Made by a program: the position numbers and the translations under genes | IMG/VR virus record: IMGVR_UViG_3300029288_005873 | Coordinates: 64,001 to 128,000 of that record | Direction: 5' to 3' (one strand) | Source of the DNA: a virus | Lineage: Duplodnaviria > Caudoviricetes | Length of the DNA stretch: 64,000 bases | In this document: piece by piece, positions 1 through 64,000 of the stretch | Layout of the letters: every line of letters starts with the position of its first letter | Position numbering within the stretch: position 1 is the stretch's first letter | The notes under the pieces: model-generated | What the model saw: only the letters and a program-made list of their open reading frames with translations | Databases searched by the model: none | What the model was told of the DNA's origin: nothing

Positions 1-168
1 TCAGCACAATTTTCACAGCCGTGACCAGAACAAGAAGTGCGCCTAAAACGACCATCGTCATTGACCCAATGGACTTCACTATCTCCTAACCTAGCAAAAA
101 CCCTAACTGTCTTTGACGAACTCCTACCAATCGTAAGCCGTTTTATATCATTCATAATCTTCCCCTTA

Positions 169-242
169 TACCCCTGGTAGGATTTGAACCTACAATTTCT
201 CGGTTCGTAGCCGAATGTCCTGATCCGTTAGACGACAGGGGC
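169..242 (-). tRNA. tRNA-Arg(ACG)
   Basis: Cloverleaf GCCCCTG...CAGGGGT-A; anticodon arm TTCGG CT-ACG-AA CCGAG; T-arm GTAGG TTCAAAT CCTAC. Confidence 0.92.
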
Positions 243-251
243 GTACAACTA

Positions 252-818
252 TTATCTTTTCCCAATTAACCAGTCTATCTGTTCATCGGTGATACTTACG
301 CCAGTAGAAACTTCAAAAATATCAAAACAACCCCAAGCCAACGAATTGAAGAAAAGGCTCTGAGCCTCTCCGTGCTTTAATTCGCTTTCCTCATCTAGCC
401 AGCTGAAAATATCCTGAAAAGAATGCGCACTTCGTTGAAGACTCTTAACTACTCCATAGCCAATTGCTGAGTACCATTCTTTTATGAGCCTTTTTTGTTT
501 CGGATTCAATTCATTCTTGCGCATCCGTAGGAGCGTCACTTTTGCTGGTTTCTTCCACTCTTCTCCAAACTCATGCCATGAACCATTTGGTAGCTCGATC
601 CCAACTGATCCCTCACCAAACATTGAAGCAGCAATATCGAGAGCTTCAGAAAGAGTGCCGCATTCAGCGTCTGGCTTTCTACACCCTTGCCCTTGTGTCA
701 TCCAAACTTTGTACGTTGGCTCTGTAATCTCAGTAAACATATGATTACTAAAACCTGAATGCTTGGACAGCTCATCACCGCAAAAGCACATTGGATCGTC
801 TTTCTCGCTCATTTCCAC
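252..818 (-). CDS. hypothetical phage protein
   Basis: 188-aa ORF on the dominant coding strand. Confidence 0.6.
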   Translation of the reverse strand: MEMSEKDDPMCFCGDELSKHSGFSNHMFTEITEPTYKVWMTQGQGCRKPDAECGTLSEALDIAASMFGEGSVGIELPNGSWHEFGEEWKKPAKVTLLRMRKNELNPKQKRLIKEWYSAIGYGVVKSLQRSAHSFQDIFSWLDEESELKHGEAQSLFFNSLAWGCFDIFEVSTGVSITDEQIDWLIGKR

Positions 819-1207
819 TCCACGGCAAAAGCCTTGCCAAATAGCACAGCCAAGGCATCAGTGATGCGTCCAAAAATATCCTTTAACCAAGGTCCTGGCA
901 AAGGCTTAGATATGTACCACTCATAGTTTCCATTACATCCCCAGTTGTTCAATACAATATCAATATCACTCTTGCGTCTCAACATATTCTACCTATTTGC
1001 GAAAACTATCCCAATCAGGGCAACCCGACCAGAGTTTTATCAGCGTACGTTGATGACCATTTGGACCGAGTTTTTTAAGATTACCATGAATGTCATATTC
1101 CTTCTCAATTCCACGCTCCTGCTCAGAGGAACAGTTTTCCCCCTTAAATTCCTGTGTAAAAACTTCACCATTGTCATCAACAATAGTTATATGTATCAAC
1201 ACTTTCA

Positions 1208-2075
1208 TTATTCGACCTCCGTCAAAGTTTTCACGAACATCTCGTGATCATAACCCACTATGATTAACGTCCCAGATCCTGGCTTTAGCCTACTTCCCCA
1301 TTGTCCAACTTTACGAAATAGTTCAACTTCTGCCCATTCACCAATCTCTGGAGCCAGCGCACAACAAGCTGCTAATGGATCATGGAACTTCTTTCCGCCA
1401 GGATGCTTAGCTAAATATGCCTCGGTTCCCCTATGAATAAGCTCCATATGCGGTGCCTTAGCCAGGCCAATTCTAGCACTTAAACCCTTGTCGCAGAAAA
1501 CACCGTGGCAAACATTCTTAGATACAAACCTACGATGTCCAATTCCCTCATATTCAAGAGCCCGTAAAGCCGCCTTTGGATCACCATTTAGATTGTAAGT
1601 TGGACAGATTTCCTTACCTCGGAACTTCTCTAGTTGCTTTTCCGTTGGTACAACACCCTCACCAGCAAATCCGCCCTGTGCCACCCATCGACCAACTTTG
1701 AACCCCAGATCCATCGCAACACCAACATTCCTCAGCGGCGCACCAGTTACCAAAGTAGTATTCTCATCACAACATCGCCTAAGTACGAAACCTCCACGAT
1801 CATCTGGATCCTTGGGCGGAATTTGCCCGTAAACCTCGTAATGCCACTGTGAGACACAGTTCTTATCTCGTGTGGGATCGAAAAGCTCCAACTGGAATAT
1901 ACCGCCCAGGAGCTAACTGTTGACATGCCCATCTTACAAAACCTACTTGTTCTCTTGTACCCGGTGTCACTGTCACAGCCTTTAGATTAGACCTAGGATG
2001 TCCAAGCAGTAGTAGAAGCGTCAGGAAATCGTCAGGATCGCCTGTCTCCATATCCAGAACAATATCAATTTTCAT
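1208..2075 (-). pseudogene. nucleoside hydrolase (IU-NH family), split by a +1 frameshift near 1881-1884
   Basis: N-part has DMETGDPDD motif; C-part has YNLNGDP and FHDPLAA motifs; removing one T from GCT TTT CGA joins IPVGAF-DPTRDK in frame. Confidence 0.8.
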
Positions 2076-2470
2076 TCATCCTCCGGAAATGGATCATCAC
2101 CATCCCAAGGCTCCAATTGTGCGTCAAAAAGATTCACTTTCAAAACCCCTGGACGCGATAGAAGCCATTTCTCAAAATCTTCACGCCTAAAACCAAACCC
2201 GTTACGGTCATGTAGAACGACGCCGTGAATATACATACCAGTCATCTCCGTGACTGATTGTCCGTTCCTCTGGGCTCTGTCTTTCTTCTCATTAGCAATT
2301 AAGTCAGCACTGTGTCTAAAAGTATTGATTTTAATGTTAATGTCTGAAATGGACTTCCTTAGGTTATCAATTTCTTGCTTAGAATGCTGTTCTTCTTCAT
2401 TCAATTCCTCGTCGGACATTTCTCTGATTTCATCAATAAAATTTTGATCTATTTTCGAAATTATTACCAT
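2072..2470 (-). CDS. hypothetical coiled-coil protein
   Basis: 132-aa ORF, overlaps next start codon. Confidence 0.6.
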   Translation of the reverse strand: MVIISKIDQNFIDEIREMSDEELNEEEQHSKQEIDNLRKSISDINIKINTFRHSADLIANEKKDRAQRNGQSVTEMTGMYIHGVVLHDRNGFGFRREDFEKWLLSRPGVLKVNLFDAQLEPWDGDDPFPEDE

Positions 2471-2491
2471 CTTCTTTTACAACGCTGCGCT

Positions 2492-2899
2492 TTACTTTTG
2501 CTTTCTCCATGGTCGCTCCATATCGCACTTGTCACACAAAGTAAACAACCATCCGGTATTGCGCAATTTGCCTGGCTGTCCGCAGTATTCACACGTAATG
2601 GTGCTGACCTTTTCTGCTTCACCAATAAGCTTATCCATCTCGTCGGTCTCAGCTGTCATGTAAAAGCGTAAAGTTCCATACTTTTCCTTAACTTGCGCAG
2701 CTTTATATTTTGTCCGCTCCGCCTCTGGTAAAGAGGAAATTATAGCCTCAAGCTTCAGAGATAGATCCCATATTATCGGAAACCAGCCCTTCATACAATC
2801 AAACCCCCAAGCCATACAACTTTCCATTATGGAGAGGTTTCTATCAGCATATAGGTTTGGGCATTTTTGGCACAACTGTTCGTCAAGTTCCTTGTCCAT
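2492..2899 (-). CDS. conserved phage hypothetical protein (QVKEKYGTLRFY motif, C-terminal CxxC pairs)
   Basis: Recurrent phage motif GW..I...L / QVKEKYG.LRFY / TCExCG. Confidence 0.7.
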   Translation of the reverse strand: MDKELDEQLCQKCPNLYADRNLSIMESCMAWGFDCMKGWFPIIWDLSLKLEAIISSLPEAERTKYKAAQVKEKYGTLRFYMTAETDEMDKLIGEAEKVSTITCEYCGQPGKLRNTGWLFTLCDKCDMERPWRKQK

Positions 2900-3428
2900 G
2901 ATCTATCTCTTTTTTAGCAAACCATTTGTCACCATGTCTTGTGACAATCATCTTCTCAGCAACCCAATCTGGAGGCTCACGTCGTGTCCACACCATCAGA
3001 TGACTCTTGTTTTCAATATAGTATTGCCTATATGTCGCTACCGAATCACCAGCGTGTATATTACCTGTTGCTTCAGCAAATGGCGTCAGACCTATGTCAG
3101 CAATTGCTGGACAAAATAAAGCAAGTTTAGAAATCATTCCATCTGCTTCTAGCTTGTGTGTCTTACCATATCTGTGTCGATATTCGGCACATAAACCATT
3201 AACATGTTTAAGCAACCAATGATAGTTAGATATGGAGGCGACCGTCCATTTCGCACATGGGTGGTGCCGCCACCCCAAACTGCTCCAGATCCCCTCTGGA
3301 ACTAATCCATTAACAGCATGAGCAACACACAATAATTGAACTGACTCCAGAATCATCTTTACCACATGTCGATCAACAAGTGATTTGGCGGAAACTACAG
3401 GATCAAAATCGACAACGAAAATGTTCAC
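2883..3428 (-). CDS. pyrimidine dimer DNA glycosylase / endonuclease V-like protein
   Basis: MNIF..D.DP...A..L.DRHVVKMILES.QLL, HHPC.KW and EY.HRYGK.H motifs. Confidence 0.8.
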   Translation of the reverse strand: MNIFVVDFDPVVSAKSLVDRHVVKMILESVQLLCVAHAVNGLVPEGIWSSLGWRHHPCAKWTVASISNYHWLLKHVNGLCAEYRHRYGKTHKLEADGMISKLALFCPAIADIGLTPFAEATGNIHAGDSVATYRQYYIENKSHLMVWTRREPPDWVAEKMIVTRHGDKWFAKKEIDHGQGT

Positions 3429-3440
3429 ATTATCTCCTTG

Positions 3441-3478
3441 TCCGCCCGCCTGGATTTGAACCAGGAGTCATTCGTTTT
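3441..3478 (-). pseudogene. tRNA 3'-half fragment
   Basis: T-arm CCTGG TTCAAAT CCAGG plus 3' acceptor strand CGGGCGG-A; no matching 5' half adjacent. Confidence 0.55.
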
Positions 3479-3509
3479 ATTATAGGGCAAAGGTATTACC
3501 AATTGATTC

Positions 3510-3962
3510 TCACTTATGCCAATCCTTGCCAAACTTCTTATCCAGTTCCCTAAATTTTTGAGCCGTCTCCGGATCACAAGACGACCATTGATCACATTTA
3601 TTATAGTCTAAAATCGAATTGTTGCTAAGAGAGCATGTACCCATATTACTACGTCTATCGCCTTCCCAATATTTACACGATAAACATTCACCCCAACCCA
3701 GACTATGCCACATACCAGTTGTTGTTCTACAAAGTTCTCCGATAGCTTCTATATATGCCTCTTCTCTCTCAGCTGCTTCACGTTCATCTTTTTCCCAGGT
3801 CACAACAACTTTTCCACCACATCTTTCAAACTCTTCACGATGAGCGCCTTCATGCCCTTTGGGCAATTGGTACCGCATTGTGGCAGAATTGTCGCCAAAA
3901 TCATCAGCTATATAGAAGTGACTGTTACACTCGCCATCGACGTCCTGAGGTTTTCCAAACAT
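3510..3962 (-). CDS. hypothetical Cys/His-rich protein
   Basis: 150-aa ORF with AGGAGG RBS. Confidence 0.65.
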   Translation of the reverse strand: MFGKPQDVDGECNSHFYIADDFGDNSATMRYQLPKGHEGAHREEFERCGGKVVVTWEKDEREAAEREEAYIEAIGELCRTTTGMWHSLGWGECLSCKYWEGDRRSNMGTCSLSNNSILDYNKCDQWSSCDPETAQKFRELDKKFGKDWHK

Positions 3963-3976
3963 GTCACACCTCCTAG

Positions 3977-4049
3977 TGAGCTGTATAGGAGTTGAACCTA
4001 TATTATTCCTCCTTGTAAAAGAGGTACCATTCCGTTAGGTGAACAGCCC
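3977..4049 (-). tRNA. tRNA-Val(TAC)
   Basis: GGGCTGT/ACAGCTC-A acceptor; CCTCT TT-TAC-AA GGAGG anticodon arm; TTCAACT T-loop. Confidence 0.88.
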
Positions 4050-4065
4050 CATATAAAACTACAGC

Positions 4066-4094
4066 GCCTGCCGATCCTATCCTAATCGGCAGGC
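4066..4094. other. 10-bp perfect hairpin between tRNA genes (terminator or processing stem)
   Basis: gcctgccgat-N9-atcggcaggc. Confidence 0.5.
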
Positions 4095-4135
4095 ATCTGC
4101 GGAGAAAAAGGAAGGATAGCCTACTTCCCGCATCG

Positions 4136-4207
4136 TACTCCCAAGGGGAATCGAACCCCTGTTTCCTGAGTGAAAGTCAGGTTGCCTGGCCGCTGGCAGA
4201 TGGGAGC
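4136..4207 (-). tRNA. tRNA-Glu(TTC)
   Basis: GCTCCCA/TGGGAGT-A; CCTGA CT-TTC-AC TCAGG; AGGGG TTCGATT CCCCT. Confidence 0.93.
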
Positions 4208-4211
4208 AGAA

Positions 4212-4330
4212 GCCGCGCTTTGTTTATCCATGCGCGCGACGCACATGGTATGGGCGATTGGCGAGGATCGCCCTTCTGTCCGCCTTTCCAAAACCCTGGC
4301 GACAAGGGTCTCGCGCCTCTGGGGCGCGGA
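4212..4330 (-). ncRNA. candidate structured ncRNA (four GC-rich hairpins) upstream of tRNA-Glu
   Basis: Hairpins CGCGCC/GGCGCG, AGACCCT/AGGGTTT, GGGCGAT/ATCGCCC, CCATGTGCG/CGCGCATGG in an intergenic gap. Confidence 0.4.
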
Positions 4331-4334
4331 AGAG

Positions 4335-4508
4335 TCAATTAACCGAATCGTCCTTTATAACCTGTGCCTTTTCTTGGAATGCTTTCCTGATCGCAGCTTT
4401 CATAACATCCATGGCATCCTGGATACGCATTCTTCCAGAGGCTACCGATTCCCTCAGCTCCTTGGCAAGCTCGCCGAGGTTTGCGTCAAAAACAAATGTC
4501 TTACCCAC
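4335..4508 (-). CDS. small hypothetical protein (57 aa, not in ORF track)
   Basis: AAGGAG RBS, GTG start, MGKTFVFDANLGELAKELRES... Confidence 0.6.
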   Translation of the reverse strand: MGKTFVFDANLGELAKELRESVASGRMRIQDAMDVMKAAIRKAFQEKAQVIKDDSVN

Positions 4509-4759
4509 GGCTTCTCCTTAATCCGAAAAGTTGTAAACATCTATAGCAAGACTTATATCATATATGATTTAAGTCTTGCTCTTTTCATCATTATTAAGAT
4601 TAAAAAGAGTCTCTATACCATTAAGAGCTTCGTTAACCAGGTTTGTACCTTCGCTATTATTAGATTTTATATATTCTTCTTTTAATCGCAACAATGTACG
4701 TTTACATTTTTCCAACGTATTAGTTTTATTGATCTTTTTATTTGCCATAGTCCCTCGCT

Positions 4760-5341
4760 TTAGGTTAACCTAAGAATACCAACAGGAGTTACCTGAAGGC
4801 TCTGCTTTATTCCATCCTTAAGAAATCTTTGGGCGGTTACGGCAATTTGTGCAGCTGTAAGGGCAAACATCGGAAGCTGTTCGCCGTCCTCACATGTTGC
4901 CTGTCCTTCTTTGCCCTCATCATCGAGAACAAAATATTCGTCCCAAACAACCCGACCAAATATTCCATCAGCAGATAGAGCTCCATGGAGGCATGGAATC
5001 TTGTGCTTCCGCACATAGTCTTGTATTGTCCTTCGAGCTTTTGCGTTATCTGTACAGTCTAGGACAAGTGCGGCACCGCCTAGGATGGCATCGGCGTTGT
5101 CTTCTGTAAGTCTATACGGAGTAGCATCAACCTTAGTCCCGAAAAGACCATTTAGAGCTTGCTGAATTGCCTTAGCCTTGTTTTGGCGCAAACCCATTTT
5201 GCTGTGGAATTGCGACTGGACGTTTTTAGTTTCAATATAATCATGGTCAACCACACGCGTAGAGTTTTTCCAGTTGCGCGCCAAAAGCGCCACATGTGAA
5301 CCGAGGGCGCCAACGCCAACAATAACTACCTTGCCTTCCAT
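4760..5341 (-). CDS. E1-like ThiF/MoeB adenylating enzyme (ubiquitin-like system 1)
   Basis: VGVGALGS Rossmann loop, DHDYIETKNVQSQ, DCTDN, candidate catalytic Cys in QATCEDG. Confidence 0.88.
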   Translation of the reverse strand: MEGKVVIVGVGALGSHVALLARNWKNSTRVVDHDYIETKNVQSQFHSKMGLRQNKAKAIQQALNGLFGTKVDATPYRLTEDNADAILGGAALVLDCTDNAKARRTIQDYVRKHKIPCLHGALSADGIFGRVVWDEYFVLDDEGKEGQATCEDGEQLPMFALTAAQIAVTAQRFLKDGIKQSLQVTPVGILRLT

Positions 5342-5350
5342 GATTATTTA

Positions 5351-5617
5351 TTACTTTCTGCCAAAAGGCGTCTTTGGTCGCAGCATAATTCGTCCAGGAA
5401 GCTCAGCTGTTGCCGCGAACCTATCAACTACGAAGTCAGTGAAATCCACATTTTCATTAGCTGGAATTCCAGCCACATAGCCTGTGCGTACGGCCTCGAT
5501 TGCCATCTGCTTGATTACTTCGTCGGACGAATCATACGACACTGGGTCGTTTAGGTCCCCGTTATACCCACCAAATGTAATGTTCAGTCTAGCCATTCTA
5601 GCATTGATCTCTTCCAT
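5351..5617 (-). CDS. ubiquitin-like (beta-grasp) protein, C-terminus ...RPKTPFG-RK
   Basis: 88 aa, between JAB and E1; beta-grasp-like spacing; near-terminal Gly followed by 2 residues. Confidence 0.72.
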   Translation of the reverse strand: MEEINARMARLNITFGGYNGDLNDPVSYDSSDEVIKQMAIEAVRTGYVAGIPANENVDFTDFVVDRFAATAELPGRIMLRPKTPFGRK

Positions 5618-5618
5618 G

Positions 5619-5993
5619 TTATTCCTCCTTTTGCGACAGCCTACGCAGATCGTGGATGTCGTCCGATTTTAAGAACGGTATTCTCCGGTAATCATGTTTT
5701 CCTGGACCGCTCCAAATAAATGTTGCCACTTCACTCATAGTCACAATAGGCCACACAAGCCTTCGTCCAAGTGCGGCTTCGCACGCCGCAAACGTCGTAA
5801 TATCAGTCCCAGATGGGCTTGCGGATCCATTCCAAGGATGCGTATGAGCAACTCCACCCAATCGTTCGCGATTTTCCCACAGGATATCCCACAGATTTCT
5901 AGAATCTGGTATCCAGCCTCCAGATCGACCTGGGGGGAGGTGCCAATGTATGACATTTCCATCCAAATCAAAAACTAAAGCTGTCTCAATCAT
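5619..5993 (-). CDS. JAB/MPN+ metallopeptidase (deubiquitinase-like)
   Basis: N-terminal Glu (MIET) and HTHP-x5-SPSGTD JAMM motif; start moved to ATG at 5993. Confidence 0.88.
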   Translation of the reverse strand: MIETALVFDLDGNVIHWHLPPGRSGGWIPDSRNLWDILWENRERLGGVAHTHPWNGSASPSGTDITTFAACEAALGRRLVWPIVTMSEVATFIWSGPGKHDYRRIPFLKSDDIHDLRRLSQKEE

Positions 5994-5994
5994 A

Positions 5995-6969
5995 TTAATC
6001 ATCCCAATCGTCATCGTCACGATCGCCATCTGCATGTCTGTAGACTACCAATTTACCTGTATTCATGGCCTCTCCCACAACAGCGGGAAGGCTTTCTAGC
6101 GTGAATCGTGCATCGCCTTTTACACCAGTGTGGTGATCGGTTAAACATATTCCTGAGTCGATTACACGTAATGTATCTTTGTCTACCACGCATTCAAGAC
6201 GACGGTTTCGGAATCTATACTGTACGACCATTTCCTTCTTATTACGCGATGGTCTAGCATCAAGTAGTTCGGCACCGCTTAGCCTTAGGGCAGCTTTTGC
6301 TGCCGCACCAAAATCCCTTTGTGCCAATGCGCGCCGTCCGGCTCCAGTTCCAGCATCTTTTAACGCTTGTCTGAACCGTTCTGCCTCAGCCCGTTTTTTC
6401 TCTTCTTCGAGTCTAATGCGTTCCATCTCTCGTTCGCGTTCCTCAGCAAGAATCCTCTGACGCGACACCCAACGAAAAGCTAAATCCAGAGCTGGGGTAA
6501 CTCCAATTACGTGGTCGACAGATCCTCTGCGATCCTGGTAAGCCATCTGTACAGCTGCCTCAGGACCTTGTGGAAACTCCTGCCTTACATATACCAGTCC
6601 TCCGCGTGTATTGGCGGCGACAGCTCTAGCAAATCTGTCAAGACCTGGCTCGACAACGAACACTGGAATGGTCTGGTCAACTAGTTTTTCTGGATCGGGA
6701 TCAATCCTTACATCATCAGGAATTAGCCTATCACCAACAACATATCCCTTGATAAGTTTATGACCATTCTCAAAATCTGGATTTGGATCAGCAGGACCCT
6801 CTAACTCTGCTTTACGACCTCCAGAGATTTTGAAAATGTACCATCCATGTTCATTGGGCAACTTTCCTTCAATCGTTAAAGTGCGCTCCCTATCATGAAT
6901 TTGTCTACCTCCGGTCCATGGAAGTGTTCTTTTGTCGCCTTCTAATGCCAATAAATCCTGCCAACCCAT
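5995..6969 (-). CDS. putative divergent E2-like protein
   Basis: Directly upstream of JAB-Ubl-E1; C-terminal DSGICL resembles the E2 GxICL catalytic-Cys motif; central coiled coil. Confidence 0.5.
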   Translation of the reverse strand: MGWQDLLALEGDKRTLPWTGGRQIHDRERTLTIEGKLPNEHGWYIFKISGGRKAELEGPADPNPDFENGHKLIKGYVVGDRLIPDDVRIDPDPEKLVDQTIPVFVVEPGLDRFARAVAANTRGGLVYVRQEFPQGPEAAVQMAYQDRRGSVDHVIGVTPALDLAFRWVSRQRILAEEREREMERIRLEEEKKRAEAERFRQALKDAGTGAGRRALAQRDFGAAAKAALRLSGAELLDARPSRNKKEMVVQYRFRNRRLECVVDKDTLRVIDSGICLTDHHTGVKGDARFTLESLPAVVGEAMNTGKLVVYRHADGDRDDDDWDD

Positions 6970-6987
6970 ATATTCTCCTAAACAGAT

Positions 6988-7254
6988 TCAACCTGGTAGA
7001 ACTAATTCATCATCTGACGCCACAACACATACAAGATCATATTTCGAAAGCTCACACTTGCTGCCATCGTCAAACACAACTTGGCGTACAGAATCTTTGT
7101 CACATATACTTGTAATTGTCTTGCTTTCTATGACTCTACCAAGCCATCCATATTGCGAATTACCAACAACATCTGTTTCCCAAGCAATCTTGGATCCAAT
7201 ATGTAATAGCAATACTTGTATCATTTTCCCTTGTTTTGGTGAACAATACCTCAT
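6988..7254 (-). CDS. hypothetical protein
   Basis: ATG at 7254 with AGGAG RBS; the longer track ORF runs into the tRNA-like RNA. Confidence 0.55.
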   Translation of the reverse strand: MRYCSPKQGKMIQVLLLHIGSKIAWETDVVGNSQYGWLGRVIESKTITSICDKDSVRQVVFDDGSKCELSKYDLVCVVASDDELVLPG

Positions 7255-7278
7255 TTTTTCTCCTATGGATTTACACCC

Positions 7279-7345
7279 GAGTGCGACTCCGAATCGAACG
7301 AAGATAGTGGGTTCCCCCACTGTTTTGCCATTAAACTATCGCACA
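7279..7345 (-). ncRNA. tRNA-like RNA with a GGAA tetraloop in place of the anticodon loop
   Basis: GTGCGA/TCGCAC acceptor, TA-GTTT AATGGCA AAAC D-arm, AGTGGG-GGAA-CCCACT, CTTCG TTCGATT CGGAG T-arm. Confidence 0.7.
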
Positions 7346-7392
7346 CGTCCCGTTTTACTTGGTGGACAACGCCCAAATCATTGTTTCCTATT

Positions 7393-7680
7393 TCAACGTT
7401 CTATTACGAAAACCTTTCTACGACTTCGCCGTCCACTTCGAATAGAAACATTTGACTTAGGAACACCAAACCACTTTGCAACAAGCTTAATTGCCTCCTT
7501 GTTAGCTTTTCCATCCACGGCTGGAGATGAAACAAATACCTTCAGGCTACCATCATCCTGTTGTACAATCCCACTCCTTGAAGCTTTTGGAGAGACAAGG
7601 ACGCTAACCAGCTGTCCCACTTTTTTAACACAAGCGACAACCTTTTCTCCTTGTTTGATCACAAAACATGAATCAAACAT
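7393..7680 (-). CDS. DUF167/YggU (UPF0235) family protein
   Basis: V.PKASRS, PAVDGKANKE, GVPKSNVSI.SG..SR.K motifs. Confidence 0.85.
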   Translation of the reverse strand: MFDSCFVIKQGEKVVACVKKVGQLVSVLVSPKASRSGIVQQDDGSLKVFVSSPAVDGKANKEAIKLVAKWFGVPKSNVSIRSGRRSRRKVFVIER

Positions 7681-7939
7681 CGCCGCATCCCTTTCTCTTC
7701 TGTTTCTTACAAGCATTAATGAAGGCTGCCCTACCCTCGCCCATTGTATTTAGTAGGGCAGCCATTTTACCACCCCGCTTTACTGCTTCCTCCTTTGTTA
7801 TTTCCTTAATGTTGTTTCCTTTACACCAAGGACATACATCGACCCTGCTTGGATGTGTCCAATGAAGTTTTAGACAATCCTCACATAGGTATGGAGTTGT
7901 ACAAGGTTTATATCCCTCATCTCCCGTGCTCATGCCCAC
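7673..7939 (-). CDS. small zinc-ribbon protein
   Basis: CEDC...CPWC. Confidence 0.6.
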   Translation of the reverse strand: MGMSTGDEGYKPCTTPYLCEDCLKLHWTHPSRVDVCPWCKGNNIKEITKEEAVKRGGKMAALLNTMGEGRAAFINACKKQKRKGCGDV

Positions 7940-9807
7940 ACCGGCTTCTTCAGCAGATCAGTCTTGAGAACCTCCTCAACCAGGGTAACCTTTGTAGCCT
8001 TACGTACTTGAGCCACAATTGGCGTTGTAGCAATCAGATTACGAATCACACGAGTTACAGCATATGGGTCGGCAAAAATGCCTTCCTCAATCGCAAAACA
8101 GGGGATTCCAAGTCTTACTGCGGCATCCCTAACAATCGAGCCACTGCCATACTGCCCGCTTACAACCCTCAGAAGACCGAAAGCCACTGGGTTAATTCCC
8201 GATTCCTGGACAGCCACCAGTAACTGAGCTAATCCAGTATCGAGCTCATCGCCCACAAACAACATAATAGCATCCTCACCATCCTTCGGTCTACGATGAG
8301 CAAGAGCGCGAACACCTTGCGCATAACTTGTTCCACCACCAGCAAAATGTCCCCTAAAAGCCGCCTCAATACCCTTGGCAGATGGATGTTTGATCTGTAC
8401 CTCACCACCCATCGTATTGAAGACGCTAACATGTAGCCTTTCAAGTGGAAATCCAACAAGGAGCTTGGACAAGTACATCTTCGCCTGTTCTATCGCACCC
8501 TGCATAGATCCGGACTTATCCACAATGGCATAAATCCTCAGGTCCTTGGTCACCTCTTCCATAGCTTTCTTGGTAGCTGTGTCGGCAGCATCCTGTAGAG
8601 CTTCCCTTGTCTCCTGAGACTTAACGCGTCGCGCAACATTCGCGGCACGCTGATTCTCAGCAGTCTCAGTTGCCCTCTTCCAGCGGTCGGATACATCCTT
8701 CACCTTAAGAAGCCCAAGCTCTTCTAAAGTTGGTGTAAGGATAATCATATCCGTATTGGAAACGGACCCCGCTTCAATAGCTGCTGCCATAACAGCTCTG
8801 GTAAGACCTACTTCGGACGGAAGCAAACCAACAATACGCTTATAGTTTGGCTTTGTCTCCACAATGCGTTCACAGATTTGCCTTTCGGTCAGACCCTTCC
8901 AACTTTCCGCTTTCTTGACCTCAGCGCCGATGGCAATCTCCCTCCGACCATCTTCGGCCTGCTTCTGCTTCCAGCGCAGGATTTCGAAGAACTTCGGCGA
9001 AGAAGGCTTGTATCCCACCCTTCGAGCAAGCTCCATTACGGATGTACGAAAACCTGCCTTGACAAGACCCTCAAGCATCTTAGGGTTGTCTTCACGATAA
9101 CGCAGATACTTCTCAACTACTTTGGTATACCTACCCTTAGCTGGAGTGCGGGCTGATTTGCCAAAACCAAGTTCGCGATTAATCGCAGCCACGCCTGGAA
9201 GAGCAAGGATATCGCCAATCCTAAGAAGCAACTTCGGATCAATGTCATCCTTGGCTCGAATGAGACACATGGCCTCACCGACGTCCCTGTAGTCCTCATC
9301 ATGGAAAAGGACCTTGCCATCTTCCATAATAGGTTCTCCGCATCTGCCCTGAACAAGCATGAAAGCCGCAAGCACAACCTTCATATCGCGATGTTCCTTA
9401 GAAAATGCCCAGGATGCCCACCTTGCGGCAAACTCATTATCCAGTTTATAAACATCAGCAACCTGCCTGTACATCCAAGTCGCAACCTCCGGAAAAAGAC
9501 CAGGCTTTCTGTACTCAGCAACCTGCCTAGCGCCATCCATAATAGCATTGCCGTTTAGGATGCCAAGGCGAATCCTTCTTTGCTTGTTGCCGACCTTCTC
9601 AAGCCTGTAAACGACCTTCTGACCGCCTTCCTCCTTCCAAGTTACGGGTTCCCAACGCACGCCGGTCTTGGCGTTCCTGTCCACAAATAGAGCACCTGGT
9701 CTACCATGATATAGATGATCAAGATAACCTGTAAGAGTCTGAATAATTTTTTCAGCTGGACCGAGAGCTTCAATACGTTGCCTATCTGCTTGCTGATTAA
9801 CTACCAT
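7930..9807 (-). CDS. TROVE/Ro60-like helical domain plus vWA (MIDAS) protein
   Basis: C-terminal vWA (IVDKSGSM, GGTS, FVGDE) is clear; long helical N-domain has ELARRVGYKP and MIILTPTLEELGLL segments resembling TROVE motifs (TROVE call is inference). Confidence 0.6.
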   Translation of the reverse strand: MVVNQQADRQRIEALGPAEKIIQTLTGYLDHLYHGRPGALFVDRNAKTGVRWEPVTWKEEGGQKVVYRLEKVGNKQRRIRLGILNGNAIMDGARQVAEYRKPGLFPEVATWMYRQVADVYKLDNEFAARWASWAFSKEHRDMKVVLAAFMLVQGRCGEPIMEDGKVLFHDEDYRDVGEAMCLIRAKDDIDPKLLLRIGDILALPGVAAINRELGFGKSARTPAKGRYTKVVEKYLRYREDNPKMLEGLVKAGFRTSVMELARRVGYKPSSPKFFEILRWKQKQAEDGRREIAIGAEVKKAESWKGLTERQICERIVETKPNYKRIVGLLPSEVGLTRAVMAAAIEAGSVSNTDMIILTPTLEELGLLKVKDVSDRWKRATETAENQRAANVARRVKSQETREALQDAADTATKKAMEEVTKDLRIYAIVDKSGSMQGAIEQAKMYLSKLLVGFPLERLHVSVFNTMGGEVQIKHPSAKGIEAAFRGHFAGGGTSYAQGVRALAHRRPKDGEDAIMLFVGDELDTGLAQLLVAVQESGINPVAFGLLRVVSGQYGSGSIVRDAAVRLGIPCFAIEEGIFADPYAVTRVIRNLIATTPIVAQVRKATKVTLVEEVLKTDLLKKPVWA

Positions 9808-9854
9808 TGTCGTTCTCCTTCATGTTTTTGAGCCATAGGCTCGAGTTTATTGGA

Positions 9855-10211
9855 TTAACCCCAACTACAATGCTCTTCTTCTATACTCTCCATACCGTCG
9901 TAGTCATGGATATACCAACCCTCACAATCTTCAAATGGAATATCCACTACCTTAAGATAGGAGAAATTGCTATTTGCTTCATTACCAAGCTGTTCCACTA
10001 CTTGTACCAAACGAAGATCGCAACGAAATTTCTTATCATTTTCAGAATAAATATAATAATTACACCCAAAACCAGCCTTTTTACGCCTAATAAAATCTTT
10101 GTTTTCGATATCACCCTCGTTCCCAACCGTCATTCCCAACGCTATACATGCTTCGACCGCTTTGTCCGAAAGACCAAACCCACCAAAACACTTATTAATC
10201 ACAACTTTCAT
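9855..10211 (-). CDS. conserved phage hypothetical protein (KVVINxCFGGFGLS family)
   Basis: MKVVINKCFGGFGLSDKA...R.D..LVQVVE.LG..AN...YDG.E motif. Confidence 0.75.
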   Translation of the reverse strand: MKVVINKCFGGFGLSDKAVEACIALGMTVGNEGDIENKDFIRRKKAGFGCNYYIYSENDKKFRCDLRLVQVVEQLGNEANSNFSYLKVVDIPFEDCEGWYIHDYDGMESIEEEHCSWG

Positions 10212-10221
10212 TGTCTTTCTC

Positions 10222-10503
10222 CTAACAGATTTTTCCACATCGCCAGCAAACACCACTACCACTTGGATAATATACAGCACTACATTTTGGGCATTCGCTG
10301 GGCTCACCCATTGGCACATATGGTCCATGACCCTGCCGAAGATTGAAAATAGCTGAAGCTTCCTCTGGCGTATGTGCGTCGAACTCGTAAGATGGAAATT
10401 CTGATTTCGAAATCAGACCGTGCGTTATTAGAATTAAAGAATTCTCTTCAGTAGTAAGAAGAAAACCGTCATCCTGTTTATACACTAGATATCTTGTTAA
10501 CAC
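10222..10503 (-). CDS. zinc-ribbon hypothetical protein
   Basis: CPKC...CWRC; AAGGAG RBS. Confidence 0.6.
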   Translation of the reverse strand: MLTRYLVYKQDDGFLLTTEENSLILITHGLISKSEFPSYEFDAHTPEEASAIFNLRQGHGPYVPMGEPSECPKCSAVYYPSGSGVCWRCGKIC

Positions 10504-10519
10504 GTTTCTCCTTACAGAG

Positions 10520-10672
10520 CGCCCCAGGAAGGACTCGAACCTTCAATTGCGTGTGAGCTTGTACCGGATGGCTCCTAAATCGTAGAACTCCTTAGGAGCC
10601 GAGAAGAGAAGCTAATTGCTTTTGTATCGCAGCTCCAAATGCTGTTGCCTTTTCCAATTTGGCTACTGACCC
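10520..10672 (-). ncRNA. giant-variable-arm tRNA-like RNA, copy A
   Basis: D-arm GCC AAATTGGAAAA GGC, CAGC-ATTTGGA-GCTG arm, ~85-nt insert, T-arm GAAGG TTCGAGT CCTTC; acceptor partly mismatched. Confidence 0.8.
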
Positions 10673-10682
10673 GAACTGATAA

Positions 10683-10710
10683 AACATATCCTCCTGAAGA
10701 AAATTGTCAA
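10683..10710 (-). promoter_or_regulatory. sigma70-like promoter for RNA copy A and the TROVE/Ubl block
   Basis: TTGACA-N16-TATGTT ending 10 nt upstream of the RNA 5' end. Confidence 0.6.
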
Positions 10711-11414
10711 GCCTCATTTTCGGGAAACAGTCCAAGCTTCACGTTCTGGAGGTTTTTCTGCTTAGCGTCGATCTCACGCTCCAATTTCCCTAAATTTCTT
10801 CAACTTCATTACTTAGCCTCACGAAGTTTATTTCCATGGTTTCCTTGTAGTTCATATCCGATTTCTTTTGCAGCAAATCGCAACGGATCCCAATGGTGAT
10901 GATTGTCACAATTGTCCCAAAGCGCTTGTATTCTTGCTGCTATAACTTCATTTGGCTCATCTATAAGTTCTACCGTAATGCGATATTTTCGCACTTCAAC
11001 TATGCCATTAAAACATGATGGGCAATCCTGTTTCATGTTTTTAATGGCATACTGATGAGGCTCAGAAAAAGTTTCCATTACAATAGGTTCAAAACGGATT
11101 GCTTTTCTCTTATCTTTACGCATCATATTTCCCTTACTGGTGAAGAAGACTAAGTGCTTGTTTTCGCTCAAGATTAAGAATTTGCCCTCCTTCAAAAAGG
11201 AGTATCCAACGAACTTTTCCCTTGTCCGAAAAACCAATCAAATCAGTACCGCACGCTACCTTCCAAAACCTCTCTCCAATATTCCGTCGTACTATTTTTC
11301 CTATTCCAGGAGTTATACCAATCCAATCTTTTCGACAATGGATTCCTTCACGCTTTGCAATGCGTACTTCCCAAGATTCCAACTTCATATTGTCCTCATA
11401 TCCTAAAAACTAGA

Positions 11415-11789
11415 TTATATCTTGCCAGACTTTATTTGTTTTGATCTCTCCATGGCCATATTGAATATATCAGTTCTATCATCATCTGACAAATTACGTA
11501 GAATCTCGAACACACTATTATCAATGCCATCAAATGTTGGATCAAGTTCCAAATTTGTCCCCTTTAGCCCACTGGAGCGCACAACAATAACATCTCCATC
11601 ATATATATTACAGGCACATAGGTTCATCCACCTAACCATTGGTCCACCATGTGCGTCTTTTTCCTCAAATACGACGCCCATAGTTCCGGGGATAACATCA
11701 GCAGCATATAATCTCTTGGCTGCCACGACAACATCTCCTCTCCTAAGTTTGCTTATATCCATTATTTTCCTTTCTTGTCGGGATAGCAA
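11415..11789 (-). CDS. hypothetical protein (true start probably MDISK)
   Basis: ORF on the dominant strand. Confidence 0.55.
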   Translation of the reverse strand: MLSRQERKIMDISKLRRGDVVVAAKRLYAADVIPGTMGVVFEEKDAHGGPMVRWMNLCACNIYDGDVIVVRSSGLKGTNLELDPTFDGIDNSVFEILRNLSDDDRTDIFNMAMERSKQIKSGKI

Positions 11790-11852
11790 GATTTGAACTT
11801 GCGACCTCTCGGGCCCAGGCCGAGCGCTCTAACCAGGCTGAGCTACATCCCG
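11778..11852 (-). tRNA. tRNA-Pro(TGG), C33 variant
   Basis: CGGGATG/TATCCCG-A; CTCGG CC-TGG-GC CCGAG; TTCAAAT T-loop. Confidence 0.88.
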
Positions 11853-12190
11853 CCCTTACAAAACTGACTATTCCAATGGACAACCTTCTTCAGCTAGTTG
11901 CCTATCACATTCGTATGAACAACACCACTCTCCATCATAGCATGCAGAACCAACAATACATCCCTTCGCAAATTTTGCCTCAATACCGCAGTTTGCGCAT
12001 CGACCCCCTGGGTCGTCTGTCGGCCATGACGAGCGCTGCATCCATCTCCAGAATGAACGCATCTCGTCCTCCATAACCTCCGCATAACATTCTGCCTCAA
12101 AAGCTTTCTGTTCCTCTGTATATTCATGTTCAAACTGAATGCTGGTATCGGAGATTTCCCTACACATGTTGCCCCCTTTCCGCGAAAACG

Positions 12191-12226
12191 TCCGCGGATT
12201 TTTTTCGCTGCATCAACGCGCGATCC
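12191..12226. repeat. 36-38 bp dispersed intergenic repeat, copy 1
   Basis: tccgcggatttttttcgctgcatcaacgcgcgatcc; near-identical copy at 39484-39521. Confidence 0.8.
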
Positions 12227-12417
12227 TTGTGACTGGGCTAGTTATGCTAGCTTTTATGTATGTTTCTCGGAACTGCGATGACGCAGCCCTGCTAACCAGG
12301 CCTTCCACATAAGTTCTATTGTTCTGTCATCCAGTGCGCAAAATGGCACTCCTGTTTGCGCATATAACCAACCGTCCATCCATGCTATAAAATCGCTGTC
12401 GTTTTTCCAATCATCCG

Positions 12418-12816
12418 TCATTTTTTATCCCAATACGATGCCAGCCACCACTTGGGCTCGCCGCAAAGATTTACACCATGATCTTCACAGATTTTCCTTA
12501 TTTTTAGTATAACTTTATAATCAATTTCCATATCATCAATTTCAACTACACCTTTTCTACCAGTTAATAATACCTTTGCCGCTAAGGCGTATATTGGACG
12601 ACCCATAGAATAATAATTTCCTACCACAAATGGAATTGGATTCCCACTTCTCCATTTCATCCTATAATGATACTGTGTATCTTCATCAATATTATCAGGT
12701 AATTTGTACCCATTAATTTTCATCCACCACTTATCAACATCCTCTCCCCAAGGGAGATTATAACCTTCCTCAAATAACCAACCATAAAACAAAACACCAT
12801 CAGCGGATATTCCCAT
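12418..12816 (-). CDS. hypothetical phage protein
   Basis: AAGGAG RBS; 132 aa. Confidence 0.65.
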   Translation of the reverse strand: MGISADGVLFYGWLFEEGYNLPWGEDVDKWWMKINGYKLPDNIDEDTQYHYRMKWRSGNPIPFVVGNYYSMGRPIYALAAKVLLTGRKGVVEIDDMEIDYKVILKIRKICEDHGVNLCGEPKWWLASYWDKK

Positions 12817-12832
12817 TACTTTTTCTCCTTTG

Positions 12833-12904
12833 TGGAGCCGTCCCGAGGTGCGCGGGAACTCTAAATTCTTCAGATTTATGTGCTACTGATTACACCACGG
12901 CTCC
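12833..12904 (-). tRNA. tRNA-Phe(GAA) with non-canonical T-loop
   Basis: GGAGCCG/CGGCTCC-A; TAAAT CT-GAA-GA ATTTA; T-arm TCCCG CGCACCT CGGGA. Confidence 0.78.
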
Positions 12905-12992
12905 TTATTGGTACTATAATTTTACACTATAGTACCACAGATAATAATCTGTAACAATTGCAACTATTCTATTGTCAACGAACATACTACAT

Positions 12993-13063
12993 TGACCCTA
13001 AGGGGAATTGAACCCCTGTTTCATGACTGAGAATCACGCGGCCTACCATTAGCCGATAGGGTC
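12993..13063 (-). tRNA. tRNA-Glu(CTC)
   Basis: GACCCTA/TAGGGTC-A; CGTGA TT-CTC-AG TCATG; TTCAATT T-loop. Confidence 0.9.
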
Positions 13064-13655
13064 TTTTGTTTCGTTTGGACTACTTTTCCAATCTGGCATT
13101 CTAGCTATAGCCGAATCTCTTGTAGGACGAAATGCCCATATCCAACTAGCTGGCCATTCTTCGTCCTCACAAATTATTGGCTTCTCCGAAAAAGCTGTAA
13201 TTACCACAAAAGCTTCTTTTGTGTCCACTAATGCAAAGAACACTTTGTTGATCGCAAGATCAACTATTACAATATTAGCGCGCTTTCCAATACTATGACG
13301 TGGATCGTTTTTATACCACATTTTATTTACCATGCTTTTCTTTGTCACATTCTTGTTCCGCTGCTGCGTGACAAATTGGACACCAGCCGCGAAAACATTT
13401 CACGGCATTCGAGGTGTATGGCCAACCGATACGACTAGCATCTCTCATAAGCTCCTCGCAAAGGTCTATCCTACCTTGCCAATAATCTGCCGATCTACCA
13501 ACTCGCTCACGATTGCGCTTCAAATTTTTGGCTTCCCAAAGCAAATACGCAAAGTGCTTAGTAAGACCTTTTGTATATGGATGGTTAAGCCAATCCACCG
13601 TTTGTTGCTTGTCTCCAAAAAATCTTGCGAAAATGCCCATCCTTTTTCTCCTTTA

Positions 13656-13728
13656 TTCCGGAGCTAGGATTCGAACCTAGATCAGCAACATCCAAGGTGT
13701 TGTGCCCTTGCCATTGGACCACTCCGGA
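13656..13728 (-). tRNA. tRNA-Gln(TTG), C33 variant
   Basis: TCCGGAG/CTCCGGA-A; CAACA CC-TTG-GA TGTTG; CTAGG TTCGAAT CCTAG. Confidence 0.88.
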
Positions 13729-13729
13729 G

Positions 13730-13856
13730 TGGTGCTGTCTCTCCAGCTGTCACGCCTCATACGTTGAGTTGCGCCTCCCATCAGTGTTCTCCAACACGTG
13801 AGATAACAGATTGCTGGCGTTCACAACCGAATGACCGCCCCAATTTGTTGGGCGTG
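13730..13856 (-). ncRNA. candidate structured ncRNA ending in hairpin-ACCA, abutting tRNA-Gln
   Basis: Stems GTCA/TGAC, CGCC/GGCG, TCTCA/TGGGA, GTGTT/AACAC, CTCA/TGAG, then GCTG-GAGAGA-CAGC-ACCA. Confidence 0.5.
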
Positions 13857-13969
13857 TACATTTCACTACAAAAAAGATTATCTACAACAGGTTTAACTAG
13901 TCTAGATATATGTCATTAAAATAATCAACCAAATGTAATAATTTTAACAATCATGTTATCAAAATTCTA

Positions 13970-14347
13970 TTATGTTACCTCGTATTTGGATCCAACACAT
14001 ACTGTCACTGATCGATTTGGGCATTCATGCGAAGGAATAAGGAATTTCCTACCATCGTCGGTGACTATAAATACCAGATCCACTTTTGTCGAATCAAAAA
14101 ATTTAACCGTATTTCCTGTTTTGTTTCCGCCCTTTGTACGCATTTCGACTTGATAACTACTGCCGCTCCTCTTGTATCGAGATGTACGAACTTGTACTTT
14201 CTTGAGAGTGCCGTCGTCTATTACTAAGTCATACTCTTGACTATCAGTAAGTGGTACGCATACAGTACAACCTTGTACAGAAAACCATCCGATAGCAATC
14301 CCGAGACCAACATCTCCCTGCTTTTTGCTATTTCTTTGTTTTAGCAT
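13970..14347 (-). CDS. PD-(D/E)XK homing endonuclease (group I intron-associated type, free-standing)
   Basis: KKQGDVG, PLTDSQEYDLVID, KKVQVRT motifs; located among tRNAs. Confidence 0.8.
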   Translation of the reverse strand: MLKQRNSKKQGDVGLGIAIGWFSVQGCTVCVPLTDSQEYDLVIDDGTLKKVQVRTSRYKRSGSSYQVEMRTKGGNKTGNTVKFFDSTKVDLVFIVTDDGRKFLIPSHECPNRSVTVCVGSKYEVT

Positions 14348-14537
14348 AACGTTATTAAATCGCAGCCTGTGCCCACAGATACACCATCAGTGCCGTAAAA
14401 GCAACAATCGCCAAAATACCAATACCGATACGCACATATGTGTACACTGGAGCCCTTAGCTGTGGAACTTCACAACATTCTTGTTCATTCTTCTTCTCAG
14501 CACATTTGCCAGAACATTCACACATTATCGCCACCTT

Positions 14538-15356
14538 TCAGATGTCAAGCCCAATATCATCGGGGGTTTTGATTCCGACAACTTTCTTTATACTCTCCTT
14601 CCACTTAACTTTTGGTGCTAGAACGGGATCTGACATAACTCTATCATAAAGTCTAATAATTGCTGCGTCGCTTTGAGATTCTTCCAAAGCAAGAATCATA
14701 TCACTCGTATGCTGATCCATATAACCACCGGCATTTATTAAACAGCGCTGACTTAGCTTATTAGCCTTCCCAATCCAAATTGCGTCAGTTACATATGGCA
14801 CTACAGTCTTAACTAGCCTAATAACATTATCGTGATTGGTATCCAGCATTGGCTCCATTGATACGCTGGTCTGCCAGCCGTTATCATGCGCCCACATGAG
14901 AGAATATAGTCTTTCAGCAAATGTGGGAGCCTTTGGCTCCCAAAAACGCAACGTACTAGGATCCATTGATCCAATTGTGAAACGAAATAAGATATTTCCC
15001 TTTACCCAAGGCATATCTCCACACAATTGTTTAATAATATACGGACTCGGCTTAGATACTACAAGAACTTTATTTCCAGCCTCCAAGAGCTTCCATAACA
15101 TCTCACGACAGTACTTAAAATTACTGGTCGTAATATCGTGAGATGTTGGAAACATTACTGTTCCTTGTCTCTTTCCAAACCTTTTTGCTATCTCCCTTGG
15201 TCGTTCTATTTCCCAACTCTTTGCTGTTTCCTTGCCAAACCTAATAGCTTGTGCCTTTGCATAACAATAAAGACAACCGTTGGTACAACCATCCATACAA
15301 TTTGCAGAACTAGCAGCCCATTCTCTTGTACCAGTTGGAGTTTTCTTACTACTCAT
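14538..15356 (-). CDS. radical SAM protein (spore photoproduct lyase-like superfamily)
   Basis: GCTNGCLYCYA CxxxCxxC; WEPKAP...ER; SVSMEPM. Confidence 0.8.
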   Translation of the reverse strand: MSSKKTPTGTREWAASSANCMDGCTNGCLYCYAKAQAIRFGKETAKSWEIERPREIAKRFGKRQGTVMFPTSHDITTSNFKYCREMLWKLLEAGNKVLVVSKPSPYIIKQLCGDMPWVKGNILFRFTIGSMDPSTLRFWEPKAPTFAERLYSLMWAHDNGWQTSVSMEPMLDTNHDNVIRLVKTVVPYVTDAIWIGKANKLSQRCLINAGGYMDQHTSDMILALEESQSDAAIIRLYDRVMSDPVLAPKVKWKESIKKVVGIKTPDDIGLDI

Positions 15357-15593
15357 CTATTTATCTTCTCTCAGTGAATTAGCTAAATTAGTCGCATATG
15401 TAAACAGTGGACCTTTACAAATTTGACGAGGATAAGGATACGTATTAATATTGCCAATTAGGTTTTCGATAACTCCAATTGGCAAATGATTTTGTATAAG
15501 ATCATATAGAAACAAAACCAACGCATCGTTACACCAAGATGTGTTTTCTTTGCACGACTTCTCTAACTCCCCAATTTTCTTCTTTTTTGCCAT
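15357..15593 (-). CDS. small helical protein, tandem paralog B
   Basis: LVLFLYDLIQNHL.IG.IE...KG.L..YA..LA..L; aligns with upstream ORF. Confidence 0.65.
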   Translation of the reverse strand: MAKKKKIGELEKSCKENTSWCNDALVLFLYDLIQNHLPIGVIENLIGNINTYPYPRQICKGPLFTYATNLANSLREDK

Positions 15594-15594
15594 A

Positions 15595-15862
15595 TTAGTC
15601 TCTTTTTCTCAACCGTTCTGCCAGGTCTTTGGCATAGTTGGCTAGCCAGCCTTTTTGTGAAACGGCTTGGCTGCTTTTCAACTTCGCCCATCATATCCTC
15701 AACCATGCCTATGGTCATATGGTCGCGCATAAGCTGATATAGGAAAGACACAAGCGGATCATCGGACCCAACATTACCACTTCGCTCACGCAACGCATCC
15801 ATACGATATGCTGTCTCCGTCAAAGAAACATGGCATTCCCTAAGCTCGTTATCTTGCGCCAT
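15595..15862 (-). CDS. small helical protein, tandem paralog A (+1 frameshift at 15652-15656)
   Basis: LVSFLYQLMRDHMTIGMVE; removing one A gives KGWLANYAKDLAERLRKRD* matching paralog B and a TAATATG junction. Confidence 0.65.
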
Positions 15863-15874
15863 TCTATTCCCCTT

Positions 15875-15910
15875 AAAAACAAAAACGCCCAAGCTTTTAA
15901 CTTGGGCGCC
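15875..15910 (-). terminator. intrinsic terminator of attenuator
   Basis: GCGCCCAAG-TTAAAAG-CTTGGGCGT-TTTTGTTTTT. Confidence 0.85.
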
Positions 15911-15938
15911 GGTTTTGCTGTTTATTTTCCGCTTTGGT

Positions 15939-16103
15939 TTATGCGCCCAAGTCTCCTATTAAGTTACTACCAAAGCGGACGTTTCCATTAAAAGAATAAG
16001 AACGCTCGGGCAGAATACTGGATGGCTGATTCCACACACACGTATCCAGTAGCCCATTTTGGGCTTTCTGGAAAGCTACTTTGTGTGTTAATGAACGCAT
16101 CAT
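15939..16103 (-). CDS. 54-aa leader peptide (uORF) of attenuator
   Basis: GGAGAT RBS; MMRSLTHK...IGDLGA*; last codons form the antiterminator strand. Confidence 0.65.
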   Translation of the reverse strand: MMRSLTHKVAFQKAQNGLLDTCVWNQPSSILPERSYSFNGNVRFGSNLIGDLGA

Positions 16104-16175
16104 TTTTTATATCTCCAAAAACAGCACCAGAGGGTTTAGTTGCTTTAATGGCATACTAGACCTAGTCTGGCGCGG

Positions 16176-16299
16176 CGGGGAGTTTCCGATTCGAACGGAA
16201 AGCTTGTGGGCTTCACAGGAGTTGGTCGTTTACGACCGAGAAATGAAGCAGGTTATTCTGGTTTGGCTCCAGTTGGCACCCCAGGTGCCAAAACTCCCC
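16176..16299 (-). ncRNA. giant-variable-arm tRNA-like RNA, copy D (most divergent)
   Basis: GGGGAGT/ACTCCCC acceptor; CTGG-AGCCAAA-CCAG; GCTTCA/TGAAGC with CTC-GGTCG TAAA CGACC; TTCCG TTCGAAT CGGAA. Confidence 0.75.
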
Positions 16300-16336
16300 A
16301 AAATTAGGAATGCGCGAGCGAGGAAGTCTTTTGTGT

Positions 16337-16408
16337 TAGCGGATGAGGGGATTGAACCCTCAACCTTCTGATTATAGGTCAGACGCTCTACCATTGAGCT
16401 GATTCGCT
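16337..16408 (-). tRNA. tRNA-Ile(TAT), C33 variant
   Basis: AGCGAAT/ATCCGCT (one mismatch); TCTGA CC-TAT-AA TCAGA; GAGGG TTCAATC CCCTC. Confidence 0.82.
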
Positions 16409-16437
16409 TGTGGACTTCTTTCCTTTGCGCATACCCG

Positions 16438-16574
16438 TCTGCCCGCTGGGATTCGAACCCAGATGATTTTCGCGTGTAGGTTCAGTATATTAGCTCCAAA
16501 GGAGCCGAGTAAAGGAACTAGATGCTTTTTGAAAGCTCCAAATGCTTTTGCCGCTCCAATTCGGCCACGGGCAG
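16438..16574 (-). ncRNA. giant-variable-arm tRNA-like RNA, copy B
   Basis: CTGCCCG/CGGGCAG-A; GCCG AATTGGAG CGGC; AAAGC-ATTTGGA-GCTTT; ~65-nt insert; CTGGG TTCGAAT CCCAG. Confidence 0.85.
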
Positions 16575-16645
16575 ATAAAAAACAAACTAGCCTAATCTAT
16601 CAATTTTACAGCATAATAATTAAACTAGTTAAGGAGGAACTTAGT

Positions 16646-17161
16646 ATGCTAATTTGTCGTAACTGTAACCAACCTTTTCCCTACAGCATTATCGTAAATG
16701 GGAAAGTGCGAAACCTACAACACAGAAAATTCTGTCTCAAATGCTCTACTTTCGGGAAGCATAATACCTGCGCAGATATAAAACAAAAACTCTCTGATCA
16801 GAAAATTTGCGCTAAGTATCACAATCTTTTTAGCAAAGACGATTTCTACAAACGGGCAAACGGTAGTCCTATTTCATATTGTAGAGAATGCGCCCGAAAA
16901 TGGTTCCTTGATTGGCAACATTCCATCAAAAAACAGTGCGTTGATTACAAAGGAGGCTGCTGTATCTTATGTGGATACAACAAATACTTCGGCTCGCTGG
17001 AATTTCACCACTTGGATAGGAGTCAAAAAGATTTCACCATATCAAGTCACAGAAGTCTTTCTTTCGACCAACTCAAAGAAGAACTAGATAAATGTATCCT
17101 TCTTTGTGCCAACTGTCATCGTGAGGTACATGGTGGAATTACTGAATTCCCAGCTGATTAG
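16646..17161 (+). mobile_element. HNH homing endonuclease, free-standing
   Basis: AAGGAGG RBS; CILCGY...LEFHH.D...KDF.IS...ELDKCILLCANCHREVH; only credible plus-strand gene. Confidence 0.85.
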
Positions 17162-17263
17162 TATTCCGTTTATGCTTACAAATTTCTACAGAACCAAACT
17201 ACTATTTTCACAAAACTACAGACTTTACATATTACAATTCGGCTACAATTTAATCTTCTTCCG

Positions 17264-17400
17264 TGCTCCCGGATGGACTCGAACCATCATTTGCTTGTTC
17301 GCTTGTTCCGGGTGACTCCTAAAAGTCGAGAGGTCAAGCTGGGTTGCTTTTTGTGATCAGATTTAATGTCTGTTGGCTTTTCCAGTTTGCCCACGGGAGC
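17264..17400 (-). ncRNA. giant-variable-arm tRNA-like RNA, copy C
   Basis: GCTCCCG/CGGGAGC-A; GGC AAACTGGAAAA GCC; CAGA-CATTAAA-TCTG; GCTTG/CAAGC insert; GATGG TTCGAGT CCATC. Confidence 0.85.
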
Positions 17401-17431
17401 AAGTTCTTCCTCTCAGAAGAACAATATTATC

Positions 17432-17487
17432 CAAAATCCAACATGTCGACTTTTTATGTCATTATCTAGACAACATGTTGGATTTTG
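17432..17487. promoter_or_regulatory. 15-bp perfect inverted repeat upstream of the ncRNA/tRNA cluster
   Basis: caaaatccaacatgt-N26-acatgttggattttg. Confidence 0.55.
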
Positions 17488-17665
17488 TAACATTTTTCCT
17501 ATAACGCTATCTTACTCTACCGAACCAAACTTCTCCTTGAGCTTCTTGTACCCAAGCTTAACGAAATACACCACAACTGGACCTCCAACAAGACCGATTC
17601 CAAGACCAACCAAAAATGTCGTCACTTTTTTCTCCTCCACATTGAAATGGCGGTTACCGCCGCAG

Positions 17666-18568
17666 TTACTCAACAGCTCCAGCGTTTACAAGTGTTATTC
17701 TGGAAACATGAGGGGGCACGCATGCCTTGTGTCTACTTGACCTCTCAAGCTTTCTAAGAGCCATGATGACGGCTGAGTCTACAGAATCATACCCAAGCGA
17801 CTCTGGCGGAACATCATTGAGAACACATCCATTCTTCTCATTTTCCCTACTTGCCCATTCTATAGATCCCATAGATTTACCTGGAAGGGTATATGTTAGG
17901 CGAGTTCCGGTAAGATTGAGAAGCTCCGATTCGTCAGTATGATTTTCTCCTCCCCATAGATCTGGAGTTGGTGATGCATCAATAACTTCCTGTGGAACAC
18001 CGAGATTTGCGGCAAGCTCCCATATTTCACCTTTGAATAAACCTTCAACCCAATTACTGTCTACTTCACCATCTCCGCCCTTCTGATAAAAACGTATGAG
18101 TTCGTCTTCGTCTCTATTGCCCGTTCCTTCTCGTATACCTCCTCCAAATGCTCTATTCACAAAACGCCCCACCGGAGCGCGTAAACAACTACGCAATCCT
18201 CCAAATATTGTTCTATTACAGGGCTTTTCTACATCAGGAAATTGAATCCCAAGCCTTACAAATTCAGACGACACAGCTCTAACTATTTCCCTATAGACTC
18301 CAGATAGGTCAAGTTCAACAAGTCTAAAACCAAACCTGTCTGAAACAAGCTTTGCTAATCTAGAAGACTCTTTAGAAGAATCTATTGAACTATAGACTCC
18401 AATCACATTTTCTTTACCAAATGCTAGACAAGCTAGTGCCGCAACGACAGCGCTATCTACTCCTCCAGAAATATCAACTTCAGCTTTTGAGGTTTTAGCT
18501 TCAGAAGCCTGTTCAAGCATGGCATTTACAAGAATGCCCTTAAGAAGGTCAAAATCCCTTACAGTCAT
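17666..18568 (-). CDS. nadE: NH3-dependent NAD+ synthetase
   Basis: ISGGVDSAVVA PP-loop, GTGNRDE, FYQKGGDG, LFKGEI.ELA..LGVP, PTPDLW...TDE.EL. Confidence 0.9.
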   Translation of the reverse strand: MTVRDFDLLKGILVNAMLEQASEAKTSKAEVDISGGVDSAVVAALACLAFGKENVIGVYSSIDSSKESSRLAKLVSDRFGFRLVELDLSGVYREIVRAVSSEFVRLGIQFPDVEKPCNRTIFGGLRSCLRAPVGRFVNRAFGGGIREGTGNRDEDELIRFYQKGGDGEVDSNWVEGLFKGEIWELAANLGVPQEVIDASPTPDLWGGENHTDESELLNLTGTRLTYTLPGKSMGSIEWASRENEKNGCVLNDVPPESLGYDSVDSAVIMALRKLERSSRHKACVPPHVSRITLVNAGAVE

Positions 18569-18898
18569 TATCCACTCCTTCCTCTTCTACGACTCCTACG
18601 AGACCGACAAGCTTTTATAGTAGCACCAAATGGACGTCTAGATACCCAAATTACAAAACGCGCAAAAGCCTCATCAGCAAGTAGGGAATCTACGGTGCTA
18701 AATTCCTCAAGTTTTTTATTACTATACATCGCGTGTATTTGACGATGACAGTCCACACATATTGCTTCGGTCTCTTTACCGCCACGACACCTTGGTATAA
18801 GATGATGGTCTGATATTAGATTCTTATCTAGAACCTGACGCCCACAAAGTGGGCATGTTGGAAAATCTGAAATTTTTTCGCCGCTGCGTTTTTTTCAT
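18568..18898 (-). CDS. HNH endonuclease (small type); start appears +1 frameshifted in an A7 run
   Basis: Reading frame upstream of the track start gives CPLCGR...DHHLIPRCRGG...CVDCHRQIH; nearest ATG is out of frame by one A. Confidence 0.7.
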
Positions 18899-19014
18899 TT
18901 GACATTGAAACGACCGAAGGATATTTTTTCAAGGGCACAAAAGGAAGGGAAGATGCAATAGCATAACACTATTTATATATACTATTATAATTTATTATGT
19001 GCCATAATAATATA

Positions 19015-19665
19015 TTATCTACCTCTACGCATAATCCTACGTTCAATAATTGCTTCGGCAGAAATAGAGAATAGGACTAATGCAACCCAGAAATATCCAA
19101 TAGCAAATGATAGAATGCCGAGCGAGGCACCAACAACAATCGTAATTGTAGACGATATGGTTGTTGCCTTCTCCATACCAACTGCTACCGATAAAACTGC
19201 CCTGAGGATTCTGCCTCCATCCATGGGGAAGAGTGGAAGCATATTAAAAACCCCTAGCATTGCGTTAACCGTGGCAAAAAAACAAATACCCCAAGGCGGA
19301 TTACTAAATTGTTGGGAAACTAGAAAACCAAACAGTGCGAGTGCCAATGATGACGCTGGTCCAGCAAATGCTATGGGGATCTCATGTTTTTGATCGGCAT
19401 CTGGCAAACCAAAAATCCTAGCTACTCCCCTAGCTACTCCACCAAACATATACAATGTTATGGACTGTGTCAAATACCCAAGCTTTTTTGCCACAAGAGC
19501 ATGTGAAAATTCATGTACAAGAAGGGAAATAACCATCGTCATAATAAAGCATGTTCCCTTCCATATCCCCATTGGCAATACAAATAGTGTCCATAGTAAA
19601 AATGACCAGTTTATTAGTATTGGTATCCCAAAGGGACTAATCCCTATATACCACGTTCCTCGCAT
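19015..19665 (-). CDS. site-2 protease (M50) membrane metalloprotease
   Basis: HEFSH, IAFAGP, FNMLPLFPMDGGRI, several TM helices. Confidence 0.92.
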   Translation of the reverse strand: MRGTWYIGISPFGIPILINWSFLLWTLFVLPMGIWKGTCFIMTMVISLLVHEFSHALVAKKLGYLTQSITLYMFGGVARGVARIFGLPDADQKHEIPIAFAGPASSLALALFGFLVSQQFSNPPWGICFFATVNAMLGVFNMLPLFPMDGGRILRAVLSVAVGMEKATTISSTITIVVGASLGILSFAIGYFWVALVLFSISAEAIIERRIMRRGR

Positions 19666-21476
19666 ATCTTTTTGTCTTTCTGCTTATCTGTATTGTCAAT
19701 AAATTCCAAAAGTTCAAGTTCTTTTTTCAAAGCATCTATATTTCCATCTACTAAGGGGCAAACTGCTGCAAACCTGTGTCCGCCACCATTAAAAATCTTA
19801 GCGACTTTGGATACATCACATTGAGAATGCTCAGGTACTCTCAACTTTACTGTACGCTTTTCGATTTTTCCATATATTAAACAAATATATGGATTTAATT
19901 TATTTAATATATGTATTGCATAATCAATAATTACTAAGCTATCCTCATCCGTTTCAACTATAACAAAACCATTCGGTAACCTGGAAACTTTGGAGTTCCT
20001 AATAACTCTCCATACAAGTTCCATCGGAAGATTGTTTATAGAATCAAGCAACCGACGAAATTTCTCTTCAGAAATACCTAATTCTATTATAGAATTAAAC
20101 ACTTCTTTCATCCTTCTAGATAGTAATGTGTCTGTATACATTCCAATTGCTAAAATGTCATCTTTGATTCCAAATTTCCACAATAATACACTTGCCGTAC
20201 TACACATATCATATATAAATATCTTATTTTTTGGATCATGTTTACTAAGTCTACTTATATGATGGTCTATATTTACAATATTTATTCCATTAGGAATATT
20301 CCATCCTATTCTTTCATACGAGAATCCACTATCTAAAACTATTACCTGTTCAGCCCATTCGGGAAACTCGTCAAGTTTTTCTACGCCCTCAATAATCCAC
20401 AACAGGTTCTCAGGAACATCGCCCTTAATGATGATGGCAGACTTTACACCAATATTAATCATATGTCTGTACATTGCTACTATTGATGATAAGGCATCTC
20501 CATCTGGACAAATATGGGCAGTTATGATTGAATCTTTCTTTGGAATTGTTGAATCTTCCGTCGCTTCGCAAATGGAAGATTCAATCTGATCTGGATCAGT
20601 AACTACGCAATATATGTAGCCCATCTCTTTATAGAATGTTAATTTCTCAAAAAATTGTTCACTTTTTTTTCTTTTTTTTCCAAGCCCATCTGCTTCAACC
20701 CACAGTTTTGATCCAGATGTTAACAATACTACAAAATCACATGTCCAATCTCTATGATTTGTAACAATAGATTGCGGTTTGTAATCTAATATAATGTTTC
20801 TATTTTTTAGTTCGAAAAGTTTATTTGCAACAAGACATTCTAGTTGTGAACAATATATACGACCGTCGCATGATAGCGAAGGTTTAGCCCAACCTTTGTT
20901 TTTCATAATATGATTGTAATCAAATCCAGCAGCTTGAACAGCCCCCCCCCATGACCCAAAGAAAAATTTTGCCCTTTTTAGTAGTCTTGAATGGTGTTTA
21001 TGTATAAATTTGAAATTCAAAGGTTGTCCTTCAAAATGTAAACGTTGTATTTCACTTTCGATCGTTTCTTTTGTCCAAGGTTTGGAGATCAAGGAATCGT
21101 TTATTAAACCAGCTACATTAAGTGCGGCGCGTCTAGACCCAAAAAGACGCATTATTGCTGTCCACAACCCGTAATGATTTTTCTTTAGATTAACATCAAA
21201 GAGATCCTCATGCGGAATCTTTTTCAATTCTGTAATGATATCATCTTTTGTCCATTTTCGCCTTTTTAGAATTATAGATGGATCTAATCCAGCTGCTATG
21301 ATAGCTTTACGTAGACTTCCAAACATATTATAGCAAGCGTTATACAAACTAGCATCGTCGGCAGACAATGATGATGAATCGAGTCCTTTACTATCTGAAT
21401 ATCTTTTTTTTAGAATATCAATTATAAGACTCTTTGGATATTTTGGTTTTTTTGACATAAGGATCGACCTAATCAA
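19644..21476 (-). CDS. fusion: homing-endonuclease-associated repeats + PD-(D/E)XK nuclease + DHH/DHHA1 phosphoesterase
   Basis: Repeats KWTK..I...FGS...A..AAG; CDF...WVEADG; HICPDGDALSS, VLDSG, IDHH, GGGH. Confidence 0.8.
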   Translation of the reverse strand: MIRSILMSKKPKYPKSLIIDILKKRYSDSKGLDSSSLSADDASLYNACYNMFGSLRKAIIAAGLDPSIILKRRKWTKDDIITELKKIPHEDLFDVNLKKNHYGLWTAIMRLFGSRRAALNVAGLINDSLISKPWTKETIESEIQRLHFEGQPLNFKFIHKHHSRLLKRAKFFFGSWGGAVQAAGFDYNHIMKNKGWAKPSLSCDGRIYCSQLECLVANKLFELKNRNIILDYKPQSIVTNHRDWTCDFVVLLTSGSKLWVEADGLGKKRKKSEQFFEKLTFYKEMGYIYCVVTDPDQIESSICEATEDSTIPKKDSIITAHICPDGDALSSIVAMYRHMINIGVKSAIIIKGDVPENLLWIIEGVEKLDEFPEWAEQVIVLDSGFSYERIGWNIPNGINIVNIDHHISRLSKHDPKNKIFIYDMCSTASVLLWKFGIKDDILAIGMYTDTLLSRRMKEVFNSIIELGISEEKFRRLLDSINNLPMELVWRVIRNSKVSRLPNGFVIVETDEDSLVIIDYAIHILNKLNPYICLIYGKIEKRTVKLRVPEHSQCDVSKVAKIFNGGGHRFAAVCPLVDGNIDALKKELELLEFIDNTDKQKDKKICEERGI

Positions 21477-21504
21477 ATATTTCTACAACAATATATTATT
21501 CCTT

Positions 21505-21762
21505 CTAACTAGAGAGGAATGCCTCAATCTCCTCCTGGGAATGTGCGCCAACAAGGCGCCCAACCGCTTCTCCATCCTTGATTAGGATTAAAGTGGGTAT
21601 CGATCGGACATTCATTACGGCAGCCCTATTAGGATCTTGATCAATGTTTACATTCTCAAGTTTTATATCGCCAAATCCCTTCAAAGCCGATTCTAGAGCC
21701 GGAGCCATGGCTTTACAAGGGCTACACCAGGGCGCAAAAAAACGCACAAGAATAGTATCCAT
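21505..21762 (-). CDS. trxA: thioredoxin
   Basis: FFAPWCSPCK, VRSIPTL. Confidence 0.92.
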   Translation of the reverse strand: MDTILVRFFAPWCSPCKAMAPALESALKGFGDIKLENVNIDQDPNRAAVMNVRSIPTLILIKDGEAVGRLVGAHSQEEIEAFLSS

Positions 21763-22318
21763 TTTATATAGCCTCCAATCGTCCCGTGAATATACTTGGG
21801 ACAGGAGATATGTTTGTTTATTGATAGTCGGTTCTAATCATCTAGCTTGAGCCAGATTGTATCCGCACAAATATTAGCTACCTTATACGACCTGTATGGA
21901 AGTGTATCCTGAGAACCGTCTAGAATCCTATTAACATTGACACCTTTAATATGTGTATCAGAAACCTCTGACACACGAAGAAGGATCTCTTGGATTGACT
22001 GCCCCTTGCTTGAGTTGTCAATGCGGGCGATAAACTTCACAACCTGTCCAGGTTTAATATCGGTAATTTTCATTTCCGTCCCCTTTTCTAGCCGACGTAT
22101 GTCTTTTCTTTTTCGGTGTGTTCACTTTTTCTTTTTCTGTCCGAGCGGTCCTTTTTTCTTTTTGCTTCAGTCATACCTCTTAGTCGACATGCCCTACATT
22201 CCTCCATATCGCGTTCACATGGAACCAATGGGCAAGTTTTGAATATGAAACCCCAATCCCAAGCTACCTGATATGCAACTGGACATGAGAACGAACATTT
22301 TCTTCCCTTCGCCATCTT

Positions 22319-22822
22319 TTACCTCCCATGACATCTTTTGAACTTAGGAACTTTTCCGTCAATTTTTCGACCACATGGGCACGGACTATTTCTACCAATA
22401 CGACTTGATAATATTCTATCAGTCATTAGGATTCCGCCAAGATGGTCTATCTCATGTTGTATAGCTATAGCTTCAAGCCCCGTGGCTACAATCCCAGACG
22501 GATTCTTGTCGCATTTTACAAAAACCTCTCCAAATCTAAGTGTGTCGATGGAAACATTTGGGATGCTTAAGCATCCCTCTCCCCTTGCTATTATGGGATT
22601 ATCCATCTCTAATATAGTTGGATTAACAAGGTCTATGGAATGTTCTTTAGTTCTTATTATTGCTACTTGTTTCAATATTCCTATTTGTGGTGCAGCTAGA
22701 CCAACACCATGTCTATCAAATAACAAAAGCTCTTTTTCAAGCAGTTTAAGTATTTCTTCGACTTCAAAATCTGAAACTTGTGTACTTGGAAGTCTTAGAA
22801 TTGAAACATCTGTGACTATCAT
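22319..22822 (-). CDS. def: peptide deformylase with C-terminal SEC-C motif
   Basis: GVGLAAPQIG, EGCLS, QHEIDHL; GRNSPCPCG...KFKRCH. Confidence 0.95.
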   Translation of the reverse strand: MIVTDVSILRLPSTQVSDFEVEEILKLLEKELLLFDRHGVGLAAPQIGILKQVAIIRTKEHSIDLVNPTILEMDNPIIARGEGCLSIPNVSIDTLRFGEVFVKCDKNPSGIVATGLEAIAIQHEIDHLGGILMTDRILSSRIGRNSPCPCGRKIDGKVPKFKRCHGR

Positions 22823-22828
22823 TATTTG

Positions 22829-23362
22829 TCACTTTGCTGGAACAAGCATGATTGATATGTCCTTATCGCCTATTTCAGCTGCTTTTTCGACTTTATATTT
22901 TGTTTCGTCAAGCAGTTTGACAAATCTTTCAAGAACATCTCTGCCCGTTTCGGTCATATGATTTTTTTCCCTACCCTTAAATCTCACAACGATTTTTACG
23001 CGATCGCCCTCTCCTATGAACTCGAGTGCTTGTTTTGCCCTATACTCAAGATCATGATCATCTGTATTTGGGCGGATCTTAATTTCTTTTGTCAACTGTT
23101 GTGTAGCTTTTGAAGCCTTATGCCTTTTCGACTGTTCATATTTCCATTTGCCTAGGTCCATAATTTTACATGTAGGAATACCATTTTTTCCTTCCCCAAC
23201 CTGAACAAGATCAAGACCAGACGATTCAGCCATTCGGTATGCATCCAATGTGTCTAGCACACCAAGATTGGATCCATCCTTATCAATTAGAAGAACAGTC
23301 CTTGACTTTATTGCACGCTCCGTTCTTTGGTTTCTATTACCAAAATCTCGCATTCTTCTCAC
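22829..23362 (-). CDS. infC: translation initiation factor IF-3
   Basis: LDLVQV..CKIMDLGKWKYE, KEIKIRP..DDHDL, GDRVKI...FKGRE. Confidence 0.95.
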   Translation of the reverse strand: MRRMRDFGNRNQRTERAIKSRTVLLIDKDGSNLGVLDTLDAYRMAESSGLDLVQVGEGKNGIPTCKIMDLGKWKYEQSKRHKASKATQQLTKEIKIRPNTDDHDLEYRAKQALEFIGEGDRVKIVVRFKGREKNHMTETGRDVLERFVKLLDETKYKVEKAAEIGDKDISIMLVPAK

Positions 23363-24340
23363 TTTCCAAAATTGCGGGGACCCGCACTGCTGTCAAAATG
23401 TTTCTTCGCCAATACCACTGGAATCATATGTACTTGAAAAGGTTCATCTGGTTCTTGGAAACATGAGGCAACAAAAGCGTTCGGATCTCCACAGGTTTCC
23501 TTTGCCTTATTGATGATATCCTCAGGCATAACCTCATGTGGATTCATATAAACCCTGAACATGCCATCATCATATGGTACATAATATATCAAAACGTCAG
23601 CGCAACTTGGATCTGATTTTGTTCCAAGAAGTACCGATCCAATTTTTCTCCTCAGTCCTTCCTTAACTAGAAGAAAGCCTACATCAAGCTCTCCTCTTTG
23701 TTTTCTTATCACTGGTATTATGGAAAGAATGTCAGGAGTCCTATGCTCACAAATTTTACATCCATCTTTGTGTGGAACTATTGTACCACCCCTACCATCT
23801 CCTTTAAGATTGACCCAATGCGCATTGAATAAGAGGGAAGGTCCTATAATCCTTACAATTGTTGGACCATCACAGCTTGGTAGGAAAAGCTGCGGCTTAC
23901 TTAGTACAGATTTTACAGCTATGAGTCGAACCGGATTTACTAATATATCATGGATCATCTCTAGGATATTGTTGTCAATTGATCCTATGATATCAAATAT
24001 CTTTTCATTCTTATCCAGGACATAAGGCATAACGCATATTGAAGAGTCATTTAAGTTTGTCGACACAACAAACGTCAGATGACCATTCAGACCGGCTTTC
24101 TTAAGCATGGACATCGGCACACGTAACCTGCCCGCACTAATAGAGACCTTGCCTATTGGATTCTTACACGATTCAGATAGCACCAATGAGCAGGTGTCAC
24201 AACAAACTGTAATCACCTGTTTATCTTTCCACCCCATAAGTCGCACAATCCTATGTGGAATCTCTATGCGACCATCTCCTTTTACATGTACGGGTGTTCC
24301 AGACCTTCGTGTGATAAGGTTGGATAGTATTCCCGCCACG

Positions 24341-24351
<11 letters not shown>
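23359..24351 (-). CDS. hypothetical protein with N-terminal AbrB/MraZ-like repeats
   Basis: GDGRIEIP and AGRLRVP repeats. Confidence 0.45.
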
Positions 24352-28778
<4,427 letters not shown>

Positions 28779-28814
28779 TTCTCCACAATTGTGCGTACAT
28801 ACAAGCTGACAGCT

Positions 28815-29339
28815 TTAGTATGACATATGGACTGTAAGAAACACTTGGGCTTTGCGGTCAATTCCAACACTTCGAGCTATACTCTCGGCATCCTCTATTT
28901 TTACAAGGATAAATTCAGGAGAAATAGGCAATATACTATTTCCACACCCGTGGCAGGCATCACTAGTTTGAGCAACGCGGAATCCTAAGGCTAGATTACT
29001 ACTACCGTTTTCACTCGATGATATCGAATCAATACAAAATATACCACTGGAATCTGAATCAGAACCATATGGATATTGATCCCTCAATGAGTGCCACAAG
29101 TCATCAGCCGAAATTTCAAGTTCGTCAGCCCATGCTTTGAACTCTGAAGTGGGCTTCTCGATAGGCTTTAGACAAAGTTCTGATCCACATTGGTCACAGA
29201 ATTTGACAGCTAATTTCCCAGTCTTTTTAATTTTGACATGACCGTTCTTACATCCATAGGAAGAACCCATCTCTATGAAAAAGTCCTCCCGTGCTACAGG
29301 CACGCCAATTATGATGTTTCCATACACATTCAACCCCAT
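28815..29339 (-). CDS. hypothetical protein
   Basis: 174-aa ORF with CDQC. Confidence 0.55.
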   Translation of the reverse strand: MGLNVYGNIIIGVPVAREDFFIEMGSSYGCKNGHVKIKKTGKLAVKFCDQCGSELCLKPIEKPTSEFKAWADELEISADDLWHSLRDQYPYGSDSDSSGIFCIDSISSSENGSSNLALGFRVAQTSDACHGCGNSILPISPEFILVKIEDAESIARSVGIDRKAQVFLTVHMSY

Positions 29340-29714
29340 GGGATTACTCGCAGATTCCCTTTTCCTGTTCGCGCTCTAGAGAGGCAAGGGCAGCTCCCAT
29401 TTCTTTCTTGGATACTTCGATGTCAACTTCTTGCTTTGTCATGTTGCCAAGTTCTTTTTTAATTTCCTCGATAAGTGCTTTCCCGGCCAGGAAATGGGCA
29501 CCAATCCTCTCTTGGAGAGAGCCGGTCTTCTTCGACTTTTCTTTGCGCGGTCTCGGCGTCACAAGTGTTAGAGCACTCACAAGTGTTGCGTGTTCAACAT
29601 CACTGCGACCACGAAGCTTGATGCCAAGAGTCTTTGCCTTTAGAACTACCGTTGCCGTAGAGCAACCAAAAAAGTTTGCAATCTCCGCAATTGTAGATTT
29701 CTCAGTAATAATCG

Positions 29715-31817
29715 TCATTTTTCTTCCTCCTTCGGCAATAGACCAATTTTCCTGCCGAGTGTTTGCCATGCCATAGCCGCAGTAAGAGGCACTACGGCAT
29801 TCCCCAATGTTCTTAATCTATCACTTCTAGAGCACATATGTGGTAGGCTAGTCGTTATTTTTCCCGTCCCTTTTCCTGTTTTACAGGTTGACTGCCAGTT
29901 TCTGAATGCTGACATACGCATGTCCAGTGTGGGGGCAGACCCATTAGCATTTCCACGAATAGCGGGTTTAGCATCATCCGACATCCGCGCCCACCCTTCT
30001 GCGTCGCCAGGCGTTGGAGGGAAGGGCGAATCCGACCAACCCTCCCCGCCGAACCGCCTTGGTTCGATCCGTACTGAGCTGCCGATGGAGTCGGCCAAAA
30101 TTCTGCCACATCTGGTAGCGTCCTGTCCGATTCTGGTCTCGGCTTCCCATCCCTCGTTCTTTTCCTCCAGTCCGCACCGCCCTTGTGATCCCTGCTTGCT
30201 GGCGTCGGCCATTGTGCAGCCGCAGATGGAAGTGTCAGATCTCCCTTCGTTCCGTGCTGATTCGGACCCCCTTTTGTTCCATCTGTCGCTCTCGCGGTTG
30301 GCCATGATGAAGAGTCGTTTTCTGAGATGAGGAGCACCGACTTCTGCCGCGCTGAATATTCCCGCTTCAATTCGGTAATCCATTCCCCAAAGGTCTTCAC
30401 ATACGTCTCTGAACATTGTGTTGAGCAGGTTTGGGACATTTTCGAAGAAGCATACAGTAGGTGACACTTCTCCGACAATCCTTGCGAACTGCGGCCAGAG
30501 GTTTCGGTCGTCTTCTTTTCCGCGCCGTTTTCCTGCAACAGAGTGAGGGGTACAATTGTGTACCGCCATTCCTTCGGCAATGTATGATTCATCTTCCAAT
30601 ACAGAAATGTTCCATACAGTGCCGAAACCACACTGTTCCATGTATCTGACCGGCTTCCATCCGTATATTCCGTCGATAAAAGGTTCACGGTTTCTTGAGC
30701 GGATGTTGAGTTTCCAGGCATCACGCTGTCGGACTGTTCTTCCTTCAATAATACAGGTGTCACTTTTTCTATGACTTTTGATAACAGAACAGACAACTCC
30801 TCTAACGCTTTGTGCGATAAGCGACATTCCCATAGATAGTGCCCTACTGGTGCTACTTGACTCGCGCAACTTGTACGAGTCGTATCCATCTCCAGACAAA
30901 TAGCCTTGCAACAAGGCATTTGCTTTGCGCCAAGGAAGTTCCAAAGCACACCTTGGAATCCGTTTTCCATGGGCCAATCTCCCAAAAGGAAGAAGGAATT
31001 TATACAAGGATGTATCTGTAATATGGAATTTTGTTGCTGTTCGCCCTTCTTCACGATAGGCATGAAAACCTGCGAACGCGATTCTGGAGGCAAGATCATC
31101 AGCTTCCTTATGCCCACAGGTAATGATTGTGCGTCCCATCGGCTTCCTAGTTTTGCGCAATCCTTTCCTGTCGCAAAGATATCCATCGGCGATATATCTT
31201 CCAACAACCCACCAAAATTCAACACTGTGGTTGTCATCGATAATGGCTTCAGGAACAACCTGGCACACCATCTTCCCGCACAAAGATTCTGCGGAAACGA
31301 ATCCCGGTTTGCTGTATATTTTTCTATACTTTCTGGTTGTATTGTCCCATATTTTAGACACATCTCTTGCGTAGAAGGGATGCTCATGTGTTGTGATGAC
31401 ATCTGAACCCTGTGCCCGCACACGCATGAGTTGGGCGTTTTCTCTACACATAATGGATGTAATGGGTTTCCATCTTCCCAGATGTGTAAGGACACAATCT
31501 CCCACACACAATTCTTCAATAGGTCTATACCCAGATTCGGTAAGCACCAATGTTCCAGCAGCGAAGCAGGGGAACCCTCCAGTGATACAATCCACTTTTC
31601 CACGCCAAGGGCGGCCATCGAAGGTGAACACGCTATCCCAGATAGGCGCTTCATCCAAGATCTTTTCTTCCATCCTGGCCACGAGGACCGATGCGGCGTA
31701 AGTTTCAAGCTCGACATAACAAACAGTTCTGGATCTGGGCTCGGCGAGCTTAAGTCCGAGTTCGAGCCCTCCAATTCCTGAGCAGAGGGACAAAATCCTT
31801 GGGGAATATGTAGCCAC
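29715..31817 (-). CDS. C5 DNA cytosine methyltransferase, frame A (motifs I-VIII and X), intein-containing
   Basis: SLCSGIGG, GGFP|C, FFENV, HLRKRLF, RLRTLGNAVVP; GTG start at 31817. Confidence 0.9.
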   Translation of the reverse strand: MATYSPRILSLCSGIGGLELGLKLAEPRSRTVCYVELETYAASVLVARMEEKILDEAPIWDSVFTFDGRPWRGKVDCITGGFPCFAAGTLVLTESGYRPIEELCVGDCVLTHLGRWKPITSIMCRENAQLMRVRAQGSDVITTHEHPFYARDVSKIWDNTTRKYRKIYSKPGFVSAESLCGKMVCQVVPEAIIDDNHSVEFWWVVGRYIADGYLCDRKGLRKTRKPMGRTIITCGHKEADDLASRIAFAGFHAYREEGRTATKFHITDTSLYKFLLPFGRLAHGKRIPRCALELPWRKANALLQGYLSGDGYDSYKLRESSSTSRALSMGMSLIAQSVRGVVCSVIKSHRKSDTCIIEGRTVRQRDAWKLNIRSRNREPFIDGIYGWKPVRYMEQCGFGTVWNISVLEDESYIAEGMAVHNCTPHSVAGKRRGKEDDRNLWPQFARIVGEVSPTVCFFENVPNLLNTMFRDVCEDLWGMDYRIEAGIFSAAEVGAPHLRKRLFIMANRESDRWNKRGSESARNEGRSDTSICGCTMADASKQGSQGRCGLEEKNEGWEAETRIGQDATRCGRILADSIGSSVRIEPRRFGGEGWSDSPFPPTPGDAEGWARMSDDAKPAIRGNANGSAPTLDMRMSAFRNWQSTCKTGKGTGKITTSLPHMCSRSDRLRTLGNAVVPLTAAMAWQTLGRKIGLLPKEEEK

Positions 31818-31819
31818 AT
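29855..31819 (-). CDS. overlapping +1-frame polypeptide of the methyltransferase (WPTP repeats and motif IX-like LNPxFVExLMGLP)
   Basis: Stop-free over the whole gene; ATG overlaps the frame-A GTG (ATGTG) behind one GGAG RBS. Confidence 0.72.
   Translation of the reverse strand: MWLHIPQGFCPSAQELEGSNSDLSSPSPDPELFVMSSLKLTPHRSSWPGWKKRSWMKRLSGIACSPSMAALGVEKWIVSLEGSPASLLEHWCLPNLGIDLLKNCVWEIVSLHIWEDGNPLHPLCVEKTPNSCVCGHRVQMSSQHMSIPSTQEMCLKYGTIQPESIEKYTANRDSFPQNLCAGRWCARLFLKPLSMTTTVLNFGGLLEDISPMDIFATGKDCAKLGSRWDAQSLPVGIRKLMILPPESRSQVFMPIVKKGEQQQNSILQIHPCINSFFLLGDWPMENGFQGVLWNFLGAKQMPCCKAICLEMDTTRTSCASQVAPVGHYLWECRLSHKALEELSVLLSKVIEKVTPVLLKEEQSDSVMPGNSTSAQETVNLLSTEYTDGSRSDTWNSVVSALYGTFLYWKMNHTLPKEWRYTIVPLTLLQENGAEKKTTETSGRSSQGLSEKCHLLYASSKMSQTCSTQCSETYVKTFGEWITELKREYSARQKSVLLISENDSSSWPTARATDGTKGGPNQHGTKGDLTLPSAAAQWPTPASRDHKGGADWRKRTRDGKPRPESDRTLPDVAEFWPTPSAAQYGSNQGGSAGRVGRIRPSLQRLATQKGGRGCRMMLNPLFVEMLMGLPPHWTCVCQHSETGSQPVKQEKGREK
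30555..31568 (-). mobile_element. 338-aa intein with LAGLIDADG endonuclease, inserted at the catalytic PC motif
   Basis: Starts CFAAGT, has TxEHPF block B, VGRYIADG and LQGYLSGDG, ends VHN before the catalytic Cys. Confidence 0.93.
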
Positions 31820-31940
31820 GGTTCTCCAGTTTATGACATGGCACCAAGAATCAGTGCGAAGCCGAATGCTACCAAACATATGACGCCAAGGACCAGTGAG
31901 GTCCTAACGTTACTTTCTTCTGTCTTTTCCATTACAACCT

Positions 31941-32387
31941 TTACTTTCCAGTCGATCCAAATCCACCGCTTCCGCGACCAGTGCCGTCCGACAAGGAAGG
32001 TTCTTCCTTCCATGTTCCACGGGATATGTTCACAAGAACACCTTGGGCTATCCTATCTCCACATTTAATACTATAAGGCATATTTCCCATATTTACTAGG
32101 AGGACCTTGACTTCACCCCTATAATCTGAGTCTACAATGCCAGGAGAGTTTAGAACAGTTACACCACTGTTTTTAGCAAGCCCAGAACGCGGACAAATAA
32201 AAAGTGTGAACCCCTCATGGAACTCAACAGCTATGCCTGTACCAACAAGTTTGCGTTCTCCCGGCATTAGAGTAGCATCTTCAGAACTATACAGATCAAC
32301 ACCAGCCGATCCATCAGTGGCATATGTTGGGGTATTACTGAAAGGAGAAAGTTTTGTAAATCTAGTTATAGCTGTTCTCTTACCCAT
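31941..32387 (-). CDS. dut: dUTPase (trimeric)
   Basis: AGVDL, PRSGLA, GIVDSDYRGE, DRIAQ, RGSGGFGSTG. Confidence 0.97.
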   Translation of the reverse strand: MGKRTAITRFTKLSPFSNTPTYATDGSAGVDLYSSEDATLMPGERKLVGTGIAVEFHEGFTLFICPRSGLAKNSGVTVLNSPGIVDSDYRGEVKVLLVNMGNMPYSIKCGDRIAQGVLVNISRGTWKEEPSLSDGTGRGSGGFGSTGK

Positions 32388-32902
32388 TGGTCTTTCCTAG
32401 TTGGAGCCTTTGCAATAAACCTATCTTTTGAGATCCTAATGATGTTCCATCCAAGCATATTAACTAAGGTTTTTGTGTTATATGGGAAACCATTTTTTGC
32501 GCGAAACATTTCAACAATTATGTATGCTCCTTCAGCAGCAGTGCGTTTAATCTCAGACACAAGATGTATGCGCTGATCCTCAGGGAGAAAACACATTAGA
32601 TAATCACATAGGAACAGGTTTATTGTTCCATCGTAGCATGGAAGATGTTCGTTGCCGAGATCCATACAAAAACTGCCATTGTCACCAGCAGCATCGATAG
32701 GCATCACAGTCCAACCAAGTGATTCGGCAAATTCTGTATTGCGCAAGTTGCCAGCTCCTAGGTCAAGTGCAAGTGGTTTTGCCGACGGTAAAGGTATACT
32801 GGGCAAATATTTGCGCAGATACGGTGTTGGTGTTTTGCTGCCACATCGAATAGGTTTCATGCTTGTCCCGAGTGCTCTAAAGCTAATCTTCTTCTGCGAC
32901 AT
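32366..32902 (-). CDS. class I SAM-dependent methyltransferase
   Basis: ALDLGAGNLRN motif I. Confidence 0.75.
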   Translation of the reverse strand: MSQKKISFRALGTSMKPIRCGSKTPTPYLRKYLPSIPLPSAKPLALDLGAGNLRNTEFAESLGWTVMPIDAAGDNGSFCMDLGNEHLPCYDGTINLFLCDYLMCFLPEDQRIHLVSEIKRTAAEGAYIIVEMFRAKNGFPYNTKTLVNMLGWNIIRISKDRFIAKAPTRKDQWVREQL

Positions 32903-33260
32903 GTATTCTTTTTTGGCGGCTTGTGCGACAGTTGCTTTCCGGCAGCAATATTTCTCTTCTCTTCCTTGAGTCTCATTTTCCGCCTTTTGTTTCGCCTAGA
33001 ATTGCGAAACTTCTTTCCTTCTTCAGTATCAGCTGGAGGAGCCTTGGACACGTCCATATCAGCTTGACGCTTGTTCCTCAAACCCTCCAGAAGATCGGTT
33101 GTGAACTTCCTACCTCTTGGTTTTGTGGAACCTCGCGGAGCTACAATTAGTGTGCCTTTGCTCTCTGGCTCCAATTCTCTATTAAACTTGGGTCCACGGT
33201 CGGCATTTGGATGTTTTTCAAACCATTCCTTCCTTCTTCTGGCTTCTCCCATATATTCTC

Positions 33261-34721
33261 CTAATCAATCTTGATGTCGTTTGTGCGCAGCGTCATAACA
33301 TGCTGCCCGCCGGTTCCAAAATGAATTCCAGCCTCATTGAGAACTTTAGTTGTGATACGAATACGATGCCACTTATCGACAGTAAACGATCTCACGACAG
33401 TTTCACCAGGAACTGTGTCCGTCTTCAGAACCAGACAATTTCCACACTTTACGGCATCAACATTGTCACCAATATTCCATCCAAGACTAGACATCCAAGA
33501 ATGAGGAACTTCAAGTCTTCCATCACCCTTCTGTGTTCTAGTCATAGATGACACATCAACGGCGTGCGGAGTAGTTTGTACATTATTCTGGACAACGATA
33601 GGAGCAGCTTGCTGTTGCGGCTGACTATTATCATTAACAGGAGCCTGACGCTGTGGTCGTAGAGCAACCTGTGAACGATTTTGATAGTCACCAGATGGAA
33701 CCGTCACATGGTGATACAAGTATGTCTGAGCATTTACACCATTCGACACCGTCACGTCTATTAGATCTCTGACGTATCCATAGACTTTCATTTCACCATT
33801 TGCAAAGCATAGGCGAACATTCTCTGCAATCTCGCGATGTCTAGCAACCACGCCGTCCGACTTCATTTTATTACTCACATCAAGACTTGTAAACGACTCA
33901 AGTCCTCTACAGAAATCCTTCACAACCGAACAAGTCTTGCTACCAATGTCCATGTTTTCCTCTTTTCTGTCATTCTTGGCTGCGTCAACAATTGGCGCAC
34001 ATTCTGTTTTAGAACAACAATCGTCCTCAAAAACTATAGGCTTCATCTTGTCAACCAACGCATAAACAAAATCACGGGACTCTTTTAGTCCATTTCCTGT
34101 GACATCTTTGTACAACTTTATGGCTGCAATTTTCTTACCTTCAGATATTAGTTTCTTTAACTCAGACACTGTAACCTTTCTCGGTGGAATAAGAATATCA
34201 TCAACAGATGAATCTGGTCTAATGACCTCATCACATTTTGACTTTCCGAAACCATATCCATCAAAAAATGTAGAAGTATTTTCTCTATAGAGAGGCGCAC
34301 CGCAAAACGTCTCTACATCCTTTTTTTCACAAATCTTCTTGAGTGAAGGTGCCATATCCCTAACATGCTTGTGTAGATCTCCAGCCCAATTTAGAACGGG
34401 ATACCTTTGGCGCAACCATCGCATACGTTCATCATCTTCACTATAGGGAAAATCTTCAGCAACTTTTTCAATCTCCGCACAGACTTCTTTCAGAAACTCT
34501 ACAGTTGGTGGACTACCACGGGCAATTCTTGAAAATAAGGCAACAATAAGACGACCGCATAAAACTGAATAGTTCTGACTGTCAAATAGATCAGCAAGCT
34601 TTACTAAACCCTCAGCTACGCGCCTGGTGAAAATTGACCCATCTTTGTCAAAACCAGCATCAGATAATAGTCTCTTTACCGCATCATACACTGGACGAGG
34701 TTTGTTAAACACATCTTCCAT
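33261..34721 (-). CDS. multidomain protein with L7/L12 C-terminal-like motif and AbrB-like C-terminus
   Basis: KKIAAIKLYKDVTGNGLKESRDFV; KGDGRLEVP and DKWHRIRI. Confidence 0.55.
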   Translation of the reverse strand: MEDVFNKPRPVYDAVKRLLSDAGFDKDGSIFTRRVAEGLVKLADLFDSQNYSVLCGRLIVALFSRIARGSPPTVEFLKEVCAEIEKVAEDFPYSEDDERMRWLRQRYPVLNWAGDLHKHVRDMAPSLKKICEKKDVETFCGAPLYRENTSTFFDGYGFGKSKCDEVIRPDSSVDDILIPPRKVTVSELKKLISEGKKIAAIKLYKDVTGNGLKESRDFVYALVDKMKPIVFEDDCCSKTECAPIVDAAKNDRKEENMDIGSKTCSVVKDFCRGLESFTSLDVSNKMKSDGVVARHREIAENVRLCFANGEMKVYGYVRDLIDVTVSNGVNAQTYLYHHVTVPSGDYQNRSQVALRPQRQAPVNDNSQPQQQAAPIVVQNNVQTTPHAVDVSSMTRTQKGDGRLEVPHSWMSSLGWNIGDNVDAVKCGNCLVLKTDTVPGETVVRSFTVDKWHRIRITTKVLNEAGIHFGTGGQHVMTLRTNDIKID

Positions 34722-34753
34722 AAAATCTCTCCCTCTTATTTGTTACCTTTGTT

Positions 34754-35476
34754 TCACGCAATAATGTCCTTGAGAGTGCTCCAACATCCTTTTGGATCAC
34801 GAACTATACGCATAGGCGGGGGCTTGGGTTTCTGTCCACGTGTTGGATAGACAAGTGAAAAAATGCTTATGGACCGCGACATAACACAATCTGCCGCAGC
34901 GCGCAAAACACTTGGAACATGCCATTCAGCATCACCTTTATCCATATACACATTCACTGGAAGAGCTGGCAATCCCATATCTTCCCAGCTCTTTGCCGCT
35001 GATTCAAAGTCCTGCGCACATGCGGCATTATCGCTAAAGTCTAAATATACAGCAGGAGCCAAAGCAGACTTCATATCTGTAAATAGCGGAGAGGGAAGAT
35101 TGTCTTTATCAAACCATAGCCATTCTGAGCATTTTTCAGGCTCTTTAGCCACAGGTTCCCCTCCGATATATTTTGCTTCCATGAACAAGGTAATGTAATG
35201 TTTTCTATCACCCTCGAAAACCGTGTTCACATACGGAAGGTAGTATAACTTTCTAATCAAACCAAGTTCAAGCCCAGTCTCCTCGATAACCTCACGACGC
35301 GCAGTCTGCTCAGGAGTTTCACCAAATTCAATATGACCACCTGGTGTATGCCATGTGCCAATACCATGTGACTTTAGACATTTACCCAAAAGCACTTGGT
35401 TTCCTTTCCTGATGACTACTGCTACACCAATACGCACTATTGGCATAGGCGCACCACAGTCAATACAATTTGGCAT
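34754..35476 (-). CDS. Nudix hydrolase (NUDT15/MutT-like) with C-terminal extension
   Basis: PGGHIEFGETPEQTARREVIEETGL; EPEKC..W.WF. Confidence 0.9.
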   Translation of the reverse strand: MPNCIDCGAPMPIVRIGVAVVIRKGNQVLLGKCLKSHGIGTWHTPGGHIEFGETPEQTARREVIEETGLELGLIRKLYYLPYVNTVFEGDRKHYITLFMEAKYIGGEPVAKEPEKCSEWLWFDKDNLPSPLFTDMKSALAPAVYLDFSDNAACAQDFESAAKSWEDMGLPALPVNVYMDKGDAEWHVPSVLRAAADCVMSRSISIFSLVYPTRGQKPKPPPMRIVRDPKGCWSTLKDIIA

Positions 35477-35906
35477 CGTAAAAAGATCTCAAATTAAATT
35501 GTAGACAACCATCAGCAAGTACAGCATCAGTAGAACCAAATGGAGCACATGCGTAACCAATAGAGCAGTGACCATCTATATGTCGCGAGGTAAGAAGTCC
35601 CTTGTTATTTACACATAGTGAAACTTTATCTGGATACAGTTTATCAGCTTCAAACTGATCGGTAGCATATATTCCAGGAGCAGTCCATAATGTTACCATA
35701 CCACAAGATGTTGTGTCATAAAAAACGCCATCACGCACATCATCAATAGGACCAATCGGCATACTACCATCTGATACAGTAATGTATCTGGATTTTCCAG
35801 ATACAATCACTTGACCAAACATACCTCGATGGAAGTGAACAGCTGGATCTGGGTCAACAGGATAAGATATTGGAAGAGCCATACTTACCTGGATAATTTT
35901 CAACAT
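35460..35906 (-). CDS. hypothetical protein, possibly capsid-decoration-like
   Basis: DTT..G.VT.W...G.Y.TDQFE pattern. Confidence 0.35.
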   Translation of the reverse strand: MLKIIQVSMALPISYPVDPDPAVHFHRGMFGQVIVSGKSRYITVSDGSMPIGPIDDVRDGVFYDTTSCGMVTLWTAPGIYATDQFEADKLYPDKVSLCVNNKGLLTSRHIDGHCSIGYACAPFGSTDAVLADGCLQFNLRSFYDAKLY

Positions 35907-36344
35907 TTTGGAACCTCGATTTTCTCAAGCTCTAGAAGCACCGCTTCGGGAATCTGATACATCTCAATTTTCAATACGCGGGATGGGAAGGCAAGCGTCC
36001 CAGGTTTTAGGAGTTCGACTTTCCCGACCATATATCCATTGGCTTGTTTTGTATAGCCAAACCAATTATCGTGGGCATTGACGCCACGCACCTTGATCTT
36101 CGCACAAATACCAAAACTATGGGCATATCTATCACCACGTACCGCTGGAATAACCTCAAGTACACGTCCATACTGGAGTCCAGCACATCGACCAAGAGCG
36201 TGTCCATAGATGATGTAGTCTCCAGGAAAAATTTGCCTGCCTGATTTGTCGAGAAATTTCTCAGTCGGATTCATATTTTCTCCTACTGGTTTTGATTGGG
36301 TATGTGATGGAATGTAATAGGTTTTGTTTGTTATCAAAAAAACT

Positions 36345-37889
36345 CTAAGGCAGTCCAGATTTCACTCGTCCACTACAGACTGGGCACCAATGATTGTTTT
36401 TAATATTACTGTAATTTGCTAACCATTTATGACCAGAAGCACATTGCCACAGCATTCGAGTGCGACTATTTACATAGGTCTCGCTCAAACATTTTCCGCC
36501 TTTTTGGATAGCACAATTCTTAGCATCATCCAAAGAATGCTTTATATGATTGGAGCAAACCGGACACCAATGGTATTGTGTGTTATTGTATGTTGATTCC
36601 CAAGTATGTCCTGTAGAACATTGCCATAGCATTTTTGTGTGATTATTTACGTATTCTGTTGATAAACATAGTCCTTTTTTAGAGGTAGCTAATTCTCTGG
36701 CATCATCCAAAGTTTTTCTTCTGTACTTAGTAGCACAATTTGGACACCAACTGTTCTCGCAGATATTACAGATTTCCCATTCGTGCCCACAGGAAGCACA
36801 TTCGAAAGCAAATTTGTCGTTACGCATACCAAGAAACCGACCACCATGTAACCCAGCTTTCTTTTTGGCTCTTTTTTCAAGTTCCTCCTGGAGTCTCATA
36901 TGTTGTGTTCTCCTTACCACAGAAAACACATCACCAATAACTATGTGCCTAGAACAAATTACTGGTTCTATTCCTATATGCTTTAGATAATCCTCAAAGA
37001 AAACAGCTAGATCACAAACTTTCAAGCGTGTACCAAGAGAAGGTATGCAAATCAGAGATACCCCGTAATTAACACAAGCGATAGCCTTATCTACATCATT
37101 ATCCTTTGTGCGTTGGAAATCGTGATGGAAATAATCCACTTGTCGGAAATGTTGCTCTCCTTGATACTCAAAGGCGAGCATTAACTCCTCACAGAATCCG
37201 TCGAGGTGAAGTTGATTTCTATGTCTATTCTTCAGCCAAGGAGGATTTGATTTGGGGAATTTATGTCCAACCATAAGTTCTAGACAATAGCGACACACTT
37301 CCTCATTTAGACCAGATGCGCAAATCGGACACCATGAATTGTTGCTTACTATATTTCCAACAGATGCCTCCCACTCGTGACCAAAGCAGCATTGCCAACG
37401 CAGTTTTCCCACTTTTCGATCATCTGATAAGCAGAGACCTCCTCGCTCGATGGCGATAGTTTTCAGGTCTTCGATTTTAAGATAACTATTTTCAAGACAT
37501 TGTGGGCACCAAGAGCCGCAATTTACTACATTTTTGTAGGTGGTTTTCCATTCATGACCCTTAGCACAACAGAATTCTAACATATCCCTGTTGTTTCCGT
37601 AGGTTATCGACAGACATTTTCCGCCATGTTCAATAGCAATTTTATGAGCTGTTTCTAATTGTCCGCGCCTAAATTTGTTATCATACTTTTTCGGGCATGG
37701 TGGCCAGTTACAGGTAGGACATTGCTGCCCATTTTGAAGTTCTTTCCAAGTAGTTTCCCAAGTATGACCTTTGTCGCATCCAATTTTCAGCCGGGTTCTA
37801 TTACCAGCATATGTTTTAGATAGCAGGACAAACCCTTTTGCTACCACAAAAGAAGAAACTTGTTCTATGGTGAATGGTTTTTTTGCCAT
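36345..37889 (-). mobile_element. zinc-ribbon-repeat PD-(D/E)XK homing-type endonuclease
   Basis: About 6 repeats G.CLS..Y...W.C..GH.W...WCP.C; LHLDGF...LAFEYQGEQH core. Confidence 0.8.
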
Positions 37890-37954
37890 AACTATATGCT
37901 AAAGAATTGATAGATCTATGTATGCTTATTATGTGAAGTCAAAAACCCTTCCTA

Positions 37955-39430
37955 TTACATATTCGACTGAAACTCCACAATATAGCGCAAACGATTTTGC
38001 TGACCAGGACCTGACTGTTTATAGACTATATTTTCCGAATTATACAAACCTTTTCCTGGTAAAGCATATACACTATGTGAACCATTAGGGGGTTCGTGAA
38101 AAAATTTGGAGGTATAAACAATGTGTGGATGTCCAATAATTACATCGTTCAAAAACATATAAACACGATCAGAATTACTATTACCACTCCACACTGATCC
38201 GCGCGCTCCGCAATAACCTATGGATTTCGTTGAGTTTTCTGCGAAATATGATCCCGATCCAAAAGCCGCGCCCGTAAAAACTGCTCCCGAAGGTCTAATT
38301 TTTAGTCCGTTTGATATAATACCAACCATATTTTCTGGTCGTGTTCCATGCCACAGAGGCCATACATTGGCAGCAATAAATAATTGTCTTTCATCTTTGT
38401 TTAGATCAGGACGTTCTAAAGAAGTAAATCTTGGTTTCTCTCCACAGCCATTGACATCTTTTCCTATTTTTTTTAGTGAATCTGAAAAATAGCCAAGCTC
38501 TCCATCGCGCAATAGTCTGAATACATTAAAGATTTTTATCTTACCCAACCCTTGGTGATTCTTGGCTCTGGTTTCATGAACCAATTTCTCAACCCACTGA
38601 CGTACAGGATCAACTGGATCTAACCATTCCATTTGTGCTCTTAACTTAGTATATTGCGCATCTACAGAAGATCCCTTTGCTAGAACTGCCGCAACATTTT
38701 TTGCATCCAGAAAAGTGTCTAGAGTCTGGGACTTCTCCATGATTCTGTCAATTGTATTAAGCCTGAGAGTTACCGGGTCTATTCTGTGCGGTAAAACATG
38801 TGGAATCAAACTGTAAAATTGTGATGTGACCACATCCCATTCAGATTCGCCTGTTGTTCTTTTAGCATTAATCCTGTTACGGCATTCATCCAGAATTGCC
38901 CGTCCTTTATCTATTTGTTCTACACTAAGTTGTCCTAGTGGACATTTAAGGTTCATCTCAACAAAATGACCAGTGTCACCGAACCACTTACCAACAAGAC
39001 GTTGTACCTCAGTATGTAAAGTACTTTTCTGCCCATCATTTTTGGCAGAAATGCCAGTCATAGCTTTGGTAATTGCTTTGGCTCCTTCGGAGCCTACAGA
39101 TGTAATAGCGAGATCTACTTCACGATAAGGTTCTTTCTTTCGATCACGCTTCTTCCTAATCAAATCTTCGTAATCTGAAATACAAGCTGATTCAGAACTG
39201 TAATATCTAAACTCCTTGGCACCAGGCTTTCCAACACGACCGTAGACGGTATGGATGCGAGCCTGTCCGTTCCCAGCAACCTGTATCTCTATGTGGAAGT
39301 ATTTGTTGCTGTTTTTTGCTAAGTTCGTACAATTACCTTCCCAGCGCTTAGTAACTTTATATCCTGATGGAAATGAAGGCTGACCAGCCTCATTATCTCC
39401 CCACGCCCTAGCTTTTGTTGAAGAACCCAT
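37955..39430 (-). CDS. WGR + regulatory + catalytic PARP-like ADP-ribosyltransferase
   Basis: NSNKYF.I, YGRVG (WGR); PLGQLS, SQFYSLIPH (regulatory); LWHGT, GSGSYFA, KSIGY, NSENIVY (H-Y-E triad). Confidence 0.92.
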   Translation of the reverse strand: MGSSTKARAWGDNEAGQPSFPSGYKVTKRWEGNCTNLAKNSNKYFHIEIQVAGNGQARIHTVYGRVGKPGAKEFRYYSSESACISDYEDLIRKKRDRKKEPYREVDLAITSVGSEGAKAITKAMTGISAKNDGQKSTLHTEVQRLVGKWFGDTGHFVEMNLKCPLGQLSVEQIDKGRAILDECRNRINAKRTTGESEWDVVTSQFYSLIPHVLPHRIDPVTLRLNTIDRIMEKSQTLDTFLDAKNVAAVLAKGSSVDAQYTKLRAQMEWLDPVDPVRQWVEKLVHETRAKNHQGLGKIKIFNVFRLLRDGELGYFSDSLKKIGKDVNGCGEKPRFTSLERPDLNKDERQLFIAANVWPLWHGTRPENMVGIISNGLKIRPSGAVFTGAAFGSGSYFAENSTKSIGYCGARGSVWSGNSNSDRVYMFLNDVIIGHPHIVYTSKFFHEPPNGSHSVYALPGKGLYNSENIVYKQSGPGQQNRLRYIVEFQSNM

Positions 39431-39444
39431 GATAACCCCTTACG

Positions 39445-39473
39445 AAAAAGGGCGCAACCAAAAGGTGCGCCCC
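39445..39473 (-). terminator. intrinsic terminator immediately 5' of the PARP RBS
   Basis: GGGCGCACC-TTTT-GGTTGCGCCC-TTTTT. Confidence 0.7.
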
Positions 39474-39483
39474 GAATTAAACA

Positions 39484-39521
39484 TCCGCGGAATTTTTTCG
39501 CTGCATCAATGCGCGCGATCC
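39484..39521. repeat. 36-38 bp dispersed intergenic repeat, copy 2
   Basis: tccgcggaattttttcgctgcatcaatgcgcgcgatcc. Confidence 0.8.
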
Positions 39522-39522
39522 A

Positions 39523-39948
39523 TCAAAACCATCCATCGGCGCATAAGCGCCTAATCCAACGCGACGCAAATCGGTTGGCGAATCTCTCATCTATTTTGTT
39601 TTCCTTATCATGGGCACGAGGATCGTCCTGACCATACTTTTTGTATGCATACAGGTGACCCTCCTCATGTAGGAGGTACCAAGCTATCTGCTTAGAGGTT
39701 TCGCATGCCATATTGGCATGCACATGTATTGTGTCAAGGTTAGGGTCACAGAAGGCATAAGGTGGACTTTCCCTATCCTTTTGAGAACATTCATAAAACT
39801 CGAAGAAATATTCCTCAAGTTCGCCTTCGCTCATATGCATAACTATAGAGGCCCTAGGGTATGTGGAAGGTAGACGCTTTGTCAGCTTGTCCCAAACCCT
39901 TAGGATCTTTCGTATTCCGTCAATTCTTTCCCTTGAAGAAAGCGCCAT
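39523..39948 (-). CDS. zincin-like metallopeptidase (HExxH)
   Basis: LLHEEGHL...ERFAN.FA. Confidence 0.7.
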   Translation of the reverse strand: MALSSRERIDGIRKILRVWDKLTKRLPSTYPRASIVMHMSEGELEEYFFEFYECSQKDRESPPYAFCDPNLDTIHVHANMACETSKQIAWYLLHEEGHLYAYKKYGQDDPRAHDKENKIDERFANRFASRWIRRLCADGWF

Positions 39949-39990
39949 TTGGCACCTCCGGGCATCAGGACTTCCTATAATAATGCCCGA

Positions 39991-40029
39991 AAATGGATAG
40001 GGTCGGCTATTTGCCGACCCTATCCATTT
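39991..40029 (-). terminator. 17-bp perfect hairpin after hsp20
   Basis: aaatggatagggtcggc-tattt-gccgaccctatccattt. Confidence 0.75.
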
Positions 40030-40049
40030 GATCTTATTTGGGAAAAAAA

Positions 40050-40400
40050 CTACTGCGCCTTGACCTCAATCTTCCTAGATGATGGAGCAGCCCGTTTAGG
40101 GATCTCTACTTTCAAAACCCCATTGGACAATGTGGCCGATATACCGCTTGAATCAACAGATGGCGGAAGGATAAAGCTTTCCGAAAAGCTTTTATGGAAA
40201 GCTGCTTTTCCGCTTTTACCCCATTTACGTTCTGCTTTTATTGAGAGTTTATCCGCAGTTACGCCAATATCAATATCAGAAAGCTCGACTCCAGGAAGAT
40301 CAACCTCAATCCTGAAAGCTTTTTCATCCTCAAAAACATCTAAGGGCTTCTCTGACAGAAGCGGGGAAAAGACATCATCAAACAAAGACCATCTAAACAT
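40050..40400 (-). CDS. Hsp20/alpha-crystallin small heat-shock protein
   Basis: DVFED...VDLPGV, A.LSNGVLKVEIPK, IEV tail; upstream TTGACA-N16-TATCTT. Confidence 0.93.
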   Translation of the reverse strand: MFRWSLFDDVFSPLLSEKPLDVFEDEKAFRIEVDLPGVELSDIDIGVTADKLSIKAERKWGKSGKAAFHKSFSESFILPPSVDSSGISATLSNGVLKVEIPKRAAPSSRKIEVKAQ

Positions 40401-40889
40401 TTTACACCTCCTTGCCTTCATTGGCTAAAAGACAAGATAATCATGCTAGACAGGATGTCAAGATCTTTTTAAGCTTCAATCTGCGGAAGATGGAGCATCT
40501 CGAGCCGTTCCAGTTCACGAGAAACAATGGAGCGTGCCCAAGTGATATTCAGCTTCTTCCAAAGCTGCTGTAGAACCTGTGCCTTCAACCCATCCAAAGT
40601 ATTGGTTTGAAAGGAGAAACGCTTGAATGGAGGCATCTCTCTATTGTTGTTATTTAGCATCCTTGACTGAGCGATAAGCCTACCCCTTGGTCGCGAGAAC
40701 TCCTTTTCGCTCGGAGCACAATACGACACGGCACAATTCACAATAATTTCAGGATTATTGGATTCGTCAAGCTCGGTAGCGATAGTGATGCCAGCACCCT
40801 TTTTGCTATTGATGATGTGATAAAATCTCATTTTCTTTCCTCTCTGTTGTGACGCTTTGCGTCGTTAAAGTTAATTGCCAAAAGGCAAA

Positions 40890-41945
40890 CTACAGCTGAA
40901 AACCAATCCCAGCTCCAACTAGAACTCCACCTCCACTATCAAGACCAACATATGGATACAACCACAGATTTGTGAGTAGAGGCAACGGATCCCCAACATT
41001 GAAAAGCGCAGGAGCAAATGACAAGTGACCAGTTCTACGTTCGGCATCATACCCTAAACCTACACGGAAAAAACGCCACAAACTGTCGACTTTAGTGTAC
41101 CCATATGACGAAAAAGACAGTCCAAGTTCCGCCCCGAACGAGAAAACTCCATCAGATCTACCAGGTCCAAAAGCGAATGAATGAATATTAGCTCCGGCAA
41201 ATAAACCAGCATCCAAGACGGGATTCCACCAGAACATACGCCTTTCTTGTGGTAGCTGTAGATATTCCGAAGATGTTAAGCTAATTCTATATTTGGATCC
41301 AGACTTTTCGGGAACCTCATAATCCAGAGTATGATAGAATGCAAACTGACCATTCTCTTGCTTACCTACGGCCGTAGAAAGGTGGAACTTCCTCTCGTAT
41401 ACACTGTATTTCCAAGGTTTTTCCTTAGATGCATCAAAAGACACAGATGCTAACGGAGCTGTATTAGCATCTGTGATCTCCTTGACTTGTGCGGCTTTCG
41501 TATATCCATGGACATCTACAAGTCGTCCGTCATCACATTCGACAATATCTGGGTTCTGTGGTCCCTCAGAAGTACTGGCTTCCAGTTCAGATACCTTTTT
41601 ACCTAGAGACCCTATGGTCTTACCTACGGCTACCAAGGATGCTTTTAGAGAATCAAGATCTCTTTGTAGGGCATCGCGATCCTCTTTTGTTAGCATATTC
41701 TTTAGTTTGGCATCCAAATCATCTTTTGTTGCCCATTTAGTACTTGCTCGAACCAAATTTTCCGTAAGTTGCTTAAATTCTGTAACCTCAGTTCGAAGCT
41801 TTGTATTCTCGTCCATGAGATTCTTTAGAATACCACCCACAGCGATGACGAGAAGAATGGATACAATGACACCAATTGCCAAAAGTGCTGTTCTAAATGT
41901 ACTTGGTGCTGGAAGATACACAACCTGCGACTTATTTTCGTCCAT
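40890..41945 (-). CDS. membrane-anchored coiled-coil protein with beta-rich C-terminus
   Basis: N-terminal TM helix, coiled coil, C-terminal GAGIGFQL. Confidence 0.55.
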   Translation of the reverse strand: MDENKSQVVYLPAPSTFRTALLAIGVIVSILLVIAVGGILKNLMDENTKLRTEVTEFKQLTENLVRASTKWATKDDLDAKLKNMLTKEDRDALQRDLDSLKASLVAVGKTIGSLGKKVSELEASTSEGPQNPDIVECDDGRLVDVHGYTKAAQVKEITDANTAPLASVSFDASKEKPWKYSVYERKFHLSTAVGKQENGQFAFYHTLDYEVPEKSGSKYRISLTSSEYLQLPQERRMFWWNPVLDAGLFAGANIHSFAFGPGRSDGVFSFGAELGLSFSSYGYTKVDSLWRFFRVGLGYDAERRTGHLSFAPALFNVGDPLPLLTNLWLYPYVGLDSGGGVLVGAGIGFQL

Positions 41946-41966
41946 ATGTCAAACCTGTCTTACGCG

Positions 41967-43373
41967 CTATTCGGCGTCATCTGAGAAATATTGAGCAATA
42001 CATTCGTTCTGAGTCTTATCCGATAGACCTTTATAGACTGGGAATCTTAGAGCATAAGCTCCATCCTTTCCCTGTTGCCTGGAGTCAAACTCGACTTTGA
42101 CCGTTGCTCCAACCAGGACGCGACTAATCCAAAATTGGGAACGCTGTTCATCAGTAAACCCGCCGCCGCATTTTCCACAACCTATCCTCTTGCCTGTTTC
42201 AGGATGAATCTGTTCAAGATATAGACCACCCATCTTGCCCATGTTCCGTCCAGTCCCCTCATACATATCAACAACTATAAACTCTTCCTCCAGTTTGGGT
42301 TTTCGTTTCCATATACCATTTGGACGTTGAGCTTTACCGTCGAATGAATATGCCTTGTCTCCATATGTTGCTTTGGAGTCAAGCACAACAAACCCTTCCA
42401 CTCTCAGTTCACGCGCAGTATCCAAATCTGTATCTGGAGACACACTGAAAATCTTAAGTGGAGCCACATGATGGGTGCGCAACATTCGTTCGCGCTTTTT
42501 ACTTTCTGCCATAAGTTCTTTCTGATTTAGCCCAAGACCTGTTGCATTTACAGAAAGCTGTGGATCAAACCTGCTGAATATATTACGCAGAAGTTCTAAA
42601 CGTTTCCCCACTTCCATCCCAGTTATATTGTCTTGACCACCTGTAAAAGCGATATCAAACACATAATAGGATATCTTTCCAAGAACAGGTGATCCAACAT
42701 ATCCATTCGGGAATGGACCAAGACCTTGATATGCAAGAGCTAAGTCAGTATCGCTGCGGCAAATTCTACTTGTCCCTTTGAAGTCATCACGCCCATCCAT
42801 CTTCAGTAGCGTCATTTCACCAAGTAGAATTGTATTGTCATCCAGTCCAAGTCTGTCGAGGGATTCAATAATGTGTGGAAATCTACTAGTGGCAACATCC
42901 ATACGCCTAGAATAGATCTCCCACTTTCCACCACTGCGGACAGCCACATGCATCATCCCATCACGCTTTAGTGTCCAAATCGCGCGTCCTGCCGAATGGA
43001 GTTTTGCCAACTTCTTTTCGTCAATTTCAGTCTGGGGCTTGAAAAACGAAAGATTCTTCGGCAACGGTTTCGTAAAGTTGATGGAAACGGCAACCTCAGA
43101 GATAGGCTTGCCGTTAATCCATTCAACATAACCGTGCTCTTTCTTTTTGCGTATGTCGCGATCCATACAGAAGATAGCGTATTTTCTCGCATCCTGAAAG
43201 TCGGCGTTTCCTTCGGTTCCGCACGGTCCAGGACGGTCCCTTGTCTCCTGTAGAGCTCCTCCAAGCAACCCCCATTTTGTTACAACTACTTCAGGATCGT
43301 CCTGGTCAATACCTATAAACCAGATATTAGCGCGGGCATTCCGACCTGTCTCCTTGTGGAATTCGCGAAACAT
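41967..43373 (-). CDS. ATP-dependent DNA ligase with N-terminal WGR-like domain
   Basis: LKRDG motif I, LLGEM, VFDI, EGFVV, GGGFTD..R, LRFPV. Confidence 0.92.
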   Translation of the reverse strand: MFREFHKETGRNARANIWFIGIDQDDPEVVVTKWGLLGGALQETRDRPGPCGTEGNADFQDARKYAIFCMDRDIRKKKEHGYVEWINGKPISEVAVSINFTKPLPKNLSFFKPQTEIDEKKLAKLHSAGRAIWTLKRDGMMHVAVRSGGKWEIYSRRMDVATSRFPHIIESLDRLGLDDNTILLGEMTLLKMDGRDDFKGTSRICRSDTDLALAYQGLGPFPNGYVGSPVLGKISYYVFDIAFTGGQDNITGMEVGKRLELLRNIFSRFDPQLSVNATGLGLNQKELMAESKKRERMLRTHHVAPLKIFSVSPDTDLDTARELRVEGFVVLDSKATYGDKAYSFDGKAQRPNGIWKRKPKLEEEFIVVDMYEGTGRNMGKMGGLYLEQIHPETGKRIGCGKCGGGFTDEQRSQFWISRVLVGATVKVEFDSRQQGKDGAYALRFPVYKGLSDKTQNECIAQYFSDDAE

Positions 43374-43384
43374 GTAGCCTCCAG

Positions 43385-43831
43385 CTATTCGGCGCCGTCC
43401 TGCGGAGCCTGATTGGTTGTATTTTCCTGTTTTGGCATAGGCTCTGACGTCTTTCTTTCCTTGCCACCCTTCCAGTTACCCGTGCGCCTCGACTTACCTT
43501 TCGATTTACGCATCCTCTTCAGGGCCTCACGATGCTTACGACGCTTCTTCTCAGACGGCTTTTCGGCATGCTTTCGCCTCCTAAGCTCGGCCATAATACC
43601 ATCTCTAGCGATTTTTGTCTTCAGGACCTTTAGCGCTTGATTGACATCATTGTTGTATACTTCAACTTCGAGCGGTCCAACATTTGGAGCCTTCTGTTCA
43701 GGAAGGGGCTCTTTCTTGCGACTGTCCCTATTATCGTTGTCGCGTCTTTGATTCTTGTTCCACCCTCTATGGTCAGAACGGTGCTGTTCATCCTGCTTCT
43801 TCCACGCCGGCTGAGGCTTTTTCTCGTCCAT
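43385..43831 (-). CDS. rpsU: ribosomal protein bS21 with low-complexity extensions
   Basis: VEVYNNDVNQALKVLK..IARDGIMAELRRRKHAEKPSEKKRRK. Confidence 0.88.
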   Translation of the reverse strand: MDEKKPQPAWKKQDEQHRSDHRGWNKNQRRDNDNRDSRKKEPLPEQKAPNVGPLEVEVYNNDVNQALKVLKTKIARDGIMAELRRRKHAEKPSEKKRRKHREALKRMRKSKGKSRRTGNWKGGKERKTSEPMPKQENTTNQAPQDGAE

Positions 43832-43859
43832 TTTTTCTATTCTCCTTGTGTTCATTCGC

Positions 43860-44969
43860 CTAGATAATCTCAAGTTCTAATGGATCAAACCATCCATATG
43901 ATCCATCCAGATATATAACCATATAACAAAGTCCATGTGAATCAGATCTATCGGACACGATACCTTCTACACCCCATTTCCTGACCAATCTACCCTCATC
44001 AGTCCAGTCAGATAGACCAGAATCGTTGGTCGTTCGCACCTTGGTCCCAAACTGTATTTTCTCGCTAAGAGGCCAAAAGCATTCACGTCCATTTGGTAGC
44101 TTTATACATCTGCTTATCTGCTTTACCAAAATCGATTCCAAATGCTCCCACATCAAATCGTTCTCTCCAGGCACATACAAGTTCTGCTTAAACTTCTTCC
44201 ATTCGCGCCGGTACATGTCTAGAATATCGTGATTAAACTGTAACGCATGGATAACATTTGCTATTCTGTCAGCCAACTTGAGTATCGTAGCATCAGGATG
44301 GGAGCGTATTTTAGGGTACGTCTTCGCAAATCTCTCCGCCCTATTTTTTCCTGATTCGTTAGTCACCGCGAATACTAAATCAGCGACTTCTTTTCCGAAC
44401 CCATTGCGCAGGTCACCATAAGTCATGTCGGTATCCTCCAAAGTATCATGGAGGATTGCACCAAGAATTAGCCTTTGGCTTCTCTCCCGTTTTTCCTTGT
44501 TAGGATCACTTTCCGAAAAACCGAATTTCGTCAATACATCCCATGTTCCAAAAAGGTGATGCGTATACGGAAATTTACCATACCGTTGTCCCATATGTGC
44601 TTTTTCTGCTGTGCTTTTTGCTTTTTCAAGTAGTTCTGGAAAACCACCAAGTCTTCTTTTGCTCATTACAGAATAGACAGCATGTATGGCGGCAAGCCCA
44701 AGAAAAAATCCAGCAAGGTCGCTGATTGGGTCACCGACGACTTTGTTTATCATATCTTCGCGCCCAACGAATGGGAAGTTTGCTATATTATCAGCTATCC
44801 ACCACTCTGCTACTTCCCAGATAGCTGCCAGACACAAAACCCATACCCATAGGTGCTTAAATCGTAGAGCTGCAAGCGCTACCGTGATGGCAAAAAACCA
44901 TACAACATGCTGTAAAGAATACGGATCAAACATCGCATGCCCGCCAAACCTGCCGAAAATCAAATCCAT
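43860..44969 (-). CDS. membrane domain + RelA/SpoT-type (Mesh1-like) HD hydrolase
   Basis: AH.GQ.YG..PY..H, ILHDTLEDT, V.AVT, KLADRIAN; N-terminal TM helices. Confidence 0.85.
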   Translation of the reverse strand: MDLIFGRFGGHAMFDPYSLQHVVWFFAITVALAALRFKHLWVWVLCLAAIWEVAEWWIADNIANFPFVGREDMINKVVGDPISDLAGFFLGLAAIHAVYSVMSKRRLGGFPELLEKAKSTAEKAHMGQRYGKFPYTHHLFGTWDVLTKFGFSESDPNKEKRERSQRLILGAILHDTLEDTDMTYGDLRNGFGKEVADLVFAVTNESGKNRAERFAKTYPKIRSHPDATILKLADRIANVIHALQFNHDILDMYRREWKKFKQNLYVPGENDLMWEHLESILVKQISRCIKLPNGRECFWPLSEKIQFGTKVRTTNDSGLSDWTDEGRLVRKWGVEGIVSDRSDSHGLCYMVIYLDGSYGWFDPLELEII

Positions 44970-46316
44970 TTACTTCTCCATGCCGCGCCTGGCGGAAACA
45001 AACATCCTTGTCAAACTATCATGTGCCATAACTGGAACGCCAACGCTCGGTTCTGCTATGGATGAAAGGTCATATCCAATTGGAAGATCGGACAAGGACG
45101 ACAGAATAGCATTACAGTATCTCCTTGATACATCAAGCGGCATTTCAGATTCGTCCTCGATTTTTCCATTTGCTATATGTCTGTCCATAAGTGGCGTTAG
45201 TAGTTCAGAACTTTCTATCTCACCGTCCAAAGCAACAAGGTGTATCCAGCCACTTCCCCTTTGGTCTAGGAATACCTGTTTTCGTCCAGGCATGGTTGCT
45301 TTACCACCACCAGAAGTTTTCATAAGCGGACGCTTATCATCTTCATCATATACAGCCTTGTATACTATTCCAAGCGACGGAGCATCATCTGGAGAAACAA
45401 GTTTTGTTCCTATACCAAAACTGTCAATTGGTGACCCTGACGCAATAAGATTTGCGACAGAGTATTCATCTAGATCACCAGAGACCATAATCTTCGCTTT
45501 AGACCCCGATTCATCAAGGATATGTCTGACAAATTTGGAATCCATTCCCAAATCCCCAGAATCGATGCGTACAGCTACGGCATTCTTTATTTTTGCTGCT
45601 AAGCTAGCACCGCGCATGGTGTCATACGTATCGATTAGGAATGATGGATTGTTCCATATTTTCGACCACTTGTCAAAAGATTCCTGTTCTGTTTTATGTA
45701 CCATCGTCCACATGTGAGCAACGGTTCCCATTACAGGTATACCAAACAGCATTCCAGCGCGCATGTTTGAGGTTCCAGAGAATCCAGCAAGATATGCTGC
45801 TCGTGCAGAACGTACAGCTGCCTCGTGATGTGTTCTCCGTGTTCCAAATTCAACAACAGGCTTACCCTTAGCCGCAAGCACAATCCTGGCAGCCTTAGAA
45901 GCGACACGCATATCATGATTTAGGATAGAGAGAATTATCGTTTCAGCAAGTTGTGCCTGTGGAAGAGGAGCTGTTATCCTGACAAGAGGTTCACCTGGAA
46001 ACACAACCTCACCCTCAGCCATAGCCCACATATCCCCAGTAAATCGGAACTCAGATAGCCATTCCTCAAAAGCGGGGGTCATGACATCACGCAACGCAGG
46101 AATGGACTTGAGAAATTCTATATCCTCTCCAGCAAAGGACAATTTTTCCAAAGTGTTGCGGATCTCTTCTGTGCCAGCCATAACAAAGAAGCGCCATTTT
46201 TTAGGAAGCTTGCGGGCAAATGCTTCACATGTCACAGTTTTGTTAACCATTCCACCATGGAAATATCCCGCCATCATGGCTATCTGGTACAGGTCGGTTT
46301 TTAAGGAATACATCAA
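44970..46316 (-). CDS. pncB: nicotinate phosphoribosyltransferase
   Basis: TDLYQ..M, EFGTRR, GTVAH, IDTYD, VRIDSGD, VSGDLDE, GIGTKL, VYK. Confidence 0.92.
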   Translation of the reverse strand: MMYSLKTDLYQIAMMAGYFHGGMVNKTVTCEAFARKLPKKWRFFVMAGTEEIRNTLEKLSFAGEDIEFLKSIPALRDVMTPAFEEWLSEFRFTGDMWAMAEGEVVFPGEPLVRITAPLPQAQLAETIILSILNHDMRVASKAARIVLAAKGKPVVEFGTRRTHHEAAVRSARAAYLAGFSGTSNMRAGMLFGIPVMGTVAHMWTMVHKTEQESFDKWSKIWNNPSFLIDTYDTMRGASLAAKIKNAVAVRIDSGDLGMDSKFVRHILDESGSKAKIMVSGDLDEYSVANLIASGSPIDSFGIGTKLVSPDDAPSLGIVYKAVYDEDDKRPLMKTSGGGKATMPGRKQVFLDQRGSGWIHLVALDGEIESSELLTPLMDRHIANGKIEDESEMPLDVSRRYCNAILSSLSDLPIGYDLSSIAEPSVGVPVMAHDSLTRMFVSARRGMEK

Positions 46317-47128
46317 TACTGCTCCGGTTTTACAAATCCACGAAGTGGGATCCGTGTTTCGACATGGTCATTTTCAGAAATCATCGTAGACTCAAGACAC
46401 GCATGGCATTCCAGGCAAGCTCCTCCTAGGCGATATTTATTTCCATCCACCCAGTTATCAGCCCCACATGCGAAACACTTAATCATAATCCATTTTTTAC
46501 ACCACTGCCTATATAGATTTTTAGCAAGCTCGTCGGCTTTGGCAACAGTTTCGTCTCGAAAGTCGCTGATCTCTCCAAAACCGCTTACAGAATATCCTAT
46601 TAGTTGGTAGAACTGTTCCATATCATCCAATGAGAAGTTTTTGGAATGAAGCATGATCCAAAGTTTGTTTAGGTCATGTCCGCCATTGTCAAGGAGAAAA
46701 CGAACCACCTTATTTTCCTGAAATCTGATAGTACCAGATTTATCCACGACAAGAGGCTGCATGGGATAACTAGACATCGATATGCTCCGCTTCATCCCTA
46801 TCATCGAATTGTAGTCCAAGCTCTTCTCGGGAACGCAAAACAGACTGTAGCATAACAAGATAGTTTCTTTTGCGAATTGTATATTCGCTGTCGCTACGAA
46901 TTCTACGGACCCTATACGTCCCTTCATCGGGGATTTCAGAGGCATTTCTGCGTCTCATGGACCGAATAGTTTCCAACTCTTCAGTCCTCTTTGCTGGTGT
47001 AATATCTTTTACAGTCGGAGTAATCCTTCCAATCTCGATGAGATGCTTGCGAATCTCCACACATTCATCATCCGAGGCAAAGGGTAACCCCTGAGTCTTA
47101 TTTTCACTATCCATCTGATCACTCCTTG

Positions 47129-47959
47129 TCAAATCTCCGTAGTTTCCCATGAGCGCAACCTTTCCTTGTTTACTTTTGCTAGATTTTCTGGCGTATTCAA
47201 TATGGTCCTGAATGAATTATCCACGGAGAAAACAACCCCATGGCTCATAAGCGGCTTACCTCTTAATACGCACTGTACAAAGTTAAGAGCTATAGAGGCA
47301 GCTGTTATATTTGCCATCATATTTTGAGGAGCTGACTGGGCAAGTTCGGCACAACTTAATTGTGAATTGAATTTTCCATCCGAAGAAAGAAGACCTGGAT
47401 ATATTTCTGTGACCATTGGAAGACTAAAACTGTTACTACGTGAAGAACCATAGATGTGTCGGTTTGGAGAAAAGCCACAAACTACCTGACCAGAACTCTC
47501 CTCATTTCCGCAATCTACCCAAAATTTTTCACGAGAACGCGAATTAAGCATCCATTCATGAACAATTTTTCTAGATGCATTATTATCTACGCATCCTATA
47601 ACCATGTCTATATCAGTTTTTCGTATTGAATCTTCATCCTCCAGATAGGACGGTATCACATCTATCTGGAGTCCAAACGCCGAAGAGTACCTTCTAGCAA
47701 GTGCTTCCGCCTTATTTGTATCGAGGTCCCTTTGTACAAAATGCTGGCGCTCTAGATTCTTTCGTTCTACTTTATCTCCATCGGCTAACACTAGAGAAAT
47801 TGAATCATATGATGAGCGTTCGCTATTAAGCGACATGATTAATCTGGCTAGATGCCCAGCTACATATGCTCCAGTTCCTCCACACCCAAGAACAAGGATT
47901 CTCCGTGAAGGGGAGAATCCGCTCATTTTTCTAATATCAGGAAGGGTTATCGTTTCCAT
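47129..47959 (-). CDS. PRTRC-type ThiF/E1 enzyme (ubiquitin-like system 2)
   Basis: GCGGTG, DGDKVERKNLERQ, GCVDN..SR, W.DCGNE..SGQV, LSCAE. Confidence 0.9.
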   Translation of the reverse strand: METITLPDIRKMSGFSPSRRILVLGCGGTGAYVAGHLARLIMSLNSERSSYDSISLVLADGDKVERKNLERQHFVQRDLDTNKAEALARRYSSAFGLQIDVIPSYLEDEDSIRKTDIDMVIGCVDNNASRKIVHEWMLNSRSREKFWVDCGNEESSGQVVCGFSPNRHIYGSSRSNSFSLPMVTEIYPGLLSSDGKFNSQLSCAELAQSAPQNMMANITAASIALNFVQCVLRGKPLMSHGVVFSVDNSFRTILNTPENLAKVNKERLRSWETTEI

Positions 47960-48732
47960 GTCCTAATCCACGGGTAAGGTTCACCTTCATCATCCACGTC
48001 ATCTTCATACTCTTCCTCCTCCCCTTTGTCCATTTCCCTTTCCAATAGAAGTTCATGGATTTTTGCCGTTGGATCAGACTTGCTAACTCTGTCCATCCAA
48101 TCTTTTGGGAACTTGGCGCAAAGCATGGGGTCATCTTTTGTGTTAAAAATCTCATGGATTCCAACAGTAATGTGCTCTCCCCCCATAGATAGTCTAAAAC
48201 ATGTCTCAGGAAAAAGCTGCTCAACTTTCCCAACGATGCCATAGAAACGATCGGCAATCTCATCCCTATCATCTGTTTGAGAAAATGTGGCAGAAAACAA
48301 ACCATGACTATGGATTTCCATAACAATTACAGAGTCTTCAAAGGTTTGCGACCTATCAAAATGACAATGCGCGGCACATACCTCTTGCTGCGGGCAGTCA
48401 AGAAAATATTTCTTACGCCGACGATCATAGATAGCACGCACAGCAGCTTCACTTCTATGAAGTGAAAATACCTCACGGAAAAATGCAACTGCTTGCCACA
48501 AAAGGGACAGAGGCATTTTTGGGACAGCTAAGTCAAAACCTTCAGAAAGTCCGCAAGGCAAACCGGGAACCTTTACGTCAGTCATGCGCCGTCTAAATAT
48601 ACCTATTGAGTTTCTACGTATTTCCCAAAGACCATCCCCACACATAACAAACACAACAGGCTTGTCGCATTTCTGTGGAATCTCCCCTATAAAATGACCA
48701 ACAAGCATACTGTTCCCAAATGTATTACTCAT
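47947..48732 (-). CDS. PRTRC protein A-type JAB peptidase
   Basis: SEAA, PQQ, EIHSHG..ATFSQTDDRDE, YGIVG. Confidence 0.88.
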   Translation of the reverse strand: MSNTFGNSMLVGHFIGEIPQKCDKPVVFVMCGDGLWEIRRNSIGIFRRRMTDVKVPGLPCGLSEGFDLAVPKMPLSLLWQAVAFFREVFSLHRSEAAVRAIYDRRRKKYFLDCPQQEVCAAHCHFDRSQTFEDSVIVMEIHSHGLFSATFSQTDDRDEIADRFYGIVGKVEQLFPETCFRLSMGGEHITVGIHEIFNTKDDPMLCAKFPKDWMDRVSKSDPTAKIHELLLEREMDKGEEEEYEDDVDDEGEPYPWIRTWKR

Positions 48733-49397
48733 CTATTGCTCCTGGACATTGCCTCACTAAGCGTTTTTGACTTTTTCAAAATACTATCTGGAAAGTATTC
48801 TTTTCCAGATAGGTGGTCTAGCAATGTGCGAAAATTGACAACGCCAGCTGGCGCATTAAACAAACCTCTCTCTACCATGTGCCCACTAAATGCTGACGAA
48901 AAGAATCTTCCAACAACTCCATCTAGAATTATTGGATCTGTTATACTTGGAAAAACGTAATTATTCCCCCAGCATATTGGTCCATCATCATATACATTAC
49001 CTAAAGGAAATGCATATAGCCTATCATCCATGCGCCCCAATGGAGGAATACACGCAAACAGTAGAGAATCTAATACTTTTGTATCATTTACTGAGAACAC
49101 AAAAAGTGTTTCTGGAAATGGTATTGTCTTCTCACAAAGAATATCATCGAGGCGAGCTTGAATTGTCCTAACTTTTGATGGAACCTGTATACCAATCTTG
49201 TATGAATTCTTGGTCCCAGAATAGAATTTTGTCCCAGCTGGAAGGATTCCCGTTGTCATCTCCACTTCTTTAGCCAACCTAAAAATCAAGTCGTCTACCG
49301 AAACAGTTTTTGTAGACACCTTACCATCTGCCCCTTTGAGTCTAACTACTGCTCCGCTATATTCCTCATCTATTTCAATAGCCATAGATGCTTTCAT
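48729..49397 (-). CDS. PRTRC protein B-type (prokaryotic E2 family D)
   Basis: IPFP..LF, LYAFPLGNVYDDGPICWGN, FFSS.F. Confidence 0.85.
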   Translation of the reverse strand: MKASMAIEIDEEYSGAVVRLKGADGKVSTKTVSVDDLIFRLAKEVEMTTGILPAGTKFYSGTKNSYKIGIQVPSKVRTIQARLDDILCEKTIPFPETLFVFSVNDTKVLDSLLFACIPPLGRMDDRLYAFPLGNVYDDGPICWGNNYVFPSITDPIILDGVVGRFFSSAFSGHMVERGLFNAPAGVVNFRTLLDHLSGKEYFPDSILKKSKTLSEAMSRSNR

Positions 49398-49957
49398 ATT
49401 CTTCCTTCCCTCCTAGCTACCTCAAATAGGGCGTCTATTTCCTCCTGCGCACGATTTGGAACAACAACCTTAGGGACATCAGTCGCCGTAAGAACTGTAT
49501 CAAATCGCTTTTTCCATGACAGAACAGCATTTACAGCAGCACAGTGTTTTCCAATACCAAACTCTTTAAGGGATGGGCGGTAGTAAAAATCTCCACGACC
49601 TATGCGAACAACTAAAACTCCCCTGAGATCGAGAAAATTCTTTTCTGTTTCATCCGCCTGTATTGCTGTTCTAACTACATCAGATATTTTGTTACAAATC
49701 TTAGGTGAGAAACAAACTACAAACTCCTCGCGGCGCGCTGTCTTTTTCACTACGAAATCTGATTTAGGAAAAACATTTGTCAAAAACGACCTAAACAATC
49801 TTGATATTGTTGCTTCTCTTTGTTTAGGTGTTCCTGTTTCTATAGCCATAGGGGCAATTCGTTTCGTGCGCTTCAACAACTTCAAATCGTTAATTAGGAG
49901 GTTGTGTAGAAGAAAAAACTCTATCTGTTGGTGTGTTCGCAAATCATTAAAATCCAT
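49394..49957 (-). CDS. hypothetical protein within PRTRC-like operon
   Basis: Coupled by ATGA overlap. Confidence 0.55.
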   Translation of the reverse strand: MDFNDLRTHQQIEFFLLHNLLINDLKLLKRTKRIAPMAIETGTPKQREATISRLFRSFLTNVFPKSDFVVKKTARREEFVVCFSPKICNKISDVVRTAIQADETEKNFLDLRGVLVVRIGRGDFYYRPSLKEFGIGKHCAAVNAVLSWKKRFDTVLTATDVPKVVVPNRAQEEIDALFEVARREGRI

Positions 49958-49964
49958 TAGACAC

Positions 49965-50213
49965 TCATATAAAGTCTGTATCAGAAACTACAGGCTTAAG
50001 ATAACGCAGAATATCATATATACCTACCTGACGTTCTGCGTCGCTAATCGCCAAAAACATGTGTTCCTGAATGCGGAGGATCTCTTCAACAGGAATATCA
50101 GCAAAGTGTGAAGTATTAGCTGCGCCCATCAGCTTGTTCAAAATCTCAAGCTGATGGGCATTAAGCTCATTATTCCACTGCTTTATCTCGTCAAAAACCC
50201 TAACAACATCCAT
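49965..50213 (-). CDS. hypothetical protein within PRTRC-like operon
   Basis: TAATG overlap with the Ubl gene. Confidence 0.6.
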   Translation of the reverse strand: MDVVRVFDEIKQWNNELNAHQLEILNKLMGAANTSHFADIPVEEILRIQEHMFLAISDAERQVGIYDILRYLKPVVSDTDFI

Positions 50214-50392
50214 TAGTTTCCCTTGTCAGCCGCCTGCTGTAAAAACTCGACAGCGCCATTGTCCCTGTTAACTATCCTGGCATGCGCAAGCTCTGGATAG
50301 ATTGCAGACCAGAGTTCCTGTACCTGCTCAGGAGTCAAAGAAGCATCCATCATAACTTCGAGATTTCCATATGTGTATTTTCTCTTTTCCAT
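50213..50392 (-). CDS. PRTRC protein C-type ubiquitin-like protein (59 aa, not in ORF track)
   Basis: MEKRKYTYGN...LTPEQVQELWSAIYPELAHA...VEFLQQAADKG-N*; GGGAG RBS. Confidence 0.85.
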   Translation of the reverse strand: MEKRKYTYGNLEVMMDASLTPEQVQELWSAIYPELAHARIVNRDNGAVEFLQQAADKGN

Positions 50393-50403
50393 AATAGTCT
50401 CCC

Positions 50404-50760
50404 TTAGTAATCGTAATCTTCGTCTTCGTCCTCGAAGTCGTCGTCTTCGTAATCATTATCTGAGCATTTGCTACTACATCCGCAACATCCAGTACAACAT
50501 CCGACCTCTTCCTTCTCAACTGCGCGGTCGAATGCTGTATCGCTGAGACGACTTTCTGCCAGGACCTTGTCCATAATATTTCGTAGAGCAGCAGCATGGG
50601 CTTGAATAATTACCGTCTTCGGATCATTACCAGTTACTGTTGCAGGAGTTCCACCATCAATGCGCACCTCTGCAATAAACACACCGCTTTGGCGACCAAT
50701 CTTTAGGCTAAACTCAGGATGTAGTGAAACCATGTTTCCCAAAATATTACCAATATCCAT
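50404..50760 (-). CDS. hypothetical protein (possibly PRTRC protein E-like) with Cys cluster and acidic tail
   Basis: Position upstream of the Ubl; PATVTGNDP segment. Confidence 0.4.
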   Translation of the reverse strand: MDIGNILGNMVSLHPEFSLKIGRQSGVFIAEVRIDGGTPATVTGNDPKTVIIQAHAAALRNIMDKVLAESRLSDTAFDRAVEKEEVGCCTGCCGCSSKCSDNDYEDDDFEDEDEDYDY

Positions 50761-50771
50761 TATTCCTCTCC

Positions 50772-51677
50772 TTATTCCATGACTTTTGCCATCGCTTCTC
50801 CGATGGCTGTCACAACTGGCACTGGTACAGAATTGCCAATCTGTCTGTATGCCTGTGTCTTTGTTTTTGGCAGCTTAAAACTATCTGGAAAACCCTGCAT
50901 CCTTGCCCATTCGCGAGGCGTTAACCTTCTTATGATCGTACCATCAAACACCAGAATACGATCACCACTTGTTACCAATGTATTCCCAATCTCATCTGGA
51001 GTGTGAAGTGCTGGAAGAAAACGCCCCCCCCTATTGGGTCCTCTTTCATGCAACTTACGAAGATACCCAACCAGGACGGAATTCGAAGCGTTGAACTCAC
51101 TATCAACACCTTTTTGCATAATTGAGGATAAAGGTCTCATAAGCCCAGAATATCCTTCCGGAAACCTAAATGACGACCACGCTTTTTTGTTCCTGAAACC
51201 AACTATGAATACGCGTTTGCGACGCTGCGGCAATCCAAATTCCTCAGCTCCAAGCACCTGCCATGATGCGCAATAGCCAAGGTCTTTCAATGTGCTCATG
51301 ATGATGTCCAAAGTCCGACCACCATCGTGGCTTACGAGACCTTTTACGTTCTCGAACAAGCATGCGGAAGGCTTAGATACATCCATAAGGCGAGCAAGCT
51401 CAAAGAACATGTTGCCTCTCGGATCACGGAAACCTTTCCGCTTACCAAGATGAGAGAAAGGCTGGCAAGGAAAACCTCCACACAAAACGGACGTGTGACA
51501 AGGCAACCAAGGTACATTACTTATGTTTGATCCTTTTGGCTGTTCCCCGAAATTATCTGCGTATGTTGTTCGTGCCGCATCATCTATTTCGCACGATCCA
51601 ACACAACTGAATCCAGCCCGTTCCATTCCTAGCCTGATTCCGCCCATCCCGGCAAAGGCATCGTAGAACGTCAACAT
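50772..51677 (-). CDS. dcm: C5 DNA cytosine methyltransferase (single-chain)
   Basis: FAGMGG, GGFPCQPFS, FENVKGL, PQRRKR, LTPRE.AR.QGFP, QIGNSV. Confidence 0.95.
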   Translation of the reverse strand: MLTFYDAFAGMGGIRLGMERAGFSCVGSCEIDDAARTTYADNFGEQPKGSNISNVPWLPCHTSVLCGGFPCQPFSHLGKRKGFRDPRGNMFFELARLMDVSKPSACLFENVKGLVSHDGGRTLDIIMSTLKDLGYCASWQVLGAEEFGLPQRRKRVFIVGFRNKKAWSSFRFPEGYSGLMRPLSSIMQKGVDSEFNASNSVLVGYLRKLHERGPNRGGRFLPALHTPDEIGNTLVTSGDRILVFDGTIIRRLTPREWARMQGFPDSFKLPKTKTQAYRQIGNSVPVPVVTAIGEAMAKVME

Positions 51678-51967
51678 TATCACACCTCGAAGTCGGCATC
51701 CCACAGACCAGAACCCCAGTCCTCATCATGGTTTATGTCTATTGGATTTATGTTGTCACAATCAGACCAGTCACTTTCATGTAGATGGTTAAGACCCAAG
51801 ACTTCCTCAATATCTATGCTAGGATTGATAGACGCCTCTCTACATCTTTTTCTGATCTCACTTAGGACCTTTTGCTCAGCTTCTTCACGCGTTTCTGCTT
51901 TCACACCCACCACAATCGTAGTTGAGCATGTTTTTTCAATGTCTACTCCGATTTTGAATTGTATCAT

Positions 51968-52357
51968 TCACTTCCTCTTTCGAAGTTCCTTTTCGGCCTC
52001 CAGCCAATCTTGCTCAGCATTCCCATCAACATAACCACGACCAGCATACTTCTTGAAGGCAAGCTGCTCGATCTCATTGTGCGTGGGCTGATATAGACTA
52101 TATCGCCTCTGTCTACCCTCCCCAGATGCCACAACAAGACCCTTGATCCTCATGTGGTAAAGAGTGGACGACACATCCGAACGGTGCTTGTTCGTGGTGC
52201 GATAGCCATTTGGGCGAACTCTTCTAAGTTCATCCTGCTTTAGACCAAGCATTTCTGCCGTCTCGTTTGCGATCATCGAAAACTTTAATGCTCCGTTGTG
52301 GTTAAGCAACGCATCAGTAACAGCCTCGATGTATTTTGATCTAGAACGTAGTGCCAT
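51968..52357 (-). CDS. winged-helix-like protein with C-terminal DUF2934
   Basis: IEQLAF..Y..RG...G.AEQDWLEAE.EL. Confidence 0.65.
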   Translation of the reverse strand: MALRSRSKYIEAVTDALLNHNGALKFSMIANETAEMLGLKQDELRRVRPNGYRTTNKHRSDVSSTLYHMRIKGLVVASGEGRQRRYSLYQPTHNEIEQLAFKKYAGRGYVDGNAEQDWLEAEKELRKRK

Positions 52358-52691
52358 TACTTACCTCCACGCGAACGACCTGGGCGTCGCTGAGATCCTT
52401 CTCTCCGCCTCATGGTCTCCCACTTGACTTCCTTACCAGTAGTTTCATCAATGATCTTTAGGACCTGATCCTTATTCACACGACGAACCGGCATGCCGCT
52501 ATAAATTCCATTCTTTGTTCTCGAAGCTCCCGAATACTTCTTCTTGTTATACCTCTTCAGAGATTCGACCAGGACATAATTTGTTCTAGCATCCAGGACG
52601 CGACACCTAATCTCCTGTAGCTTTTGACCAAACTGCGACGAATTCCTCTTAGCATACACCAGATACGTATGTTCACTTTTGCTAACTTGAC

Positions 52692-53157
52692 TCATTTAAT
52701 TTCTCCTTTTTCAATAATTTCCCTTACCACAATTAGTCGTTTACAGCGAATTTTTTGATTACTTGCCTTGGGCAAGAAAGTAACGCCGTCCAATGTCGTA
52801 GTCTCAAGCGACAAATTTGGAACACATATGACATCGTTTGGGTCTACAAGAACTTCCATAATTCGAATAAAAGAAGGTAGAACCCGCAAATAACTTTGCA
52901 CAACGCCATGTTCCAGCATGTAGACCTTTGGCGCACAAAACCATAGGATTTGTGTCTATATCATCATCCCTAACTTTAACTTCCGTTCCGGGTAGATAAA
53001 CATTGACACATCCGCGAACCGGACCAGGACTGCCAATATTAATATCTACTACATATAAGGAACCATATTCTTTTGTCACAGCTTTGTATAGAACAAGTTT
53101 CCCATTGCGTGTTCTAATATGGTATATCCTCACAAATTTCCTAAGTTCTTTTGTCAC
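52692..53157 (-). pseudogene. conserved phage protein split by a +1 frameshift near 52869-52872
   Basis: LYKAV...CAKGLHAG in ORF 1 continues as IMEVLVDPNDVICVP...KIRC in ORF 2. Confidence 0.65.
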
Positions 53158-53161
53158 TTTT

Positions 53162-53935
53162 TCACCTTACACACTTGTGACGACTGCCATCAAGTACATC
53201 AGGACGAAAACATTTGCGGCACTTGGTACATGCTCCCTTTACTGGCACCTTGTCTGCATCGACAGGACATACAGTAATAGGATCATCATATGGAAGAATC
53301 TTCTTCGATTGCTGTGCATTAAACACTATCCTTGCACCAAGTGTATCCTCATTCGCGAATCTTCTAAGAAAGCTAAAGTATAGACGAGGGTATTTATACC
53401 TAGATACGATAGCCTTTCTTCTTTTGCTATCGTTAGATCCATCCAAAGAAAACATAAGGTAAAGATTTTCAGCATCGTGACTTGGTACAAGTGATACCAT
53501 CTCAGGTTTACGTGTCACAACAAGCAGAACATCATCGGGATGTCTTCTAGAGAGACTGGATATAACTGCAGCAGATTCAGGAAAAAGGTCACCAACTCCA
53601 TTCCATCTCAAAAAAGTCATTCCCCTCTTGATATATTCTTCATGTATGCGTTCGGCTATTTCATCTGGATTAGCTTCTAAGAAGTATCTATATACTCTCC
53701 AATACTTTAGTATAGATTTTTCCCAAGTTATTGGTTTACCAGGCATTGCGCCATAACAGGTCTCAGAACAAACTGGACTAGGTCTACATGTTCCACTTGG
53801 CCCCAAGGGAAAATTTATAGAAAATCCAGTCTTAGCATTGCTGCTACAGATGCGCTCATGTGGTCCAAGTGATCTGTTTTCTACCGAAGAAAGAAGCTCA
53901 ATTTTCTTGCTTAACTTCCCGACAATGGATGTCAT
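53162..53935 (-). CDS. GP88-like Fe-S / radical-SAM-related phage protein
   Basis: N.K, TCRPSPVCSETCYG, RWNGVGD, CPVD...CTKCRKC. Confidence 0.7.
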   Translation of the reverse strand: MTSIVGKLSKKIELLSSVENRSLGPHERICSSNAKTGFSINFPLGPSGTCRPSPVCSETCYGAMPGKPITWEKSILKYWRVYRYFLEANPDEIAERIHEEYIKRGMTFLRWNGVGDLFPESAAVISSLSRRHPDDVLLVVTRKPEMVSLVPSHDAENLYLMFSLDGSNDSKRRKAIVSRYKYPRLYFSFLRRFANEDTLGARIVFNAQQSKKILPYDDPITVCPVDADKVPVKGACTKCRKCFRPDVLDGSRHKCVR

Positions 53936-54921
53936 TTCTTTCCCTCCATACGGTCCAGCAAAACGCTGTTCATGGCAGCCATTGCTGCAGTCAAAGTCAT
54001 ATTAGCTAAAGCTATGCTAAGGATAGGCTTTGCCCAGGCAGAAAAGAAGGCAAATAAAGAAAGGCATCCGAATCCGATCGAAAGGAGCGAAAACACCCAA
54101 AACAAAACCCTAATTGTTTTCCGCCCCATCAAAGACCCTTTCCAAATCCCAAACAGAACCAGAGTCGCGCACAAGACCAATGGCTGTCATGCCGTCCATT
54201 GTGTCGCGGCAGCTCCCTAGAATATCCATAAGTTTCGATACCTTCCTTGCCCAAACATTTCCACCGCTATCAAGTTCGGATGCTATATTCTTAGCTTTCT
54301 TCATCCTCATATTTAATTCCCTGAATAGCTGGAACGCTTCGCGCTTTGCACATTCTACAGCCGACTCGAGGTCGGTTACTTGCTTCTGTAGGCGTGTTGT
54401 AATCTCCGCCTCAAATTGTTTCTTAATCATTTTACACAACCTTCCAACATTAATGCCTGCGCACAACCAAGCTGGATACCATCCTGACACATTTTCCACC
54501 CCACAACCAGCAGCGGTGTTGTTCACGCCTGCGGATTGTCCGTTCCCTGCTTACCGGTATCTGCTTGGACACTATCCCGTACGCGATGAATGCGATCATC
54601 ACGTCCATGATATCGCGCAACCTTACTTGTTGGAACCAAAGGGGTAGGGATTTTATATTCTGGACGCGTCCACACCGTTCGTCCACATTTGCGGCATTTC
54701 GACCTTAAATGTCCAGCGTTTCCAACAGCCCCGCGCGGCTTTAGCTGACCCCCACAATGAGCACATCTTGTCTTCCCGTCACCCTTCTTCTGTTCACGCT
54801 GAGACTCACGTTTGCGCCTATGTAGATCGCCCAAAGTTCCAAAAAGGTCCCTACTGCCCCTCTGGCTTTTCCCATCGTGATGGCGCTTGTCATGGTTCCT
54901 GTTTCTTTTATCCATTTGTCC

Positions 54922-55647
54922 TTAAACTCCTTTTTTTCTACATCCAATCATCGGGCACTCCGCACATCGCGGATTGTCCAGTACACAATATGTTTTTCCT
55001 ATTCTGCGCAAACCTTCCCAAATCGCAACAACTGTTTTTGGATCAATAGGGCGCGGTGGATTAACAATACCCAATCTGATAAGCACCCTATTGATATCCG
55101 AGTTAGACTCAATGTCAACTCTATCCCATTCATTAATATCAACATCCCAATCTCTACCTAAAAGGAATGTAAATGCTAATGCTTTTACATTTCCAATACC
55201 AGGCACATCTACCAATCTACGAATTAGCCTTTGTGCTTCAATTCCACTGCCACGATTCCATATCAAAGCTGGATCGCCATCATACTGACCAACCACAAAA
55301 TCAGCCGCTCTACTTATCCATGTCCCCATTTTTGGTGGACTTACATGAAGTGCTGGTCGTCCACAAAGTGCTCGACGCAATCCATTTTCGCCAACATCTT
55401 TTATAGATTTTGCGTCCAAACATTCAATCCCAAGTCTGACTGATAGATTGTATGGAATTTCCCAAGGATGATCTGATCCATACATGCCCATGGCGCCAAC
55501 AAGAAGCGCCATGGGCTTTTTTGATGGGTTCGAAAACATCTCCAGTGCGTCACCCAATGGATATTGACATGGAACAGGTAAAGCCCATGAAGTAGCAATA
55601 TCCACTACACTGCTCCAGACTTCCATGTTAAGTCTTCCGCCCAACAA
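54922..55647 (-). CDS. HhH-GPD / endonuclease III-like DNA glycosylase with Fe-S motif
   Basis: VPGIGNVKA HhH; C...PRC.ECP...C. Confidence 0.8.
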   Translation of the reverse strand: MLGGRLNMEVWSSVVDIATSWALPVPCQYPLGDALEMFSNPSKKPMALLVGAMGMYGSDHPWEIPYNLSVRLGIECLDAKSIKDVGENGLRRALCGRPALHVSPPKMGTWISRAADFVVGQYDGDPALIWNRGSGIEAQRLIRRLVDVPGIGNVKALAFTFLLGRDWDVDINEWDRVDIESNSDINRVLIRLGIVNPPRPIDPKTVVAIWEGLRRIGKTYCVLDNPRCAECPMIGCRKKGV

Positions 55648-57931
55648 GAGCTATGTCAAGAGCTTCAGCAAGATGGTCAATAAGATGGATCTTCATTTCC
55701 TCAAGGACCTCTTTTGGAACATCCATGAGAGAATCCTCATTCGCTTTTGGAATCATAACCTCTCTGATTCCAGAACGATGAGCTGCAAGAAGCTTTTCAA
55801 CAACTCCTCCAACTGGCATTACACGACCACGCAATGAGATCTCTCCAGTCATTGCTATATCGTTACGAACTGGAAGCTTTGACAAAAGAGAAGCTACGGA
55901 CACAACAAGAGCCACACCAGCACTTGGACCATCCTTTGGAGTAGACCCAGATGGAATGTGTACGTGTATAGATGTCTTTGTAGCCACATCATCTGGAATA
56001 CCTATTGCCGAAGCATTAGATTTAATCCATGTATGCGCTATCTTTGCGGATTCTTGGAGAACCTGACCCAAGTTTCCTGTCATTAGTTCTATTTTTCCAC
56101 CTCCGCCAGGAACCTCAACTGACTCCACGAATAGTATGGATCCTCCACACGAGGACCATGCCAATCCTGTACTAATCCCCACCGCGCTTTCCTTGGCCAT
56201 ACGTTCGGCAAATAGCTTTGGAGGACCGAGGAGTCTGCTAACCATTTGTTGGTCAACAGATACAGATAGCGATTGACCTGCTGCCGCATCAACTGCCAAC
56301 TTTCTGAACACAGATCCACAATGTCTCTCTAGATTGCGAACTCCAGCTTCATTGGTATAAGCTTCAACAATGCGCACAAGTCCATCATCAGATATGTCCA
56401 CATTGTGATTGGTTAGACCATTTTTCGTTTTCTGTTTTGGGACAAGATGCTTTCTAGCTATCCTGACTTTATCAAACAACGAGTATCCTGGAAGTTCTAC
56501 AATATCCAACCTATCTCGCAACGCTGGTGGTAGAAGATGAGCGTCATTTGCTGTACTAATAAAGAACACTTGAGACAAGTCAAAAGGAATGTCTAGATAG
56601 TTATCCTTGAACGAATGGTTCTGTTCTGGATCAAGTATTTCAAGAAGAGCGGCAGCTGGATCACCATGGTTGTCTCGCATCAACTTGTCAATCTCGTCAA
56701 GCATGAAAACGGGATTTTTAACCTTGGCTTTACGCATCTCCTGTAGTATACGTCCAGGAAGAGCACCAATATACGTGCGTCTATGACCACGCATTTCAGC
56801 CTCATCACGCATACCACCAAGAGATGTTCGTATAAATATGCGTCCCATAGCACGTGCGATACTCTGACCAAGGCTTGTTTTTCCCACTCCCGGAGGACCG
56901 ACAAAACACAATATTGCCCCACCGCTCTTTCCAGTAAGCTGTCTGACAGCCAAAAACTCTAGGATTCTTTCTTTAGGAACCTTTAGACCATAATGGTCTT
57001 CATCCAAGATTCTTGCTGCCTCTTTAATATCTGCCTTATCTGTGCTAGCTTTATTCCACGGTAATGAAGCCATGACATCCAAATACGTCACTGTCAGGGA
57101 AAAATCCGCAGTACTTGGCGACATCATTTGTAGTCTAGAAAGTTCATTTAGAGCTACATTTCTAGCCTCATCAGGCATCCCAGCTTCACCAATTAATCGC
57201 CTAAGGCGTTTGATTTCCAGGTTTTTTGGATCCAATATAACCTGCTTTTCCGTAGTGGGATTCTCAGGTTGTGTATTGGTGGATTCCTTAACATCCTTGG
57301 CAGCCTGTTCTGCCATTCGCTCGCTCTCCCTCAAGACAAGACCAGCAATATGCATTCTCAGCATTTCAGCCCGCTTTTTTACATCAGACTCACGTAGCAT
57401 CAGGATCTTGCCATTGCCATCCAAAGAAATCCTATTAGCAACCGCGTCAATAAAATTTCCAAATTCGTGGTCATACTTGGGTCTCATCATTGGGGCAAAT
57501 GTAGAGGTAGACTCAAGCGATAGCGCTTGATTCTGAATATCCATAGCCATTTCGCCCAAATATTCAGTCATTTCGAACTTTGGTTCCTCAATAGGAATAC
57601 ACGCACATGATACAGACCCATTGCGCACAGATACATTACACACAAGAACGCGCCTAACGCCCTCTACAAAAATACGTTTCGACTCCCCTTGTAGTGGCGA
57701 TATGCTTTTTACAATGGCCTCACAACCCACATCCCATATGTTGACTCTAGAAATGTGTGGAACTTCAGGATTCCTAAAGAATCCAATAACCACATGATTC
57801 CCCACTTCTACAGACTCTTTGAGGGTTGACAAAGACAATTGGCGCGTTAGATCTATAGAGTTTGATTGTTTTGGGAAAAGGATGAAGCTTTGCCCGTTGA
57901 GGGCTATAAAGGGCAGTTTGATTGCTTCCAT
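55628..57931 (-). CDS. lon: Lon protease
   Basis: GPPGVGKTS, GHRRTYIGALPG, LDEIDK, PKDGPSAG, AMTGEISLRG. Confidence 0.97.
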   Translation of the reverse strand: MEAIKLPFIALNGQSFILFPKQSNSIDLTRQLSLSTLKESVEVGNHVVIGFFRNPEVPHISRVNIWDVGCEAIVKSISPLQGESKRIFVEGVRRVLVCNVSVRNGSVSCACIPIEEPKFEMTEYLGEMAMDIQNQALSLESTSTFAPMMRPKYDHEFGNFIDAVANRISLDGNGKILMLRESDVKKRAEMLRMHIAGLVLRESERMAEQAAKDVKESTNTQPENPTTEKQVILDPKNLEIKRLRRLIGEAGMPDEARNVALNELSRLQMMSPSTADFSLTVTYLDVMASLPWNKASTDKADIKEAARILDEDHYGLKVPKERILEFLAVRQLTGKSGGAILCFVGPPGVGKTSLGQSIARAMGRIFIRTSLGGMRDEAEMRGHRRTYIGALPGRILQEMRKAKVKNPVFMLDEIDKLMRDNHGDPAAALLEILDPEQNHSFKDNYLDIPFDLSQVFFISTANDAHLLPPALRDRLDIVELPGYSLFDKVRIARKHLVPKQKTKNGLTNHNVDISDDGLVRIVEAYTNEAGVRNLERHCGSVFRKLAVDAAAGQSLSVSVDQQMVSRLLGPPKLFAERMAKESAVGISTGLAWSSCGGSILFVESVEVPGGGGKIELMTGNLGQVLQESAKIAHTWIKSNASAIGIPDDVATKTSIHVHIPSGSTPKDGPSAGVALVVSVASLLSKLPVRNDIAMTGEISLRGRVMPVGGVVEKLLAAHRSGIREVMIPKANEDSLMDVPKEVLEEMKIHLIDHLAEALDIALVGRKT

Positions 57932-59271
57932 TATCTCACTCTTCGTCTTGATGGGTTTGTTTTCGCCTCAGCTTTCCTCTTTTCCTTGGCAGCCTCCTCT
58001 TCACTAATCATGTTACAGATTCTCTTCATCTGTTGTATCTGCTCAAGCATAGACTCAAAAGGAACTACAGAAGCACGTTTTGCGATTTCCTTAAGGTATG
58101 CTCCAGTCATCCCTTCAGTCTTAACCGCAATTCTATCGAATTCACGGTCCGTATACTGAACATGGAATTCCTTGGCATACGTCATAAGGATACTTTTCCT
58201 CTGGTTTTTGGTAAGTGGTTCAAACTCAACAATCTCATCGAACCTACCAGGTCGCCTTAGAGGTTCTGGGACTTCAGCCAAAGAGTTTACAGTTCCAATC
58301 AATAGGCGTCGACGTTCGCCAACCTTCCTGTTGATTCTCTCCATGTTCTCCAGCATTTCACTGGGTCGCCACATCTTATCCAGATCATCCAGAAGAAGTA
58401 CTGTAGGATCAATGATATCGATTAGGTCCTCAAGGATATTCCTTCCTCTTGTGCTGTCAAGTGTAGCACAAGATGCAACAAGAAGTCTACCACCGATCTT
58501 CTCGGCAAATCGGGCAGCCAAGGTTGTTTTGCCAATGCCAGGAGGACCGAAAAACAGGAGGGAGCGATTGAAGCCCAGCTTTTGAAGATTAGAGATACGC
58601 GCCATGAGCGCATCCTCATCAATGTGCGACACATATAGTGAAGTCGGAATGTCCAATGGACCTAGGTAGAAAAATTCATTCCAGCCTTTTGGAATGGTAT
58701 TTATAGTCAAAACACGTCCAAGCTTTTCCTCGACCGTTTGTGAAAACTGTCGTACAAAAGCTTTTTGGTCGAGCACAAAAGGTCCATCCTGATCCGTACC
58801 CGCAGAACCAGATTCTACAAACCAGACTTTTACACCACTACCAAGGTCAAACTCATCAATACCTTCCTGAGAGTTTTCTCCGTCGTCTTTGTCTTTTCCG
58901 GAATTCCATATACGCCTAACGGGAATATCCATCTGCCGCAGGGTATGAAATAGAAAGGTAGACATCATCGGAAACACTTTCAAAGCACCCATCTCCTTTA
59001 GGCGCTCATGAGCCTGTGGAGACTCTCCCTCAAACATTGAACTTATACAGCCATATGTTGAAATCGCACCAAGGGCTACCGATATCGGATCCTTGCGCTT
59101 TACTGCCGTATAAATATCAAGTACTTCCCTAGATACAGAAGCTACCTTGGACACTATACGCATAGCCTTGCGAACCTTAACCCGGCGCGCATTTTTGTTT
59201 GACTGAGCCCTGCGGTCGAGGTCGGCGGCATTATTTGCTACATAAGAGCCGAAATCGAAACCGATTGTCAT
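57931..59271 (-). CDS. AAA+ ATPase
   Basis: GPPGIGKT, LLDDLD, RPGRFD, GMTGAYLKE. Confidence 0.9.
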   Translation of the reverse strand: MTIGFDFGSYVANNAADLDRRAQSNKNARRVKVRKAMRIVSKVASVSREVLDIYTAVKRKDPISVALGAISTYGCISSMFEGESPQAHERLKEMGALKVFPMMSTFLFHTLRQMDIPVRRIWNSGKDKDDGENSQEGIDEFDLGSGVKVWFVESGSAGTDQDGPFVLDQKAFVRQFSQTVEEKLGRVLTINTIPKGWNEFFYLGPLDIPTSLYVSHIDEDALMARISNLQKLGFNRSLLFFGPPGIGKTTLAARFAEKIGGRLLVASCATLDSTRGRNILEDLIDIIDPTVLLLDDLDKMWRPSEMLENMERINRKVGERRRLLIGTVNSLAEVPEPLRRPGRFDEIVEFEPLTKNQRKSILMTYAKEFHVQYTDREFDRIAVKTEGMTGAYLKEIAKRASVVPFESMLEQIQQMKRICNMISEEEAAKEKRKAEAKTNPSRRRVR

Positions 59272-59463
59272 TTCTCCTCCGCAATTATCGTGCCTCTTTG
59301 CGCACGAAGATTAAGTAGATTATTCCATCCGTAGCTGGTGCAGCTCTAAGCGTCCACCCTTGGTCGAGTTTTTCTTGTACTTCCCTATGTAATTTATATG
59401 TACATCCGCTTGTGCGAGATGCACAAACTTCTACGATCTCACAGCGCATACAATGGGATTGCT

Positions 59464-60618
59464 TCATTTGTGTTTGCCGCCTTCTGTCAAAATCAGTTTG
59501 CGAATCAAAGCATCAATACGTTCTGGTCTGCTATCGTAGATTGCAAACATCATGCTTTTGACTATCTGCGATTGTGCGCACGCTATTTTGGCAAAATATT
59601 TACGTCTTGCTGTCTCAGTATCAAATAGCATTATGCCAATATTTGACGAGGAATAAAGATTTTCAGCCTCAGTCCTGAATGCCAATGCTTCATTCCGCAC
59701 CGCCACATATTTCCTATAGAACTCTCTGCCACCCTCTACGACCTCGAAATCATAATCATATTCACGCAACTTGGTGACTAGTTCATCCTCGGTAGACACC
59801 CCAGATAGGTCGACAAACTCTACAATCGTCTTGTATTTCATGGAGAACTTCATGCGATGATTTGCCAAATACCAAGCGCTCTTTACCTTCACAAATACCT
59901 GATCACCATTACACCTGGCAACAACCCCCTCTGTTCTCCAATCTTTCACTTCATTAAGCAATTCAATAGGATCCGATGGAAGCTCTTTCAAATCAACAAG
60001 CTTAAGACCTCCATCTACAGCAATCTCAATCACACGCTCCCATGGAATTATGGAAGGACCACAATGTTCTACTCCACCAAGAAACACTAGGTCCTGATTT
60101 TTATACCGAACTACAACCGCATTATCTGGGGCAACATATTCAAGCAAGAGAGAAACGTTAGGCATCCACGACGGATCAAGAAGTCTTGGATATTTCTCTG
60201 CCGCAACTTTATGGAACCTTTCGCCATATGGAACAGCCTGGCTATCGCCCCATTCTCCTCCAAACATAGTTCCACGAGTACGCATGATAACAGAGCCGTT
60301 TACAACACTCCGAATACATAGACTTCCATCTTCTTTGGAAGTCCAACGCACAACACCACTGTTGGCAAGTTCCCCTTTTAAAATGTCCGTATCTGTTCTA
60401 AATTCACCAAAGTTCCCAAATTTCGGCCACGAGCACGACACAATACGACCAGCACCATCAACCATAACAGACCGGAGCCATTTCTCCTCAGCTGTCCAAT
60501 CAAACTTGTTTTTCTTCGGGAACACAAGAAATAAGTCGCCATCGGATATAACTTTGAACTCCGTCCTATCAACAGCGGACAGGTCAAGGAACGCAATACC
60601 TTTCTCAGTTTTCCACAT
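59464..60618 (-). CDS. T4 Rnl1-like RNA ligase
   Basis: PKFGN, KEDGSL, TRG, LLEYV, EGVV, KVKS..Y. Confidence 0.85.
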   Translation of the reverse strand: MWKTEKGIAFLDLSAVDRTEFKVISDGDLFLVFPKKNKFDWTAEEKWLRSVMVDGAGRIVSCSWPKFGNFGEFRTDTDILKGELANSGVVRWTSKEDGSLCIRSVVNGSVIMRTRGTMFGGEWGDSQAVPYGERFHKVAAEKYPRLLDPSWMPNVSLLLEYVAPDNAVVVRYKNQDLVFLGGVEHCGPSIIPWERVIEIAVDGGLKLVDLKELPSDPIELLNEVKDWRTEGVVARCNGDQVFVKVKSAWYLANHRMKFSMKYKTIVEFVDLSGVSTEDELVTKLREYDYDFEVVEGGREFYRKYVAVRNEALAFRTEAENLYSSSNIGIMLFDTETARRKYFAKIACAQSQIVKSMMFAIYDSRPERIDALIRKLILTEGGKHK

Positions 60619-61216
60619 GGTGGTCCTCTCTGACGCAACTGTTTTCGCTTTTGAGTAGCGACGATGTCTTGATTAGACAGTTAAGTTTTTTCTTGTCAAC
60701 TTCTCCGATAACTTTGTCTTTACGTATTGTCTCAAACATAATACTATCATATATATAAGTATGTTTAAGACCAAATACATGACCAAGCTCATGGATAACT
60801 GTTGCTCGGATAAATTCTACTTTCGCAGTGAGTACAAAAATGTCCGACCCAAAACCCCCATGTTCCCATATTGTTGCCCCAAGGCAACTGTCGCGTTTGG
60901 GACACGGGCTCCCTTTTGTTGAGGTTACCGCATCAATTTGCCATTTTCTATGTCGACTATACAGAATATATTTGCCATCATGTCTAAATGTAAATACATC
61001 CTTGGATGTATCTCGCCATGTAGTTTTTAGGCAAAGTCTACCTTCAGATGCGCTTTCCCATTCATGTATGGCTTTGATTATTTCCTTACGCTCAACATCA
61101 GAAAATAGACTGTCGATTTCTAATCGTACGGTCCTGATACATTCGTCAACTGGCAAAGTGGTTCTAGACCCGCCACAGCACACAACCATGGACAAAAGCA
61201 CCAGGATTTTTGGCAT
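60605..61216 (-). CDS. matrixin-like (metzincin) metalloprotease, lipoprotein signal
   Basis: HELGHVFGLKH...SIM Met-turn. Confidence 0.85.
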   Translation of the reverse strand: MPKILVLLSMVVCCGGSRTTLPVDECIRTVRLEIDSLFSDVERKEIIKAIHEWESASEGRLCLKTTWRDTSKDVFTFRHDGKYILYSRHRKWQIDAVTSTKGSPCPKRDSCLGATIWEHGGFGSDIFVLTAKVEFIRATVIHELGHVFGLKHTYIYDSIMFETIRKDKVIGEVDKKKLNCLIKTSSLLKSENSCVREDHHVEN

Positions 61217-61227
61217 TTCTATTCCAA

Positions 61228-61554
61228 TCAGTTCATTAGAATGATCACCGAATGGTAGATCATTACCAAAGAGTACATAACCACATAGATCCCCATACCA
61301 ATCTTGGCAAGTCTATGTTTCCATGAGAAAAGAAGTATTACAGTCATAGCAAAATTGGCCAGAAGTTTCGGAAAGATCCACCAAATTCCCAAATGCTTCA
61401 TCAACCATGCTATTAGCGGTTGTCCTTCAGCCCCACCCAAATGACGAATAATGTATTCCGTAGTAACAACATCAGTTACCGCCAACAGAATAGTAACTGA
61501 AGCAAGCACCCAAGCCAGACGACTACGTGTCAATGGCATATGCCTTCCCTCCAT
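61228..61554 (-). CDS. small membrane protein (DUF5658-like)
   Basis: D..TT......EG.P..A.L; three TM helices. Confidence 0.6.
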   Translation of the reverse strand: MEGRHMPLTRSRLAWVLASVTILLAVTDVVTTEYIIRHLGGAEGQPLIAWLMKHLGIWWIFPKLLANFAMTVILLFSWKHRLAKIGMGIYVVMYSLVMIYHSVIILMN

Positions 61555-62132
61555 CTTTCCTTTGCATGCTCAAAAACTTCAGGAATGTCCGACAAATCTG
61601 TCACCGGAACAATCGGTCTAGCAATCCTGATGCCAATTTCAACACCCATTTCGACATTCTTGTGTAGCGATTCTGGATCATTTTTACCCATGTCATAAAC
61701 TTTGTCGAAAGCATGAAGTAGAAATTCCTCAAGCATCCCAGGCTGTGACAAAATATCGGGATCTCTCCTGACAACTTGTGCGATTGATTCAGCTAGCCCT
61801 TCAAATCTCCATTGATTTTGCGTTGGAATTCTCATAACTCCCCATATCCGTCATCAAGATCGCGCAAAATTGCAGCGTACTCAAGCATGGCTAAACCTTG
61901 TTCAGGATCTAGTCCAGCGTTTTCTGCGGCATCAGAATACAGAATGCGAAGCTCCTCGACAAGCTCGGCATCAACCAAGGATGAGAGTTCGTCATCATTA
62001 AGTGATTCATCTCTAAAACGCTCACGAAGACGCTCGGAAATATCATCCCTATTAGGAAAGGTAATTGTATCTGTGGCGGCAAGTAGTCTGTTATATTCGT
62101 CCTGGTCCATGCTCCATAAAATACGACATACT

Positions 62133-62738
62133 TTAAGAGTTCTTCTGATTGCTTCCTTGGTTTCTGGATACATGTCCCACCATATCTGATACGAGGTTAA
62201 ATGATGCATTCTGATCGTAACGCGATCCTGTCGACCATACCTGTGCATCAAGAACCCGTGGAGAAACTCCACGCTTGTCTGCCTCCACCAGGAAGACCTG
62301 TTCAAGTTCTGTATACTTCTTACCTTGAGGTGTTTGACGCGGAGCATTATATCCTAGACCACGTAACCATCTTAGAATATGTACATCCAAAGCAGCAACA
62401 CGAGCATTAGGACGAGTCCATATGATAAAGAATCTAGCAGTCTTTGGACCAATACCATGAATTTTTTCAAGTTCCATTGGGTCCACTATGTGTAGATCCA
62501 TTTCCGCTTTAGCTATGTCCGAAAAAGCCTTTGACACCTTATCATAGTTTCCTGTTCGCGCCTCGCGCAACCTCGTGTTCAAACTGCCATCAGAAATCCA
62601 TGTACGAAGCTTTGTAAATGGAAGGTCATCTCCCAAACCAGAGAACAGTCTAACCATTGCTTGTTCGGCAAATTTTGCTGACTTCCCTGCTACAATCACA
62701 GCATACAAGAGGCGGAGTTGAAGTTCTTTATCGCTCAT
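62133..62738 (-). CDS. HhH DNA glycosylase (8-oxoG/OGG-like)
   Basis: IHGIGPKTARFF, AALDVHILRWL, KYTELE, LDAQVW. Confidence 0.8.
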   Translation of the reverse strand: MSDKELQLRLLYAVIVAGKSAKFAEQAMVRLFSGLGDDLPFTKLRTWISDGSLNTRLREARTGNYDKVSKAFSDIAKAEMDLHIVDPMELEKIHGIGPKTARFFIIWTRPNARVAALDVHILRWLRGLGYNAPRQTPQGKKYTELEQVFLVEADKRGVSPRVLDAQVWSTGSRYDQNASFNLVSDMVGHVSRNQGSNQKNS

Positions 62739-63183
62739 TTACTTACTCAATAGATAGCCGATATCATCGGGCGAATGATCACCAATAATTTGGATCCATC
62801 CTTCACATTTTTGTTTCTGAGTCGGTTCCCAAAGGACTCGGTAGAACGTCGCATCTGCGAATTCTATGGTGAATTCAACTACACCTTTTGTATTAGCAGT
62901 TACCGTTTCTCGAAGCCCTCTAATATAACATGGACCCATGTCTGCGCGATCATTAGGACATAGTCTAAATCGTGGCGCGGAATCAAACGATAAGCAGTTA
63001 ATCTTCATTGTCATCCTGGCGCGAAATGTTCGCTTTAATCTTAGCCATCTCTTGCTCATGCGCAAACTTCTGTAGTTGTCGCGCATCTAGGAACTCAAGC
63101 AAACCACCAACAAAGACAAGGATTAAGATAAACATTATCCACATGATGAATCCAAAATTCATAGTCTGTCTCCAGTTTAATAG

Positions 63184-63903
63184 TTAATAGCATTCTGGGA
63201 ATGCGTAGAATCCAGACAAAACATCTCCTTCGATGCCAAGATATACGCGTCTATTTCCACATGAGCACCTGTGGTCACCTACGGTCCACATATTACATTC
63301 CGAGCATCCGTTTAGATTAAGAACTGTCCCATCTGGGAAGTTCTCAGAGATCCATTTCTCTCGAGCCTTTTCATCGACTGCCGCAAGGAACGTATCCATT
63401 GAATCAAACGATGAGGCAGATAGCCCAAACTCTGGAGCCATAGAGACAAGCTTTAGTCTTAGAGTCTCAGAACCCTTCTCGCATTTTTCCAAATACGCTT
63501 TGCGATCTCTATATTTCTTTACGACATCGGTTAGCGTATATGGAGAAAATCCAACAATTTGGTATGGGGAAAATTGCTTTCCATCAATCAGTAAAGTCTG
63601 GTTTTCCCACACATTACCACTTGATGGAAAATATGTTGGCTTTCCGAGCATTTCCATCACTTTCTTAAGCGAACTCTTGTTTTTGTAACCCTTTGCTACA
63701 AAGAAGGCTGTCCATGCTCGCTCAACATCATTGTTATGAGTCCAGGTCGCCTTGTTGACTTCATCAACAGCCTTGCTTTGGGCTTCCCATCCTGCTACCA
63801 TTTCATCTGTCCAAGAATCACAAACTGTTTGAAGATTGATTGAACATCTATACTCGAAACTCCTAAACTCAAGATCTGGGGGGAGCCGAACGCCTTTTGT
63901 CAT
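63184..63903 (-). CDS. hypothetical protein with C-terminal Cys motif
   Basis: CSEC..W....RCSCGNRRV. Confidence 0.6.
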   Translation of the reverse strand: MTKGVRLPPDLEFRSFEYRCSINLQTVCDSWTDEMVAGWEAQSKAVDEVNKATWTHNNDVERAWTAFFVAKGYKNKSSLKKVMEMLGKPTYFPSSGNVWENQTLLIDGKQFSPYQIVGFSPYTLTDVVKKYRDRKAYLEKCEKGSETLRLKLVSMAPEFGLSASSFDSMDTFLAAVDEKAREKWISENFPDGTVLNLNGCSECNMWTVGDHRCSCGNRRVYLGIEGDVLSGFYAFPECY

Positions 63904-64000
63904 TTTTCACCACCGTTTTCCAATAATACAATCTAATTCTTCACAACTGTTAGGGATTTGTGACTGCCATTCCCCCATAGGAACTTGAATCGTTCGCGGA

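What the first reader, a model, noticed from the sequence alone, without database searches (positions are those of the whole stretch)
10520..17400. Four-copy family of tRNA-shaped RNAs with a giant, covarying variable arm
Seen: four minus-strand loci (10520-10672, 16176-16299, 16438-16574, 17264-17400; 124-153 nt) each have an acceptor stem, a D-arm (Leu/Ser-like in A-C), an anticodon-like stem with a 7-nt loop and a canonical TTCGA(A/G)T T-arm. Each also carries a 55-85 nt domain where the variable arm should be. That domain has one shared architecture: A-rich linker, helix, pyrimidine-rich strand ending in invariant CTC, apical hairpin starting with G, then the helix partner and ACA(C/A)GC. 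The helix covaries between copies (AGCTT/AAGCT, GTTC/GAAC, GCTTG/CAAGC, GCTTCA/TGAAGC), as does the apical hairpin (GGCTCCTAAG/TTTAGGAGCC, GGCTCC/GGAGCT, GACTTT/GGAGTC, GGTCG/CGACC). The anticodon-position loops are not conserved and are atypical (ATTTGGA twice, CATTAAA, AGCCAAA). Inference: these are not decoding tRNAs but a tRNA scaffold displaying a protein-binding module. Options are a Y-RNA analogue for the TROVE-like protein, a decoy for host anticodon nucleases, or a ribosome-binding rescue RNA. Known bacterial YrlA Y RNAs are tRNA mimics with a different, permuted topology. I do not recognise this family.
Basis: partly seen in the sequence, partly recalled or inferred. Interest (0 to 1): 0.92.

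Follow-up and report, generated by a model that had tools for sequence, protein, structure and literature searches.

The report
tRNA-shaped phage RNAs with docking arm
This giant landfill phage carries four copies of an undescribed small RNA that looks like a tRNA with a large, conserved extra arm; the family is common in huge phages, almost always travels with a distant relative of the Ro60 RNA-binding protein, and is most likely that protein's partner RNA rather than a working tRNA.

Summary
All four minus-strand loci are one RNA family at exactly the coordinates given. A covariance model built from copy C alone finds the other three.

About 40 non-identical relatives occur in more than 20 huge-phage contigs. 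All six helices covary, including the two in the giant variable arm (96% of cells paired; 36-52% when partners are slid).

No Rfam family fits. ARAGORN detects the loci only by forcing poor "introns".

They are not ordinary decoders:
- U33 is present in 13 of 31 loops, against 226 of 242 ordinary tRNAs in the same loci.
- Position 33 is a purine in 15 of 31, against 1 of 242.
- Three relatives lack the anticodon arm.

The 625-aa neighbour folds like Ro60 (TROVE ring plus vWA). RNAs with the same arm lie beside this gene even in lineages that match its profile only at about E 1e-25.

Some relatives are circularly permuted and partly match YrlA.

Best reading, about 0.6: a new, tRNA-topology class of Y-like RNA whose variable arm docks the Ro60-like protein. 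Binding, expression and ends are untested.

Earlier notes of this scan describe what looks like the same family on other phage DNA.

New variant of a known kind.

The parts
10520..10672 (-). RNA copy A (153 nt). Acceptor 10666-10672 with 10521-10527 (two G-G mismatches); D arm 10647-10663; anticodon-like arm 10629-10645 (loop AUUUGGA); variable-arm module 10545-10628; T arm 10528-10544.
   Evidence: R1 49.7 bits; R2 127.6 bits; arm map; Rfam tRNA 24.9 bits, below the cut-off of 29.
10545..10628 (-). Handle of copy A: A-rich linker with AAAAGCA (10613-10628), helix h GCUU/AAGC (10609-10612 with 10557-10560), loop strand CUCUUCUC (10601-10608), hairpin H (10570-10600), loop strand AUCCGGUAC (10561-10569), then UCACACGC plus linker (10545-10556).
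   Evidence: Column map of alignment A9. Helices h and H are 93.6% and 95.7% paired across the family.
16176..16299 (-). RNA copy B (124 nt), the most divergent. It has a perfect 7-bp acceptor, a hairpin-type D arm, loop AGCCAAA, its handle at 16201-16256 and its T arm at 16184-16200.
   Evidence: R2 47.5 bits, E 8.8e-8. The minimum-energy fold reproduces the whole architecture, z -4.69.
16438..16574 (-). RNA copy C (137 nt). Handle at 16463-16531 (h GUUC/GAAC, CUUUACUC, H 16492-16506, AAUAUACU, CUACACGC); loop AUUUGGA.
   Evidence: Seed of R1; R2 135.5 bits; arm map.
17264..17400 (-). RNA copy D (137 nt). Handle at 17289-17356; loop CAUUAAA (A at position 33).
   Evidence: R1 41.1 bits; R2 131.4 bits; arm map.
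7930..9807 (-). 625-aa Ro60-like protein (N-terminal beta domain, helical-repeat ring, C-terminal vWA). It lies 0.7 kb downstream of copy A on the same strand and is the proposed protein partner.
   Evidence: Foldseek top hits are Ro60/TROVE over 520-570 columns, E 1.4e-7 to 5e-5. With residues 1-420 alone, the top three of 48,161 chains are Ro60 proteins, Z 9.0, 8.7 and 7.9, and the next is 6.5. The vWA domain scores Z about 15. Pfam gives weak vWA matches only.
10683..10710 (-). Promoter-like site (TTGACA, 16 nt, TATGTT) ending 11 nt upstream of copy A. It would head the transcript that runs from copy A through two small ORFs to the Ro60-like gene.
   Evidence: Consensus scan. This is a consensus match only.
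17421..17449 (-). Promoter-like site 21 nt upstream of copy D.
   Evidence: This is a consensus match only.
16603..16632 (-). Promoter-like site 29 nt upstream of copy C. Copy C, tRNA-Ile(UAU) at 16337-16408 and copy B follow in one run.
   Evidence: This is a consensus match only.

Best explanation
The four loci encode tRNA-derived, non-decoding small RNAs that are the partner RNAs (Y-like RNAs) of the phage's Ro60-like TROVE-vWA protein.

Shown:
- They are a conserved, covarying family.
- They have a full tRNA core: a 7-bp acceptor, a D arm with GG, a T arm with GUUCGA, and a possible A15:U48 pair.
- They have a 56-84 nt module at the variable-arm position.
- That module has one constant anatomy. 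An A-rich linker (A[A/C]AGCA, often a 3-bp mini-hairpin) leads into a clamp helix of 4-8 bp. Next comes an internal loop whose 5' strand ends in an invariant CUC and whose 3' strand usually starts with A. Then come a variable hairpin that starts with G, the return strand of the clamp helix, and YACA(A/C)GC just before the T arm.

Inferred:
- The tRNA core lets RNase P, 3' trimming enzymes and a CCA-adding enzyme cut out and stabilise the RNA. The phage encodes a CCA-adding-type enzyme of its own.
- The constant module is the docking handle for the ring protein.
- The tRNA-like body and its anticodon look-alike loop form the variable effector or bait end. In known Ro60-Y RNA particles, the second module of the RNA tethers a nuclease or gates the ring.
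- The particle would act in RNA surveillance or counter-defence during infection.

In the window copies the RNA ends sit in the acceptor stem and the handle is capped. In some relatives the same fold is circularly permuted, with a closed acceptor and the ends in the handle stem, which is the YrlA arrangement.
For: Family and structure:
- 42 distinct members; 96.1% of cells paired; 30 of 31 pairs with double changes; slid controls 36-52%.
- Constant handle: CUC in 38 of 39 members, A-start in 32 of 39, YACA(A/C)GC in nearly all.

Not decoders:
- U33 in 13 of 31 loops against 226 of 242 ordinary tRNAs in the same loci.
- Purine at position 33 in 15 of 31 against 1 of 242, p 2.5e-15.
- Three members lack the anticodon arm.

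Protein:
- Foldseek's best whole-length matches are Ro60/TROVE.
- With the N-terminal 420 residues alone, the top three of 48,161 chains are Ro60 proteins.
- The vWA domain follows the ring, as in Ro60.

Linkage:
- Five of five protein-bearing relatives hold the RNA.
- 17 of 20 RNA-positive records hold the protein; the other three are fragments 5-31% complete, and one of them shows a short weak match (E 3e-7). Among records that matched the DNA pattern but not the model, 5 of 24 hold it (p 4.8e-5).
- In four of those five records, the pattern match lies 0.3-3 kb from the gene.
- The RNA lies within 5 kb of the gene in most records and within 0.5 kb in G006, G009 and G013.

Divergent protein lineages also keep handle RNAs beside the gene on the same strand:
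- L277: three copies, starting 256 nt downstream.
- L278: a permuted chain less than 250 nt upstream.
- L280: one copy upstream.
- L281: several UUUACAAGCA units in the 950-nt gap upstream. Here there is no ThiF gene among the called genes of the locus, and an RlaP RNA-repair gene sits nearby instead.
- G030: two permuted units, 135 and 330 nt downstream.

Kinship with Y RNAs:
- Permuted members match the tRNA-like part of Rfam YrlA at 22-28 bits.
- Precedent: phage Ro60 binds phage-encoded Y-like RNAs (PMC12135203).
- M. smegmatis YrlA, which has a 7-bp acceptor, is cut by RNase P and receives CCA in vivo (PMC4201824).
- The PhageMaP authors guessed that some 'tRNA genes' next to a Ro60-like gene in phage Bas63 are Y RNAs (PMC11482910).

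Other:
- The family is essentially viral: one of 80 pattern-matching loci from cellular genomes holds members.
- The phage has a CCA-adding-type enzyme.
Against: - No binding, expression or end-mapping data exist.
- The protein's likeness to Ro60 is at fold level only. Pfam TROVE gives no match, sequence and profile searches of PDB find no Ro60, TM-scores are 0.23-0.46, and Z of 8-9 is modest for a helical repeat.
- The handle lacks the GNCGAA motif of canonical Y RNAs, and no window copy matches RF02553.
- Much of the co-occurrence comes from one phage clade with conserved gene order in a tRNA-rich region, so it is not independent.
- In some genomes the detected RNAs lie 15-232 kb from the gene (G010, G011, G016, G021, G023, G025).
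- Three distant protein lineages showed no RNA within the flank (L284, L285, G035).
- Copies B, C and D lie 6.4-7.6 kb from the gene.
- Copy A, the nearest, has a flawed acceptor stem.
Confidence: 0.6

Rival explanations
1. Stand-alone tRNA decoys. The RNAs imitate particular host or phage tRNAs (anticodon look-alike loops with an altered position 33). They soak up or block host tRNA-targeting defence nucleases or other tRNA-binding factors without needing the Ro60-like protein. The big arm only stabilises them or hinders ribosome entry.
For: - Loop positions 34-38 look like real anticodon loops: R37 in 30 of 31 and A38 in 29 of 31.
- The triplets match real anticodons. GUA is the commonest; copies A and C carry UUG-G-A, as does the phage's own tRNA-Gln (loop CCUUGGA).
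- Position 33 is a purine in 15 of 31.
- Ordinary tRNAs of this phage also carry unusual C33 in 6 of 23 cases. This fits loop changes that evade nucleases, the theme of van den Berg et al. 2023 as cited in PMC11482910.
Against: - It does not explain the invariant sequence and shape of the variable-arm module.
- It does not explain that module's survival in permuted members and in members without an anticodon arm.
- It does not explain the same-strand adjacency to the Ro60-like gene across divergent lineages.
Confidence: 0.15
2. Working tRNAs with an appended arm. They are charged and decode (Gln UUG twice, UAA-reading UUA, Trp CCA), and the arm serves regulation or protection.
For: - The tRNA core is complete.
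- Copies A and C have U33, R37 and A38.
- The phage lacks detected Ser, Tyr, Trp and other tRNAs.
- From my own recall, not checked here: a tRNA carrying an aptamer in its variable loop has been reported active in translation (Masuda et al. 2017).
Against: - Position 33 is a purine in B and D and in about half of the family, against 1 of 242 ordinary tRNAs.
- Some members have no anticodon arm or have 5-, 6- or 8-nt loops.
- Permuted members cannot be charged without processing.
- The phage already has an ordinary tRNA-Gln(UUG).
- The ORFs I listed and translated under table 11 gave coherent proteins, so I saw no sign that a UAA suppressor is needed.
Confidence: 0.1
3. Interrupted or permuted pre-tRNAs. 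The module is an intron, or a processing motif for joining halves, that is removed to give ordinary tRNAs.
For: - ARAGORN in intron mode calls C and D.
- The genome has real intron-bearing tRNA candidates elsewhere.
- Permuted members exist.
Against: - ARAGORN's intron models have mismatched anticodon stems and unstructured 25-nt variable loops.
- No intron or ribozyme family of Rfam matches.
- Removing the module would still leave loops without U33.
- The module's borders are conserved as part of a covarying arm, not as splice sites.
- No RtcB ligase is encoded.
Confidence: 0.04
4. Expression scaffold. The tRNA body only recruits RNase P and 3' processing so that the apical hairpin is released as a small RNA, as in herpesvirus tRNA-miRNA transcripts.
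For: - Hairpin H varies in sequence and length.
- In one relative it holds a nested copy of the module.
Against: - The conserved parts are the clamp helix, the loop and the flanking strands, not the hairpin.
- H shows pure covariation without conserved sequence.
- No processing signal was identified.
Confidence: 0.05

Closest known systems
YrlA-type Y RNAs with bacterial and phage Ro60 (Rsr); Rfam RF02553; Chen et al. 2014, PMC4201824
   Same: - tRNA-derived D and T arms and an acceptor-like stem.
- Encoded on the same strand near a Ro60-type gene.
- Found in phages.
- Permuted relatives of this family share YrlA's arm order and match model positions 29-81 at 22-28 bits.
- M. smegmatis YrlA, with a 7-bp acceptor, is opened by RNase P and given CCA. 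That yields an acceptor-open form like the window copies.
   Different: - In the window copies the RNA ends are in the acceptor stem, so the gene has ordinary tRNA order.
- A closed anticodon-like hairpin is present.
- The presumed protein-binding stem leaves from the variable-arm position, not the anticodon-stem position.
- There is no GNCGAA motif.
- No RF02553 match for the window copies at E up to 10.
- The protein partner is so divergent that Pfam TROVE does not see it.
Thermus phage phiLo Ro60 with Yrl1 and Yrl2 (PMC12135203; PDB 9KOP, 9L5Y)
   Same: - A phage-encoded Ro60-type ring that binds phage-encoded small RNAs lying next to its gene.
- 9l5y_B is the best structural match of the N-terminal 420 residues (Z 9.0).
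   Different: - Yrl1 and Yrl2 are described as classical stem-bulge-stem Y RNAs with a CGAA motif, not tRNA-shaped RNAs.
- The phiLo protein has about 460 residues and, judging from the aligned ranges, no counterpart of residues 38-100 of the protein here.
Class II tRNAs (bacterial Leu, Ser, Tyr) with a long variable arm
   Same: - The same order of arms.
- An extra arm between the anticodon and T arms.
- 3-bp D stems with long loops in copies A and D.
- GUA (Tyr-like) is the commonest anticodon look-alike in the family, so a class II tRNA is a likely ancestor (inference).
   Different: - The arm is 56-84 nt with flanking conserved single strands and an internal loop. Known class II variable arms are about 13-21 nt (own knowledge).
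- Position 33 is not conserved.
- Rfam's tRNA model scores below its cut-off or gives no match.
Bas63 gp130, a Ro60-like counter-defence protein (PhageMaP preprint, PMC11482910)
   Same: - A phage Ro60-like protein sits directly beside a run of tRNA-type genes.
- The authors speculate that some of those genes are Y RNAs.
- It gives a tested biological role (countering the ppl defence) for a phage Ro60-like protein.
   Different: - No RNA family was defined or tested there.
- The paper reports that gp130 worked when moved into T7 or supplied on a plasmid.
- I did not test whether gp130 is related to the 625-aa protein here.

Membership tests
tRNA (Rfam RF00005; decoding tRNA) | Scores at or above the curated cut-off of the tRNA covariance model (29 bits), or is called by ARAGORN. 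| tested here: not met
   No match at gathering score. Only copy A scores, at 24.9 bits, E 0.091. ARAGORN by default finds none of the four.
tRNA (Rfam RF00005; decoding tRNA) | Cloverleaf core: 7-bp acceptor, D arm with GG, 5-bp anticodon stem with a 7-nt loop, T arm with GUUCRANYC. | tested here: met
   Arm map. All four core helices covary across the family. Copy A's acceptor has two mismatches.
tRNA (Rfam RF00005; decoding tRNA) | Anticodon loop with near-invariant U33 and purine 37. | tested here: not met
   U33 in 13 of 31 family loops against 226 of 242 ordinary tRNAs in the same loci; purine at 33 in 15 of 31 against 1 of 242. Copies B and D have G33 and A33; A and C have U33. R37 is kept (30 of 31).
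tRNA (Rfam RF00005; decoding tRNA) | Aminoacylation and use on the ribosome. | not testable with these tools
   This needs acid-urea gels or polysome profiling.
YrlA / bacterial Y RNA (Rfam RF02553) | Scores at or above the RF02553 gathering score (69 bits). | tested here: not met
   No RF02553 match in window 10300-17700 at E up to 10. Permuted relatives give partial matches of 22.8-28.1 bits over model positions 29-81.
YrlA / bacterial Y RNA (Rfam RF02553) | The 5' and 3' ends pair in a long stem that carries the Ro60 site, and the acceptor-like stem is closed by a loop. | tested here: not met
   The window copies have open acceptor stems and a capped handle. The feature is met by permuted relatives in G002, G003, G004, G030 and L278.
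YrlA / bacterial Y RNA (Rfam RF02553) | GNCGAA(N0-1)G motif in the Ro60-binding region (PMC4201824). | tested here: not met
   The motif is absent from A, B and D. In C it occurs only inside the D arm.
YrlA / bacterial Y RNA (Rfam RF02553) | Encoded within about 4 kb of a Ro60 orthologue on the same strand (the criterion of PMC4201824). | tested here: met
   Copy A ends 0.7 kb upstream of the Ro60-like gene on the same strand. B, C and D lie 6.4-7.6 kb upstream on the same strand. Adjacency also recurs in divergent lineages.
YrlA / bacterial Y RNA (Rfam RF02553) | Bound by the Ro60 protein. | not testable with these tools
   No protein-RNA prediction or experiment is available here.
Ro60 / TROVE protein family (for the 625-aa neighbour) | Pfam TROVE (PF05731) match. 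| tested here: not met
   No match anywhere in the phage genome at E up to 1, while the control genomes score. hmmscan of the protein gives weak vWA matches only.
Ro60 / TROVE protein family (for the 625-aa neighbour) | Helical-repeat ring followed by a vWA domain, closest in fold to solved Ro60 structures. | tested here: met
   Foldseek ranks 1-12 are Ro60/TROVE entries over 518-578 columns. With residues 1-420 alone, the top three of 48,161 chains are Ro60 proteins (Z 9.0, 8.7, 7.9; the next is 6.5). The vWA domain scores Z about 15. TM-scores are low (0.23-0.46), and an extra beta domain is present at residues 38-100.
Intron-containing tRNA (group I or protein-spliced) | A recognisable intron, and an ordinary tRNA once it is removed. 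| tested here: not met
   No intron or ribozyme family matches. ARAGORN's intron models are poor. The loops remain atypical without the module.

The most novel reading that the evidence does not exclude
A tRNA-topology class of Y RNA. The RNAs are cut out and CCA-tailed like tRNAs. They display anticodon-loop look-alikes made non-functional by a purine at position 33, which act as bait for host tRNA-targeting nucleases or tRNA-binding factors. They carry in the variable arm a new docking handle (clamp helix, CUC/A loop, YACAAGC) for a very divergent Ro60-like ring. The ring-RNA particle then captures, blocks or destroys the defence factor or its RNA products. Different copies would present different anticodon mimics: UUG, UUA and CCA here, and GUA most often elsewhere.
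Probability: 0.2. Interest if true: 0.85.

Novelty: new variant of a known kind. Interest (0 to 1): 0.68.

Why it matters
- Y RNAs and Ro60 are known from animals, bacteria and a few phages, but what the tRNA-like half of bacterial Y RNAs does is still open.
- This family would be a large, phage-borne branch. The profile search gave 523 protein clusters at E up to 0.001 (112 at E up to 1e-30; many are fragments). The RNA occurs in tens of huge-phage genomes.
- Here the tRNA likeness is complete. The protein handle has moved to the variable arm, and both circular permutations coexist.
- That gives a natural experiment on which parts of a Y RNA matter, and a new RNA motif to test for Ro60-type binding.
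- It also offers a route to the function of a gene that is among the best conserved in these phages.
- In practice, these loci are missed or mis-called by tRNA finders and are absent from Rfam 15.

Tried and rejected
- ARAGORN by default finds none of the four. In intron mode it forces poor models.
- Rfam at gathering and at E-value thresholds gives no family.
- Megablast of the 7.4-kb stretch against GenBank phages gives no match.
- MAFFT alignments of the copies were misaligned in B and in the apical hairpin. I replaced them by model-based alignment.
- Sequencing runs: no RNA holder is listed. Only DNA runs from landfill and wastewater metagenomes appeared, and one of them may be the source of this DNA. 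I did not lay reads.
- No RtcB ligase is encoded in the genome.
- Sequence searches of PDB, with the protein alone and with a 35-sequence profile, find no Ro60.
- The VIA second look at the full-length model listed vWA domains only, with no Ro60 row among the 50 shown. I resolved this by folding residues 1-420 alone.
- A descriptor scan of the phage's own genome for further handles found only the four copies; the other hits were at the shuffled level of 4-11.
- A scan for permuted copies in the phage's own genome found none.
- The genome contigs pattern scan returned almost only ordinary tRNAs. The one exception was a 16.8-kb MAG contig, perhaps mis-binned phage DNA.
- Four distant protein lineages (L283-L286) and G035 showed no RNA in the DNA held. 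Two of those contigs are too short to judge.
- I considered and dropped the idea that YYYYCUC followed by G marks a ribozyme or an RNase P leader. No ribozyme family matches, and in G002 the U-rich run before the SRP RNA lies inside the SRP model match.
- I did not build a third covariance model, and I ran no protein-complex job because the tool does not take RNA.

Full report
**Where the window lies.** The window is bases 64001-128000 of a 441,904-bp IMG/VR virus record, a huge phage. The only run holding the whole stretch is a landfill metagenome, which may be the source of this DNA. The phage has 23 ordinary tRNA genes and a tmRNA.

All 31 pairs check out, at -40.9 kcal/mol.
- With filters off it finds B (22.5 bits).
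- A model rebuilt from A, C and D finds B at 47.5 bits, E 8.8e-8, in 713 kb.
- B's minimum-energy fold alone reproduces the whole architecture, z -4.69.
- Rfam 15 has no family for these loci. Only A reaches a sub-threshold tRNA score, 24.9 bits against a cut-off of 29.
- ARAGORN misses all four by default. In intron mode it gives forced models with mismatched anticodon stems and unstructured 25-nt variable loops.

Copy A's acceptor has two G-G mismatches, whereas its nearest relative is fully paired. Copy B's D arm is a tight hairpin. Also, among the four copies the outer variable-arm helix differs only in C.

**Relatives and covariation.**
- The 625-aa neighbour protein led to five related huge-phage contigs. 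All five hold matches to the RNA model.
- A DNA pattern taken from the conserved parts (CTCG, then ACAMGC, then GGTTCGARTCC) matched 117 or more viral stretches.
- The model confirmed cis-form members in about 22 of the 80 loci returned.
- On 42 distinct sequences, 96.1% of cells form standard pairs and 30 of 31 pairs show changes on both sides. The covariation score is 0.82, against 0.18 when shuffled and 0.09-0.19 when the partners are slid by one to three columns.
- The two variable-arm helices are 93.6% and 95.7% paired. The alignment is model-fitted, which favours the structure, but the margin over the slid controls is large.
- The same pattern in 80 loci from cellular genomes gave ordinary tRNAs, apart from one 16.8-kb MAG contig. 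So the family is essentially viral.

**Anatomy**.
- The tRNA core is complete: a 7-bp acceptor, a D arm with GG, a 5-bp stem with a 7-nt loop in 31 of 39 members, a T arm with GUUCGA, and a possible A15:U48 pair in A, C and D.
- Between the anticodon and T stems lies a constant module, in this order:
  - an A-rich linker containing A(A/C)AGCA, which in many relatives forms a covarying 3-bp mini-hairpin;
  - a clamp helix of 4-8 bp;
  - an internal loop whose 5' strand ends in CUC (38 of 39) and whose 3' strand starts with A (32 of 39);
  - a hairpin of free sequence that usually starts with G;
  - the return strand of the clamp helix;
  - YACA(A/C)GC, a few bases before the T stem.
- A descriptor for this module finds only the four copies in the phage's own genome, above a shuffled background of 4-11 chance hits.

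**Are they decoders?** Probably not.
- Positions 37 and 38 look like a tRNA's (R37 in 30 of 31, A38 in 29 of 31), and the triplets are real anticodons: UUG twice, UUA and CCA here, and GUA most often elsewhere.
- Position 33 is U in only 13 of 31 loops and a purine in 15 of 31.
- In ordinary tRNAs of the same loci, position 33 is U in 226 of 242 and a purine in 1 of 242 (p 2.5e-15).
- Three members have no anticodon arm, and six have loops of 5, 6 or 8 nt.
- One caveat: 6 of 23 ordinary tRNAs of this phage carry C33. So this phage is relaxed at that position, and A and C (which have U33) cannot be excluded as decoders on this ground alone.

**Permuted relatives.**
- In G002, G003, G004, G030, L278 and other records, the same parts occur in a different order: handle 3' strand, YACAAGC, T arm, acceptor 3' strand, a 6-7 nt loop, acceptor 5' strand, D arm, anticodon-like arm, A-rich linker, handle 5' strand.
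- In G002 the acceptor pairs are perfect only in this register. The terminal stems also show a compensatory change between neighbouring units: GAUC.../...GAUC against GGUC.../...GACC.
- These permuted units have the arm order of YrlA, and they match model positions 29-81 of Rfam RF02553 at 22-28 bits, against a cut-off of 69.
- In G003 a whole tRNA-like gene sits in the same clamp: GAAGCGACC, then GGCU, CACAA, the tRNA, UCAAAC, AGCC, UUUCAACUC, GGUCGCUUC.
- So the clamp module is the constant part, and the tRNA-like body is the cargo.
- The window's own genome has only the acceptor-open form.

**The neighbour protein** (7930-9807, minus strand).
- Pfam sees only weak vWA matches. No TROVE match exists anywhere in the genome. 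Sequence searches of PDB find no Ro60.
- A model built on 35 homologues has pLDDT 80. Foldseek's first twelve matches to it are all Ro60/TROVE entries aligned over 518-578 columns. They include Xenopus Ro, Deinococcus Rsr and Thermus phage phiLo Ro60, with E-values from 1.4e-7 to 5e-5 and TM-scores of 0.23-0.46.
- I also folded residues 1-420 alone and aligned them to 48,161 representative chains without Foldseek. The top three are again Ro60 proteins: 9l5y_B at Z 9.0, 2nvo_A at 8.7 and 1yvp_A at 7.9. The next chain scores 6.5.
- The C-terminal vWA domain scores Z about 15.
- The protein therefore has the Ro60 architecture plus an extra beta domain at residues 38-100. It is very divergent.
- It is widespread. 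The word-index search gave 1983 proteins at E up to 0.001. The profile search gave 523 clusters at 50% identity at E up to 0.001, of which 112 reach E 1e-30.

**Linkage.**
- Copy A starts about 11 nt after a promoter-like site. It heads the same-strand run of two small ORFs, the Ro60-like gene, a small ORF at 7673-7939, DUF167, a further tRNA-like RNA, and JAB and ThiF genes.
- Of 20 RNA-positive records searched, 17 hold the protein. The other three are fragments 5-31% complete, and one of them shows a short weak match (E 3e-7).
- Of 24 records that matched the DNA pattern but not the model, 19 lack the protein. In four of the five that have it, the pattern match lies 0.3-3 kb from the gene (p 4.8e-5).
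- Most of this comes from one clade with conserved gene order, so I also tested divergent protein lineages:
  - P0157: three cis copies begin 256 nt after the gene.
  - P0161: a permuted chain ends less than 250 nt before the gene.
  - P0246 and P0253 (profile E about 1e-25): handle RNAs lie directly upstream.
  - G030 (33% identity): two permuted units lie 135 and 330 nt downstream.
- In L281 the neighbouring genes are DUF5662 and RlaP, and no ThiF gene is among the called genes of the locus. So the RNA follows the Ro60-like gene rather than the ubiquitin-like genes.
- Counter-examples exist. There is no RNA within 5 kb in L284, L285 and G035. In six clade members the detected copies lie 15-232 kb from the gene.

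**How it most likely works.**
- Shown: the family, its structure, the atypical loops, the protein's fold class and the gene linkage.
- Inferred: the tRNA core makes the RNA a substrate for RNase P, 3' trimming and CCA addition. M. smegmatis YrlA, with a 7-bp acceptor, is a precedent (PMC4201824), and this phage has its own CCA-adding-type enzyme.
- Inferred: the clamp module docks the Ro60-like ring, and the tRNA-like body is the effector or bait end.
- Known Ro60-Y RNA particles tether PNPase or gate the ring (PMC4201824). Phage phiLo Ro60 binds phage Y-like RNAs and host PNPase (PMC12135203). A Ro60-like protein of phage Bas63 counters the ppl defence, and its authors guessed that neighbouring 'tRNA genes' are Y RNAs (PMC11482910).
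- I put the partner-RNA reading at about 0.6.

**Rivals.**
- A Ro60-independent tRNA decoy (0.15).
- A working tRNA with an appended arm (0.1).
- An expression scaffold that releases the hairpin (0.05).
- An intron or permuted pre-tRNA (0.04).

**Comparison and novelty.**
- The family works like a Y RNA but fails the membership tests for YrlA. It has no RF02553 match and no GNCGAA motif, its ends are in the acceptor rather than in the protein-binding stem, and the handle sits at the variable-arm position.
- It also fails the tests for a tRNA. Its score is below the cut-off, position 33 is atypical, and the variable region is 56-84 nt.
- I found no paper describing it among the full-text searches I ran.
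- Earlier notes of this scan describe what appears to be the same family, and the same kind of handle, on other phage genomes. Those notes gave me the PhageMaP lead and the word 'handle'. I tested the linkage and the fold myself.
- I rate it a new variant of a known kind: a real, widespread and undescribed RNA class with a plausible but untested partner.

Noticed in passing
window 7275-7346 (-): A 72-nt tRNA-like RNA with a 7-bp acceptor, D arm and T arm. A 6-bp hairpin capped by a GGAA tetraloop stands where the anticodon arm should be, so there is no anticodon. It lies inside the Ro60-like operon, between the DUF167 gene and the next ORF. It has no handle module.
   Followed up: partly
window 11777-11852, 13656-13728, 16337-16408 (-); whole genome: Ordinary, high-scoring tRNAs (Pro-UGG, Gln-UUG, Ile-UAU) carry C instead of U at position 33. 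Genome-wide this holds for 6 of 23 tRNAs, against about 6% in related phage loci.
   Followed up: partly
window 16463-17161 (+): An HNH homing-endonuclease gene (phrog_2255, E 7e-40; the match covers residues 63-228, so the real start is probably near 16645). It lies on the opposite strand, between copies C and D. The listed ORF overlaps copy C.
   Followed up: partly
G000:C1:222916-223043 (-), about 95 kb beyond the window: A 128-nt tRNA-like RNA with a perfect acceptor and T arm and a D-like segment, but four small hairpins in the middle. It directly follows tRNA-Arg(UCU). It is a different architecture from the family studied here.
   Followed up: partly
G000:C1:207286-207605 and 217738-218080 (-): ARAGORN in intron mode calls tRNA-Asn(GUU) with a 246-nt insert and tRNA-Met(CAU) with a 265-nt insert. 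These are possible group I introns in tRNA genes.
   Followed up: no
L008 1789-1881 (relative G002, contig 3300018065_000011): A bacterial-type small SRP RNA (Rfam RF00169, 57.7 bits, above its cut-off of 40) is encoded by a related huge phage, directly after the last permuted tRNA-like unit.
   Followed up: no
window 4760-7716 (-): DUF167/YggU (7393-7716), Prok-JAB (5619-6035) and a short ThiF/E1-like gene (4760-5341) lie downstream of the Ro60-like gene. A ThiF gene also follows the Ro60-like gene in distant lineages (L278, L284, L285), which suggests a conserved ubiquitin-like cassette.
   Followed up: partly
window 13970-14347 (-) and 14538-15356 (-): A PD-(D/E)XK endonuclease (PF11645, E 4.5e-17) and a radical-SAM-like protein sit among the tRNA genes between copies A and B.
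   Followed up: no

Follow-up and report, generated by a model that had tools for sequence, protein, structure and literature searches.

Overlapping genes and inteins are each well studied. A search of the literature for inteins in overlapping or dual-coding genes returned only the papers on the ShiLan domain, and the literature searched contained no account of selection acting on an intein in a frame that does not express it as one. The described systems that come closest to the locus considered here are of two kinds. The first is M.EcoHK31I of E. coli HK31 (target YGGCCR), a two-polypeptide C5-methyltransferase both of whose chains are needed for activity, for which experiment has established that beta comes from a frame other than that of alpha (PMC2836561). 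Its beta chain has an internal start, Met codons inside it can be used for initiation, and in vitro beta can do without its first 42 residues (PMC2836561). The second is found in the DNA methylases of actinophages, where the ShiLan domain and the Pacc40 insertion occur (PMC9957025, PMC11855218) and where a LAGLIDADG intein has also been described (PMC9957025). In the ShiLan and Pacc40 cases, translation of the host frame appears to run straight across the element.

The window analysed here is the whole of a 64,000-nucleotide stretch of phage DNA, and the gene of interest lies on its minus strand; the host of the gene is a jumbo phage. A sequence-only reading had described a dual-frame DNA methyltransferase at 29715-31827 whose intein is stop-free in both frames, and this arrangement is real. 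Both open reading frames are present, frame B being the +1 frame of frame A, and their overlapping starts lie behind one GGAG, in the order GGAG (31827-31824), AACC, ATGTGG. The proposed span takes in both start codons, its upper limit being simply the first base of the GGAG.

29715..31817, minus strand: frame A, the putative alpha chain precursor, 700 aa from GTG 31817, with the C5-MTase motifs and the intein
29855..31819, minus strand: frame B, the putative beta chain, 654 aa from ATG 31819, in the +1 frame of A and open throughout
31815..31819, minus strand: ATGTG, read from the sequence as the overlapping starts of frame B (ATG 31819) and frame A (GTG 31817)
31824..31827, minus strand: GGAG, a Shine-Dalgarno-like core, with spacings of 4 nt to ATG 31819 and 6 nt to GTG 31817

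The maximal ORFs are somewhat longer (frame A, 29715..31847(-), 710 aa; frame B, 29855..31879(-), 674 aa), and starts further upstream, at TTG 31847 for A and ATG 31879 for B, are possible in principle. The gap of 4 nt between the GGAG and the ATG is short, which counts against initiation of frame B there. Across the window, a Shine-Dalgarno-like core precedes about half of first ATGs, as against 15% of all ATG trinucleotides.

The likeness to M.EcoHK31I, which is one of description, is that the locus has a putative second chain, with a motif IX-like element, in an alternative frame of the alpha gene; the earlier account of M.EcoHK31I as having its motif IX subunit in an alternative frame agrees with the published one (PMC2836561). 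However, the beta chain of M.EcoHK31I is short and lies wholly inside alpha, whereas frame B here starts together with alpha (ATGTGG) and is co-extensive with it in relatives, so that it is not a short, internally started ORF of the M.EcoHK31I type. The alpha chain of M.EcoHK31I is said to hold the TRD, whereas here it is frame B that holds WPTP repeats, which are probably the recognition module. Finally, unlike M.EcoHK31I, the locus has an intein within the overlap of the two frames.

The common start is conserved. [A/G]TGTGG is present in the relatives L167, L168, L169, L003, L007 and L088 and in Synechococcus phage Yong-M2-251, the variant in L169 and L003 being GTGTGG. The start region of L167 and L168 reads TAATGTGG, where the stop of the upstream gene overlaps the ATG and couples the start to that gene. 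In syntenic alleles that lack the intein, the A and B ORFs are co-extensive and both start at the same [A/G]TGTGG. The closest relatives of frame B are full-length frame-B ORFs of 298-380 aa without a Pfam domain, and 25 of the 71 called frame-B proteins of at least 270 aa start with MW. A blastn search of the locus against GenBank phages gave as its sole match 102 bp of a mycobacteriophage methylase, and counts of internal promoters and terminators at the locus were at or below shuffle expectation.

Frame A carries the methylase core. It matches PF00145 (7e-30, in two stretches flanking the intein) and phrog_363 (2e-52), and has motifs I, IV (PC), VI, VIII and X in one chain, in keeping with the motifs I-VIII and X ascribed to it from the sequence. 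At motif IV it has PCTPHS in place of PCQPFS, a variant also found in 4 of 24 and 2 of 41 homologues. A TRD with motif IX is not found between motifs VIII and X of this chain. The motifs located by motif search, together with the intein, are:

31793-31755, minus strand: frame A motif I (FxGxG)
30555..31568, minus strand: class-1 LAGLIDADG intein of 338 codons in frame A (Hint_2 7e-10; P0001 residues 94-431)
31208-31176 and 30914-30879, minus strand: the LAGLIDADG motifs of the intein
30449-30429, minus strand: frame A motif VI (ENV)
30335-30300, minus strand: frame A motif VIII (QxRxR-like)
29819-29787, minus strand: frame A motif X (GNxVxP)

What frame A lacks is found in frame B, where the predicted motif IX-like element was located after the WPTP repeats, within a stretch that matches phrog_1008.

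29921..30304, minus strand: functional part of frame B, from its phrog_1008 match (5.6e-22) and its conservation
30304-30278, 30211-30176 and 30097-30068, minus strand: the three WPTx units of frame B, within the functional part
29971-29921, minus strand: motif IX-like LNPLFVEMLMGLPPHWT of frame B, in the C-terminal end region

In comparison with L167 and L168, frame B is better conserved than frame A in this functional part (73-93% versus 47-63%), and the stretch of frame A between motifs VIII and X is correspondingly poor (47-63%). Along the gene, frame A is more conserved than B in the first ~150 codons, and B more than A in codons 150-300, each frame being functional over a region of its own.

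The order of these elements, I-VIII in A, WPTP and IX in B and X in A, is that of a normal single-chain methylase, so a single chain could be made by two programmed frameshifts, from A to B after motif VIII and from B back to A before motif X, with B never initiated alone. Relative L089, with its WPTP units in the frame of motifs I-VIII and with IX and X together in the other frame, would fit such a scheme. However, frameshifting leaves the openness of frame B over the N-extein and the intein unexplained, in all close relatives the two ORFs share their start and are co-extensive, and M.EcoHK31I acts as two polypeptides (PMC2836561). Frameshifting of this kind is thus quite improbable.

With alpha from L167 and beta P0003, the closest relatives without an intein, a model of the two chains as a complex scored 0.90, against 0.00 for the best of three controls; of 80 solved complexes 58 attained this mark, as did 2 of 110 mismatched pairs. 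Agreement between runs extends to at least 63% of contacts, with partner pLDDT of at least 50, and residues 309-335 of beta, matching the motif IX-like part, are predicted to pack on the motif X region of alpha. The model is a measure of likeness to a complete C5-MTase fold and not of binding, since two halves of one split enzyme can pass by resembling single-chain methylases of solved structure. Beta by itself (P0003, 28-row alignment), modelled with AlphaFold, had a mean pLDDT of 49.5, low throughout. An insert of 338 residues after residue 84 of beta might impair the chain.

The anatomy of the intein is clear. As the sequence-only reading had it, a LAGLIDADG intein of 338 codons sits at the catalytic Cys of frame A: it is inserted between GGFP and the Cys of PC(T)PHS, whose codon is 30554-30552. 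It has the N-terminal Cys, TxxH block, two LAGLIDADG-type motifs and C-terminal HN followed by Cys of a class-1 intein, and residues C94, H122, D221/G222, D320/G321, H430, N431 and C432 are invariant in alignment A1. By the conservation of these catalytic residues it is a putative splicing and homing element. Some 742-743 homologous proteins were found, nearly all of them intein-bearing C5-MTases by their Pfam domains, and in alignment A1 the related inteins of phage and bacterial C5-methylases occupy the same insertion point, ahead of the catalytic Cys in motif IV. The same landfill samples also contain short, diverged contigs in which the site is empty (..PC|QPFSVAGKR). A single-sequence pattern search of viral contigs returned no close intein relatives, although alignment-based searches did find relatives.

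The locus thus resembles ShiLan and Pacc40 in having a homing element in a phage methylase gene that is stop-free in a frame other than that of its functional product. It differs in that ShiLan has no splicing domains and its nuclease is in an alternative frame, whereas the splicing and nuclease domains of the window intein share frame A with the host; the intein is accordingly not of the ShiLan type, and the proposed read-through here, unlike that of ShiLan, concerns a second host frame.

The unusual feature is the reading of the intein DNA in that second frame.

30554..31567, minus strand: frame-B reading of the intein DNA, 338 codons, 0 stops

A naive stop rate gives (61/64)^338, or ~9e-8, close to the 1e-7 first put forward, and better null models agree. 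With ~0.05 +1-frame stops per codon in the genes of the window, the intein's zero stands against 10.1 expected from synonymous permutation of its own codons and 16.3 from background codon usage; none of 5000 synonymous shuffles was free of stops, so that the codon-shuffling test proposed with the sequence-only reading rejects chance. A GC-matched regression on 71 non-purged related inteins gives 17.3 expected stops and P(0)=3e-8. For the entire frame-B ORF, 14.7-27.3 stops are expected and none occurs before the terminal stop. The proposed purging of the intein DNA is therefore upheld (0 stops versus 10-17 expected). A Met followed by I, M, T, N or K, which forces a +1 TGA, is absent from the intein despite its 8 Met residues; this is merely consistent with the model, having a probability of ~0.1 alone.

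An artefact, whether from chance, from base composition or from frameshifts that assembly introduced into a single-frame gene, is scarcely credible on these figures. Stops are made somewhat rarer by the composition of the coding strand, rich in purines and poor in T (T 0.23), but the +2 frame of the same intein has 24 stops, and chance and composition are rejected by both the synonymous shuffles and the GC-matched inteins. The same layout is seen in independent assemblies from other samples, and the source contig covers the region without differences.

Comparison with related inteins shows where this property belongs. Among 93 unique related inteins, 22 have no +1 stop, none has 1 or 2, and the others have 3-43, near their own permutation expectation. 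Most related C5-methylase inteins thus carry the expected number of +1 stops, and only one clade, which includes the window intein, is stop-free: all stop-free inteins fall in one 15-row clade (SH-aLRT 88). Terminal branches in this clade are ~0.5-0.6 substitutions per site, so long that the stop-free state must have been maintained and not recently inherited. Judged from this tree, freedom from +1 stops is of long standing in the intein clade and did not arise in this phage. The clade has four stop-bearing members, L015, L011, L091 and L099; the +1 ORF of L015 begins after the intein, and the hosts of L011 and L091 have no visible +1-frame module.

Stop-freedom goes with the host. In all 22 stop-free cases, the host's own +1 ORF spans the insertion site, and the contrast of dual-frame with single-frame hosts that had been suggested gives a bimodal result (0 stops, or at least 3), with 0 only where a host +1 ORF spans the site. 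When hosts were classed from the extein alone (an open +1 frame with a start codon shortly before the insertion site and 60 or more open codons after it), the association of purging with this class gave counts of 22/7/0/64, or 8/7/0/64 when lineages were collapsed (Fisher 2.5e-7). Purged inteins are not confined to WPTP-type hosts, being found also in classical methylases with a short +1 ORF (phrog_16143-like). The association has exceptions on the other side: inteins of another clade are unpurged in the Aeromonas-phage-type two-frame hosts L045, L107 and L149. Since these hosts and L009 tolerate inteins with +1 stops, read-through is not obligatory across the family.

The form of the selection is seen in a gut-phage intein with 15 close variants. 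Variable sites number 109/48/26 at frame-A codon positions 3/1/2, and the changes in frame B are 166 nonsynonymous versus 17 synonymous. Frame-A-synonymous changes that create a stop in frame B, of which ~6.3 are expected, are not seen at all. Selection against stops is thus evident, and by these counts it acts against stops only, the frame-B residues of the intein varying freely; the frame-B stretch is also without a family match, which, with the freely varying residues, indicates that only stops are avoided.

The same data bear on the idea that the +1 frame serves the intein itself, for example as a hidden homing endonuclease of the ShiLan type or an out-of-frame intein nuclease. Out-of-frame HNH genes in phage methylase insertions have been published (PMC11855218). 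However, a Pfam and PHROG search of the frame-B reading of the intein (P0002:85-440) gave no match, and a hidden nuclease was rejected on this ground; the frame-B residues evolve almost freely, a LAGLIDADG nuclease is already present in frame A, and the open frame always extends into the host ORF on both sides. The chance that frame B serves the intein is very small.

A further possibility is that synthesis of beta begins solely at an internal site beyond the intein, the openness upstream being kept for another reason; for example, ribosomes initiating at the strong ATG might have to be kept from terminating inside the coding region of alpha.

30419..30592, minus strand: candidate internal frame-B starts after the intein, ATG 30592 (MNHT..) and ATG 30439 (MSQT.., in the shadow of motif VI ENV), with no Shine-Dalgarno-like core

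Besides the availability of these two ATGs, the wholly internal position of the M.EcoHK31I beta chain and its tolerance of N-terminal truncation (PMC2836561) favour an internal start, as does the weaker conservation of the 5' half of frame B relative to frame A. In five relatives, L009, L015, L128, L155 and L045, the +1 ORF clearly begins after or at the end of the intein, the first four being exceptions in which it begins after the intein. However, an internal start would leave ~420 upstream stop-free codons, mobile insert included, unexplained, and the stop-free state is under ongoing selection in at least eight lineages. The ATGTGG co-start is conserved, and in L167 and L168 is coupled to the stop of the upstream gene. 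Neither ATG 30592 nor ATG 30439 has a Shine-Dalgarno-like core 4-12 nt upstream, though this is weak evidence, cores of this kind being present in only about half of the genes of the window. Restriction of beta synthesis to an internal start is thus unlikely.

The probable explanation is a two-chain enzyme like M.EcoHK31I, whose beta chain is initiated at the 5' site common to both frames and translated across the intein. One gene in two frames would specify a two-chain cytosine-5 DNA methyltransferase. Frame A would give the alpha chain, with the catalytic core (motifs I-VIII) and motif X, out of which the intein just before the catalytic Cys would have to splice. Frame B would give the beta chain, initiated two bases upstream with the ribosome-binding site in common (ATGTG). 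Beta would be a poorly constrained ‘shadow’ along the 5' half of the gene, and its C-terminal WPTP module and motif IX-like helix would complete the enzyme, packing against motif X of alpha. From the conserved start and the purged frame we infer initiation at the frame-B ATG and read-through translation, with the two chains assembling into an active enzyme. Frame B is not shifted by the intein, since this is 1014 bp long; ribosomes in frame B would traverse it, and beta would gain a 338-residue non-splicing stretch. An intein copy with a +1 stop would give a truncated beta, and the phage would lose its methylase. Because a stop would truncate beta in this way, while shadow residues are free, purifying selection would keep the intein lineage free of +1 stops.

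It is reasonably likely that this intein lineage has long co-evolved with two-frame methylases and has become ‘bilingual’, being a splicing intein and nuclease in frame A and a stop-free, passive linker in frame B. It would then be the first demonstrated case of a mobile element adapted to a target that codes in two frames. Its purging would be natural evidence, on a par with ribosome profiling, that the +1 ORF of these widespread methylase genes is translated in full from the shared ATGTG, as opposed to an internal start or frameshifting. Among models for the second chain, only 5' co-initiation predicts a +1 frame that is stop-free across the intein, so that the intein, if this reading is true, serves as a natural probe, 1 kb long, of the way in which the very common two-frame phage methylases obtain their second chain. 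There is also a warning for annotation: in syntenic relatives only frame B has been called, without a Pfam domain, and in other records only frame A, and such single-frame calls, of A or of B, miss half of the enzyme. More generally, if the reading is true, a constraint of the target gene that is invisible in the annotated frame can filter a selfish element.

Frames A and B are minus-strand ORFs with nearly complete overlap, following a start region that reads GGAG, AACC, ATGTGG. They belong to a viral record of 441,904 bp with a completeness rating of 100%, of which the window is bases 64001-128000, a stretch (GC ~0.43 overall) in which the minus strand carries nearly all genes and whose full-length match was found in one run only, a landfill metagenome.

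Features of the methylase locus (window coordinates)
31941-32387: dUTPase gene, flanking the locus on one side
31831-32013, minus strand: small ORF with a hydrophobic tail (..LVLGVICLVAFGFALILGA..), overlapping the 3' end of the dUTPase gene; its TAA (31833-31831) lies 11 nt before the ATGTG start
29855-31879, or from ATG 31819, minus strand: frame B, the +1 frame of A
29715-31847, or from GTG 31817, minus strand: frame A
31568-30555, minus strand: intein of 338 codons, in frame A between GGFP and the catalytic Cys
26859-28778: DinG-like helicase gene, preceded by two small ORFs, flanking the locus on the other side

The PF00145 match of frame A is split in two pieces with a Hint domain in between, and the insert has all the class 1 intein hallmarks, which fall on invariant columns in an alignment of 24 intein-bearing homologues, together with a two-motif LAGLIDADG nuclease. 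Motif IV (30554-30537) is PCTPHS rather than the usual PCQPFS; since 4 of 24 homologues with an intein and 2 of 41 without one share this T and H, the motif is a recurrent variant rather than a sign of decay. No Pfam family matches frame B. Three WPTx units and LNPLFVEMLMGLPPHWT lie in its final ~200 residues, the part that matches phrog_1008.

Chance as the cause of the open frame B is ruled out by the gene background and by synonymous shuffling. Window genes carry ~0.05 +1-frame stops per codon, while frame A has none over 663 codons. Shuffling the intein with its protein and own codon usage fixed gives a mean of 10.1 stops (16.3 under window codon usage), and a regression on GC among non-purged inteins, those with +1-frame stops, predicts 17.3 (P(0) = 3e-8). 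Read in the +2 frame, the same DNA has 24 stops. The N-extein, the host part before the intein, is marginal by itself (4.4 expected, P = 0.005). The observation made in the sequence-only reading, that frame B is open across the whole intein, is thus confirmed, and the codon shuffling that it had proposed as a check never reached zero stops in 5000 trials.

The phage has three more complete C5-methylases, all single-frame (PF00145 positions 1-323; bases 13599-14567, 15574-16710 and 114787-115671 of the full record), and in the last of these (window 50787-51671) the +1-frame stop density is normal. Elsewhere, an ORF of 129 codons overlaps one of 261 codons by ~380 bases, on the same strand but in another frame (window 47937-48732, minus strand); the +2 frame of the shorter one contains a single stop. 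A second Hint-like match, this one weak and beyond the window (407963-408214 of the record; 38% over 78 residues, E 7e-5), inside a 1056-codon ORF, may be another intein of the phage.

An alignment-based search of viral contigs and genomes found 160 loci with related inteins, 93 inteins after deduplication. Their +1-frame stops are bimodal, with none in 22, 1 or 2 in no intein and 3-43 in the rest, and the non-zero counts closely follow each intein's permutation expectation (in L009, 24 against 23.8). The maximum-likelihood tree places every stop-free intein in a single clade of 15 members (SH-aLRT 88), four of which have regained stops. Terminal branches of this clade are ~0.5-0.6 substitutions per site; because synonymous sites are saturated at such divergence, the stop-free state must be maintained by selection. 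Among 15 close variants of a gut-phage intein, variable sites (109/48/26) are concentrated at frame-A third positions, frame-B changes are 166 nonsynonymous against 17 synonymous, and A-synonymous changes that would create a stop, of which ~6.3 are expected, are absent. In the frame-B reading of the intein, stops alone are avoided.

Hosts were sorted on their exteins only. The +1 frame had to have a start codon and 25 or more open codons immediately before the insertion site, and 60 or more open codons immediately after it. With such exteins, 22 inteins are purged and 7 are not; with other exteins, none is purged and 64 are not (collapsed to lineages, 8/7/0/64; Fisher 2.5e-7). Purging is therefore found only where the exteins carry such a +1 ORF, which answers the comparison of dual- and single-frame hosts that had been suggested from the sequence. 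The purged hosts are of two kinds. The first is the WPTP-type two-frame methylases, with WPTP repeats in frame B (the window, L007, L008, L010, L087/L088), and L089, where the WPTP units lie within frame A itself. The second kind, comprising L012 and the gut-phage group, is classical single-frame methylases in which motif IV is spanned by a short +1 ORF that matches phrog_16143. This ORF is overprinted on the +1 frame of motifs IV-VIII of otherwise complete methylases (L012, L015, L017-L037, L128, L155), ends ..SLSDILE..YFLS.KAC.GILRRA.KRGK.LP.., matches phrog_16143 in most copies tested, and starts upstream or downstream of motif IV, depending on the host. Several relatives serve as natural controls. 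L015, L128 and L155 have the same module, but the +1 ORF begins after the intein, which has 15-21 stops. In L009 a WPTP-type tail begins at the intein end (24 stops), and L011 and L091 have no +1-frame module downstream of the intein (8 and 13 stops). Real exceptions exist: L045, L107 and L149 are two-frame hosts of the Aeromonas-phage type with inteins of a different clade and 4-12 stops; beta in this subfamily must either start after the intein or be defective. A single frameshift moves the rest of the methylase into the +1 frame in L034 and L035, where it falls in the C-extein, and in L089, where it falls among the WPTP units; a pseudogene, an assembly error and real recoding could each account for it.

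A tblastn search with the frame-B tail matched annotated phage methylase genes; for Aeromonas phage AeroV_348 and for Synechococcus phage Yong-M2-251, what is matched is the +1 frame of the annotated CDS, likewise open. A database search with the same tail returned 407 proteins, all lacking a Pfam domain, the best of them full-length frame-B ORFs of 298-380 residues with the N-terminus MW(L/I). Three were followed back to their contigs. L167 and L168 have the synteny of the window (dUTPase upstream, helicase downstream) and an allele without the intein, in which the gene caller annotated frame B alone; the TAA of the upstream gene overlaps the frame-B ATG (TAATGTGG). In L167, L168, L169 and L003, the two frames are co-extensive with a common start at [A/G]TGTGG. 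Over the first ~150 codons frame A is conserved at 70-87% and frame B at 43-70%, whereas over codons 150-300 frame B is at 73-93% and frame A at 47-63%. Because conservation peaks in different halves, each frame is functional in a different half, and the 5' half of frame B shadows the catalytic core and is itself under weak constraint. The 810-residue product downstream in L169 (3221-3897) matches Helicase_C_2 and Hom_end_hint, which suggests an intein inside that helicase, unlike the window helicase, which has none.

A complex model of the chains of the closest intein-less relatives scores 0.90 (best of 3 controls 0.00), a mark reached by 58 of 80 solved complexes and 2 of 110 mismatched pairs; since split-enzyme halves can pass through resemblance to solved single-chain methylases, this shows likeness and not binding. 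The runs, which share 63% or more of contacts at a partner pLDDT of 50 or more, place beta residues 309-335 on alpha residues 296-297, 312-320 and 356-375. Modelled alone, beta has low confidence along its entire chain.

Inteins are common at this methylase site (743 homologous proteins returned, nearly all intein-bearing), and a LAGLIDADG intein in actinophage methylases has been published (PMC9957025). Short contigs from two landfill metagenomes (<90% identity) have an empty site, an N-extein match followed by ..PC|QPFSVAGKR at window 31566 and 31588; they are intein-less alleles of related phages of the same habitat and hence possible homing targets. Our literature search found no published case of a second host frame constraining an intein. 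The nearest published analogue is the ShiLan domain (PMC11855218), an insertion kept open for host read-through; unlike the window intein, it is without splicing domains and hides a nuclease in its other frame. A hidden nuclease of the ShiLan or other out-of-frame kind is ruled out here, since, read in frame B, the window intein has no match among Pfam and PHROG families.

In layout, the locus resembles M.EcoHK31I, the one characterised precedent of a two-frame methylase (PMC2836561); the beta chain of M.EcoHK31I is internal, whereas frame B of the window co-starts with frame A. It is conceivable that beta is made from an internal start, or by a frameshift from A into B. Neither of the internal ATGs, 30592 and 30439, has an SD-like core before it, although for this phage such an absence is weak evidence. 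Initiation at a 5' site shared with frame A is the only one of the three routes to predict that the N-extein and a 1-kb mobile insert should be stop-free in +1. In the subfamily whose frame-B proteins begin MW, all five intein-bearing members seen are purged, and shared 5' initiation fits these data. The comparative evidence supports the earlier interpretation that the intein is purged because frame B is read through it, translation itself being what we infer. Ribosomes initiating at the shared start would read frame B through the intein, and the alpha and beta chains would then assemble.
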